Origin: Chromera velia
Lineage: Eukaryota
Assembly: GCA_018398765.1 (NCBI GenBank)
Contig: JAHBMJ010000247.1
Span: 1-52,858, forward strand
Direction of reading: 5' to 3'
Length of the DNA stretch: 52,858 bases
In this document: positions 1 to 52,858 of the stretch, in pieces
Layout of the letters: each line of letters opens with the position of its first letter
Numbering within the stretch: the first letter of the stretch is position 1
The notes under the pieces: model-generated
Database searches by the model: none
What the model saw: only the letters and a program-made list of their open reading frames with translations
What the model was told of the DNA's origin: nothing
Program-made: the position numbers and the translations under genes

Positions 1-779
1 CTGAATCTGCACTGCTTGCAGGATCTCTTGCTCGCCTTACGAAAGATCTCTCTGCAGTTCCTCCTGAGGAGTGGCTTCCTCTCAAGGGAACAGCCAGAGC
101 GTTGTTGAGAGAGATGGGCCCTGAGGCCCTCAGTACTGCTTTTGCGCTTCTAGATGGACGGTTTTTGCAGGGTGGGGTGGGGATGGAGGTAGGGGAGGGT
201 AAGGGAGGTACGGCATCGCTTTTAACTGGGCGTCCGGGATTCATTGCGGTTGAAGTCGACGACCCGGACCATTTGTTGTTTTCTTCTTCTGAAGAGTGCA
301 GGGAAAGAATGATGAGGTATGTGCGTGACCACGTGAACCTGCCTGCCGACGATGTGCCGAAGGCAGTGGGCAGGGTGTCAAAAAGCGTGCGTGGGTACGT
401 TGCAGATCTGTCTGCCCCAGTTGCTGAGAAGCTAGTGTCTCTTCGTCGTCTTTCAACCGCATCCGGAGGGATGACAGGACAGAGGGGTGGTGCTTCTTCT
501 CTTCACCCTTCCCGAATGCAGGCTGCAGGATTTGTTGATCCTCTCTCTGCCTCCCTGTCAGTTTTGCGACAGGTTCCCTCTCTGCTTCCCGATTCAAAAT
601 CCACGGGGGCGAGACGGCAGAGAAAGAAGGCGCCTTGGCAGATGAGGAATAAGAATGGCATGAGGGCGAACGGGGGTAGGCGAACGAAGACGATTTCAGT
701 CTTGGGTGTTCCTCGTGGTCAAATGAAAAGAGAGGAAGCTGCGTCTCAAATCAAACGCACAGGTACTGTTTATGGATAA
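1..779 (+). CDS. 3' end of a DEAD-box RNA helicase, DDX21/RH3/RH7-like with GUCT domain (5' part outside window)
   Basis: Frame is open from base 3 to TAA 777-779. LSAVPPEEWLPLKGTARALLREMGPEALSTAFALLDG and SLLTGRPGFIAVEV resemble the post-helicase/GUCT region of DDX21-type helicases (LDSVPP...A..L.EE.G.VEALAAALA..SG; SL.....GFVT). Confidence 0.6.
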   Translation, partial: ESALLAGSLARLTKDLSAVPPEEWLPLKGTARALLREMGPEALSTAFALLDGRFLQGGVGMEVGEGKGGTASLLTGRPGFIAVEVDDPDHLLFSSSEECRERMMRYVRDHVNLPADDVPKAVGRVSKSVRGYVADLSAPVAEKLVSLRRLSTASGGMTGQRGGASSLHPSRMQAAGFVDPLSASLSVLRQVPSLLPDSKSTGARRQRKKAPWQMRNKNGMRANGGRRTKTISVLGVPRGQMKREEAASQIKRTGTVYG

Positions 780-1029
780 TCATGGGTAGCTATCTGAACG
801 AGCAGTGTCGAGTGGACACACACATAGACGTGCAAGAACTAGGCGACACACAGTGATTAAAAAACTACTATAGTAGTTAAAAAAAAAAGAAACATGAAGG
901 AAACAAAATCTTGAAAGGTCTGTTTTTCTTTTTTCAAAAAATAAATCAAAATGATGATTGAAGCGCACTCCTAGGCGCACTCAAGCTAAAAGTTTATGAT
1001 TCACGTATGTTTGTAAGTATGTTTCTAGG
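435..1029 (+). repeat. Left arm of a ~0.6-kb inverted repeat (helicase 3' coding end plus 3' flank)
   Basis: Reverse complement aligns to 1878-2444. Both arms encode RLSTASGGMTGQRGG...KRTGTVYG. Confidence 0.95.
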
Positions 1030-1877
1030 CCGGGGCCTAGGCCGGGGCACTGCTTGAATCCGGCGGGCCGCATGCTACAAATCGTCTCTGATCTTGTATT
1101 GTGCCAGTATGAGCCTTTTGCGAACGATCTAGTATGATATGGGCTAGTTGATTTTGTTTAACAGATTCGATCGATCGACTTATTAACGTATCAGGAAAGG
1201 TCTTGACACCTAGGCCTGAGGGGTTGGTCTAAAATGGTCTAAAACGCTCTACTACTGCTCTAGAAAACACTCGATCTACATGCAGGTATCTGAGTGACCT
1301 CTCGACGGTGCAAATCGAGGCCTAGCAGCTAGCCTGGCAGTGGATTGCAGGGCAATCTGGAACATTAATCCTTTCATATCCCATCCTTTCCAAAGACTAA
1401 GGCACCTCTGTCCGGGGTGTGTGCTTAAGACTATTAAAAGCGAAGGGGCCACCTAGTCTTGTAAGCCTTCAAATGCCTCATCGAACCTAGGTTGGGTAAC
1501 AAATTTCTGTATGACATGCCGGGTTAGCCAGAGTGGCAGAGCTTAAGTGGTGGCTCACCAGCTTTAACCTAACTCATTCATTCAAGTTTGAATATTAATT
1601 TAATAATAATTTTCGAGTACTTTAGCTTATTAATCTGAAGTAATTTAAAGTAGCTTAAAGTAATTTAGACTAGAATTTAAAATAGTAAACTGAAATATAA
1701 TTTTAAAAGCTTAACTACTAATTTTAATTGGTTAAACATTAAGTTAAACTAGGTTAAACAGTTACTTAAACTTTGGAGGTGCATATTTAGGCGACCACAG
1801 TGATAAAAAAAAAAAAGAAAAAATCTAGAGAAGCATATATTCAAACTTGTATCATAAGTTGTATGGTAGTATGAGAC

Positions 1878-2444
1878 CTAGTATAACATACCTAGAAACA
1901 TACGTGAATTATAAGCTTTTAGCTTGGGTGCGCTTCAATCATCATCTTTATTCATTAAAAAAAAAAGAAAAACTCACCTTTCAAGATTTTGTCCCCTTTT
2001 TTATTATCACTGTAGACTGTGTGTCACCTAGTTCTGCGTGCATGCACGTCTATATGTGTGTGTCTGCTCGACACTGCTCGTTCAGATAGCTACCCATGAT
2101 TATCCATAAACAGTACCTGTGCGTTTGATTTGAGACGCAGCTTCCTCTCTTTTCATTTGACCACGAGGAACACCCAAGGCTGAAATCGTCTTCGTTCGCC
2201 TACCCCCGTTCGCCCTCATGCCATTCTTATTCCTCATCTGCCAAGGCGCCTTCTTTCTCTGCCGTCTCGCCCCCGTAGATTTTGAATCGAGAAGCAGAGA
2301 GGGAACCTGTCGCAAAACTGACAGGGAAGCAGAGAGAGGATCAACAAATCCTGCAGCCTGCATTCGGGAAGGATGAAGAGAAGAAGCACCACCCCTCTGT
2401 CCTGTCATCCCTCCGGATGCGGTTGAAAGACGATGAAGAGACAC
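1878..2444 (-). pseudogene. Inverted duplicate of the helicase 3' end (right arm)
   Basis: Minus-strand ORF 2100..2636 carries the same C-terminal ~110 aa with a few transitions. Its N-terminus comes from the adjacent tandem repeat. Confidence 0.9.
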
Positions 2445-2475
2445 CGGGCAGGAAGGAGCATCACGTGACAGAATA

Positions 2476-4038
2476 GTCGCAAGAAGGACGGCAAGGACGG
2501 CGTTAGCAACGGTGGAGGCGGAGGCAGGGTGGTCGTATCGGTTGGTGGATGCAAGGGAAGGAAGAGGGAAGGGAGAGCAGGAGGAGACATGCACCATCCG
2601 TATATTTATCGATATTATTATATATTGATGTTGCATGCATAGAGGCCGGATGGAAAAGAGTTTGTAGAGCTAGAAAAAACATGCAACAGACTATGTGCAA
2701 ATACGGAAAATGCACGCAAATTCCTTTCTGACATACAGTGCATGTAGCCTACCACTTTTGTTCCTTTTCCCCTGTGCATTTCTACAAACCGAGCCGGAAT
2801 ATCCGATTTCGCCGATTGTCACCTAAACTGGCCAGGGTACTAGGGGAAGGGCGGGACTACAGCATACACTGCATGCGGCCTACACTAGTGCTAATCATTC
2901 ATGCACAATTCAAAAGAGGACAACGGTTACCATTCTCAAATGACAAGAAAATGACAGTCTGTCTTCAGTGGGAAAGAAGAAGCACTTTAATGTCTGCTGA
3001 CTTGTCATGAAGGTCTACCCGGCACTTGATCAACGCAATGAAGAGAACGGTTGCAAAAAGGACGGCAGGGACGGCATCAGCAACGGTGGAGGCGGAGGTG
3101 GGGTGGTCGTGTCGGTCGGTGGATGCAAGGGAAGAAAGAGGGAAGGGAGAGCAGGAGGAGACATGCACCGTCCGTATATTTATCGATATTATTATGTATT
3201 GATGTTGCATGCATAGAGGCCGGATGGAAAAGAGTTTGTAGAGCTAGAAAAAACATGCAACAGACTATATACGCAAACATAGAAAATACATGCAAATTCC
3301 TTTCTGACACACACTGCATGTAGCCTACCACTTCTGTTCCCTTTCCCCTGTGTATTTCTGCAAACCCAGCCGGAATATCCGATTTCGCCGATTGTCACCT
3401 AAACTGGCCAGGGTACTAGGGGAAGGGCGGGACTACAGCACACACTGCATGCGGCCTACACTAGTGCTAATCATTCATGCACAATTCAAAAGAGGACAAC
3501 CATTGTCAAATGATAAAAAAATGATAGTCTGTCTTCAGTGGGAAAGAAGAAGCACTTTAATGTCTGCTGACTTGTCATGAAGGTCTGCCCGGCAGTTGAT
3601 CACCGCGGTGAAGAGAACGGTCGCGAGAAGGATGGCAGGGACGGCGTCAGCAACGGTGGAGGCGGAGGTGGGGTGGTTGTGTCAGTCGGCCGGTGGATGC
3701 AAGGGAAGGAAGAGGGAAGGGAGAGCAGGAGGAGACATGCACCGTCCGTATATTTATCGATATTATTATATATTGATGTTGCATGCATAGAGGCCGGATG
3801 GAAAAGAGTTTACAGAGAAAAAACATGCAACAGACTATATGTGCAAACATAGAAAATACATGCAAATTCCTTTCTGATACACACTGCTTGTAGCCCACCA
3901 CTTCTGTTCCCTTTCGCCTGCACATTTCTGCGAACTCAGCCGGAATAACCGATTTCGTCGATTGTCACCTAAACTGGCCAGGGTATTAGGGGAAGTGCGG
4001 GACTACAGCATACACTGCATGTGGCCTACACTAGTGCT
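2476..4038. repeat. Tandem array of ~570-576-bp units (~2.7 copies)
   Basis: Units start near 2476, 3050 and 3620. Shared blocks include GCAACGGTGGAGGCGGAGG, TATATTTATCGATATTATT and CCTACACTAGTGCT (CTAG at 2885, 3461, 4031). Confidence 0.95.
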
Positions 4039-5589
4039 CAAGGTGACTGACATTCTCAAACTCCTCAGGGCTGGGCATTGGAAGAGTTTGCCTTCTGGTA
4101 CTCTTGCATTCGCTGCAGGAGATCACCATGCAGTTATGTATGCAGAATTGATCTCATACAAGAGAACATTGCCAACTGTGAGTGAGTACTCTGTTTTGTC
4201 TGTTTATTTTCTTTATACGGCTACTCTGCTCTCACAGAGGTCCTGTCCTTATATGTTTAGCAAAGAAGAGTACAGCAAAATACACAGCAGAAAGCGAAAA
4301 CAAAGAAAAGACATCGCTTTTGCACTCCCTGCGATATAGTCTGTACGCCTACCTGTTTGGTTCTTTGGTTCAGAATCTTTTTCATCTTCTTTCTCGTGGT
4401 TCCGTCGCCCACTGAGGCTGTGGTCGTGTCTGTGCCCTTCTTCTTCTTATTTTTTTTCTTCTTTTTTGAGATCTTTTTCTGCAGAGAGAGAAAACAGGGT
4501 AACATGTTTCGGACCATTCAACACCGGCACTGCCCACTCTCTGCTCGATGAGAAAGTGTGAATCAACACGGAGGGGGGGACAAGGCATTCGTACTGCATT
4601 CAGCGGGGGGTTGGGGAAGAACGGCGGCCCAGAAAAGGGAGAGGGGGAAGGGAAAACGGAAGAGAACTTTAAAATTGAGACTCAGGGGGGAAGATAAAAT
4701 ATCAGAAAAGCAGACTGGATAGAGAGCACTCGGGCGCAGAAACCTCCTTGGATGGGTTGGAGAGGGGCATACCAAAAAATACACTACCACCTACCTAGAC
4801 AGCTGTGGCGGAAGTTTCACCGTTCTGCAGAAACGTAAAACAAATACACGGAAAAAGCAGGACAAGGAGGCTTGATATACAGATTCTCTAAAACTTCACT
4901 AAGGGAAACACGTGGGAACATCATTCCGAGTGCTTCTGGGCATGTAGTGAACCGACCATTCTGAGGAGCTTGAGATTGCATGTGCACCCCTCGATGCCAT
5001 CGGGGCAAAGCACGAAGTCCTCCTCCATGCGAGCTGGCATTGCAAATTCAGAAGGGATCAAAATTCGAAAAAAAGGAGCTCTTTAGCTCTCTATACCTCT
5101 TTTTCCCTCTCTGTTGGACTGCCCTGTTTCTGCGCGATGGCTCCGGCAGTCAACTTTCCGGGGGTAACGTGACGGCCTGTAAGGAGTCCGCTGGGTGCCT
5201 TCTGCTGGAAGGGGAGCTGGGTCAAATGTACAGGACTGCACTTGAGAAGTGCACAATCTCTACGGTAGCCGCAATGTAATAGAAGCTCACGAGGGTCCAT
5301 CGTGTTTTTTCAAAGTAGAAAGCAGGAACTTAATGTGTTTGAAGAGTGTTGCACAGATCTGAAGTCGGAGGATCAGGCTGAAGTTGGAGGATTTGATCGA
5401 TCGAAGTAAGAGGATCCTGAAGTCGGAGGATCTAAAATATACAGTACACTGTTTTTTCATGAAACACCACGAACGGTACGAAAGTAACGAAACGCTGTAA
5501 TACGGCGTAGTACGATGTTTTTTGGCAATGCTGGACCGTTTGAGAGTGTAATTAAGTGTTTTTCAAATCATAGTTAATAAGAAAATTAT

Positions 5590-5891
5590 AGAAAGATTTA
5601 TATGTGATGTAACGGCCCTCAGGCCACAGGCACACAGCACTCTTACGTTACTCCTGTTTCTAGAGGTTGTGTCAACAGAGTCTCTTTCTCAACTTTATAT
5701 GAGCAGCAGTCTCTTGTTTTATCTGACTCCTCAATACGAATTTAATTACTGCAATGCATGCATTTGCATACATGCATTTAATTCTGCATGCATGGATTTG
5801 CAAGATATCCACGCGCTCGGTCTTGGCTCAATGGAAGGACGCCACGCCGCGGAGCCGGTTGGCTGGTGCCGGTCCCACTGCGCGTCTTTCT
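5590..5891 (-). repeat. 3' LTR of the copia element
   Basis: AGAAAGA...TCTTTCT; about 16 substitutions against 10813-11114 (manual count). Confidence 0.95.
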
Positions 5892-5956
5892 CACGGGGGT
5901 CCCCCCCATCTTGTTCAAATCCTTTTCCTTGTTCGTTTCTGTCCTCTTGCTTCTTT

Positions 5957-8900
5957 TCATACAAATTCTTTGCCTGGCCAGCAGGGTTTTGTTAGTGCGT
6001 TACCCATCTGAACTTGACGCCTATACCACATCACTTTCCCCCCAGTCCTGCCCAGTTCTTGGATCACGAAGTCCAACATCCCTTGGGATGTTCCGTCTGC
6101 TGCGACCCCCGATCTCAACTGTTCAAACAGGGGGTTGCAATCGGTAAAGAAAGTGACTAGTGGTTCGGTCCCCCACATCTGTGTTGACAGGGATTTGATG
6201 CATGGGAGATGTTTGACTACGCTTTCGAATGCGGTGGCTTCAGCTGCTGTGCTGCTCCCATGCTTGTGATTATATTTTTCTGTATGCCAGCTTATACAAT
6301 TCTCCCATAGATTCACTAGCTCTAACGCCTTCTCGGGTGTCCATCCTTCCTCTACGAGGAAAATCAGCTAACCCAGCCTCCCACTGTAGGTCTTGCGGGA
6401 ATAGGCGGAGTCAGGCATGATCGCTAGCATCATTCTCTTCAAACGGTTCAGTGCTCTCATACAGAGGGGCTCTTTCTTTTCTTTGAGCATTTCTATTACT
6501 CTGATGCCTGCCCGCACAATCCGTCTGCAAGGCCGTGTGGAGTGATAGCTCAACACATCAGCCCATACCCGTCTGTTTGGTCACGTCCTCACCATCCAGT
6601 GAGGGACTCCGTTGATGCTTCTCATCAGGGGTTCCAACCTTCTTTCCTTCTCTTTCTCCATTGCAGGTTCAAGCTCGGCTGCTCTGACTTCTCCCCCCTT
6701 TCTTTTCTCCCCCAAAACCCTCCATATGGCATCCGTGTTCACCCCTCTGCAGTAGGAGTCTTGGGAGATTTCGGCTGTACTATGGGAGAACATGAAGTCC
6801 ATACCTGCATATTTGATTGATGACTGAGGGGGGAGCTCCCGCAGGTGCCCCCAATCGAACTTTGTCTTCAGAAACTCGATCTCTCCCTCCATCTCCTTTT
6901 TTCCTTTTCTTCCCCCAAACACGTCGTTAATCCAGTTGATCTGAACACTATCAGCAGGCTGTCCAGATTCTCCTACCTTAATCGCGACCCCCGTTTCTAC
7001 GCGTTTGTAGCCTGCCTGTCCTTGCACTTCGGCAAGGCTCTTATCGAATATGTTTCCTGAGTAGGGCATTCCATAGAGGCCCTTCTCAATCAACCGCAAC
7101 TCTCCCAGCTTGATGGCCAGGGCGGCTCTGTGCAGCTCTGCACAGTCTTCATCATTGATGTCATCATAGGGGTTTGTGTCTGGGATTTTAGGCAGCCAAT
7201 CAGGGATGATAACGGCTGCGCATTTCTCGTTTCTGTCAGGGGCTGTAAGGAATGCACTAAAGATGTCTCCGGCGAACAGATTCAGAGAGAAAGTCAAAGA
7301 AAAGATAGCAAAGATCAGAATAGCCTAGACAGAAGGTGTGCCAACATAAGTATCGACCGCCTTCTTGTCCGTGAAACCCTTACCAAAGCACCTCGCTTTC
7401 GACTTTCTGTTGATTCCCTGCCTCTGCCTTCCTTCGTTCTCATCTCCAGTTCTTTTCATCCTTCCTTTCCTGCCTTTGTACTTCTAGGGCTGTTCCCCCT
7501 CTCTGTCGTACTGCAGCCTGTCACCCTTGCCCATGGTTTGTCTTGATTGTGCTGCCTTCTCTTCTTCCTGTCTGTTCTCTTCCTTCTCTTTCTCTACCTG
7601 CTGGGTTTCCTTTTCTTTCCATGTCAGCCTCCAGCCTATTTGCATGACAGAGTCAACTTCCTTCCTATCGACTACCCTGCCCAGAACCCCCTTACCTACA
7701 ATGTTCTTCAACCACTCGTCTCGGCACGCGACATCGAAGTCCCCCCTTGCGACCTCCTCCGGGAGTGCAGGAGTCTGGGTGGACCCCTGCTTGAAGTCAT
7801 CGAGGACCGTGAGTAGATGCTCAGGGTCGGGGCCCAGGTAGAAGCAGTCATGGGTAGGGGCAAGGAAGAAGACGTTCTAAGCGGGAGGTCGCTCATCCAG
7901 GTCAAACCCAGGGGGTCCCCCACTAGATTTCTCTCCATTATCTCTCGTCTCTTCCTGCTCTGCCTCCCTGTTCCTTCTTTCTTCACCCAACTGCCCACCA
8001 GTCAGAGCATCAGGTGCAAGATGATTCTCTCCAAAAAGAGAATCGTTGTCGTTGCTGTTGTCTCTACCCCCCGCAGCTTGAACTTCACCCCCCTCTGCTT
8101 GATCTCCGGATTGTCAGTGCCACCCCCCTGGCTTGATAGCCCCAGAGGGATTTGGGGTATGAACCGAACCGACGTTTCTATTCGGCTTTGAGGGCTGCTA
8201 GCTTGGTTTTTCTGTGGCGGTTCTTTCTTTCCACAAACCCGAGTGGCCCCTTTTCTCCTGCAGGGTTATCGAGGAACGTCATGCCTCTGCGTTCAATGAA
8301 ATCTCCTAGTGGTTCTCCATGAAATTCGGGTGCCTTGTCATATCAGATTCTGCCTGCTACGGCTTTCAAACCTTCCTTCTAGAATTGAACATGATCCCCA
8401 AACGACTCCATAAACTCAATGTGGTCACGCACTCCATCAACGGAGTGGTTACGGGAGTTGAGGGGATAGTCGAAATCGAGGCCACTATACTCATCTAATA
8501 CACTCAGGCAGCATGCATAAGGCCCGTTGACCTCATCATCATTTGGGAACCAGTGATCGAGTTGTATGATTTAGAAGGGCCCACCCGCATCCTCATATTG
8601 GGTGGGGACAGGTGTTAGAGTGGGAATGGTTGTGTTTTTGAGGGAACACAGCCGGCACTCTGTCTCAAGCCTTTTCCAGTCTTCAGTCCTTGCGTGCATC
8701 CCCCTGCTTGCCAGTGTGGGCTCTAGTTTGTCTTGACCGACATGTTCGAATCGTCTGTGATGTGCCCTAAGTTTCTCAAAACTGATTGTTCTCTCTCTGA
8801 TTGCCCATGCCTCCCCAGTCTTCTGCATTGCTTCTTTGACTTCGTCTGCTGTGGGAATGGATGTGGTTGTGAATGAAAGGTTGGAGGTGGCGTCTCCCTT

Positions 8901-10792
8901 AAGATTCTCAACTACCACCTCAACAAGAAAACCCCTCGCGTCTCGCACAATCACGTAGGAGTCCTTTCCCTCACGACGGAGGAGGGTTTCCCCCTCCTCA
9001 TGATCTTCCCACATCAGATAGGGGACTGGGTCTTCAGTCAGATACACCCACAAGAGCAGAACCTTCCATCCTTTCTCTCTCACTCAATTCTTTTGGGCAA
9101 TGCAAGCGAGACGAGAGATCTGAATTTTCTTTAGGGATTTTTGCAGAGCCACTCCGAATGAACCCTCACACGGCTCACTCCAGACTACCATCCCCCCAAG
9201 CTCTTTCTCCCAGCCAAGAGGTGTAGTCGTACATGAGTCTATGTGCATCCGTACAGACAGGCGGCCTGGCGGATCAACTTGACTGACCATTGACTGAACT
9301 TGTTTTGGGGGATCGGGTGGCTTCCTCTCGATCTCGTGCTCTGGAACTACGTACGCCTTGTGCGTCTCCGTCACAAACCAGGGCTTCGGTGCCCTATCAC
9401 GGAACTGAAACGTGATGCCCTGTTATTGTTTGATGATCCCTCCCTCCGCATCCTGAGAATATCACAAAGGGATAGAGAAAAGAGATGAGAAAGGAAGAAC
9501 AGTCATACACATATGCTGTCAAAAATGTTCAGAAAGGTGGCCTGCCTTCTGAAATGCTTTCCCAGTCAGGGCATTCTGCCCCCCAAATCTGCTGACCTCA
9601 TTGTAGTCAGGTGATTGCTCTTAACTTTTCCACTCGTCAGCAGCGTATGCCGCTTTTCCGTTGTATCAACCGGGGCCACCTCCACGCACTGCCTGCATCC
9701 CTCCACGTCCTCTGTACGCCTGTGGACGCCCCCTGCCTCGAGGGTTGGATGAGGGAGATAAAGGGGACTGCTGCTGTGCCTTCGCCTTCTTGTCACGGCA
9801 GCATTGGGTGAAGTGCCCCGTCCTCTGACAGATGTTGCAATGAGCCGATATCCCAGGGCATTCGTTGTATATTAGCCACTCGGCATCATGCCCCCCCTTC
9901 CGACCATATCTGGAGCAGTCTTTCTGTTTATGGGATCCATTCTGTCCCTCTGCTCTCCCCTGCTGACTCTCTTGATAACCTCCTCTTCCTGACCCTGCAT
10001 TGCCCCTGCCTCTGCCTCCCTTGTGGCTTTTCCCCCTCGAGGGAAACCCTGCACCCCCAATAAATGTAACCTCCTCCTTCACAATGGGAGACTTCTGTTT
10101 GGGGGGGTTTGGCGTAGAGCCTTGTGCTTTGACCCAGATAGGGGGGCCACCAGGAGGCTCATTGATAGCGTTGGTATGGGATTTAGCAGTAAGCCTTTTA
10201 GCCTCCACCATCATCTTGTCATAATCCGACAGATCGTCCTCATCCCAATCATTCTCCATCTTCTTCTGGTTATACTGGGGAAAGCAAGCAAACATGGCCT
10301 CTCTTCTCAACGATATAAGGACATCGCTCTCTGCGCCACAATTCTTCATTTCCTTAACCAGGGTCTCAAAAGAGTCTACCATCAGTTGGAAGGATTTATA
10401 TCTGTATCCGTTATCGGTAAGGGTCCGCCACTGTCGAGCGTTCTATTTCTTCTTTGTTCACGAGGTCTCATCCAGAAGTTGTTTCACCTTGTCCCTTAAT
10501 ACGTCTCTCTACTTGACCCACTCAATCTTCCCACCGAAATGAAAAGTGGTGTCGAGAGGGTTTTTCTTTTGGTCAAACAACAATTGAATGGAATTGCCTA
10601 CGATGTAATGGTTACGGGTTGCTGCGTAAATTCTGCAGCATGACAGCTGGCTTGCCACTGAGCAATTTGCTCTTCTGAGGCACCAAACAGTTTCTGATCT
10701 CCTTCAGTCCTGTTTTTGCAAGAATCCCACCAGGGCTGAAAAGTGTTATTCGCTCCTAATACAGGGAAAGGCGAACCACTGGAGTCAGACAT
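5957..10792 (-). pseudogene. copia gag-pol polyprotein with many in-frame stops and a frameshift near 8250
   Basis: Zinc knuckle CNICQRTGHFTQC; protease MHIDSCTT; pre-integrase HHRRFEH...CRLC; integrase QLDH, RI*YDKAPEF, GFVERKNR; RT GDIFSAFL, LIEKGLYGMPYSG, WINDV, T*PN; RNase H DSAY, SSTAAE, TDCNP, NALTKP. Confidence 0.92.
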
Positions 10793-10812
10793 TCTCTCGC
10801 TGGATCATTACC

Positions 10813-11114
10813 AGAAAGATTTATATGTGATGTAACGGCCCTCGGGCCACAGGCACACAGCACTCTTACATTGCTCCTGTTTCTAGAGGTTGTGTCAATA
10901 GAGTCTCTTTCTCAACTTCATATGAGCAGCAGTCTCTTGTTTTATCTGACTCCTCAATCTAAATTTAATTACTGCAATGCATACATTTGCATACATGCAT
11001 TTAATTCTGCATGCATGGATTTGCAAGATATCTATGCGCTCGGTCTTGGCTTAATAGAAGGACGCCACACCGCGGAGCTGGTTGGCCGGTGCCGGTCCCA
11101 CTGCGCGTCTTTCT
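10813..11114 (-). repeat. 5' LTR of the copia element
   Basis: Direct repeat of 5590-5891. The gag ATG at 10792 follows on the minus strand. Confidence 0.95.
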
Positions 11115-11293
11115 ATTATATAAAAATTTGATTTATGATAATTATATATGTATTTAAATTTGAATGTATCATTTTAAGTTTTTAACTCTTTAAAATATTT
11201 TCTTCACAACAAATCTTAAGGTTTTAACAGAAAGATTGAAAACATGTGAAACATAGTGTAGAGCTTTTATAAGTATCACAATTGATGTTATTA

Positions 11294-11324
<31 letters not shown>

Positions 11325-11772
11325 CTGTGTGCTAGCTGATATGCAGACTGAGCTAGCTAAGTTGGAGGATCCGAATTAAGATGGCCCCGTAAAGCATGTG
11401 GCGGGGGGCTCTTAGAACAATCTTAGATCGCCAAAATCGCTTTCGCGCGGGCCATTCGCGGGCCGCATCGAAATCGATCCATGCCGGGCAACAAAAATGT
11501 AATTAGCGGATGCACGGACAACATACGGACAACAGATGGACAACAGCTTTCACCGATCGAGTTGAGGTTTCTCAGTTTGTTTACATCATGAATTGTGTAC
11601 AAACGCGACACCCACAAAGACGGAGGCAACCAAAGTGATGCTCCAATGATGCTCCAGGGCCGGTGCGATGGGATGACCCAGAGGGACTGTCAAAAAGCGG
11701 ACCCCTCAGTCTGACTGTCTCCCTCAGTGGCTTGCCTTGCGCAGACGTTCTTCTTGCTGTCAACAAAGTAGA

Positions 11773-13326
11773 ATGTCCACACAACTTGAAGACCCAGCCG
11801 GAGCGGCCTCTCTGGTGATTCATGGAACCCTGAGTCACCGGCAGGATTCTTGTCAACCCAAGCCTCCACTGCCCCCACCTCCGTGTCCGGTCTCAGATCC
11901 GTCCCCGCATCCGACTCCGATCTCAGGGGGCGGCGGGAGCATGGGAGTGGGGGTTGATACGTATTCTGGACACATTAAGAATGGCGTTGTCCACGGGGAG
12001 GGTGTGCTGACGTACGCAAATGGACATGTATATGAGGGACAGTTTTGCGATGGAAAGAAACACGGAATGGGTACATACCGCCGCACGGACGGGTGTGTAT
12101 TCACAGGGAGCTTTTTAAACGACCTGGCGCAAGGGTCAGCAAGTCTCACTGCTTCACGTCCCATGCATGCAGGTCTCTTTGTTTTCTCGGCGGCCTTCCA
12201 TGCTTTGGAGTTGTTGCTCACCATTTCTCTTTTTGCATTTCTTTTTACCTTTATGCCGAGGGGCACCGGCCTCACCGCGTCTCTTTTCCTTGTCTGCTCA
12301 GTGCTCATGGTTTGGGATTGAATGCCCCGCGCCCCTCTCATTTGTGCACCCACGTCTTTTCGCTTGGGTGTGCGTGCAGCTACGGAGTAATGACGGATGG
12401 CAGGGGATGTGAGATGTTCCGTGGGACATGGAAAAACGACACGGTGAGTGAGGGGGGCGCTTCATGAATGTAAATTAGTTAGGGTATGTGAGGTTCCAGA
12501 ATAGTGTTGACTTGTGTACGAGCATGCATGCGACTTTTCCGGGTAGAACATAGGCAGCACGTTGATTCAGCATTGAGGCAGCCTTCATGTCTAAGGGACT
12601 CCGTCTTGGACTAGTTCATGTACATTCATGCACTGGCTGACGACAAATCCCCGACAATTGTGCGTCTCCCTCTGTCCGTCCGTCGGTCTGTCTGTCTGAC
12701 TGACTGTCTGTCTGTCTGTCTGACTGTCTGTCTGTCTGTCTTTCTGTCTGTACGCACCTCGATCAATCTGTCTGTCTTTCATGAAGAAAAGTAGAGAGAA
12801 GAAAGAAACACATAGTCTGTCTTTCAGGTCCGCTAGCTGCCGACTTTGTCTGAGTTGCTGTGTATTTTTTTTGTCTTCTTTCTTTGTTTCTTTAATTCTT
12901 TCTTTGTTTCTTTGTTTGTTTCTTCCTTCCTTCCTTCCTTCCTTCCTTCCTTCCTTCCGTTCGTTCGTTCGTTCGTTCTTTCTTTGTTTCTTTCTTTCTT
13001 TTTTTCTTTCTTTGTTTCTTCCTTTCTTTCTCTCTCTCTTTGTTTCTTTGTCGTGATGTTCTTTAAATTTCTCTCTGCTGCCTTTTTTTCTCTTTTTGTT
13101 TGTTGCCACAGCGTTCGATCAGGAGGAGAATGAGGGAAAGAAACCATGTAATCTGTCTGTTTGTAGAAAGAAAGAGAAAGAGGGAAAGAAGGAACGATTT
13201 AGTCTGCCTGCCTGCCTTCCTGCCTGCCAGTTTCTGCAGCCTGTGAGCACGTGCGAGGCCGGAGCCCCGGAGCCCCCGGCCCCGGCGCCCGCAGCCGGAG
13301 GTGCAGTGGAAGAGCCCAGGACCAAG
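11773..13326 (+). CDS. MORN-repeat protein, multi-exon (3' end unresolved)
   Basis: MORN units YSGHIKNGVVHGEGVLTYANG / YEGQFCDGKKHGMGTYRRTDG / FTGSFLNDLAQGYGVMT / FRGTWKND. Exons 11773-12134, 12380-12443 and probably 13240-13326, with phase-consistent GT-AG junctions. Confidence 0.85.
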
Positions 13327-14111
13327 GTCTGTCACTGATTAGCTGTCAAGCTTTCTTTGTGGGTCGGTCGGTCGTTCTGTCTGCATGTGTGTCTCTGTTT
13401 ATTTGTTTGGCTGTCTGTCTCTGTCTCGGACTGTCTGTCTATTGCCCACCTCCCCACCTTTTGTCAGAAAAAATCATGACAGCACTGGTTCCCGCCATGT
13501 TGTATGGGAATGTTTGGAAAGCAGTGCACTTTCCTTTCCTTTAAATTTTTTCTCGTTTCTTCTTTTTTCTTGTCTTGAGTCGAAACAGTAGAGGAGTAAC
13601 GTGTGAACTCAGGGACCATGTAGAAGTCTCTCTGGAGGTGTAGAGGCAAGGGGCGCTCATTATGCCACCGAACTTCCACCCTCTGGGTCGGACTCCCCAT
13701 CGATCCGAGTTGCCTTCTTTCTTTTTTGTTCGTTGTGTTCGTGAGGAGACGGAGGGAGGAAAAGCAATGCGGTCTGTCTATTTGAACCCCAGAAGAAGAA
13801 ATCAAAAGGTAAAGGGAACCCCAGAAGAAGAAAGAGGCGATTGCTGAAAACGAACATAGAAGAATGGACCCTAAACGAAAGGAAATGAAAAGAAACGAAC
13901 CTGTCCAGATGGAAAGAATGTGGAAGTGCACAAGCGTAAGCCTGCACTGGGCAGAGAAGTGCCGCAGAGTACGCTTAAGGCCTGGAGCTCTGGTACTCTT
14001 CCACTGAGAGCGCGCCAAAAGAAAAGAAGAAAACAGAAGAGAATGAGCGGAAGGTTCCGTGTGTCTGACTGTCTGTCCGTCCGTCTGTCTGTCTGTCTTT
14101 CTGTCTCTCTC

Positions 14112-14145
<34 letters not shown>

Positions 14146-14339
14146 CTTCCATCTATTGTCTGTCATGCTGTATCTCTGCTTTTCCTGTCTCATTGTTTGT
14201 GTGGAATAATTTGTTTTAAAGATAAACAACGAAATGATATAGTCTGTCTGCCTGTAGGTATCTGTCTGTCTTTCTCTCTACCTGCCCATCCCTCTGTCTC
14301 AGACTGGCTCTCTGTCTCTCTGTCTCCGTCTGTCTGTCG

Positions 14340-14915
14340 ATGACGAGGAATGGAAACGATGACGAGGAATGGAAGTGTCCAAAATGTAAAGCGACCTTCT
14401 CAAGCGAACGAGGTCTGACGACCCACCAAACCCACCCCAACGGAAAGAAGAGGAGCAAAGAGAACATCCAAGCAGCAGCAGTACTCCATGAGCCCCCCCC
14501 TCCCCCGCAGTCTTCTTCGTCTTCCAATCCGGACCCGCACCCTCCCCTCCCCCCTCCCGCCCCTCCCTCTTCTTCCTCCTCTTCGTCGTCGTCCTCCTCC
14601 TCCTCCTCCGCTATCGCAGCAGCATTGCCGAATCCTCCGGCTCCCCCCGAAGACCCTCCCCCTGAAGCCCCACCATTATCGCAACCCCCCTGTAGAAGGT
14701 CGTCACCAGGAAAATCAAGAAGGCTGCACCGAATAGAAGAGAACCAGCCAGAGCCAGATGCAGCCGCCGCCCCCGATCCCATGCCAGCCCCCGTCTCCGC
14801 CCCAGACGCAGCATCCAATTCCGCCTCGGCTTCTGCTTCTAGCGGCATCCCCCACCCAGCTTCCACGCATGACGAAGAGCATCAAAACCCGCCCCCTTCA
14901 GAACAGGAATCCTGA
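14340..14915 (+). CDS. ORF or exon with a C2H2-like zinc finger followed by a Pro/Ser-rich region
   Basis: WKCPKCKATFSSERGLTTHQTH fits C-x2-C-x3-F-x5-L-x2-H; the spacing to the last His is short. Confidence 0.45.
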   Translation: MTRNGNDDEEWKCPKCKATFSSERGLTTHQTHPNGKKRSKENIQAAAVLHEPPPPPQSSSSSNPDPHPPLPPPAPPSSSSSSSSSSSSSSAIAAALPNPPAPPEDPPPEAPPLSQPPCRRSSPGKSRRLHRIEENQPEPDAAAAPDPMPAPVSAPDAASNSASASASSGIPHPASTHDEEHQNPPPSEQES

Positions 14916-15314
14916 GAGAGAGAAGAGGTTCTGGAGAAGGTTTTCGGCCCCACCAGCACCGTCGCTCTTTCGGTATGGGACTTTGAGAGTTTCGTTACCG
15001 CCGAAAGAGTCCTTCCGCAAGATACGAAGACACATAATCAGAAGAATCCCCCTCCGCAGGGGCGCCCCCCCACCGCCCCACCCCTGTCTAAAGACCATGA
15101 CGGTGCCGGTCCCCGCGTGCAGTTTTCTTTGTTGTTTTTTTCTTTTCTTATTTGTTGGTTTTTCTTGTCTTGTCTTCTTTTCTTCTCTTTCTTGTCTTGA
15201 GTGGAAGCAGCAGAGGAGTAGCGTGTGAAACCAGTGATCACGTGAAAGTCTGTCGGGAGGTAGAGAGGCAAGGGGCGCTTAACTCTCACCTTTCGGGCCC
15301 CCTGCCCACGCTGT

Positions 15315-15553
15315 TTGATTGTTGGTGCTGTTCTTTGGTCTTTGTTCTTTCTTTCTTTCTTTCTTTCTTTTCTTTCTTTTTGTCTGTTGTGTTCATGAAG
15401 AAAAGGAGGGAGAAGAAGAAGAAACATATAGTCAGTCTGTATGTCTGTCTGTCTTTGATTGGTGGTGCTGTTCTTTTGTCTTTGTTCTTTCTTTCTTTTT
15501 GTCTGTTGTGTTCATGAAGAAAAGGAGGGAGAAGAAGAAGAAACATATAGTCA

Positions 15554-15589
<36 letters not shown>

Positions 15590-15700
15590 TTGATTGTTGG
15601 TGCTGTTCTTTTGTCTTTGTTCTTTCTTTCTTTTTGTCTGTTGTGTTCATGAAGAAAAGGAGGGAGAAGAAGAAGAAACATACAGTCTGTCTGTCTGTGA
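15315..15700 (+). repeat. Three tandem ~135-140-bp units of an intron-like repeat
   Basis: Repeated TTGATTG..GGTGCTGTTCTTT...GTGTTCATGAAGAAAAGGAGGGAGAAGAAGAAGAAACATA followed by (GTCT)n. Confidence 0.9.
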
Positions 15701-16589
15701 CGCGGGACGTCATATCCTATCGGGGCCTAGGCCCTGGGGCGCTTATCGTGCACCTTTTGGGCGGCCCCCTGCCCACTTTTTCTGACTTTTTTTTTTTTCT
15801 CTTTTGTCTTTGTTAAACTTTGTGTTTTTTTTTTCCTTTCTGTCTGTCGTGTACATGAAGAGAAGGAGGGAGAAAAGAGAAGCATGCTGCATCTCCGATG
15901 CTGTCTGTCTGTCTTCCTGTCCGGCTGTATAGTCTGTCTCCGTTTGTCTGCTTCTGCCTATTTGTCTGTCTCTCTGTCTTTGTGTGTTTGTGCGTCTGTC
16001 TGAATTTATGTGTCTGTGTGTCCATCTGTCTCTGTCTCTGTTGGTTGATGATGCAGGGGCCTCCCGGGAGAGACGCACAGTGGAAGACAGCCGTCGAAAT
16101 TGCCAACGAAGCAAAGAAACGGGGCATCATGACATGGCCTCAAGATCCTTCCCCAGGGACAACAGCCAAAAACGTCACAGCAACGAACATAAAGGGCCAG
16201 AACAAGGCTCACCCCCGGCCACATGAATTTCACAGCTGCCGAGAGGGCGGAGCTCACCCAAGCCTGCGGCTTTACATGGAGAGTGATGAGCAAGAGAAGA
16301 GAGACGAATCTGATGCCGGCTGCCAATGAATACGGTGGGCAGGAGGAGGAAAAGCCACGTTCGCCCAGGCCAGCAGGCGGTCCACGTTAGCCCAGGCCAG
16401 CAGGCTTTACTGACGCAGTTCGAAGGGCAAAGAGTGGAGAAAGGCTCGCAGTGCATGACTGCATGTCAAGCAAGATCCGAGCGATTCGTAGTATCCTTAC
16501 TATCGATCTCCCGACCCCCTCTTCCTTTTTAAAGATTTTGCTTCCAGACGGGAATCGTCTTCCTGGATCTTCTTTCGGCTTAACCAAGG

Positions 16590-17856
16590 ATGGCTGAGGA
16601 CTTGAAGTCGATCAAGGAGACCGATGGACTTTGGACTTTCGACAAGGTCCGCGAAGTGTTTCCGCCTGGAGACGGGGGCGTGGAGCACTGCATCCCCACG
16701 GAGCTTGAAAAACTTCTAGTTTTGATACAGTCGAACCCAATGAAAGATCACCCACTGAAGCAAATGTTGCCTGGCGACGAACCAGCTCCAGTCCGCGCCT
16801 TCTTTGCCAAAGAAAGGATGGACGTCTCGATGGCAAGCAGTGAGCACGTAAGAAGCTCTGAGGGGTGGGGCAACTTGAACGGCCACTGGTGTGTCGCAAT
16901 ACAGTATGGTAACCATCTGATAACAACTGAATGCTGCGGGGTTAGTCAGGCCAATGCCCCCAACAGCATCGAATGCTCTTTGACGGAGGACGGAGTGAAG
17001 GTGAACTTTGGTGGCCTCGACGAGGGCTGTTCCGCCAAGGTCACTGTTACACCCTGGAAAGACGTCGGCCCGCCTGCTGGTTTTGTGGAGCTGACTGCCA
17101 GTCAGTCTCCCACACAGCAAGGCCTACCTGTGCAAGCCACGCCCCTCTTCTTTCTGCTTTGGGCAGTGGCCTTCGTCCGCATTCCGTACAATGCAATGAT
17201 TATCTCCAAGCACAACTGCCAGACCTACGTGAAGGACCTTGTCAAGACCCTCGGGTTTTGCTTCCCCCACCAGACTCTAGACCAGACTAGCAGGGAATTA
17301 AGCTTTTGGCAAAGGTGTGGCTGCTGGTGGAGCAGCAGGTGGCTTAGGAGGTGGGGCAGCAGGTGTGGCAGTGGGTGGGGCATTGGGGGTCTCAGCAGGT
17401 GCGATAGGGATTGGGACAGTAGGTGCGTTAGGAGGTGGAGCAGCAGGTGCAGTAGGTGGGGTATTGGGTGGGGCAGCAGGGGCAGTCGGCGGCTTTTGCA
17501 CTGGCGGTGCTTCGTTAGGTCTTGTCGGTGCGTGTCTTGGTGGAGTTCTCGGTCCACCTGGAAGCGCTGCCGGGGCTGCTGCAGGGGCGGCCATCGGTTC
17601 CTTGGTTGGAGGGGTTGTAGGGGGTAATGTTGGCCTAGGTGTCGGCGCACTCACTTTTGGTGGTCTGGGGGGAATAGTTGGGGGCGCTGGGGGGGGATTG
17701 GGGGGGGGAGCTACCGGAGGTGCTTTGGGAGGAGTAGCAGGAGGCGCTTTGGGGGGAGCTGTAGGGGGTGTAGGGGTGGGAACCGCGGATGCAGTTGTTT
17801 ACGGACCTGCCTTTGGAGGCATTCTTGGGCTTTTGTTCTCTTTCAGAAAACCCTGA
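16590..17856 (+). CDS. Permuted papain-fold (PPPDE/LRAT-like) peptidase with a C-terminal glycine zipper, split by an apparent 1-nt frameshift at ~17300
   Basis: His motif NGHWCVAI precedes YNAMIISKHNCQTYVKDL (His-before-Cys, Y...NCQ pattern). Removing one A in GAATTAAGC joins QTSREL to AFGKGVAAGGAAGG..., a ~180-aa GxxxG repeat ending at TGA 17854-17856. Confidence 0.6.
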
Positions 17857-18699
17857 ACCCCCCTGATGACCTCTAAGATGACTTGCAGTACAGCGCATTG
17901 AGACTGTATAGCTGTTGAGCAATGTGCGTCGCCCTAGGTGTCGCCATGACTCGTGGTCAGGGTCATCAAGTATCATCCAGTGACTGAGTAACATCATCAA
18001 TCTTATTTTATGAAACATCATTTTTGTCTTTCGTCAGACGTATACTATAATTGTGACTATAAAATTGTGACGAAATTAAATTGTTACTGTAATAATCTAA
18101 GATCTGTTTTCAACAGTTCAGCTCAGGTCATCATCATCATCTTAGAGTATCTTTAATAGAGGACTTGTAGCTAAACCTTTTAATCTTTTTTTCTTTTTAA
18201 GTTAGTTTCTTTGCCAGTGTAGTGGTCCCTTATAGGTGGTCCCCGGGAAACTTGAACTAGCCGGGAAAAGCCCAGAACTGCTCAGAACACTAGTCAGAAC
18301 ATGAACATCATCTTAAAGTTACTTAAAGTTGCGTACTCTTACTATGAGATAACACAAACTACTTATGCATAACAATTTGCAATGTTGCTAGCAATGTTGC
18401 AAGAATCAATTTATAAAAATCCTTGATGATCAGGATGATGAAATATGATTCATTCACGATTGACTGGGCCCAGGGTGAAGTACCATAGTACGTCTCGCTA
18501 CGCAAAGTTCTTTCCCCTGTTTGAGTGAAATACCGGTCTGGCAATAGGGTTATAAACTTGAAGCATTACCCCAGACTCATGCATTGCATTACAACTTACA
18601 CTCTAGCCTACACACCAATCAATAACGATGATGATGATGTTGTGGACTACAAAAAACTCGAACAATCCGGAGAGAATGAAGTATTATTTGACTGATGGG

Positions 18700-19669
18700 T
18701 TATCGTGGAGGTGCGACTCGGACGGCTGCCCGATTCACCTGGCGAACTCTCTCTTTCCATTCATCGGACGGCTCCTCGAATTCCAACTGAGGGATACGGA
18801 AGGGATCCGAGACGGGAGGCAATTCTGAACCTCGTGGCCGCCCATTCGCCTGCGTTTCTTGCATGAGGGACCCTGGGGTCTCGCCTGCAAACGGAGAAAC
18901 TCCTGAGAGAAGCCGTGGTGGCAGTCCCAGAACATCACAGCGAATCTCTTCAACAACATCGTCGATGCTCGAAGCCTCTCCCGACCCCCCGATGCCACCC
19001 GGCCCGCCGCTTGTCGAAACCGCGTCTCGTCCAGTGAGGAAAGACATGACTGCGGGATGAGTCACAATTTTTCTCAGAAGAGCGGGAGGGATGTGCCGAG
19101 GGGCGGCGACGCCCACCCCGGCTGCGGACTTCCCCCGGACCTTCTGGGTGATGGCGCCGAGGAAGACCAGACACTGGCTCCGTGTGCAGACTCGGAAGCG
19201 TAAACACGCAAGCCTGCAAAGACAGATGGAGAAAGAGGTGATCGAACAGACAAAGAGACCGCCAGATAGCGGAACAGACAGAGAATGCTGCCCTTTCTCC
19301 CTCTTCTGTCAATGGTGGTTGCGTTCTTTCCTTCTTTCCTTCATTACCCTGTTACTTTCTTTCTGCTTTCGTTGTCCCACTCCCTCCCTCCCTTCCTTGC
19401 CTTCCTTCTGTCTCTCTGTCCGTCCGTCTGTCCGTCTGCCTTCTCTCTGTGTCTCGCACGCATGCAGCCACACAGAGACAGGAAAAAAGGCGGACAAAAA
19501 GGTAAACACGCAGACCAGCTGTTTTTCTCTTTTCCTTAATTTTTTCAGATACAGACCAGACAGACAACAAAGAAAGACTCACACACAAAAGAACGACACG
19601 GTCACTCAGACAATGTGGGCAGGAGGCTCAGAGACAGACGGAGAGACAAAGAAACTTATTCTCTCTTTT

Positions 19670-19740
<71 letters not shown>

Positions 19741-22700
19741 CAGAGAGAGAGAGAGAGACAGAGAGACTGTAGGGTTTCTTTCCTTCCTTGTCTTCATGAA
19801 CACAACAGACAAAAAGAAAGAAAGCAACAAAGACAAAAGAACATCACGGGAACTCAGACAGACAGACAGACAGACAGATTGCGAGATGGAGACATAAAGA
19901 AACAAAGAAAGAAGCCAAAGGGAGAAAAACAACACAGAAGACCCTCACATGATTTCTTCAATTTCTCTTGCCGTCAATCTCTTCACCCTCGCTGTCGTCC
20001 AACACGCCACGCTCAGTTGGCACACGGCCTTTTCGACTTTTGTCCACAGCCGGTACGACGTCAGTCCGAAAGAGTTTCTCAACGAAGAGGTTTGCGGAGT
20101 GGAGGGAGAGAAGGAGGACAGAGAGGGGGTACCACTGCCGCCTAGTGTTTCTGCAGAAGACTCTCCTCCTCTTTTCTTCTCCCCGTGTTCAAGCAAGGAG
20201 ACGGCACTCCTCCAGACTCGCCAGACATCCGTATCTAGGTGTTCCTCTCCCCGCGGTTCCGCTAACGGAGCGATCTGCCCCAATGCGCTGTCTACCTGCG
20301 TACACAAGTTTATCGCATGCTTGCTCATGTGTGCAGTTTTGTGTAGTGAATCATGCTCCCCCTATGGAAAGTCATGCTCGTCAATATGGACGAAAGCTGC
20401 ATGCACGTGCTCGCACGGGACACATTCATAACTGCGGACAACAAACGCGACAGTCATGTTTGCTGTCGTCGATTCGTATGGATGTATCCCTTCCACCTCA
20501 GAAAGGAAAGCCAACAAAAAGTTTGGAATGGACCCTCTGATCCACTCAAAGAAAGTTTTCGTGCAAGAATTTCTGTTTTTGCCCGTGTTCTTTGGATCGT
20601 TCCGTGTCTGCCTCTGCTCTTTCTATTGGCCTTCTGGCACGAATCTCGGAAATCAAGTGGATAGACAATCAAAGGCATGATATGATCAGTGGAGACCGTG
20701 GCGTCCGTTTCACGCTTTCAGCAACCCCCCTCACCGGAAATGAACTTGCCGACCTGATCTTCATCGAGCCTCATAGCCTCTTCAATCAGTCTCTCGTTCT
20801 GCCGCTCAGTCTCCCGAGCGACCCCGGCCTGTCGGGCAAAGACCTGTTGCCTGAAGGAGACGGTCGTGGAGGCCATGCGAAGGAGGGGCAGGCCGATGCG
20901 AGGAACGTCCGCAGTACTCGTGTCTGCGTCCATGCAGCTCTGCAGCGACTCCCTGCAAGTCCAGACAGAGCATGAGTACATTACGCATCTACAGCGACAC
21001 ACTGCTAAGGCAAAAGAAGAAGGCTGTCACTCAGGCACTGGGTGTATGGACGCAGACAAACTATCTGGAATTTTTTCTCTCTCTTGTGTGCATTTCATGA
21101 AAAAGCAGAGACAGACTGACAGAGCGTCTGCCTGTGCACTGAGAGAGACGGGCCAATTAGAGTTGTACATCCCGAACGCTGCTCTCCCAGTCTTCATCTC
21201 CAGCATGCGCCTTTTCATCTGAGAGAGCGCATAGTTGGATCGCCTGGCCAGTTCGTTGGTGAGGTGCACAGCTGTTCTGAAGGGAATGACACGCACTTCC
21301 TCAACTGTCTGTGCTTCCTCTTCTTCTTGTACGTCAGAAGAGGAAGAGGACACAGAAGAATGGTCACTTTTGCTCCTCCCTCTTTTCCTTTTGGCGCCTG
21401 AAGCAGTGCGGTCAGTTGCATCACTCGTCGATGGGAGGGCACTGTTGGAGGGGATTTTCACCGAAGAAAGAACGCTGACGGCGGCCCTGAAAGACGGAAG
21501 GAAGAGATGGAAGAAGTGAAGAGGGGGGGGCAAGTGCGGCAGCATAGAAAGGTGAAGACCCCAACAAGCAAATAAATGTCAGGCTATTGAATAAGTGCGA
21601 GATTGAAGAATGACTGCGTACACGAAAACGGAGGGACAGTTGCGTGAGCAGAAAGCCAGTCTGGGAAGGGAGCAAACAACTGAGAAAGAATGTCACAGGA
21701 CCATCCAGAGGAGGAAGAACGAACAAAGCAAGCAAAACAAGGCACAACAGCGGACGCTGAGCGGTATTCTCCATGAAAGAAACCGAGAGGGAGGCAGAGA
21801 AATGACTCAACAATCGAGGCTTTCACCCCTCTCTACCTCTCTCTGAGATGGTCACTTTTGTCACTCACCCACTCACTCACTCACTCACTCACCGGACTTT
21901 GGCAACGTCATTGACTTGTTCGACTTCGAAGAGTCTCTTTTCGAGAATTCGCACAATCTCACGACACACAAAAGCGCTCAGTCTCAACGAATCTGTCACC
22001 ATTTCCAGACTCGGACTTGACGCATCAGATGCACCATCTTTTTTCTCTTCGGTCTGTCCCTCCTCCTCTTGCTCTAAGTCATCCTCTCCCACTTCAAGAA
22101 ACGCCCGAAAACCAGACCCCCGTTTTCCCTTAGTACTCTCATCTCCCTTTGAAGACCTCCTTTTTTTCTGTCGTCTCTTCAATCTCTGAAGCTTCCGAGA
22201 TCTCTGAGAACTGAGGTCCACCACAAGAGGCGTCAACGCAACTAGAGCAGCTACCAACTGAGGCGCACCAAGTGAGCGAACACTACTGCCCCCCCGCTTC
22301 CCCCCTGGAACTCCACTTACCCCCCCCTGCTCACCACCCTGAGGATTCTCCGCTGCCTGCGCACAGATCTGTTGCACCAACGGAATGTCCGGAATATTCC
22401 ATGCCACCCATCCCGTTCCACTTGCTTCCACATCGCCGTTCTCCTCTCCTCCTCCTCCCTGTACATAGCCATCGGCTGGGTTGATGTCAAACTCGAAATC
22501 AGGAGATTCGATCAGCATGCGCGCCGTCTCACAAAGCCAAAAGTCCACTAAACTCGACGGAGACGGAGACGCAACGGAGCTGCTGAGGCTCGACTTTTTC
22601 TTCTTTTTCGCTCCTGCCGTCCCTTTCTTTTGCCCTCGCGACCGCCCCTCAGTTGCGGCGTTCAGATTCTTCCCACCGATGCTGTCCCCAGCAATGAGGG

Positions 22701-25700
22701 CTTCGTGAAAAGCGCGCTGAGGAAAACATCCTTCACACACACTGCGTGGGCAAGAGGGCACCAGAACAGATAGACGAAAGGAAAAGACAAAACAATGAGT
22801 GTCAGGGAAGAACGGAACTGTCGACGACAAATCCCGAAAGCTCTGTGGACACACAATTCACCTTTTTCAAAATGTATGACACATATCAATGCTTTTCGTT
22901 GTGTATTAATTCACCCAGCACACGAACCATGTCGACAAATGGTACGGTCCCACTGCCTCCATCAAATGTAGCAACAATTATCAACCCCAAAAGAATCGTA
23001 CACACACGTCAAACACGCTGACTGAGTGACTGACTGACTGACCACAGAGTTGCCAGTTGGTCCAACCGGAGGGAAGTCGGGTTTTCCCTTTGTTTCTCTT
23101 TTAGCCACAGAGTCAGACGAGGTCGGAAATCCTCCAGATGTTCCCAGAATGCCTCGCCATCTGGCAGACACGCACCCCCAGACACCCAAAAAGCATCCAT
23201 CTCCGCAACCCTCTTCTTCCACCTCGACGCACCTACAGAGCATGCCACAGAGGCTCGCACAAGTTCATGCGAGCTGAGGGGACAGGGGTCCTCAAAGAGC
23301 TTTTCTGTCTCTGTCTCGGTCCCTGAGCCCCCCTCCAGCCTTTCCATCTGCCTGTCGAGCGCGTCCGTCACACTCACCGCTAACCGGACCCCAGCCTCAG
23401 ATGGCACAGCCTCTTGAGCGATCCACCTGCTCATGCATGCAGTTTGGTGACAACAGAACACACGCAGGTAGAGGGGTTCAAAGAGGTAGACAGGCAGGCA
23501 GAACGACGCCGGACTACATAAACACCAACTTGGAAGCAAAAACGCAACAGTCGAAAGAAACAAAACCTTCTTTCTAGGAAGTTTCCCTCCCTGTTCAGGC
23601 TTTTTGTGTGCCCAGACTCAGTCAGTCTGCTATCAACCCGCACCAGAACATCCATCCATCCATCCATCCATCGAGGCAAACAAAGACAGAAAGAGGCTTT
23701 GGAAGGAACCAGCCGTCAGACCCTTGCAAGGGCATCTCGAACGGACACAGGAAGCAAGCAAAAATAGAGTCCTAACGGTGACTGTACGGAAGACAGAAAG
23801 AGAAAAGAAGACAGGTTGGACTGACAGCAGAGTAAAAAGGTTTCGTGTCAGGAACGGAACCGGCACGCCACTTTCGAATGTGTCCAGAATTCTCTGATAA
23901 GTGTCCGAAAAGAAAGGCTCTGGAGGACCGTCGTCAGAAAACACATCCTCCTCTTCACCCACTTCCCGCAGCATTTCCTCTCCCCCTTCTTGTGTTTGTC
24001 CATCCATAGGATCCTCTGAGGAACAGCTGCTTTCCATTTCTTCATTGGAATCTTTCAATTCTGTATCCCCTCTTACGACTCCCAACGCCTGTCGCGGAGG
24101 AAACCAGATGTCGCCCCTCCCCTTCTCCCCTCTTTCAAACCGGGTGTCCCCCTCCTCCTCGAACTGACGAAACCGATAAAGTCGCCTCTCGATTTCCTCA
24201 CCCAGCAGTAGATTGACTCTCTCCCCCCTTCCCCCGATTTCATTCAGACCCACCCTGGAAGACAGATAGACGCAACACAAAGAAAAAACATCCATAACAG
24301 TGTGTAGTGTATACATGAGAAGAGGGTATCGTATCTGACCCCCCCCAACTAGTCCCCTGCTCGACCCCATGTCAATCAGACTGCTGAACACTTTCTCACG
24401 GAAGTCTTCCCAACTGATGATGGGGAGGCAGCATGAAACAGAAAATGGAGAAGTTCCATGGGGAGGGGAAGTAGACACCAACATTCACCGAGTCGCCAGA
24501 GCAGAAAAAGAGAAAGAAGAAGAAGAAGTAGAAGAAGAAGAAGAAGAAGAAGTGAACAAGTAAAGGTTCCTTCCGCACTGTATGGAGATAAGATACGCAG
24601 ATCCACGGAAAGAGCAACTTGTCCCCTTCGCAAAGAAAGAATAGAAGAGAGAAAAAAAGGAAACATGGAATTATACAATCATGCACTTAATTGAAGAAAA
24701 TCCTTCATCACTCACTCGCTGACTCGCTCACTCACTCACTCACTCACTCACTCGAAAACTCACAAACTCAATCAAAACATTGACTGACAGCATTTCGAAA
24801 AGCTCCACGTTCTTCATTCTCTTTGTTCGTGAATGCACATAGATGTCCGACTCGAACGCAGACACCCACGCGTTGGAGAATCCATCTGAAAAAGACTCAT
24901 TTCCCCCTTCCCTCTGTCTCTGTAACGCTGCTCTACCTGCTGCTCTCACAATTGTCACAGCGTCGTGATCTCTCATCATCATCTTCCATCGAAAATTTTC
25001 CTCGAGATCCTCAAGCACAGCCTTCATCCGTCCAGTTCCTTTCCCTTCTCCTTCTGCACCCCTAAAGTCACCTGTTCCATTCTCCCCATTTGACACCAAA
25101 CCACCGTCCCCCTGCTGATTCTCAAACTCCTGCCCCTGTCCCCCCACAGGCTCTCCAACGTCTGCCTGCACGTGCTGCAGACCAAGAAACTTCTTGATCC
25201 TCTCTGCCTCAGACTGAAGCAGTTCCCAGAACTCGGCATCGCAGAACCCCATGGCGGCCACGCAATCTCTGCGACGGCCACACAAAACCACACAGGTATA
25301 GACACACACCGGATCGTGTGATACGTACACGAACCACTCACGTGCCTAGCCAATCATGAGAAGTGCACAGTGGAGGATGGCCGGGGGGCAGGGTGTAGCA
25401 TGTGAGCCAACAAACAAGAGATCGACAATACACAAGCAAGGGAAAAAAGGGTGGAGGGGGAGAGCAAAAAAAGGTATCGATCGATCATGGATCAGAGCAC
25501 GGTTTGGCAAATGAAAGGAAAGAAAAGTAGAAAAAAACGAATGGATCACCCTCCTCAGAGGAAACGTCAAAGACAAATTGTTTGAACCATCAGACTGACA
25601 AAAAAGGGACGAAGAACGCAACAAAAAAACACAAAAATGCAGAGAATTGCTTCTGCTTCCACTCAACTCGTGAAGGGCACCTGCGTCTCTTTTCTTCCTA

Positions 25701-26509
25701 TCCGTCGTTCATTCCTGTGATTGCCGGTCTTCACTACAGTCAGCCTTCTTCCCACGAGAATCTCTGTGCCTTTCTTTTCCACAGCCTTTGAGAAAATATG
25801 CTGTCCTGCCTGTCCTCACCACTGATTCTCTCTCCGTTCACCACTGGGAAAAAAACAGGTTGAGTAGACTGACGCGATGCTTGCGAGATTCTTTGCCGAG
25901 AAGAAGAAAAAGTCAATGCTTCCCGGTGTCCCTGTAGTGCGCCTGAGGGCCAGAGGCTTCTCCCTCGTGATGGCCAGAACGGCAGGTGACGCACCCCGTC
26001 TCTGCAGGCTTAGGTGCACAGGAGAGACTCTCCAACCTGTGCGAGGGTCCTCAAGGATCGGGATCAACAGGTTCGCTTTCTTTGAGAGACTCATCATTTG
26101 AAATTTTCCCCCTGGCCGACCCTGGGAGAGACGCAGCCGGACTGCAATCTCCTTCAACACCCCGCCACAGAAACGTCGAAAGACAGGGAGACGCACAGCA
26201 ACCATCCTGCATAGATACATGGCATTCATGGGTTCATTCAACCCATTCACGTGCATCAATGAATGAATGCATGCATGCATGTATGTGCAAAGGACCTGTC
26301 AGTCCAGGAATCCATCCGGTGTCTCAATCGAAAAATGAAAACAAATACGGAAGGTTGACAGACACTTGGAAAGAAAGCATGGTCGTGAGAAAGGAGTCAT
26401 GACGAGAGAAAAGGTTGGAGGACGAACCAGGGGACCCCTGCCTTCCGCAAAGCGCAATTTCAGAAAGGGCGAGTCGATTGGTGGACGAAAAATCAAAGCA
26501 GAAGAAGAG

Positions 26510-26551
<42 letters not shown>

Positions 26552-28930
26552 CTAACAGGAATGTGCAGAGCTCGTGTGCCGTCAAAGCCCGAAGCCGAAG
26601 CGGGTACCCCTGCGGATTCAGAGCAGCTCCACCCAGTTGGGCATCAGGAGCCGCCCCCGAGGGCCCGCCAGAGCCAGAAGAGGAGGAGAGTGGAATCACG
26701 GAAAATCCACAAGAGAGAAAGAACTCGCAGATCAAATCCAGTGCGGTTTCCCATTCCCGCAATTCTGCCCTTGAAACAAAAACTTTTTTCACCCCACCCG
26801 CCTTTTGCTTTACTTCTCCCACGGGAATTTCCTCGACGCTATCTTCGTCTTCCGTTCCACGACGTACCATCTCTCTATGGAGACAGCTCAGAACAAAAGC
26901 AGCACACTGATGAATGATATCATACAAGTACAAAACATCTCGAATGGTTCCGTAAGCGGATCGGAAACCCCAAAGGTCCTCTTCGTTTTTCGCATACTGC
27001 GCTAGTGCTCGCAGCCACACGCTCAGGTCATTAGAGGACCCGAAAAGCCGACGCACGATTTTCTGTAAGTGCAGCTGGGAGGGCTTTGGGATTCGTTTGC
27101 CTTTTGATATGTTATTGACAAGAAAACGGCGGAGCACGGCTGCGGCTGTGGCATGACCAGCAATGTCGAACAGGTCTGCTAACTCGGCAATTCTCGACAC
27201 AGTTGTTCCGATATCATCTGAGGCTGTGAGAACATCATCCAAAGATCTGCCGCTCATGATCTTCTCAAATCGATCCTGCTTTTCAATCTCTTCATCTGGC
27301 ATGTGACGCATTCTCTTCAAGTCGGCCGGGATTGAGCGCCCAGCTCTTGAGAAGCCCAGACGCATGATCTTGAAATTCGCGGGGGAGAAGTACAGCCACG
27401 TGTTCAAACCCCCCGCGTCTGGGTACATGACAGAAGGGTCCGGCAGTTCCCCTGCCCTGCTCAGGGTTTCCCTCTCGCTCCTGCTAGGGAATTCGACGTT
27501 CGCATTTTTGTCGGCCGTCCGTACGACCTCCCCCATCCGCAACCGCCGCCGCACTGCCAGAAGTGCCTTGTCCAACACTGGGCCTGTGTAGCCTAGTGAC
27601 CCTATGTGCCAGCTGCAGAGGGAAAAGAAAGAAAGTCGACAGGAAAGAACAAGAAAGAAACAAGCGGAGGAAAGACGGAAAAGAAGAGCACTGCTGGGCC
27701 TGAAAGGAAGTGCGACTGTTCACACAATGTACAGGTGTAAGCGGACATGGACAGCAGACGTGCACTGTCCTGCCATTTTTGTTTGCAAAGAAGCTCTATT
27801 TTCTTGTGTTCGTGTACCTGTTGAATGATGAACGATCTCTCGAACTGACGATTGACGGTCATTTTCTTCCTGAATCCAAGGAAAAAAAACAACCTTAGAC
27901 GACACCCAAAAGGTGGCAAACTCATTTCACTGATCCACGCTTGCACACACAATCCCACTCACTCACCCACTCAGTCCCTCACTCACTCACTCACTCACTC
28001 ATTCAACCCCCCAGTGACTTACATGAAATGGGCAAGCTGTACCGCATACACAGCCATGGCCCCCTTGGCAGTCATGAGATCCCCTGTCCCCGTCGCCCCA
28101 CCCGGAGACGGCCCCTCCCACTCGAGCTCCAGGTCCAGCAGTTTTCCGAATCTGCTCACGAGGGCCTCCAGCACCCCCCTCATTTCCTCATCCAGCTGCA
28201 CACACACGCCCTGCTGCGACTGAGCGCCCGTGCCCCCCATGACAAGCGTCGCCCGCGTCTCCGGGTCCATCGGAGGGCCGTGACGAAGATCAAAGACTCG
28301 ACGAACAATCCGAATAAAGTCGGATAGCTCACGTGCAGTGGTATGTCGCTCTGGATCCGCTAGGTGCCTCTGTACCTCTTTGCAGAGATGACGAAACACA
28401 GGGTCGCTTTGAAGTCGCTTCAATTCGAAAGCGAGAAGGTTCGGTACCACCTTCCTCTTCTGATCGTGGCATTGTTCATACTCATACCGGTCGAGTGCTC
28501 TGCCCAGGGCCTTGAATGTCAAAAGAAGCTGTCGGGGACCTAGACCGTCTCTGTACATGTCCGCAGTAAAGAGAACGTCCTCTGGCACCTGAGCGTCGGT
28601 GAGAGCAAACTCAAGAGCATTCCTTCGCTCTTTCTGTTCAGGTGTTGGGAGGATGGACAGGGGATCCAGGCCCTCTGCACCCCCCAAACGCACACCTTCA
28701 TTGATGAGCTCTGGAGACGGAAAGTCCCCCGAATGCACGGAGAGGGAAAATGAAGACCCCCTCACACGGCTGACTGATTTTTCAACCGATCTCCTTTGAC
28801 CCCCAAATGACAAAACCTGAAACGCAAGGCAGACCTGGTGGTGCGAGAGCGCAACGACCAGGAGGAATATTTTTAAGAGGAGAGAAAGAGAGCTGCTGCG
28901 TCCCTCCGTCTCCGTCCTGGCGAGTCGCAT
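18700..28930 (-). CDS. Large multi-exon protein with a bipartite plastid-type leader; helical-repeat (OPR/HPR/RAP-like) character
   Basis: ATG 28930; leader LLLKIFLLVVALSHHQVCLA|FQVLSFGGQRRSVEKSVSRVRGSS. Phase-consistent junctions checked at 28023/27612, 26557/26206, ~21891/~21485 and 19949/19213. Motifs such as LTAREIEEIMLACLRFR and MGFCDAEFWELL. Some internal exons are unresolved, so it could be more than one gene. Confidence 0.65.
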
Positions 28931-29918
28931 GGCGTCTCCGTCAACTTCTCTGTTGTCACACCATTTTCTGTACCAGCCACTGAGTTTAAAGGTATGAATT
29001 CCACTCCTGTAAGATTTGTCCCCGACAATTGACAGTCTCGGAGTCTGCGTAATCCTCCGGAATTCCTCCGGAGTATCGCACACTTTCTGCGCGGTCACTG
29101 AGTCACAAGGGAACTATATACCGTCGGCGCACAACGCTCCGGCCTCCAGGTGAAACACATTGACGGAGGTCATTCTGAAAGGTGCCCCACATGCATGCAG
29201 GCACATTCCGACGCAGCTTCGTGCGAGCAACTCGATCTGATGCCTTCCTTCGTCTCTTTCAAAATTTTGACCAAACAACCTCTTTTCACATTTTCTTTCG
29301 AGTTCGCCAGTCTTTAGTCGTCGTTTTCCGCTCGGAGTTGATGTTGCAAGTAAGCACTTGAAATCACGACAGGCTTTTGCAGCGTGCTTCACGCATCAGA
29401 AGGAAGAAATCGATTGTCTTTCTTTGGCGCTTTTTCTTGAGCGTCGTCTCGCTCGAAAAAGTCGCAGTCTCCTGATCGAATTTTCCTTTTCGTCGTGACA
29501 GGTTGATAATTGACTGACTTACACTCCTGCCGGTAAACTCTGAAGATGAGTGATGACGGATTTGAAGACGGGGCTGCGACATCGGAGCACCGCACATACA
29601 GCTGGCGTGAGTTTTCCGTGGCAAACCTCTACTCTCGGTTGCCTTTTTCAGTTTCCCGTCTCTTATTCTCGAACGACATTGGAATCTTCTCTGTGAGACT
29701 GGCTGCTTTCCGGGGCGCTCCAATACGTGTCAACAACTGGAAATGCACAGCAGACTTTGTGTGAATGATATTCCCGTTGACTATCGTTTTTCAATGAAGC
29801 CCGCTTCCTTCCCATGGTGTGCTACCTACCTCGTGAATTCAGGAGAGCTTGAGGCGACTAACCAGAGCTGCTTTGTCATTGTCGGAAATGCCCCCGAGAC
29901 AGGACTCCAGGTAGGTTG

Positions 29919-29962
<44 letters not shown>

Positions 29963-30379
29963 GTGTGTGTGCGTGTGTGTGTGTGTGTGTGTGTACTTGT
30001 ACATGGGTGTCTGTGAGTGCGTACGTCCAGGTACGTGGGTAGTCTATTCTTCTGCACGAAAAGAAGAAGAGAGGGGGGGAGAAAGAAAAATGTAGTATGC
30101 CTGTCGCCTCTGTCTTTCTCTTTATGCTTTTCCCTTTTTGGCAAGTTTTCACCACTAGTCTGCGTATTGGCCTCTTTTGCTTCCCAGTTTGCCTGGGCCC
30201 GCCTTCGAGCCCTTTCAACTCTATGTTTTGTGTCCGTCTCTTCGTCTCCTCGCAGCTTTCGTTCTCTCTTATTCGATCTCCATCTCTACTCCCTATCTCG
30301 ACTCACCGTCTCCTCGCGATCTCTCTCCCTCTGCCCTGCGCGTGAATCGTTTCAATTGTGCGCGCAGGCAGAAGAAAAA

Positions 30380-33300
30380 ATGCTGCCCGGAGGAGAATTG
30401 CTGAGGTGGGCTGGTCGAGGAAAAAGGGGGGAGAAATGCAACCTGGAATTTCTCTTGCTGTGGGTATCGCATTTCGCTGTTTGCCAGTGTTTTTTCCTTC
30501 TTTTGTCTCCTGCGTTGTCTTCCGTCCTTTACCCGGTCTCGTTTTCTGGAATCGAATCTTGCCCTTCCTCTCTCTTCTCTCTCATGCTTTTAACCGTCTT
30601 TCCCTTCCTGCACTCCCATTCAAATGTTGCAGAAAACGAAGTCTGGCTGCTGATGGGTCAACGCTCCTGTACCAATTCAGGGATACCCGATGTGCTGCCG
30701 TTTTCCGAAAGGCAGTTGACGGTCAGGCGGCCGTCCAAGTTTTCAGAAGGTTTAGACCTGGCTGTCGTTTGTCCTCACTTCACCCAGCAGTCTCCTTCCC
30801 CTCCTGGTTTGTGCGCATGGCCTCTGTTTTGTCCCAGACAATCACGACCTGCATGGAGAAGAAGTGCGTGTATCCTCCTGCACGCCTGTCATCTTTGTGC
30901 GGAACCAATGCACCTGCATGCCTGTCTTCTTTGTACGGAACCAATGCACCAAGTAAATAATGGGTGAGGCGTGAAAGAGATTTTGGAGATGATGAAAGGA
31001 ATGGATTCGCAAGCTCTCATTCACGGGATGAAAAGAAGAGGAAGAGGGAGATCGAGAGAGACGCGCTGGCGCACGACGGAGGGGCAGACAGAAAGAGAGA
31101 GAGGCGACAACCACCTATCCTTCTGGAAATTGACTGACTAGTGGATGGACGTGTGCGAAAGGAGTTCGCGAATGGAGCTTCCGGGCCGGTTTTGCTTTTC
31201 TTTCTGCCTGTCTGGCGGTCAGGCGAACTCTCTCTCTCTCTCCCTCTCTCTCTCTGTGTGTGTGTGTGTGTGTGTGTGTTTCGGTATTTATCATTGTTTG
31301 TGCAGGAAATGTACGGGGACGGGTGCCCTTCGAAGCCCGCTTTTGCCACGAAGAGAAGGTCAGTCAGTGAGTTACTTCATTTATTTTGTCCCTTTACTTG
31401 TCCAATCTCTTTTCTCACTCGAGCTGCCTGCCTTACGGGCCTCAACGTCTCATACCTGTCTTCATATGTGAACGCGCTCTTCAAGCTGTAGACAGCGACG
31501 GATTAGTCTCGTCCCTTGACGGAAGTCTGAAAGAAATTCTCTCCTTTCGTGTCCTCTCCAGCGGATTCTGACATGTCTTTTCTCCTCCCCAATAGGAAAA
31601 CGCCAATGCTGACTGTACTAATCTCAGCTGTATCTCCTGACGCAGGCCCAGCACCTCTTCGACGAGTGTGCGGAGCTGTACCAACCACACCAGCAGCAGC
31701 AGGCGCACACAGGCACAGCCGGCAGAGGATCGGGGGGAGAACGGAAGATCCGTCTGGAGAGACGCCCGCCCACTGATGCTGAGGAACTTCAGCAGAAGGA
31801 GAGGAGGATGGAAGAAGAGTCGAACAGAAGAGGGAGAACCAGACAGTCGAGTAGGGACGACGAGGAAATGGAAGATGTAGATCGTGACAGAGGGACCAAG
31901 AGAAGGGTTGAGATGGTCCACAATCTTCCCTCCCAGCAGCTGCCCCCCGAAGAAAAAGAGGACATTCCTCTGTTTCCCCCTGTAGGAGGAGGAGGCCGTC
32001 CGTTCCCTTCCCCTTCTGCTGCAGAAGAGAATGATGAAGTGAAGGTCGTCAGGCAGGTGTCGTCGTCTGGCGGTTCCACTGGAAGAATCCGTCTTATGAC
32101 CGCAGCAGCAGCAGCTGCAGCAGCCGCGGCTGCAGAGTCTGCCGCCACGACCTCTACAACCCCGGACGGCAAGGGGGTCCAGCAGATGAAAGGAAAGCGA
32201 GAGAGGGAAGAGCAAGAAGAAGACGAAAACGATGAAGGCCCCCCCTCAAGAAGTAAGGGAGGCGTAGTGCTCCGGCCGAATCCGAAAGTAGCGGCAGCAG
32301 CAGCAGCAGGAGGGGGTGGAGGGGGGGGGCAGGGGAGAGTTCGGCTGGTTGGCAACGGATCATCTCCATCTCCGTCTCCTTCTCCCTCCCCAGTGGAGAT
32401 CCAGATGGACGAACGTGAAACTCCCTCAGGGATGACTGTGCGTTCCCTTCCCCCCCCAAGGGTTCAGCCTGAGGCTTCTCCTTCTGGGCTGACGGCGCGC
32501 TCCCTTCCGCCGCCAAGGGTTCAGCCTCAGGCTCCCGCCCCCCCCCGTGTTCGCCCCCTTCTCAGATCGCGTGAGGAAAGGGAAAGGGAAAGGGGGAGAG
32601 CTGAAGAGGGGGAGGTTGCAGGGTCAGAGAAAGGCAAGGATAGAGGGGGGGGAGGTGAGAGCCCCCGTGTACTCAAACGCCGCCGCCAGGAAGAAAGAGA
32701 AGACAGGGGGGAAGAGTTTCCGGAAGGAAGGGGGCAGAGAAAGGATGAGATGATGGAATTTAACTTTGGCGTTTTGAGAGAAAAGGAGAGAGAAATCGAT
32801 AGAGGAGCAAGGGATGGGGGCATGAGAGGAGAATTTGTCAGACAGAAAGCGCCGCCTCTACAGCCGGACCATTCTGTGTCGAACTTGACGGGGATGGGGG
32901 ACAAGCATGTGATTGATATTGACTCCCCCCCTCCTACCTTTGTTGGTGCTGCTGGTCCAATTGTGATTGAGGATGACAGCCATGACAGCCGCCCCCTCCC
33001 TTTTCCTTTCATTCAACGGTTTGTTGTCCTATGGATACATCAATGTCAGGAGAGACAGAGAGTGAAAAAGAAGTCGGAGTGAAGGCAGCCAGATTTCTTC
33101 ATATTTGTGTTTCCCGCCTCCCCCATTTCTGTCGGTTTTGGCCCTCCACAAGGGGGCCAATTAGTTCTTTGCTTCACCGTCTGCACCGTCTGCCATGCAT
33201 TCATCATCCATTCATTCGTTCGTTCGTTCATTGTTTCATCAGTCATCACTCATTCGTTCATCACATTGATGGCTCGATCCTGAAAGCCTGTTTGACTTAT

Positions 33301-33829
33301 CCCGTACATTCACCTTTATTCTTGATGCATCGATTCATTTTTCACTGAACCGACTCCTCTTTCCCGTCTTCGCTGCGTTTTCTCGGCTTCTCTTCTCTCC
33401 TGTTCGCTTCAAAAGAAAGAATTGAAGCAGCGCCCCAAGAGAATGAATGAAAGGGATTTCGGGGCTTGAACAAAACAAGGGAAGAGGGAAAGGGTGGATC
33501 TCCCAGCCTGCACGCGGCTGCTGAGCGTATCCTTCCGAAGAGATGGAGTAATAAAGATACATGCATGCTTGCGTTCATGTACAGGCAGACTGTATTAATG
33601 GTGTGTGTATGATCTTGTGTATGTGTCCGTGCAGGACCTGTCTTGCAAACACAGGAAAACGGCCCTTCGGTGGTTGGTTCTTTTTTTCGCAAGCTTTCTT
33701 ATTTCTGTTATTACAGCGGTTTCTCTTTCATTCTTTGGCGACTAAAACCTTGAATGATGGTGTTGCCCCTCTTCTGTCTGCGTGAGCCAATAAGCCCTGC
33801 CTGATGAGGCACCTCATAGACTCTGTCTC

Positions 33830-33877
<48 letters not shown>

Positions 33878-36760
33878 GTCTCTCTCAGGTCTCTCTCGTT
33901 CAAATTTCACTCGCCTTCTTTGTCGCCCTTCTGCGGACTCTCGCCAATGCCTCTGTGTGTCGGTGTTTCTATGCCGGTGTGTTTGGCTGTATGGATTGAT
34001 GGACTGCATGGATGCAGCGGAGCACTTGAACACAGAGCAGAAACGGAAGGAGCATCGGGGCCTGAAGGAGAGCAATGAAGTCTTTCGTGAGTCGTTGAAT
34101 TAATGAATCAATAAGCCTGCCTGTCTCTCGAGTTTTTGTCCCCTTCCCTCTGAAAGCCCTGACTGACTGACTGACTGACTGACTGACCGACTGACTGACT
34201 GACTGACTGACTGACTGAATGAATGAATGAATGACTGTCGACTGCAGTTTCAGGTGACCCCTCTGTATTCTCATGTTTACATGAGAGGGGGAAAAGCAAA
34301 GAACGAGGAGAAAAGGAATGCGAAGAGTCGTTTCCATTGGTGCCCATACTTGTACATTTGCACAAGGCGTCGGGATCCTTAGAAGTTTTCTCGTGCATGC
34401 TGCGAGAGTTCTCCCAAATGCTTCTTCTGAAGATTGAGTACAGCAACCGGAGTGGGGCAACTGCCTTTTTGTTTTTGGTTCTCCCTTTTGTGCCGCAACA
34501 GAAGGCGTCAGCTCCAGAAAAGAGAGGAAAAAAGAGCAAGCGATGCTTCAAGGTGACAGGAGGGAGTATGCTGGTCGGTGTGGTGGAGATGGACGTTGCA
34601 TCATGTGTGTAGTATTTTTTCTCACCCAGTAACCAACGCCAAGGCCCACCACTTCACTTTTCCTTTTGACTGAAGCACTGACCTGCTCAAACAGACGGCA
34701 AGACGTCAATGCTCTCTCTGCTTGCAGAAATGATGAAAGAGCGTTTCTACAGGACGCAGACGGAGCCTCGAATCCTTTGGAAACCTCTCACTGCAGAAGA
34801 GGTCAGGGGAAGGACGTCGGCGTTTCTTTTTCTTTGAGAAGAGAGACTGGGAAAGCAAGGCGAAGAATTCCTCTTTTGCTCTTTTGTGTGTGTTTGGGAC
34901 GAACGTGTATTCTGGCCCTTCAACGAATACTGTGAGGTACATTTTTTCTCGTGTTTTTACAATCCTTCCTCCGGTGCTCACTCGACCAACGTCGCGATTG
35001 AATGAATAGAGCTTTATCTATGATCGCATGCAGCAAAGAGAACGGGCGAGGGACAGAAAGTCCCGTCTGGGGAACTGGCGAGACATCCAGCTCTTCGACA
35101 TGAAGAGGGACCAGGCCGATCGAGAGAGACGGTGGGGACCGGTCGCGAATGAGCTCCTGAAGGCCTCCGTCCCTATTGACGCCTTGTCTATCTGCCTTCC
35201 CGACCCTCAGTTCTTCGATGTGTTCCCAGAGCTCTCCCACTGGAAGCAGGCACTGGATCCCTGCACTTTGCGCTTCAAGGAGATCAAACAACAACGTCTC
35301 GCAGCTGCTACCGCTGCTGCAGCTGGTAGTGCGGGAGGGGGGGCACAGGTGCCGCCAATTAGTGGACAGTCTCCCTTCTCCATGTCTGAACAGCAGCGGG
35401 TCGTTCTTCGAGGGGACGGGGGGCGGCCAGGCGATGTGAGTGCAGCGTCGGGACCTTCGGGAGGCCATGAACAAGTGTTCTTGCAGGTTGGGTTGTTCTT
35501 TTGTTTAATTGTCTGTTTTTTCGTTGTGTGATGTTACATTGCCTCTCCTGCCCGCTCGCCTTTTTCTTCCGCTGTGCATTTGCGTTTGCTGTGTGTGCGT
35601 ATGTGTGTGTGTGTTTGTGTGCGCGTGTGCTTGCGAGGGTTGTTTCTTTCTTTTGCCTGTTTTCACTCTCTAAGCTTCTCTCGTTTGGTCTTCCAAAAAT
35701 TGTAGGGCTTGGCACTCCATTTACTCCATTGCGCTCGCTTCCTCAATGCCTGTCTGCCCCCTTTTGCATGAGCAATGCCTCTACCTCTGGGGAACCGCGT
35801 TGCCTTTCACAGCTCCTTCTCTCCCGCATTTCTTTGCAACTCCTTCCTTCCCTCTTCTTCTCCCTCCCTGTGAAGAATCTGCAGCCACAGCCAGGGAGCC
35901 GGCGGGCGTCCGTCCACACAAGCGCTGCGTCCTCCCAGGCGGCCTTCTTCCCGCCTCCCCGCATTCTGGGAGCTTCCCAGGCTTCGTCCCTCAATGGCAG
36001 CGATGTTGTTGTTGTGGACAGAAGCAGAGCGCCCCCAAGAGGCATGCACCCTGTCCCCCATCCACCACAGAGAGACAGAGACTCTCCGAGCGCGGGTGTC
36101 CACCAGGAGAGGGAGTCTCAGAGAGAGACGCCGGAAGCAGAAGCAGCAGAAGAAGAAGGAAGCCAAGCCCGACCCCTCGCTCCGATGATCCTTCCCAGAC
36201 CCGGGGGGGCCCTCCAGGCCCCCGGGATTCCAGGGAGGGTTCCCCCCCTCTTGCGGTCTCGAGACGCACGCTTGCAGGACAAGGAGAGGGCTGCAGGGGA
36301 TGACGGAAGAGAAGAAGGAGAATTGTGCGGAGGGGACGAGACGGAAGAAGGAGGAGAGGGCGAGGAGACCCCTTCCAACGCCCTTCCCCTGCGCGCAGCT
36401 GAAAAGGGAAGAGAGGACAGGGAAGAGGGCGAGGAGGTCATCGATCTTGAAGCTGAGAATTTCGACTGCGGTGAGGAAACATTCCCAGAAAGGGGAGGGG
36501 GGGGAGAAGAAGAGGGAGAGGCAACGGAGGGGTGGGACGCGGATGGGGACAGGGAGAGAGATTCCGCCAGTGCCCGAGAGAAGGAAGAGGAGGAGAAGTT
36601 GCAAGAGAATCCGGTTGGGGACGGTTTGAAGAAGGATGGGGGGGAGCAGGAGGCAGAGACGGAGAGCGTTCCTCTCCAGGCCTATCCGAGTGAGAATGGA
36701 GGAGAGGCGGGGGGTACCTGGGGGGACGATGAAGCAGAGTTGGTCGACTACGATCTGTAG
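30380..36760 (+). CDS. Multi-exon low-complexity Glu/Gly/Pro/Arg-rich protein of unknown function
   Basis: Long coding-like exons at ~31646-33018, ~34728-34801, ~35034-35486 and ~35876-36760 (ends DDEAELVDYDL-TAG), flanked by GT-AG introns. The start at 30380 is tentative. Confidence 0.5.
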
Positions 36761-37874
36761 CTGCCACCTGCAGCGAATAGGGATGGAAGTCTGACATTTG
36801 TTCTTGCGATTTTAATATGTCCCTTCCTCTACTGTGTCTCGATCTCTGTCTTTTCTGTCGCATCAGTTGAGTCTTTTTTCTTCAGACGGAATGAGGCTGC
36901 GTGCTCGTTTTTATTATTAAGAATCTCTTCGGCCTTTCTTGACTCGAGGATCTCGAAATAGCTAGATCCGTCGGCTGATGCGATTGGTTTGCTTCTGGCA
37001 ATTTCCTTCAATTCAACTCAAGTCGATTAGCTAAGATGGTAGTTGCACTATACATTAATTTAAGTTAGCTTAATTCATTGCTGCTTCAAATGGTGTTCCT
37101 TTTAAAGGACTTTTTTCAATCATTAATGCTGGTGTCAGAATTGTCTCTAAGTCTTAGTAAGTCTGAAATGTGTGTGTTAAAGTATATATATAATAATTTA
37201 TGAATAATTCATTTACGCTATAATCCATTAGTTACCAAACATTTGTAACTAAGTTTTTCTCGGCCATTGGGTACTGAAATCGAAACCGAAACCGCTTGTT
37301 CAGATAAGAGTACACCCAGGCTTTAAGAAGGAAACTCACTCGAGGTTTTTTGAAAACTTTGGGTTGAGTATCAGTCTCCTTTGAGCTCCTCTTCTGAGCG
37401 CGTTCCTGGTTTCTCGTTTTATGTTGAGAGTCTGCCCAGATGACGATGATGACCATGAAACCTGAGGCAAGAGTGGTTCTTGCTGAAGAGATTACGACAC
37501 GTCTTCTGCCTACTGCTGAGCGGCTTTTGAAGTCATGCTTCCCGACAACTGAGGCCGTTCTGACTCAATTTTCCTCTTCCGTTTTCGTTTGTGCCTCTCT
37601 CCTCAAGAAGATGAACTTCGTACCTATAAGTCATGATGAACCTCTGTCTGCCTGTCGGAGGCGACACCGGAGGGCAAAACTATGCAAAACTTTCTTACAG
37701 CCACTGGCAGTTTCCGGAACGAGCGTCAAAGGAGAACGAGTTAGGCGATAGGCACCCCACAGAGATGGAGACGGAGACGGGGTTTTGCATGTCCTTTCCA
37801 TAAATCCATAAATCTATCCAAACAGACCCCCGTCGAGCGCCTTCAGAGATTCACGCCGGCCGCTGCTTCTGTCA

Positions 37875-38465
37875 GTGCCCCAGGGTTATAGTTTTGGATC
37901 CTACGGGAAGCTTGACGTTCGAATCAACATGCCAGGTGGGCAGGGCGAGGCGGTGCAGGTGGGAGGGCCTAGGGGAGGGCCTACACAGGGTAGCTCAGGG
38001 CGGGAGGAAGAGCCTGAGAGCGAGAGGGGGAGGGTGAACGGGTGTGTGGATGGAGGTGCGCGGCCTGACTTGCAGATAGAGAGAGGGGACGGGGAGGGTG
38101 TTGGCGTTTTACGGGAAGCTAACGTCACTCCTGAGGCTATGGTAACCATGGCTTCTTGGCCCTGTCTCCAACTTTTTTCTCCTTCCATCTTTGTAAATGT
38201 TCCCGACGGCCCTATCACCAAGTCTTTTCTGGTGGAGGCCCTCCGTAGGGCGACGACGGGGATGAAAGGAGGCTTCTACTTCTGGGTGGAGGGAGAAAGG
38301 ATAGAAGCAAGGATAAAAGGACTGATGGAACAGATAGATGGGCTGGGGATGGAATTGGAGGGAAGAGGAGGAGGTGGGGCGGGGATTGTGGGGGGATCTC
38401 GTCGTGTTGCTGAGCGGAGACGGCCAGGGGAAGGGACGAGACCGCATAGCAAGAACGTGTCATGA
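37875..38465 (+). CDS. Hypothetical ORF, possibly a decayed gene or TE fragment
   Basis: 196-codon purine-rich ORF with protein-like composition; no recognised motif. Confidence 0.3.
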   Translation: MPQGYSFGSYGKLDVRINMPGGQGEAVQVGGPRGGPTQGSSGREEEPESERGRVNGCVDGGARPDLQIERGDGEGVGVLREANVTPEAMVTMASWPCLQLFSPSIFVNVPDGPITKSFLVEALRRATTGMKGGFYFWVEGERIEARIKGLMEQIDGLGMELEGRGGGGAGIVGGSRRVAERRRPGEGTRPHSKNVS

Positions 38466-38679
38466 CTCTGCCTTCTTGAGTCCCAGTGTAGGGGGGAATG
38501 ACACCCTTGCCCGCCTTCTTCTCAGACTCGTACCATAAGATTGATCTTCTGTATTTTTCTCTTTTTGTTTCTTTCTGTATTTTTTTTTTTGTTTCTCCCT
38601 TTTGGGACCCCTTTTCTCCTTTTCCCGTTTGTGAAAGAAAGGGGGTGAAAGAGAGAGAGGGGCGTTGTTCTATATACGT

Positions 38680-38708
38680 ATACACACATACATACACATA
38701 CACACACA

Positions 38709-38778
<70 letters not shown>

Positions 38779-38923
38779 TACATACATACACATACATACA
38801 TACACACACACAGATATACATACACACACACACATACACGGTGTCACACATACATACACACACATACACACATACACAGACATACACATACACACACATA
38901 CACACATACACATACATATACAC

Positions 38924-38971
<48 letters not shown>

Positions 38972-39007
38972 ACACACACATACAGAGAGAGAGAGAGAGA
39001 GAGAGAG
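38680..39007. repeat. Compound (CA/TA)n-(GA)n microsatellite
   Basis: Seen directly in the sequence. Confidence 0.95.
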
Positions 39008-39693
39008 GAAAAAGAAGGAAAAGAGAGAGGGGAAAAAAGAATAGGGTAGCTTCGGGTAGGATGTAGAGCCTGAGACTCTGAGTGAGAGAAAAAGAGTGGG
39101 CAGTCACCGGAGCGGGGCCTTGTGCGTCCCTGACCTGTCTCAGGCTCATACGGTAGGTCATACCATGGGATCGATCTTCTCTATTTTTCTCTTTTCTTTT
39201 CTATGTATTTCTTTCTTTATTTTTTTTTTTATTTTTCTCTCTTCTGAGACTCTTTTTCTCCTTTTCCCGGCGTTTCTTATCGCTTTTGGGGGGGCGGGGA
39301 GGGGGGAGGGGGGGAGGCGTCAGATAAAGATTCTAAAACATGTATGCCAAGCCATAAGAATTGCTGTGCGGCCAAGTCTGTTTCCTTTTTTCTCTGTTCA
39401 CTTGTTGTCCATCTAAGAGGAGCCAGTGGATTAGGATGGCCGTTGTTGACAGAGACCGAGACGATGGAGCAAATTAGATAGAGATGGACAGACAGACTTT
39501 CGAGTGAGGCGAGGATCAGCCTCCAACCAGGTGGGGCCTGGTGGTACCAGCGGGTGCCAGCACCTCGTGTGCGGAGATGCATGCCCCCACTTAAGATGTA
39601 TAGAAACAGGGAAAGAAATGAGAAGGAAAGAAAGAGAGTCTAAGGGGAGAAGATAAGAGAAAGGGGGGGAAAGAGACAGAAAGACATTGTTCT

Positions 39694-39745
39694 ACACACA
39701 TGTATACACACACATACACACACATACACACACACACACACATAC

Positions 39746-39778
<33 letters not shown>

Positions 39779-39791
39779 TACACATACATAC

Positions 39792-39831
<40 letters not shown>

Positions 39832-39935
39832 ATACACACACATATATACACACATACACACATATACATACATACATATACACACATACACACACATATA
39901 CACAGACACACACACACATACACACACACACACAT

Positions 39936-39980
<45 letters not shown>

Positions 39981-39990
39981 GAGAGAAAGA
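39694..39990. repeat. Compound (CA/TA)n-(GA)n microsatellite, second module
   Basis: Seen directly; flanks resemble those of 38680-39007. Confidence 0.95.
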
Positions 39991-40331
39991 GGGAGAGAAG
40001 GAAAGGAGAGGGCGGGAAAGAGAAAACAAACGCAGTTAGGCGGAGACGGACAGATATACGGACAGGCTAAACTTGAGTCTCAGACGTGCGGAGAGAGAAT
40101 GGGTGACGGATGTAAGTGAGGTAAGGGGACTCCGAGGTCTGTAGATTGAGCTGACTTATTTTTCAGGGGGAAAGGGCTGGTAGAAGGTTTGCTAGAAGGT
40201 TTGTGTACTGTGTTAGTGTTTGCTGTTGGACATCTCTTTCCTTTCTTCTGCGTTGTAGTGTCTTCCTTTGGGTGTCTAAGGGCTTCTTTAGGGCTCCTGG
40301 GCGTCTTCCCCCTCAGCCGCCTGGGGAGGGC

Positions 40332-43320
40332 TGTAAACTGTGTGCGTACTGGGCTAAGTAATAATAAGGCTAGCAGTATGGTGGGCTAGACAGAGATATT
40401 CTCGATCAGCCGTTTATAGAGGGAGTTCCATCTTAGAGTTCTGACAACAACCACTCATGCCAATTATCCAGCTTCTACTGCCTTCCAGGCTCTCTCTTGC
40501 TTGGCTACAGAACGCATGCCTCACTGTAAGTATCGTTTAGTACACAGACGCACGTGTTCATCGATCCCGCGCCCTACTCTGTGTGAGTACTAGCCCATCG
40601 AGCGACTAAGTACCATGACAGCCTTGTGGCGGCGCCATGTACAGGCCCTACATCTGCCTGCTCGCCGAGGCCGACGTCTATACTCGGCTCCCTTGCACTT
40701 TCTTTCTTTTCTTCTCACCATCCATATTCCATCCCTACATCTACCCGCTCGCTAGGTGGGTAGGGTGGGTAAATTCAATTCATTCAATCGCAATTCCTTC
40801 CATCAGATTCCTTTATTCAAAACAAAGTGATCACACGGCAGCAATAAAATGATAATATTAGTGCTGAGCTCTAGGCTTGGATCGCTGAATAAAAAAATCA
40901 TGCTGTCGACCTCCGAAATGGACGTATGTGGCTCAGTACACCCTCTTACACACACTGGCTGGCAAGCCTGAGCACTCAATTTCTAGTCGACTGTTCAGGG
41001 TACACGTTGGCCTCTAGTCTCAAAGGATTACAATACCTCCCATCTCCAGCCTACAACACACTCAGTGTGTTGCACATGTTACCCTCTCTACACCTCTCCA
41101 GTTTATCTTCTCACCTCAGGCCCCCCACTATCCCTCGCTGCGCCAAAGCCAAAATCGCATGTAGCCTGCTTATGGATGTGCACCTCCGTGTTCCTTCACA
41201 CACTTCTGACAGTCGGAAGCAAAAATCTCAGCCCTCTGCGAGCGGTACCATGACAATGATCTGCATGGGTGCCAGAGGATTCAGACACTGCGACGTCGTA
41301 CAGTCAGAACAAGATAAGTACGACCACACACCGACGAATATGGCTGCAAACAGCCGGGTTTTCTCTTTCTTCTTTTGACGCAAAGTCGACGGTTTAACAC
41401 AAAGTTAACACACTGCTCAGGACTCCTAATTACTAAGATATGCTTTCAGAGTTCACAGCATATGGGGCATGGTTCGACGCGCAGTCGATAGTCTTCCTGC
41501 ATATTGCTGGCTCAACGCGAAGTCAATACTCTCACTCTTCTGTTTGCTGTGTCAGCGTCATGCATGCCAATGGAGACAAACGGAGTCAAAAGTCAGTCAC
41601 ATTCGGGTGTACAGTTCCTTTTTCTTTCCTTCATAAAGCAACAAGCCGTTTCTAGTAAATGTCCAGACACTGTGAGCCTCACTCTGAGCGGCAAACAGTG
41701 ATGTCTATTCTGAATCAACCGTATCATCAACAAGTTGAACAGACTTTTTCTTTTCCTTTTATTCTTCCTCCCCACCCAGACAGATAAAAGGAAAGTAAAG
41801 ACAACAGAGACAACACAAGACAAAGACAGCAAGAGAAACAACACACCAACATTCGCCCTTAGGCTACAGACATCCCGGACGAAGTCATCAGCTCCCAGAC
41901 GGCCGTTCCCAGGCACTGAAGACATACAGCCTCTCTTTTCCCTGCCCCACTATCATTCCCTCACGCAGTCACTTCTCTTCATTGTCTCTTCTTTTTTGTG
42001 TTTGTATCTCTTCTCTTTGGTAATCCCTTCTCACTATAACAAACCCTCAGTCTCCCCACCTCCAACTTCTTTTCTCTCCTCTCCTTCTCTTTTCTCTCTT
42101 TCCTTCCCAACTGCCTTGGCCCCCATGACCCATTCCTATCACGAAGACACAATACAGTCAGGATGTACAGACAAGAGATACAGTCAGACATACCAGCCAC
42201 CAGACCCATACCAACTTCAACACACTCTCTCTCACTTCATTATCTCCCTTCTTTCCTCCCCTTAAAACAAATTTCTCAACCTTCAACCAACAACTAAAAG
42301 AAAACAATCTAAGAGTTCACTGACTTGGAGATGTACAGCAGTCATGGTACCCCCATAGCACTACTGAGCGTTTGGAAACGCAACACACCTGGTTGTGAGC
42401 AAAGACAAAGACCACACACCTCCAGTCACTACAACCAAAGCTCTACTCCACAAGATGCTCTTCCTCCTTCCATCCCAAACCTCTCACAGAGTAAATTTAA
42501 ACAGCCAAGAGCATCAGATTCTTCTGCATCACCTGGGCGCATTCCGTATAGATGTAGACACCTCGTGCTTTATTGCAGCACAATTAACAGAGACGGCACT
42601 TAGTCAGTCAGTCAGTTCAGTCAATCAGACTGAATGGTCTCCCTCCTCAAGCTTGTCCTTCTGGACCCTCATCTCCAGCGAGCTAGCAACCTTGAGTTCC
42701 AAAGACTCTCTCAAGACAAAGAGAACAGAAAGAAACACTGCACTCCATTACATCTGGAAGAGAGTCTTAAATCCACCACAAATTTCGATTTGAGAACAAA
42801 CAACACAAAGGAGACGAAATTTCTTTTCTTTCAATGAGTTTTTCTACTGACGAGCTGGTATTGTACTCTTGTTAGTACTGTAATAGACCTTGCGTACAGT
42901 GGTGAGAATTCTCTGTCCAGTCTGACTATTCATCAATACTACAAACTTTACGATCCACACCACATCTGCCTCCCTCTGTTGCCAAACGCTCTGCTAACCA
43001 AACTGTAAGCTGTGTGCGTACTAGGCTAAGTAATAATGAGGCTAGCAGTATAATGGTGGGCTAGACAGAGATATTCTCGATCAGCTGTTCATAGAGGGAG
43101 TTCCATCTTAGAGTTCTGACAACAACCACTCATGCCAATCATCCAGCTTCTACTGCCTTCCAGGCTTTCTCTTACTTGGCAATAGAACGCATGCCTCACT
43201 GTAAGTATCGTTTAGTGCATAAACACACATGCTCATCGATTCTGTACCCTACTCCGTATGAGTATAGCCCGTCGAGCGACTAAGTACAGCCTCGTGGCGG
43301 CACCATGTACAGGCCCTCCA
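40332..43320 (-). mobile_element. Non-autonomous or decayed LTR retroelement (~3 kb)
   Basis: ~320-bp direct repeats at 40332-40652 and 43004-43320 with TG...CA ends. PBS-like TGGTTAGCAGAGCG lies 3 nt after the right LTR on the minus strand, similar to the tRNA-iMet PBS. No recognisable gag or pol inside. Confidence 0.8.
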
Positions 43321-44553
43321 TCAGGAGGGCGGTATCTAGCGGAGTCGGTGAGGCTTTTAAGACATAGCCCAGCAGGTCCCCTCCTAGAAATCTTCTCCCA
43401 CTTCAGACACCTTGGAAAGCGTTGCGTACGGTTGAAAAGAAGAAGGGGGTCTGAAGCTCAGGGTAGTCCTTTTCCATATGAGTTCCTTTAAGTTAATTTT
43501 GTTCGGCTTCCCAGGTGGGACGAGGGGGTAGAGAGGTGGGGCAGGCTAAGGAGCATGTAAGGTGGTACTTCCTGCTTCTTCTTTAGAGGGACGTCCGAAA
43601 GGACAGTGCCCTCATTGCTGCATGATGCCTAGGACCGGACTGATCGATCTTGGGGCGCAGTGTTTTGCTAGCTAGTAATTCTGAAGTTCGGCCGCTTTAG
43701 GTGAGCAATCGCTAGCGTACTCCTAGCTTGTAATATAACATGAATGCTCACAGACTGCCCTTTACCATTGGGATACTATGGCTGGCGGGTTAAGTCATCT
43801 CATCATCATCATCATCAGTTGGTGGTAATCAATTCTTGTAAGTTATCCAGTGTTGTTCAATAGCCAGCCGTAGCCAGCATGCATGTGCGGCGATACGTAT
43901 ACGGAATATGCACATTCGCGCCGTGATGGCTCTTGGCATCGTCAACTGCATACGCCGGACATTGATTGTTTAAAGTAGTTTAAAGTTTACATAGGTAGGG
44001 TATAGTAGGGTGTACTTGTGCGCTTGATACTACTTCGTACTACTAGGTATACCAAACGTGGCCAGCCCCCCCCGCTAGTATGTATGGTTAGTGTTTGTCT
44101 GTTTTGTGGCGTCATATAATGAAGTCTTGAACAAAGAGCCCGCATAAGCATGCAGACTCGCGTTCGTGGGAAAAACAGGCCTAAACGCCATCAAAACTAT
44201 GACAAAACGCTCTAGCGTGCAACTGGAGTGCGCGAAAGTGGTAAATTTTGTTCTATACAGCAAATTTGTCTATATTTGTTTTTTTTTTTTACAAGTCAGT
44301 TCGCGCGCATTGCGCACGGAGTCAAGTGAGTACATGCGTGAGTGCGTGCGCCATCGCAGGAACTCACTTACCCAGCGGCAGCTGCAACCCCCATGACGTG
44401 CGTAGACGGGCGGCACGCGGGCCATGCAACGCGCACGGCACCATCCATGCATGGAACACCTAGCTCACATTTTCTGGGATTTTGCGCCTTCCGGGCCCCC
44501 ATGCATTTAGCTCGGCATTTCTTACATTTTTATTCTAGACGGGATTTTATCGA

Positions 44554-44592
<39 letters not shown>

Positions 44593-44947
44593 CACGTACA
44601 GATCGATCTGTGTCAGACTGTTTTCTTATAATTCCGGGTGTTCATCCACTTCCGTGCAGACATCTTGAATCTGTCCAGCCGCATTTGGCATCATGCAGTC
44701 GCTTTGTCTTCGATGACAGTCTTTCCTCTAAGTTCCAAAGAAAACCGCTCTCTATATACGTCTGTCTGCATGTCTGCTTGGACGAGAAACCTACCGTTAT
44801 TCAAAAGCAGATCGACTGAACGCAAGCATGCGTGAGACCCCGTGAAACAGATCAAACAGATCGACCAAACCTCTCCCAGAGTTTGCACCTGCCTACACAT
44901 AAAGGTGTTCACAGACCGGTAAACACCCTGTCATTTTGTTTGCGAAC

Positions 44948-47518
44948 ATGGAAAACAAAGAAGTGGGTGATCAGCTGTTGGAAACGAAGTCCTTCCAAAC
45001 GGAGAAGAAGAGAGACCAAAGCAGGGACGATGGCCTCTCTGTCCTCGTCAAGCGTTTCGGTTCGTCTTCCAGCATGCTGACAGACCTATTGAAGCAAAGA
45101 GATTCCTTTGGTGTCGCATGGCTGAGCGCTTTCGTGTTTGAGAAGAATAGAACAATGGGAAAGATCGGCCTCGAGGCCCCACACAGTCTAGACCTCTCCG
45201 AAGTAGCCGCGCATGGAATTCCACGTGAGAAGGTCTTCCTACTTCTCGACTTTCTCCCGTCGTCCATCTATGAGATGAAGGTTGATGGTCAGGTCGTGCA
45301 AGGACCTGCCTTCTGTCTGTTCACCCGATTCCTAAAGAGGCTGCAAAGTGGCAGAGAGGGGGGGGGGTTTCGAGCTCACCTGAGGAAGTTCACGTTTGTT
45401 GACCACACCATAGGACCTGTGGAAGCCCCCATCGTCTTTCCTCTCCTCTTGTCCTCCTTGGAGAGTCTGTGCCTGAAGGGCAACACACTAGGCACTGAGG
45501 GCTTCCAAGCCCTTGCGGATGAGATCGCTGCCGGAAGAGCCTCCCGCCTCCTCCTTTTAGATCTTCAGAACACAGGCCTTGATATGCAGAGGATGGAGGT
45601 GCTCTGCCAAGCAATGAAGGGTCTCTCTCCGCATACAGACGCGCAATTTATCGGACAATTTCCTTGCAGGGTTCCGAAAGGAAGTTCTGTCTCCTGAGTT
45701 GTGCGTGTCTGCGCTGTCAAACCTCCGTGTGCTGCGTTTAAGGCACTGCTGTCTGAGCAACTTTTGCGCATCCGAGCTGAACCAGGTACTCTCCAAGGGG
45801 TGTCTACTCAGACTCGAAACACTGGATGTGGGGGGGAACGCTTTCTTGTACACCAAGTTGATCGACTCTCTTCATAAGGGTGTTCTGCCGTCGTTGAAGA
45901 ATTTCTATCTGCCGAAAGCCGGGGGTTACTTTCGGGGGTCTGTGGCCCGGGAGTCGGTTCTTCCGTTTCTTCAAGCCCTTCAGGCCCCCACACGCCCCCT
46001 TCTTGAGCGTGTTAGCCTCCACTTAGCAAACATGAAGGAAGAAGTTTTGAGAGCCTTGGCTGCGGGTCGGTACCCAGCTGTTCGCTGCCTTGAACTTGAC
46101 CTTTTCAACAATCAGATCGAACTTTTTCTCAAAGAGATTCAGCAGGGCGCCTTCGAGGCTCTTAGATTGAATCTGAGTGATTGGAGGCGGATCATGTCGA
46201 TCCCGGTATGGCAGTGCCGGTACAGACAATGCTAAATAGAAGCCTTGCCCTGCTTGGCAGTTGCATTCAAAAAGGGTCTATCGGCTTTCTTCAAAGCGTG
46301 CGGGTGAGTGCCTCACTCGGGGGTTTGAATCCCCAGGCAGGAAGGAGGGCGTTCTTTGCGAGCTTCGGCTTGGCAGAGAAGAAAGTTTCTATGCTCTCGG
46401 AGTTGTCTTTTCCCGACATGAAAGTATCCAATGAAGACCTCGTCTTGTTGGCAGAGGGTGTCAGAGTTGGGAATCTTGGCAGCCTACGTCTTCTTGATTT
46501 GGGAAAGAACTGGAGAATTGGGAAGGAGGGGATGGATGCGGTCATGCAGGCTGTGCTTGAGAACGAAGCAGGTTTGCCTCTTCTCGAGAAGCTCCTTCTT
46601 CCACGCACAAACGCAGGGCGCGGTGCTGCCTCGTTATGCACTGCGCTGAGGTCCGGAAGGTTGCCCAGACTCTCTGAGATTGATCTCGAGGGTACTGGCC
46701 TGAATCTTTCGGCAGTGAAAGCACTCGCAGACACAGTCAGGGGAGGGCATCTGTCTCGTGTTTCCTCTCTCCGCATCTGCGGAAATGTTTTTGTTTTCGC
46801 AGACGCATGGAGTGAGTTCATCGAAGGCATCACAGAGGCAGAGGGCCCCGGTCTGCCCTTCCTGAAGTCTTTGGACTTTTCGGGCACGAAGGCTGGGGGG
46901 GGGTTGGTTGGTCTCGGTGCTGCACTTGTGAGTGGAAGGTTGGATGCAGTCACGGAGGTGAAGTTGAGGAATTCATCGTTGACCGATTCGACTGTCAGAG
47001 GTTTAGCAGATGCACTCAGAGAGGGGCAGCTTCGCTGTCTCACTCTTCTAGACCTGAGTTTCAACGAGAGGGTGGCCGGTGAGACGTGGGCAGAATTTCT
47101 CCGGGCCATGGCAGAGACTCACAACAGTCTTCCCAAAATGAAATCCCTCAATCTGTCAAAAACCAAAGTCGGCGAGGGGGCAGTATCTGTCGGATGTGTT
47201 GCACTTTTCAGGAAGGTACAGAGAAGCTGCATTATCGATTTGCAATGCACTGGGCTGGCAGATGAGTCAGTCATCCGGCTCGGGGAGTCTCTCAGAGGGG
47301 TGTTTGCCAGCAGTGGGACTTTAAAACTGGCAAAGGATGTTGACTTTGGGTGGAATGCAAATCACCTCGTGAAGGGGGGGGCTCAGATAGTGGAGGGGCC
47401 CCCTGGGGTGACAGACATCTTCATAGCATCGCCAAATAACACTGATGACCGAGCTTTGGTCAATGTAGAGGAAGCTGTTGACGAGTTGTGGGCAGGGCTG
47501 CTTGGTTCTACTTGGTGA
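44948..47518 (+). pseudogene. Intronless RI-like leucine-rich-repeat protein with two frameshifts (~45625, ~46183)
   Basis: Repeated LxxLxLxxN/T units across ORFs 44936-45697, 45699-46235 and 46181-47518: LESLCLKGN, LLLLDLQNT, LRVLRLRHC, LETLDVGGN, LRLLDLGKN, LTLLDLSFN. Confidence 0.85.
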
Positions 47519-48267
47519 CTAATCTTTATCACCCACATGTCTGTGTCTAGCTAGGCGGCTAAAGAAAAAAAAAAAGATCCCTGGAATTTAACCCTTTATT
47601 TCTTTTTTTTTTTGTTCCTGCAATCCTAGAGTCAACTACTAGCTAAGTCAAACAACTATTCAATGTTTAAGTGCTGTTAAGTATTGTTGCGCTTAAAAAA
47701 GTAAAAAAAATCTTCGAATCACTTAATTTTTTTAAAGACAATTGCCAGTGTGCACGGTTGATCTAAACTGAAAATTTTGTTATTCAATGACTAATTATAA
47801 AAAAAAAGAAAATCTTAATTAAAATTTTTCTTTTTCTAAAAAATGAGAGATAAAAAAATATAAATTTCTGCTCACACTGATACTAAAATAATTATTTAAG
47901 ACGTTTTAAATTTTACCGGTATATCCAAATATTACTAAGAGAAATACCTATAGTACTAGAACTTAGAGCCTGGCATTTATTCATTACATTCATGATTCAT
48001 TTATGATTCAATCATTCATCCATTCATTTTTTTAATTTAAACTACTAGTTAAACTATCTATACTTTAAGTTGATCGATGATGTTGACTTTTGTTCTAAAC
48101 CTTTGACCTGCATGCAACTTTTTATAAAGAAAAGCGACAGTGAAACAGTAATTTTGAAGTTCTAAGTCTGTATGACATTGATTGAGCCGCTACATAAAGT
48201 TTGAACAGATGTTTCAATCTACAATTAACTTTCTAAATCAGCGTCAATCAATAAAAGAACATTTTGT

Positions 48268-50127
48268 TTAAACGTTCAACCCTCTTAAATGCTCTTCCAA
48301 CAAGAGAAGGGTCGCATTTCTTTCATCCTTTTTCACCCCCCCCTTTTTATCAAAAAAACTTTTGATTGCCCTTTCACGATACTTTCGCTGAGCGGTTTCA
48401 ATCTCTTGTGGAGTCCCAAAGTAGTCTTTGCGGGAGTTTTCATTGTGTAGACATTCGCGCACATGTTGGTGAGCACTCCGCAAATCAGCGCCATGATAGG
48501 CATGATACCAGCCACAAAAATGAGCCATGCAACTTTCGCACTTCAATGCCATACAGCCTGTGAAATCTGCATAGAATGCCCTGCAGTTTAGGCAGCACAG
48601 GTTCAGAACTTCATCTCTGATCTGCACAGCCAGTCGTTCAACCTTCTGCTTGAACTCGTCTGATCTATTCCCGACGTCATCCAGGATACGTTGCCTCTCC
48701 TTCTCCAATTTCTCTTCAAACTCAACCCGAACGTCCCCCTCCACTTCATTCCGAACGGCATCCCTCCTAGCGCTCTCGAATCTCTCAAACACCTCTGTCG
48801 GCAGTCGGGTTGCCAGGGATTGGACTCTGAACTGACAAACAGACAGTTGTGGGCGACGGAAACGTCCCCCTCCCTGTGCTGCTGCGACTGCCATCGGTTG
48901 ACCCTCCGCAGCTGTCCTCCCAATCGGGCAGAGAAGACAGCTGCGGGTAGATCGGAGAGATGACAACTGATCTTCGAACAGAGGTTTCATGCACTCAAGG
49001 CACCAGAAGTGCCCTCCTGTGCAGAGGACACCTTCGGACGCACGTTTTCTTTCTAAGTACGCGCTGCAGTTATGCTGCTGCTCGCATGCTCGGTTCACGT
49101 GTGCAAGGTCCTCCAGGAGGCTCACAGAGCGAAACGCAAGATCAACGAACGCCTTGCGGCACGCCGCAGCTGTTGCAGTACACCGAAGCTTGGCGCCTCC
49201 ATCAACAACCTCATACCAGAAGCTGGTGGGACCCCGGAGGAGCATGCAAGCCCCCCGTGGTTTCTCCAAATCCTCCCGAATGGCATTCGCGACTGCAGGA
49301 GGGAAGTGAGAGATCTCACAATCCTCCACAAGACCGCAGTCCTCAGGAGGCTTCTGCAACAGATGTCTGACGTCTCTCACGCACTCACGTACTTTCTCTT
49401 TCAGGCCTCGAAAATGCAGATTGTGGCGACCCGACTGACCTACGTCCGACCTGACAATGCAAAGCTTTTCAAGCACTATGCTTTCTATCCGCTCCCTCAA
49501 AACTCCACTTGATCTCAACAATCCCGCCTGACTTTCCCTCATCTCGAGGGTACCGGTCTCAAGGCGAGCTGCAGAGCCAGACAGATTCTCTATCTCCTTC
49601 TTCCACTTCTGTATCTGTTTCTTTGAGGAGAGGGGAAGCGATGAGTTCTTTCGGAGACTGTCAAGCTGGGTCTCATCGAAAAAATCCCCCAAGACTCGGA
49701 CTTTCGGTTTCTCCAGAAGAAACTCTGACTCGTACTTGTCCCCCTCAGAGGGATCTCTTAACTGTGCGTCTGAGTGAGCAAACGCATACAAGGAGCCGTG
49801 GGGATATGTACCTTTGTGGCCACACATCTTGGTGCGGTACACAGAGGGGTGGAACATTTGCTCGTTCTTATTGCGAGCGCCATCAAAGAAGTACGGGGTC
49901 TTGAACGGATCTCCTCTTCTCTCGGCATCACTGTGAAACCCAAAACAGACAGCTCTATCATGAGGATCCTGTACATTGCAGGGCTGTGTTTTGAACTGGG
50001 ACATCGTCACTCTGGCATCGTCAATGCGCTCCGCATGAGACGTAGGCTCAGCTTTGCCCCGTCTCGTTGACGCGGAAGCTGAGCCAGCGGATGGATTTGA
50101 TCCCCATCTCTTGAAGGGTTGTGTCAT
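48268..50127 (-). CDS. Intronless protein with Unkempt-like CCCH zinc fingers, a possible KH-like segment and a RING plus IBR/Rcat (RBR-like) E3 module; several zinc ligands mutated
   Basis: FKTQPCNVQDPHDRAVCFGFH; YRTKMCGHKGT(Y)PHGSL(Y)AFAH; CSA(Y)L...LCTGGHFWCLEC...LLCP; C(L)NC...DFTGCMALKCESCMAHFCGW(Y)H...HQHVREC. Confidence 0.8.
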   Translation of the reverse strand: MTQPFKRWGSNPSAGSASASTRRGKAEPTSHAERIDDARVTMSQFKTQPCNVQDPHDRAVCFGFHSDAERRGDPFKTPYFFDGARNKNEQMFHPSVYRTKMCGHKGTYPHGSLYAFAHSDAQLRDPSEGDKYESEFLLEKPKVRVLGDFFDETQLDSLRKNSSLPLSSKKQIQKWKKEIENLSGSAARLETGTLEMRESQAGLLRSSGVLRERIESIVLEKLCIVRSDVGQSGRHNLHFRGLKEKVRECVRDVRHLLQKPPEDCGLVEDCEISHFPPAVANAIREDLEKPRGACMLLRGPTSFWYEVVDGGAKLRCTATAAACRKAFVDLAFRSVSLLEDLAHVNRACEQQHNCSAYLERKRASEGVLCTGGHFWCLECMKPLFEDQLSSLRSTRSCLLCPIGRTAAEGQPMAVAAAQGGGRFRRPQLSVCQFRVQSLATRLPTEVFERFESARRDAVRNEVEGDVRVEFEEKLEKERQRILDDVGNRSDEFKQKVERLAVQIRDEVLNLCCLNCRAFYADFTGCMALKCESCMAHFCGWYHAYHGADLRSAHQHVRECLHNENSRKDYFGTPQEIETAQRKYRERAIKSFFDKKGGVKKDERNATLLLLEEHLRGLNV

Positions 50128-50709
50128 CGCGCCAGGTAGTTTGTCGAAGCCTCAGAACTGCTTCTACAAGTAAAAATCTGTCAGTGACCTGCGTTTCGTC
50201 TCGCAGGGGCTGTATATAAGACTTTGGCCGTTCAAGCAAGCTTTTCTGTAAAAGGACCCGAATCTGATCTGCCAGACAACCATCAAACAGACCGAGACAA
50301 ATTAAGTTGGGGAAGGCGGACACGTTGTTGTCGCCTTGAACCTGAGTCGACCTGTGATCGAGGCGGCAACTGGTGTCAGATTAGACCGCATTCAGAATGC
50401 TGAGCATCGATCGGGGAGACGGGGACTGCGTTTTGCAAGCATTCCGAGTTAAAAGGGCGCGCATCTTAATTGCCGGGCGCTTGAGGTTCAGGTCGGCGCG
50501 CGGGACCATGCATGCAGCATGTGCGCGCAAAACGCGCGTACATGCATGCATAGCTACATATATATAGTGCGCAGACATTTGTGGCTTCGGATGCATGGCA
50601 GAGAAGTTGCACAATGATGAAACCTGCATGACGTTAATTAATTTTTTCACCAGCCCAGACGACATCTGCCTCTGGGAAAGACAAACACAGTTTAGCAGCG
50701 ACCCTGAAA
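50128..50709. promoter_or_regulatory. Divergent promoter region with two TGCATGCA palindromes
   Basis: Lies between head-to-head genes; TGCATGCA at 50509 and 50543. Confidence 0.4.
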
Positions 50710-51955
50710 ATGGACGAGCTCGCGAAGTTTGCCTACGTTAACGGGAGTGCCTTCCCGAAGGTACCCCAATCCGTGTTCAAAGGCATGGCTGGATTGCCTG
50801 ACCTGAAGCTCGATGATCTTTTCGCAGGCATGGGCTTCAACAACAAAGACAAAGACACTGACAAGTATTTGAAGAAAAGCTGCCCCTGTCCCGACGAATT
50901 CGAGGTCCGACTTGCAGATGCTTCAAATTCAAACCCGTGCGGAACCTGTGCCGTGGTCGACACCCCCTTGCGCCGCAACCGGTATGACCTGAATGGAAAT
51001 GATGTCGGAGACTACACGCCGGACAAAAGCGGACTGGACGCTCCCGGTGACTTTCCCGACAACCCCACTTCCTCTGATGTCCCCTCTGCCCGCTTTGTGA
51101 GCAATACTGTTCACAAGCAGACTGCCCCGTTGGTACCCAACCAAATGGGGTGGTCTGACTTCCTCTGGGCCTGGGGGCAGTTTCTCGACCACGATCTGGA
51201 CCTCACCCCTGAGGGTGCCATCCACGCTGACATCGGCGTGCCAACGGGAGACCCGACCTTCGACCCGCAGTCAACCGGCACACAAGTCATCCCCTTCAAG
51301 AGAGCACGAGTAAGCAACCCAGGAGATCCAGAAGACCAACAAGTGCACCCAAACATCATCACCGGATATATAGACGGATCCAACGTGTACGGAAGTTCAA
51401 ACGCCACCACCAACTGGATCCGCACATTTGAAGGGGGGCGGATCAAAATGTCCCCCAACAATCTCCTGAGATATCTGGGAGACGGGCAGACACGCCCACC
51501 AGATGACAGCGTCTTCAGTGCATCCTTTGACAGGAAGGCCTTCATTGCGGGGGACGAAAGAGCCAACGAGAACCCGGTGCTCGCCTCTATCCATACACTC
51601 TGGGCAAGAGAACACAACCGCCTGGCAGACGAAAAGACCAAAGAGGGGCTGAACGATGAGGAAGCCTTCCAGTGTGCTCGAAGGCTTGTCGTCGCACAGC
51701 TCCAGCACATTTCCTACGCGGAATTCCTGCCGCGCCTTGTGGGTCCAGACTACTTCCCCATGCCGGTACGTGTGGGATTGAGTAGGAATCCTTGAGTTTC
51801 GGCGACAAATTTGTCTTTCATTGGGTCCTGCCTAAGCTCATGATTTCCGCTCCATCAAGTGCGTTCTCTTTTCTGCGGTTTGATTCGAAGTTTCCTCCCT
51901 GCTTACTTCAAGTCGATGGCCTCTGTCTGTAGTCCTGCCTGTGCATGTGTACGTG

Positions 51956-51993
<38 letters not shown>

Positions 51994-52858
51994 TGTGTGT
52001 GTGAATGTACAAGACTGGAAGGGAGAGAAATCCATGCGATCCGAGGGAAACGTGTTTGCGGACGAAAAAGGAGAAAGCACGCTCTCCAGGAAGAAAAACA
52101 AGAAAGCGCAGGCATGCATGCCCATGTTCGAGACGTTGCTGTGTTTGTAAGTTCAGTTCACCCTTTCTCTCCCTTTCCCTTTCCCACTGCAGAACTTTGA
52201 CAAGCCAGACGGTCAGCCGAACGCCAACTGCCGTGCCTGGGCAGCAGACCCTCCTGATCCGTCTATCGAGGAGCCCTTCTCGGGTGCCGCATTCAGAGTG
52301 GGGCACACCCTTGTGACCCCTGACCTTCTTCTTGTGGACGACAAGGGAAAGGAGCTGAAGGACTCCCCCATCCCCCTGAGAGAGACCTTCAACACTGAGG
52401 CACCCGAACTTCTGGAGCGGTACGGCATCGAGGCCTTCCTCCTCGGTCTCACTGCTCGCAGGTTGGTTGATTGTCGAGTTTCTTTCTCTCTGGGTGATGA
52501 GGCAAAACTTCTGTACCTGCTGCAGAGCTACTGGTGCAGCTGCAGTCAGTGAGGCAAGAAAAGGAAGACCCGGTTCGAGTCCAGTGCGTCTGATCAGAGT
52601 TCGACTACCGCAAGAAGCGTGGATCCTCATCTGAAGTCTCATGCGGAATGTACTTATTTGCCGTTCTGAGCTCTCCCCATCCACAAGCGAGAAAGAAAGA
52701 GTGAATGAATGAGCTCTGACTCTTGTCTGTGTGCAGGGCTCAAACGTTGGATGTCATGATTGCTGATGACCTCCGCAACATGCTCTTCTTCGGGTGCTCG
52801 ATGTGTGACACCCCCCGGGGAACCGATCTGATCTCTCTGAACATCCAAAGAGGCCGTG
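50710..52858 (+). CDS. Heme peroxidase, peroxidase-cyclooxygenase (animal-type) superfamily; 3' end runs out of the window
   Basis: WGQFLDHDLD, TGYIDGSNVYGS, AGDERANENPVL, REHNRLA, AAFRVGHT, DLRNMLF, DLISLNIQRGR. Exons 50710-51765, 52193-52461 and 52737-end are phase-consistent. Confidence 0.93.

What the first reader, a model, noticed from the sequence alone, without database searches (positions are those of the whole stretch)
5590..11114. Copia LTR pair and stop codons diverged almost only by CpA/TpG and CpG transitions
Seen (manual alignment): the 302-bp LTRs differ at 16 sites with no indels. Thirteen are isolated transitions, all at CpG (6) or CpA/TpG (7), plus one 3-nt cluster. Gag-pol decay is mostly stops one transition away from the expected codon: T*P 6581 (CGA->TGA, conserved TRP), RI*YD, G*L 6368 (TGG->TAG) and F*II 8571 (CAA->TAA). 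The RT catalytic DD reads ND (ATT GAC->ATT AAC). Inference: targeted C->T mutagenesis of repeats at CpR, either RIP-like or deamination of dense CG+CA methylation, rather than neutral drift.
Basis: partly seen in the sequence, partly recalled or inferred. Interest (0 to 1): 0.8.

Follow-up and report, generated by a model that had tools for sequence, protein, structure and literature searches.

The report
C-to-T hypermutated transposons in Chromera
A copia retrotransposon and neighbouring long repeats in what is most likely the alga Chromera velia have decayed mainly by C-to-T changes, most often at CG and CA, likely because repeat DNA is chemically marked at cytosines, which is unexpected in a species with no listed DNA-acting methyltransferase.

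Summary
The LTR observation is exact: 302-bp LTRs, 16 differences, 13 isolated transitions (6 CpG, 7 CpA/TpG), no gaps. The element is a dead Ty1/copia copy; its closest proteins are all Chromera velia. The bias is family-wide: Ts/Tv about 9 (555/61 and 641/74 places). Where direction could be read, C:G>T:A beats T:A>C:G about 9-12 fold, equally on both strands. 'Almost only CpR' is overstated: outside the LTRs 38-50% of this family's C>T changes are at CpT/CpC; the order is CpG > CpA > CpT > CpC (odds 3.8 and 2.3 over CpY). The stop-codon contexts are largely forced by the genetic code. Three other long repeats share the pattern; short repeats among genes do not (Ts 37, Tv 42). It fails the classic RIP tests. 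A published table lists no RID, DIM-2 or DNMT1/3/5/6 for Chromera, only four DNMT2. Best reading: repeat-focused cytosine methylation with deamination, enzyme unknown (0.5). A genome-wide bias is not excluded (0.3): no single-copy polymorphism control was available.

The parts
5590..11114 (-). Ty1/copia LTR retrotransposon, dead copy, 5525 bp, member of a multicopy family
   Evidence: LTR pair; empty-site joint 5584 to 11115 skipping 5530 = element + 5 bp in 3 of 4 runs; summed contig depth about 20 times that of single-copy neighbours (a rough guide only)
10813..11114 (-). 5' LTR, 302 bp; carries the T/A state at 9 of the 13 isolated transitions
5590..5891 (-). 3' LTR, 302 bp; carries the T/A state at 4 of the 13 isolated transitions
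5585..5589 (+). target-site duplication ATTAT, left copy
   Evidence: joint (one base of ambiguity)
11115..11119 (+). target-site duplication ATTAT, right copy
9597..10775 (-). gag region with a zinc-knuckle-like Cys/His motif; start not defined
   Evidence: translation; aligns with C. velia proteins P0018, P0025, P0027
9453..9596 (-). predicted 144-nt intron (GT...polypyrimidine tract...AG) between gag and pol; holds 2 of the 22 stops
   Evidence: sequence; gene models P0025 and P0027 join across it; no RNA evidence here
8113..9452 (-). protease, HHCC zinc finger and integrase core, cut by a deletion at 8113/8112
   Evidence: loose end at 8112 in other copies
5957..8112 (-). linker, reverse transcriptase (catalytic DD reads ND at 6928) and RNase H region, 5 internal stops
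   Evidence: RVT_2 by features and structure for relative P0003; Pfam on this copy only E=0.051
5892..5915 (-). polypurine tract next to the 3' LTR; this copy has 7 extra bases at 5894
40331..43322 (.). second direct-repeat (LTR-like) pair 40331-40654 / 43003-43322 with the same spectrum: 24 transitions, 2 transversions
2470..4038 (+). tandem array of about 574-bp units with the same spectrum: units 1/2 differ by 32 transitions, 5 transversions
435..2444 (.). element with 392-bp inverted arms: 8 transitions, 0 transversions
12682..19913 (.). short repeats among genes, used as a weak control: 37 transitions, 42 transversions over 9 pairs

Best explanation
Long transposon-type repeats in this genome lose cytosines to thymine on both strands after insertion, likely because repeat chromatin carries (or until recently carried) cytosine methylation in all contexts, heaviest at CG then CA, which deaminates or is mis-processed to T. 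Shown: the spectrum, its direction, strand symmetry, context order and presence in four repeat families. Inferred: that it is confined to repeats, and that 5mC is the intermediate. Unknown: the enzyme; the only listed candidates are the four or five DNMT2-clade/DNA_methylase genes. The effect is slow sterilisation: about 6% of this copy's cytosines are gone, giving 13 confirmed stops and a dead RT active site.
For: Family Ts/Tv 555/61 and 641/74 places. Of the 40 best-supported sites where the family differs from this copy (40 shown, 738 more not shown), 35 are C:G>T:A, 4 reverse, 1 transversion; strands 18/17. RT changes in four sister copies: 52 C>T of 887 chances vs 5 T>C of 973 and 5 transversions of 4451; 7 of 69 ambiguous or multi-step (P=3e-12). 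PR-IN private changes: 26 unambiguous C>T, 4 more compatible, 0 T>C, 2 multi-step, of 32. Context odds over CpT+CpC pooled over three data sets that exclude this LTR pair: CpG 3.8 (P=1e-10), CpA 2.3 (P=5e-5). CpG first and CpA second is the order reported for de novo methyltransferases (PMC3386304, passages); the alveolate Symbiodinium has CH methylation aimed at transposons (PMC5890265, passages). Targeting: short repeats among genes give Ts 37/Tv 42 vs 79/8 in four long-repeat pairs (P=4e-10); the rest of 1-20000 gives Ts/Tv 1.75-1.8 vs 9 in the element (subtraction). A 9-12:1 bias implies about 10% GC at equilibrium, yet genic blocks are 50-53% GC and fourfold sites of six host ORFs 51-62%. 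TpA observed/expected is 0.55-0.80 in the four repeats vs 0.32-0.38 in genic blocks.
Against: No methylation data were seen. The DNMT table lists Chromera with no DNMT1/CMT/DIM2/DNMT3/DRM/DNMT4/DNMT5/DNMT6/orphan, only DNMT2 x4 (PMC12344493 supplement row), and that paper says DNMT2-only species have undetectable 5mC. CpG depletion is mild (0.55 in the element, 0.66-0.79 in genic blocks). The short-repeat control is low-complexity, several alignments are 67-76% identical and may be partly spurious (the five pairs at 80% or more give Ts 21/Tv 16). A single-copy stretch (18000-18700) is also AT- and TpA-rich (GC 0.37, TpA 0.86), so the TpA contrast may be transcribed versus untranscribed DNA. 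Protein-based counts see only amino-acid changes and include four changes shared by two copies.
Confidence: 0.5

Rival explanations
1. The whole genome has a strong spontaneous C:G>T:A bias with a mild CpG/CpA preference; dead transposons simply record it without selection, while genes keep their GC through selection or biased gene conversion.
For: No DNA-acting DNMT is listed. The bias hits all four contexts. AT-rich single-copy or intergenic stretches exist (18000-18700 GC 0.37; 47500-48268 GC 0.28). No single-copy polymorphism was available: the long single-copy contigs of runs X1 and X2 match the window with 0-1 differences.
Against: Short repeats among genes show Ts 37/Tv 42, far from the 11-13% transversion share expected at Ts/Tv 9 even with saturation. 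Tens of kilobases of intron-rich genic DNA sit at 50-53% GC against an equilibrium near 10%.
Confidence: 0.3
2. An active RIP-like process recognises long duplications by homology and converts C to T enzymatically, using a non-RID methyltransferase or deaminase.
For: Long repeats (300 bp and up), whether dispersed, tandem or inverted, are hit and short ones are not, as with a length threshold. CpA is raised 2.3-fold. RIP-like patterns without a RID homologue are reported in Pucciniomycotina (PMC3318451, passages) and a mitotic Dim2-dependent form in Zymoseptoria (PMC8016269, passages).
Against: TpA/ApT 0.59 and (CpA+TpG)/(ApC+GpT) 1.44 are on the non-RIP side of the usual cut-offs (recalled: about 0.9 or more, and about 1.0 or less). 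No sharp target motif; CpG exceeds CpA, whereas the Zymoseptoria mutator is over 98% CpA. No strand runs (17 runs in 35 sites, P=0.36). Most laid family contigs are 90% or more alike (658 of 736). RID/DIM2 not listed.
Confidence: 0.13
3. The changes arise during retrotransposition, by deaminase attack on single-stranded cDNA or by RT error.
For: It is a retroelement and the changes are C>T/G>A.
Against: Strand symmetry (18/17; family C>T 205 vs G>A 167); the two LTRs, identical at insertion, diverged by the same spectrum; inverted and tandem repeats with no sign of an RNA stage show it too.
Confidence: 0.03

Closest known systems
Methylation-linked C>T decay of transposons (plants; Symbiodinium CG plus transposon-focused CH methylation, PMC5890265)
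   Same: Both-strand C:G>T:A excess in repeats, all contexts, CpG highest; Symbiodinium is a fellow alveolate.
   Different: Those organisms encode DNMT1/3/5 or orphan DNMTs; Chromera is listed with DNMT2 only. 5mC is not shown here.
Repeat-induced point mutation, Neurospora crassa (RID, DIM-2)
   Same: C:G>T:A in duplicated DNA, raised CpA>TpA, stops that kill transposons.
   Different: CpG is the top context here, CpT/CpC are also hit, composition indices are not RIP-like, no strand runs, low load, no RID/DIM-2 listed.
Dim2-dependent mitotic mutator of Zymoseptoria tritici (PMC8016269)
   Same: A methyltransferase-linked C>T excess in repeats that needs no sexual cycle.
   Different: There over 98% of C>T are at CpA; here about 25-45%, and no Dim2 is listed.
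TpCpG hypermutation of Pucciniomycotina (PMC3318451)
   Same: Repeat hypermutation inferred from alignments in organisms with no RID homologue found.
   Different: That has a sharp trinucleotide target; here no 5' preference was seen in 35 sites (C 13, T 9, A 7, G 6).
Ty1/copia LTR retrotransposons
   Same: LTRs, 5-bp TSD, gag-PR-IN-RT-RH order, RVT_2-type RT.
   Different: Very divergent sequence (Pfam misses the close relatives), a predicted gag-pol intron, and AG...CT rather than TG...CA ends.

Membership tests
Ty1/copia LTR retrotransposon | two direct LTRs and a short target-site duplication | tested here: met
   302-bp LTRs, 5-bp TSD, empty-site joint
Ty1/copia LTR retrotransposon | integrase upstream of RT | tested here: met
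   PR-IN at 9452-8113 precedes RT at 8112-5957 on the minus strand
Ty1/copia LTR retrotransposon | RT of the RVT_2 family | tested here: met
   relative P0003 (89% identical): 30 of 30 feature hits and the structural hits carry PF07727; direct Pfam hit on this copy weak, E=0.051
Ty1/copia LTR retrotransposon | TG...CA termini (usual, not universal) | tested here: not met
   AGAAAGA...TCTTTCT; one base of boundary ambiguity does not restore TG...CA
RIP (Neurospora type) | C:G>T:A dominates changes in duplicated DNA | tested here: met
RIP (Neurospora type) | CpA is the dominant target | tested here: not met
   CpG 3.8, CpA 2.3 over CpY; CpY changes are 25-50% of C>T outside this LTR pair
RIP (Neurospora type) | high TpA/ApT and low (CpA+TpG)/(ApC+GpT) (cut-offs recalled) | tested here: not met
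   0.59 and 1.44 in the element; 0.74-0.95 and 1.16-1.32 in the other three repeats
RIP (Neurospora type) | strand-coordinated tracts (recalled) | tested here: not met
   17 runs in 35 sites, P=0.36; sparse sample
RIP (Neurospora type) | RID (DNMT4) and/or DIM-2 encoded | not testable with these tools
   no genome held; a published table lists 0 for both
RIP (Neurospora type) | confined to repeats, homology- and length-dependent | tested here: inconclusive
   long repeats hit, short genic repeats not; no single-copy SNP control
RIP (Neurospora type) | premeiotic timing | not testable with these tools
   needs crosses
5mC-deamination decay of repeats | C>T rate follows methylation contexts, CpG highest, both strands | tested here: met
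5mC-deamination decay of repeats | 5mC present on the repeats | not testable with these tools
   no methylome seen
5mC-deamination decay of repeats | a DNA-acting C5 methyltransferase in the genome | not testable with these tools
   published tables: DNMT2 x4 only; 5 DNA_methylase genes, 0 MBD

The most novel reading that the evidence does not exclude
Chromera velia runs a transposon-directed C-to-T mutator without any recognised DNA methyltransferase class: one or more of its expanded DNMT2-clade paralogues has moved from tRNA to DNA and marks or deaminates long repeats, a convergent RIP-like genome defence in the closest free-living relatives of apicomplexans.
Probability: 0.2. Interest if true: 0.85.

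Novelty: new variant of a known kind. Interest (0 to 1): 0.55.

Why it matters
Repeat-focused C>T hypermutation is known from fungi (RIP) and from methylated genomes, but no report for chromerids turned up in the searches run here. Chromera is catalogued as DNMT2-only, a class held to have no DNA methylation. A methylation-shaped footprint on its transposons makes two open questions directly testable in a culturable alga: whether DNMT2-clade enzymes can act on DNA in vivo, and whether RIP-like defence exists outside fungi. In practice, LTR dating and gene models from transposon ORFs in this genome are skewed by the bias.

Tried and rejected
No whole genome was held, so genome-wide LTR pairs and DNMT genes could not be examined. 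No RNA holder was listed; this says nothing on expression. Runs X1 and X2 match the window on long single-copy contigs, so they gave no polymorphism control. One homologue search was lost to a wrong reading frame (no hits, uninformative). A host-paralogue control failed: 2 of 10 window ORFs were in the collection and both are single-member clusters. Pfam found nothing on the element's separate ORFs or its close relatives. No tRNA gene in the window, so the primer-binding site is unassigned. Stop-codon context was rejected as evidence for CpR targeting (code-forced; P=0.045 for 13 of 13). cDNA-stage editing rejected on strand symmetry. An early idea that the stop at 9623 is the natural gag end was dropped: gene model P0025 has Gln there. 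The 'TIR inner' pair (827-1023 / 1885-2052; 11 transversions, 9 transitions, heavily gapped) was left out of the long-repeat total, as was tandem pair 2/3 (24 Ts, 4 Tv; not independent of pair 1/2); the first goes against the reading. Three look-ups of earlier findings returned nothing. Literature searches: searches gave 0 papers; one search gave 18 (16 listed, none on a Chromera methylome by title and abstract start); one search gave 9 (8 listed, all fungal); one search gave 1 (diatom); one search gave 714 (20 listed, none reporting RIP-like mutation in alveolates). The library lacks most subscription papers.
Full report
Source. The closest proteins to the element are all from Chromera velia CCMP2878: 10 of 10 RT hits (64-93% identity) and 7 of the 8 protease-integrase hits looked up. 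The organism is therefore inferred, not given. No assembly was held.

The element. It lies on the minus strand at 5590-11114. The LTRs (5590-5891, 10813-11114) are flanked by a 5-bp duplication, and contigs of three of four runs join 5584 to 11115, skipping 5530 bases, so it sits inside another repeat whose other copies are empty. Summed contig depth is about 20 times that of single-copy neighbours, a rough sign of some 20 copies. Order is gag, a predicted 144-nt intron (9596-9453; gene models P0025 and P0027 join across it), protease, integrase, RT, RNase H region. The RT is RVT_2-type. A deletion at 8113/8112 removes about 100 codons or more of integrase C-terminus and shifts the frame.

Check of the observation. 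The LTR counts are exactly as stated; P=5e-4 for 13 of 13 CpR given LTR composition. Of 22 in-frame stops, 13 align with relatives (6 Gln, 4 Arg, 3 Trp) and all are one C>T/G>A step away; 2 lie in the predicted intron, 5 have no aligned relative, 1 is out of frame after the deletion and 1 is the probable natural end. That all 13 are transitions is strong (P=7e-9), but their CpR context is weak evidence because 79% of C>T routes to a stop are CpR by the code.

Family-wide spectrum. Laying contigs of other copies on the element gives 555 transition and 61 transversion places in X1, and 641 and 74 in X2. The 40 best-supported rows (738 not shown) are sites where nearly all other copies differ from this one: 35 C:G>T:A (CpA 15, CpT 9, CpG 7, CpC 4), 4 reverse, 1 transversion; 18 on one strand, 17 on the other, no runs. 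Amino-acid changes in four sister RT proteins, read from this copy's codons, give 52 C>T (CpG 16/121, CpA 13/183, CpT 13/254, CpC 10/329), 5 T>C of 973, 5 transversions of 4451, 7 unassigned. Private PR-IN changes give 26 clear C>T (CpA 8, CpC 8, CpG 5, CpT 5), 4 compatible, 2 multi-step, no T>C (this set was not in the pooled odds and shows the weakest CpR lean). Three other long repeats give CpG 25/132, CpA 23/186, CpT 10/180, CpC 6/156 and 7 transversions (unpolarised). Pooled odds over CpY: CpG 3.8, CpA 2.3. So the signal is a 9-12-fold directional C>T excess in every context with a CpG>CpA>CpT>CpC gradient; the all-CpR LTR pair is its tail (P=0.02). About 185 A>G/T>C places over some 2950 cytosine sites suggest about 6% of this copy's cytosines have changed, in line with 5.3% LTR divergence (inference).

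Targeted or genome-wide? For targeting: nine short repeat pairs among genes give 37 transitions and 42 transversions versus 79 and 8 in the four long pairs, and saturation cannot explain it; the non-element part of 1-20000 has Ts/Tv 1.75-1.8 by subtraction; genic blocks are 50-53% GC where the bias would lead to about 10%; TpA is 0.55-0.80 of expectation in repeats against 0.32-0.38 in genic blocks, and removing 75-90 TpA brings the element to the genic level. Against: the control repeats are low-complexity and partly poorly aligned; one gapped inner arm pair was transversion-rich; single-copy AT/TpA-rich stretches exist; and no strain polymorphism was available. Targeting is favoured, not shown.

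Mechanism. Classic RIP fails on context, indices, strand runs and load (RIP description from PMC12543289, passages; cut-offs recalled). The Zymoseptoria mitotic mutator is over 98% CpA (PMC8016269, passages). cDNA editing fails on symmetry. The gradient looks most like broad-specificity cytosine methylation followed by deamination; Symbiodinium aims CH methylation at transposons (PMC5890265, passages) and de novo enzymes favour CpA among non-CpG sites (PMC3386304, passages). The difficulty, and the interest, is the enzyme. The supplement of PMC12344493 lists C. velia with four DNMT2 and nothing else, Vitrella with none (rows seen); the supplement of PMC5890265 lists five DNA_methylase genes and no MBD (row seen); PMC12344493 states that DNMT2-only species lack detectable 5mC (passages). 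The table is not error-free (it lists no DNMT2 for Plasmodium falciparum, though PMC8561396, seen only as a listing, studies one), so a missed enzyme or inflated count is possible. Chromera has about 30 Mb of transposons against 1.5 Mb in Vitrella (PMC4501334, passages). Open sub-cases: a DNA-acting DNMT2 paralogue, an unclassified enzyme, or a recently lost one whose footprint remains.

Novelty. No paper linking Chromera to RIP or a methylome was found (open-access library only). PMC1557398 (passages) mentions RIP only as a comparison for Tetrahymena. The phenomenon is a known kind in a new lineage, with an unexplained enzyme gap.

Verdict. Observation right for the LTRs and named codons, overstated in its 'almost only'. 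Interpretation partly supported: real repeat-associated C>T hypermutation, not a member of RIP, most likely methylation-linked (0.5), genome-wide bias 0.3, RIP-like homology trigger 0.13. Interest 0.55.

Noticed in passing
window 5590-5596 and 11108-11114: The LTRs end in 7-bp inverted repeats AGAAAGA...TCTTTCT, i.e. AG...CT rather than TG...CA. A survey of 50 plant genomes found the first T invariable among non-canonical ends (10.1101/137141, passages; its supplement is closed). Seen in one copy; the boundary is ambiguous by one base.
   Followed up: partly
window 10795-10812 (minus): The stretch after the 5' LTR looks like a primer-binding site; it may match an internal initiator-tRNA fragment as in hemiviruses (recalled, untested) or start with TGG if the LTR is one base shorter.
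   Followed up: no
window 9453-9596 (minus): Predicted in-frame intron between gag and pol, supported by two C. velia gene models.
   Followed up: partly
window 5538-5589 and 11115-11330: The element is nested in a very AT-rich (20% GC, no CpG) multicopy repeat whose other copies are empty.
   Followed up: partly
window 13341-16008: Short repeats with summed depth hundreds to thousands of times single-copy, linked to TCTG microsatellites, with an ordinary substitution spectrum; class unknown.
   Followed up: partly
window 40331-43322: LTR-like pair around a 2.35-kb interior; three ORFs of 141-183 aa had no Pfam hit; possibly a non-autonomous element.
   Followed up: partly
window 435-2444: 392-bp inverted arms at 98% around an AT-rich core; possibly a foldback/DNA transposon derivative.
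   Followed up: partly
window 44903-47518 (+): Leucine-rich-repeat gene in three overlapping ORFs in different frames (LRR_6 hit on the last); may be frameshifted or spliced.
   Followed up: no
window 50638-51795 (+), 11677-12321 (+), 48268-50151 (-): Host genes: animal-type haem peroxidase (E=2e-55), MORN-repeat protein, CCCH zinc-finger-like protein.
   Followed up: no
PMC12344493 supplementary table 1: C. velia is listed with four DNMT2 genes and T. gondii with two, against none in Vitrella.
   Followed up: no

What the first reader, a model, noticed from the sequence alone, without database searches (positions are those of the whole stretch)
48268..50127. Open ORF whose zinc-ligand cysteines are systematically turned to tyrosine: a RIP-like TpG->TpA footprint
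Seen: in a 619-codon ORF, four positions where the CCCH/RING/IBR consensus expects Cys read Tyr. They are TAT 49806-49804 and TAT 49788-49786 (second CCCH), TAC 49059-49057 (RING CSAY) and TAT 48507-48505 (FCGWY). Each is one TG->TA change from TGT/TGC. CxNC also reads CLNC (CTA, one C->T from CCA). Known: CpA->TpA on either strand is the hallmark of fungal repeat-induced point mutation. Inference: this is a duplicated gene copy inactivated by a repeat-directed C->T hypermutation system in an alveolate-like genome, where I know of no such described system.
Basis: partly seen in the sequence, partly recalled or inferred. Interest (0 to 1): 0.85.

Follow-up and report, generated by a model that had tools for sequence, protein, structure and literature searches.

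The report
CpA-biased C-to-T decay in Chromera
In the alga Chromera velia, four conserved cysteines of a likely dying ubiquitin-ligase gene read tyrosine, and a nearby retrotransposon carries the same C-to-T bias at CA and CG steps, which likely reflects mild methylation-type decay of silent DNA rather than the fungal RIP defence.

Summary
All four Tyr codons and the CTA sit at the stated places, in columns where 27-28 of 28 homologues keep Cys or Pro. The window is Chromera velia DNA. The ORF belongs to an undescribed protist family of CCCH-(KH-like)-RING-Rcat proteins.

The ORF itself does not show RIP. I found no duplicate, its RIP indices are ordinary (TpA/ApT 0.43), silent TpA is not raised (20/93 vs 82/454 in host exons), and there are no stops.

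Better evidence lies 37 kb away, in an LTR retrotransposon. Its LTRs differ by 15 transitions and 1 transversion (CpA 7/50, CpG 6/24, CpT+CpC 0/60). Among four copies, 34 of 42 polarised changes are C-to-T, and 3 of 8 Cys read Tyr. So Cys-to-Tyr is the usual way a Cys codon decays here.

The bias is mild, hits CpG as hard as CpA, and was not shown to be repeat-triggered. Best reading: methylation-type decay of a relaxed gene. A RID/DNMT4-driven system outside fungi stays open (about 17%); a paper classes the sister alga Vitrella's methylase as DNMT4. Earlier scan notes report RIP-like patterns in other genomes, none in this one.

The parts
48268..50127 (-). Open ORF, 619 codons (database protein starts at M42): CCCH x2 - KH-like - RING1 - helical linker - Rcat-like; likely an RNA-binding RBR-like ubiquitin ligase in decay
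49774..49980 (-). Two Unkempt/AtC3H23-like zinc fingers; first intact, second has lost two of four ligands
   Evidence: Pfam PF25512 E 9e-4, below cut-off; Unkempt 5elk E 0.019
49804..49806 (-). TAT, Tyr108 (family Cys 27/28)
49786..49788 (-). TAT, Tyr114 (family Cys 28/28)
49081..49563 (-). Alpha/beta middle region, KH-like by weak fold matches only
   Evidence: (no match at E<=0.001)
48835..49068 (-). RING1 with a 26-residue insertion (about 48838-48918) between the last two expected ligands
49057..49059 (-). TAC, Tyr357 (family Cys 28/28)
48451..48594 (-). Rcat/IBR-like C-terminal zinc domain; Cys525 in the F-x-G-C-M-A motif, the likely catalytic Cys (recalled RBR motif), is kept
   Evidence: (homologues hit PF22191 IBR_1)
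48589..48591 (-). CTA, Leu513 (family Pro 28/28)
48505..48507 (-). TAT, Tyr541 (family Cys 28/28; 113 Cys and 0 Tyr among 149 hits)
5590..11114 (-). Dead copia-like LTR retrotransposon with ATTAT target-site duplication; main evidence for the C-to-T spectrum
5590..5891 (-). 3' LTR, 302 bp, 94.7% identical to the 5' LTR
10813..11114 (-). 5' LTR; the pair differs by 15 transitions and 1 transversion, CpA 7/50, CpG 6/24, CpT 0/37, CpC 0/23
2470..4070 (+). Tandem array of about three 574-bp units; transitions at CpA and CpG, but in both directions by majority polarisation
40331..43322 (+). Direct repeat pair 40331-40654 / 43003-43322, 89% identical; CpA 9/44, CpG 8/24, CpT 4/52, CpC 1/28
44948..47518 (+). 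Neighbouring Chromera LRR gene broken by two frame changes, no stops in 819 codons, no TpA excess

Best explanation
The four Cys-to-Tyr codons are real derived TG-to-TA changes in a gene that has likely lost selection on its zinc sites, and they likely come from the same mild C-to-T pressure at CA and CG steps that is visible in the window's repeats, likely through deamination of methylated cytosine in silent DNA rather than a RIP-type burst. Shown: the substitutions, their absence in homologues, the CpA/CpG transition bias in three of four scored repeat pairs, and its C-to-T direction in the retrotransposon. Inferred: loss of ligase and RNA-binding function, a shared cause for gene and repeats, and methylation as the chemistry. 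The frame has likely stayed open because decay is recent and light (about 4-8% per CpA site) and stops were purged for a time or missed by chance; the ORF was also picked out because it is open.
For: ORF is an outlier in its family: 11/59 conserved columns changed vs median 1. LTR pair: 13 of 74 CpA/CpG sites differ vs 0 of 60 CpT/CpC sites, p 5e-4. Five repeat pairs pooled: 114 transitions to 27 transversions; CpG 30/176, CpA 42/351, CpT 15/322, CpC 11/241. Four element copies: 34 C>T, 4 T>C, 3 transversions, 1 multi-step among 42 polarised changes; per site 32/246 vs 4/269, p 1e-7. In the element 3 of 8 Cys read Tyr and no Cys became anything else. CpG is hit as hard as or harder than CpA, as 5mC deamination predicts (established knowledge). 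The ORF has ordinary RIP indices and silent sites.
Against: Simple neutral decay fits poorly: the joint chance of 4 or more C>Y, no stop and no H>Y is at best about 1e-3; it rises to about 0.02 only if stops are purged. No 5mC data for Chromera were found, and its methylases were not tested. The tandem array gives 27 C>T to 14 T>C, with TpA>CpA 8/50 vs CpA>TpA 9/58, so direction is not clean there. The 98%-identical inverted pair shows no CpA bias (1/51; 6 events in all). In element coding changes CpA (12/60) is not above CpT (10/66), p 0.49. The adjacent broken LRR gene shows no TpA excess and no stops.
Confidence: 0.5

Rival explanations
1. Chromera has a weak homology-triggered, RIP-like system run by a DNMT4/RID-type enzyme that mutates CpA and CpG in repeats. 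The ORF is a lightly hit copy whose partner is unannotated, or it was hit by leakage.
For: Post-insertion LTR differences are confined to CpA/CpG and C>T outweighs T>C about tenfold in the element. Silent TpA is higher in the element than in host exons (88/284 vs 82/454, p 7e-5). Host introns and spacers hold TpA at 16% of TpA+CpA sites, far below what the element's spectrum would give at equilibrium (inference). PMC10538959 lists a DNMT4-class protein (CEM15752) as Vitrella's only DNA methylase besides DNMT2.
Against: No partner found for the ORF. Composite RIP index is above zero in only 2 of 52 one-kb windows. Experimentally shown RIP in Zymoseptoria is 240/242 CpA (PMC10294615); here CpG equals or exceeds CpA. 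Element copies remain about 90% identical with open frames of up to 450 codons, and TEs total about 30 Mb in Chromera (PMC4501334). The DNMT4 placement of the Vitrella protein differs between the paper's two trees, and PMC9998398 found no DNMT4 outside diatoms in MMETSP (whether Chromera was examined is not shown).
Confidence: 0.17
2. There is no targeting and no methylation. Chromera has a genome-wide transition bias at pyrimidine-purine steps, and four C>Y in one open ORF is chance plus the way the ORF was picked from very many genes.
For: The tandem array shows CpA<->TpA changes in both directions. With that spectrum Tyr is the expected outcome in 53% of non-synonymous Cys changes. The ORF's silent sites do not differ from host exons (p 0.47).
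Against: The element's spectrum is strongly one-way while single-copy DNA is about 50% GC and TpA-poor (o/e 0.27-0.41), which needs an opposing force if the bias is genome-wide.
Confidence: 0.22
3. The gene is functional, and nuclear A-to-I RNA editing turns the four UAY codons into UGY, which would explain why only Cys codons look hit.
For: Open frame, no stops, no silent excess, all invariant His kept. Two further departures (K473, S551) are also one A-to-G step from the family residue.
Against: P513L, A496V and other departures would need U-to-C or more than one step. The 90% cluster has one member, with no Cys-bearing transcript version, but the other Chromera proteins seen also lack transcript-derived members, so this is weak. 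The same C>Y pattern occurs in a dead retrotransposon. No paper on nuclear editing in Chromera turned up (listing only).
Confidence: 0.06
4. The changes are consensus errors or a rare haplotype in the draft assembly.
For: The assembly is a shotgun draft in 5953 scaffolds (PMC4501334). No reads were examined.
Against: The changes share one context-specific class that recurs in the window's repeats; random base-call error would not be expected to do that.
Confidence: 0.05

Closest known systems
Repeat-induced point mutation (RIP) of Neurospora crassa and Zymoseptoria tritici (RID/DNMT4 and DIM-2 pathways)
   Same: C-to-T transitions on both strands of repeats, CpA among the main targets, LTRs hit, Cys>Tyr and Trp/Gln>stop as protein outcomes.
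   Different: CpG is hit as often as CpA (RIP in Z. tritici: 240/242 CpA, PMC10294615). Density is about 7-9% of CpA per copy and RIP indices stay unreached. No duplicate is shown for the ORF. Enzyme and timing are unknown in Chromera.
5-methylcytosine deamination in methylated transposons (CG plus non-CG methylation)
   Same: CpG highest, then CpA, then CpT and CpC; slow one-way C-to-T decay; CpG o/e 0.55 in the element vs 0.73-0.77 in host DNA.
   Different: The CpA share is high for a CG-only system, and no methylome or methylase is documented for Chromera in the searches made.
RBR E3 ligases (RNF216, HOIL-1, Ariadne) with Unkempt-type CCCH fingers
   Same: RING1, a C-terminal Rcat/IBR-like zinc domain with a G-C motif, and N-terminal CCCH fingers; best though weak fold matches are RNF216 and Unkempt; Atlas neighbours are fungal CCCH-RBR proteins, all below 0.9.
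   Different: Only one IBR/Rcat-like domain follows RING1, via a long helix. The family is unnamed and spread over protists (Tetraselmis, Cladocopium, Chlorarachnion). This copy lacks four or five ligands.
Ty1/copia LTR retrotransposons
   Same: LTRs, 5-bp target duplication, and gag zinc knuckle, integrase, RT, RNase H order (motifs recalled; RVT_2 E 0.045).
   Different: LTR termini read AG...CT rather than TG...CA, and the Pfam score is below cut-off.

Membership tests
RIP (fungal type) | Target is a duplicated sequence (about 400 bp or more, PMC10294615) | tested here: inconclusive
   No copy of the ORF in the window; no close paralogue among proteins of 340-1084 aa (top 7994 candidates) or 30-316 aa; longer proteins and unannotated copies not searched, genome not held. 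The element is multi-copy.
RIP (fungal type) | Changes are one-way C-to-T | tested here: inconclusive
   Element: 34 C>T vs 4 T>C of 42. Tandem array: 27 vs 14 of 48, majority-polarised and so unreliable.
RIP (fungal type) | Near-exclusive CpA context | tested here: not met
   LTR pair CpA 7/50, CpG 6/24; pooled CpA 42/351, CpG 30/176; element coding CpA 12/60, CpG 8/36, CpT 10/66, CpC 2/84.
RIP (fungal type) | RIP indices reached (product above about 1.1, substrate below about 0.9; thresholds recalled) | tested here: not met
   ORF 0.43 / 1.38; element 0.59 / 1.43; LTRs 0.70 / 1.56. Composite index above 0 in 2 of 52 windows.
RIP (fungal type) | Excess in repeats over single-copy DNA | tested here: inconclusive
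   Composition only: silent TpA element 88/284 vs host exons 82/454 (p 7e-5); ORF 20/93 differs from neither (p 0.47, 0.09). No single-copy substitution data available.
RIP (fungal type) | RID/Masc1 (DNMT4) methylase in the genome | not tested
   Chromera proteome not searched. PMC10538959 assigns Vitrella CEM15752 to DNMT4 with unstable placement.
RIP (fungal type) | Acts premeiotically, triggered by homology | not testable with these tools
   Needs crosses or an engineered duplication.
5mC deamination decay | CpG is the most mutable context and is depleted in the target | tested here: met
   CpG 0.17 per site vs CpA 0.12, CpT/CpC 0.05; element CpG o/e 0.55.
5mC deamination decay | Targets carry 5mC in CG and CA | not testable with these tools
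   No Chromera methylome found.
RBR E3 ligase | RING1 with eight ligands | tested here: not met
   The family keeps them; this copy has Tyr357 and Gly403 or a shifted Cys431.
RBR E3 ligase | Separate IBR and Rcat domains | tested here: inconclusive
   Only one IBR/Rcat-like domain after RING1; Pfam IBR E 0.075 for the ORF; IBR_1 passes cut-off in 1 of 4 full-length homologues scanned.
Ty1/copia LTR element (5590-11114) | Paired LTRs with target-site duplication | tested here: met
   302-bp LTRs at 94.7%, ATTAT on both flanks.
Ty1/copia LTR element (5590-11114) | RVT_2-type reverse transcriptase and TG...CA termini | tested here: inconclusive
   RVT_2 E 0.045, below cut-off; termini AG...CT.

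The most novel reading that the evidence does not exclude
Chromerid algae run a RID/DNMT4-type genome defence that recognises repeats and drives C-to-T mutation at CpA and CpG: a RIP-like system outside fungi, in the closest photosynthetic relatives of apicomplexan parasites, with this ORF as a collateral victim.
Probability: 0.17. Interest if true: 0.85.

Novelty: new member of a known kind. Interest (0 to 1): 0.4.

Why it matters
As a single gene it is an ordinary decaying copy. The spectrum in the repeats matters more: it suggests that Chromera marks silent DNA at CA as well as CG, which I did not find described. The function of non-fungal DNMT4 enzymes is stated to be unknown (PMC9998398), and the sister alga Vitrella is listed with DNMT4 as its only DNA methylase besides DNMT2 (PMC10538959). 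If Chromera is alike, its LTR pairs make the question 'does DNMT4 mutate or methylate repeats outside fungi' testable from public data alone.

Tried and rejected
Whole-genome paralogue search: no genome is held, so copy number of the ORF is open. Transcript and read evidence: none was obtained, so editing and assembly error are untested. Close relatives of the ORF in metagenomes: 126 pattern hits, none confirmed. Viral contigs: one weak partial hit, E 9e-8, not followed. Retroposition inferred from the lack of introns: rejected, because 7 of 22 metagenome loci carry the family as one near-full-length ORF. A ubiquitin-like domain in another frame upstream (50051-50380), which would have implied a 5' frameshift: no support from Pfam, PDB, the hits or the Atlas. 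The RING insertion as an intron: a 78-nt GT...AG reading is possible but would not supply the missing Cys (sequence); not pursued. One-strand (G-to-A only) burst: fits the Cys and stop counts (L 0.09) but predicts silent xTA of 38% against 8/47 seen, p 0.001. Wider sequence context of CpA changes: none (5' base p 0.20, 3' base p 0.64). Rfam: 0 matches in the window. Pfam on 149 of 179 listed stop-to-stop frames: only MORN, LRR and peroxidase hit, so host exons used as controls, apart from the peroxidase, were delimited by eye. Exact look-up of 10 window ORFs: 2 found. Foldseek: nothing at E<=0.001.

Full report
Observation. The ORF at 48268-50127 (minus) is open for 619 codons. A search of 1.84 billion representatives gave 1126 hits at E<=0.001. 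I aligned 28 long ones out of the 149 non-self hits listed. The columns are Cys in 27/28, 28/28, 28/28 and 28/28 and Pro in 28/28, never Tyr. At the C541-equivalent position the 149 hits give 113 Cys, 6 other, 30 unmatched and 0 Tyr, and none of 22 metagenome loci has Tyr at the four sites. Of 20 invariant Cys, 15 are kept, 4 read Tyr and 1 reads Gly next to a 26-residue insertion; 8 of 8 His are kept. The ORF departs from 11 of 59 near-invariant columns against a median of 1.

Identity. The neighbouring LRR gene's two database relatives are Chromera velia CCMP2878 proteins. A window ORF (6584-7069) clusters at 90% with three named C. velia proteins. The ORF's family has two Unkempt-like CCCH fingers, an alpha/beta region with weak KH-like fold matches, RING1, a long helix and one Rcat/IBR-like domain (model pLDDT 77.6, pTM 0.40; no Foldseek match at E<=0.001). 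Named members come from Tetraselmis, Cladocopium and Chlorarachnion. Its likely job is RNA-guided ubiquitin transfer (inference from the domains). Losing two ligands of finger 2, one or two of RING1 and one of Rcat would likely unfold these domains (established knowledge of zinc sites).

Is the ORF RIP-mutated? Not by any test I could run. It has no copy in the window. No close paralogue was found among proteins of 340-1084 aa (only itself among the 7994 scored) or 30-316 aa; longer or unannotated copies remain possible because the genome is not held. TpA/ApT is 0.43 and (CpA+TpG)/(ApC+GpT) is 1.38. At silent sites TpA makes up 20/93 of TpA+CpA/TpG, against 82/454 in 2925 host codons delimited by eye (p 0.47). 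There is no stop at 25 Gln, 4 Trp and 8 CGA codons from M42 on. A two-strand RIP at the rate seen on Cys would give about 7 stops (P0 0.001). A one-strand burst predicts 38% silent xTA against 8/47 (p 0.001).

Where the signal is. The window holds a 5.5-kb LTR element at 5590-11114 with an ATTAT target duplication. LTRs are identical at insertion (established knowledge), so their differences arose afterwards: 15 transitions and 1 transversion, at CpA 7/50, CpG 6/24, CpT 0/37 and CpC 0/23 (p 5e-4). Against three C. velia paralogue proteins about 90% identical, 42 of the amino-acid differences could be polarised by majority or by stops: 34 C>T (CpA 14, CpT 10, CpG 8, CpC 2), 4 T>C, 3 transversions and 1 multi-step. 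Per available site this is 32/246 vs 4/269 (p 1e-7). Two caveats: codons of the other copies were inferred from the window's, and a transition was preferred where a transversion also fitted. The window copy has Tyr at 3 of 8 Cys, stops at 2 of 12 Trp and 1 of 17 Gln, and 0 of 4 His changed. Five repeat pairs pooled give 114 transitions to 27 transversions, with CpG 30/176, CpA 42/351, CpT 15/322 and CpC 11/241. Silent TpA is 88/284 in the element vs 82/454 in host exons (p 7e-5); the ORF cannot be told from either (p 0.09, 0.47).

Results against a clean story. The tandem array gives 27 C>T, 14 T>C and 7 transversions in 419 columns, with TpA>CpA 8/50 as frequent as CpA>TpA 9/58; three-copy polarisation is unreliable, but this is not one-way. 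The 98%-identical inverted pair shows no context bias in its 6 C/T events. In element coding changes CpA is not above CpT (p 0.49). RIP indices are not reached even in the element (0.59 / 1.43). The broken LRR neighbour has two frame changes but no stop in 819 codons and no TpA excess. Under neutral decay the ORF's combination of 4 or more C>Y, no stop and no H>Y has a joint probability near 1e-3 at best, and about 0.02 if stops are purged. Either selection kept the frame open while the zinc sites relaxed, or this is a rare draw noticed because it is open.

Mechanism. Best reading (0.5): a gene released from selection on its zinc sites took a few C-to-T hits from a pressure that favours CG and CA steps, under which Tyr is the commonest fate of a Cys codon. 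The chemistry is likely deamination of 5mC laid on silent DNA; this step is inferred and unmeasured. Rivals: a weak homology-triggered DNMT4 system (0.17), an untargeted genome-wide bias plus chance (0.22), A-to-I editing that restores Cys (0.06), and assembly error (0.05).

Literature. PMC4501334 (passages): Chromera has about 30 Mb of TEs vs 1.5 Mb in Vitrella; the words methylation, editing and pseudogene do not occur in the main text. PMC10538959 (passages and supplement rows): Vitrella CEM15752 is classed DNMT4, with DNMT1, DNMT3, DNMT5 and DNMT6 not detected; its clade splits from canonical DNMT4 in one of two trees; Chromera is absent from the text and 10 supplements. PMC9998398 (passages; 14 of 23 supplements searched without a Chromera or Vitrella hit; the 9 unread files may bear on this): diatom DNMT4 is related to RID, its function is unknown, and none was found in other MMETSP species. 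PMC10294615 (passages): RIP needs duplicates of about 400 bp, and 240 of 242 changes were at CpA. PMC12543289, PMC3538342 and PMC5890265 (passages): background on RIP and on methylases in retrotransposons; the last has no mention of Chromera. Searches pairing Chromera or non-fungal lineages with RIP, methylation or editing found no description of this pattern (listings only, apart from the papers named). RIP index thresholds, RBR and copia motifs are recalled.

Verdict. Observation confirmed; interpretation partly supported. The ORF is weak evidence for RIP, but the retrotransposon in the same window shows a real CpA/CpG C-to-T bias in Chromera that deserves a genome-wide test. Interest 0.4; novel case 0.17 probability, 0.85 interest if true.

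Noticed in passing
window 5590-11114 (-): Copia-like LTR element whose LTRs begin AG and end CT instead of TG...CA, with an ATTAT target duplication, a TGG-initiated primer-site-like stretch and a purine tract; several Chromera 'uncharacterized proteins' are fragments of it.
   Followed up: partly
window 44948-47518 (+): Chromera-family LRR gene with two frame changes (near 45620 and 46150-46190) and no in-frame stop; its first piece is held in the protein collection as a separate 249-aa protein.
   Followed up: partly
window 48268-50127 and loci L002-L023: Unnamed protist protein family CCCH x2 - KH-like - RING1 - helix - single Rcat-like domain, apparently an RBR without a separate IBR; one member (P0010) ends in a PARP-like tail and others fuse the RING-Rcat module to kinases or helicases.
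   Followed up: partly
window 50051-50380 (-): 110-codon open frame overlapping the ORF's 5' end that looked ubiquitin-like by eye; no database support.
   Followed up: yes
window 435-1023 / 1885-2444: Inverted duplication, 98% identical over 392 bp, that copies the 3' end of a reading frame; no CpA bias between the arms.
   Followed up: partly
window 40331-40654 / 43003-43322: Direct repeats 89% identical around 2.3 kb with no Pfam hit, possibly the LTRs of an older non-autonomous element; TpA o/e 1.3 in the repeats, the highest of the regions scored.
   Followed up: partly
window 50710-52549 (+): Animal-type haem peroxidase gene (PF03098, E 2e-55) split by microsatellite-rich introns, head to head with the ORF.
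   Followed up: no
window 18001-37000: Host-gene region is strongly TpA-poor (o/e 0.27 in exons, 0.41 in introns and spacers) while repeat-rich regions reach 0.56-0.93.
   Followed up: partly
window 7639-6290 (-) and 48268-50127 (-): In both element and ORF, sense-strand TG>TA changes (Cys, Trp) outnumber CA>TA changes (His, Gln): 5/20 vs 1/21 in the element, p 0.09; unexplained possible strand bias.
   Followed up: partly
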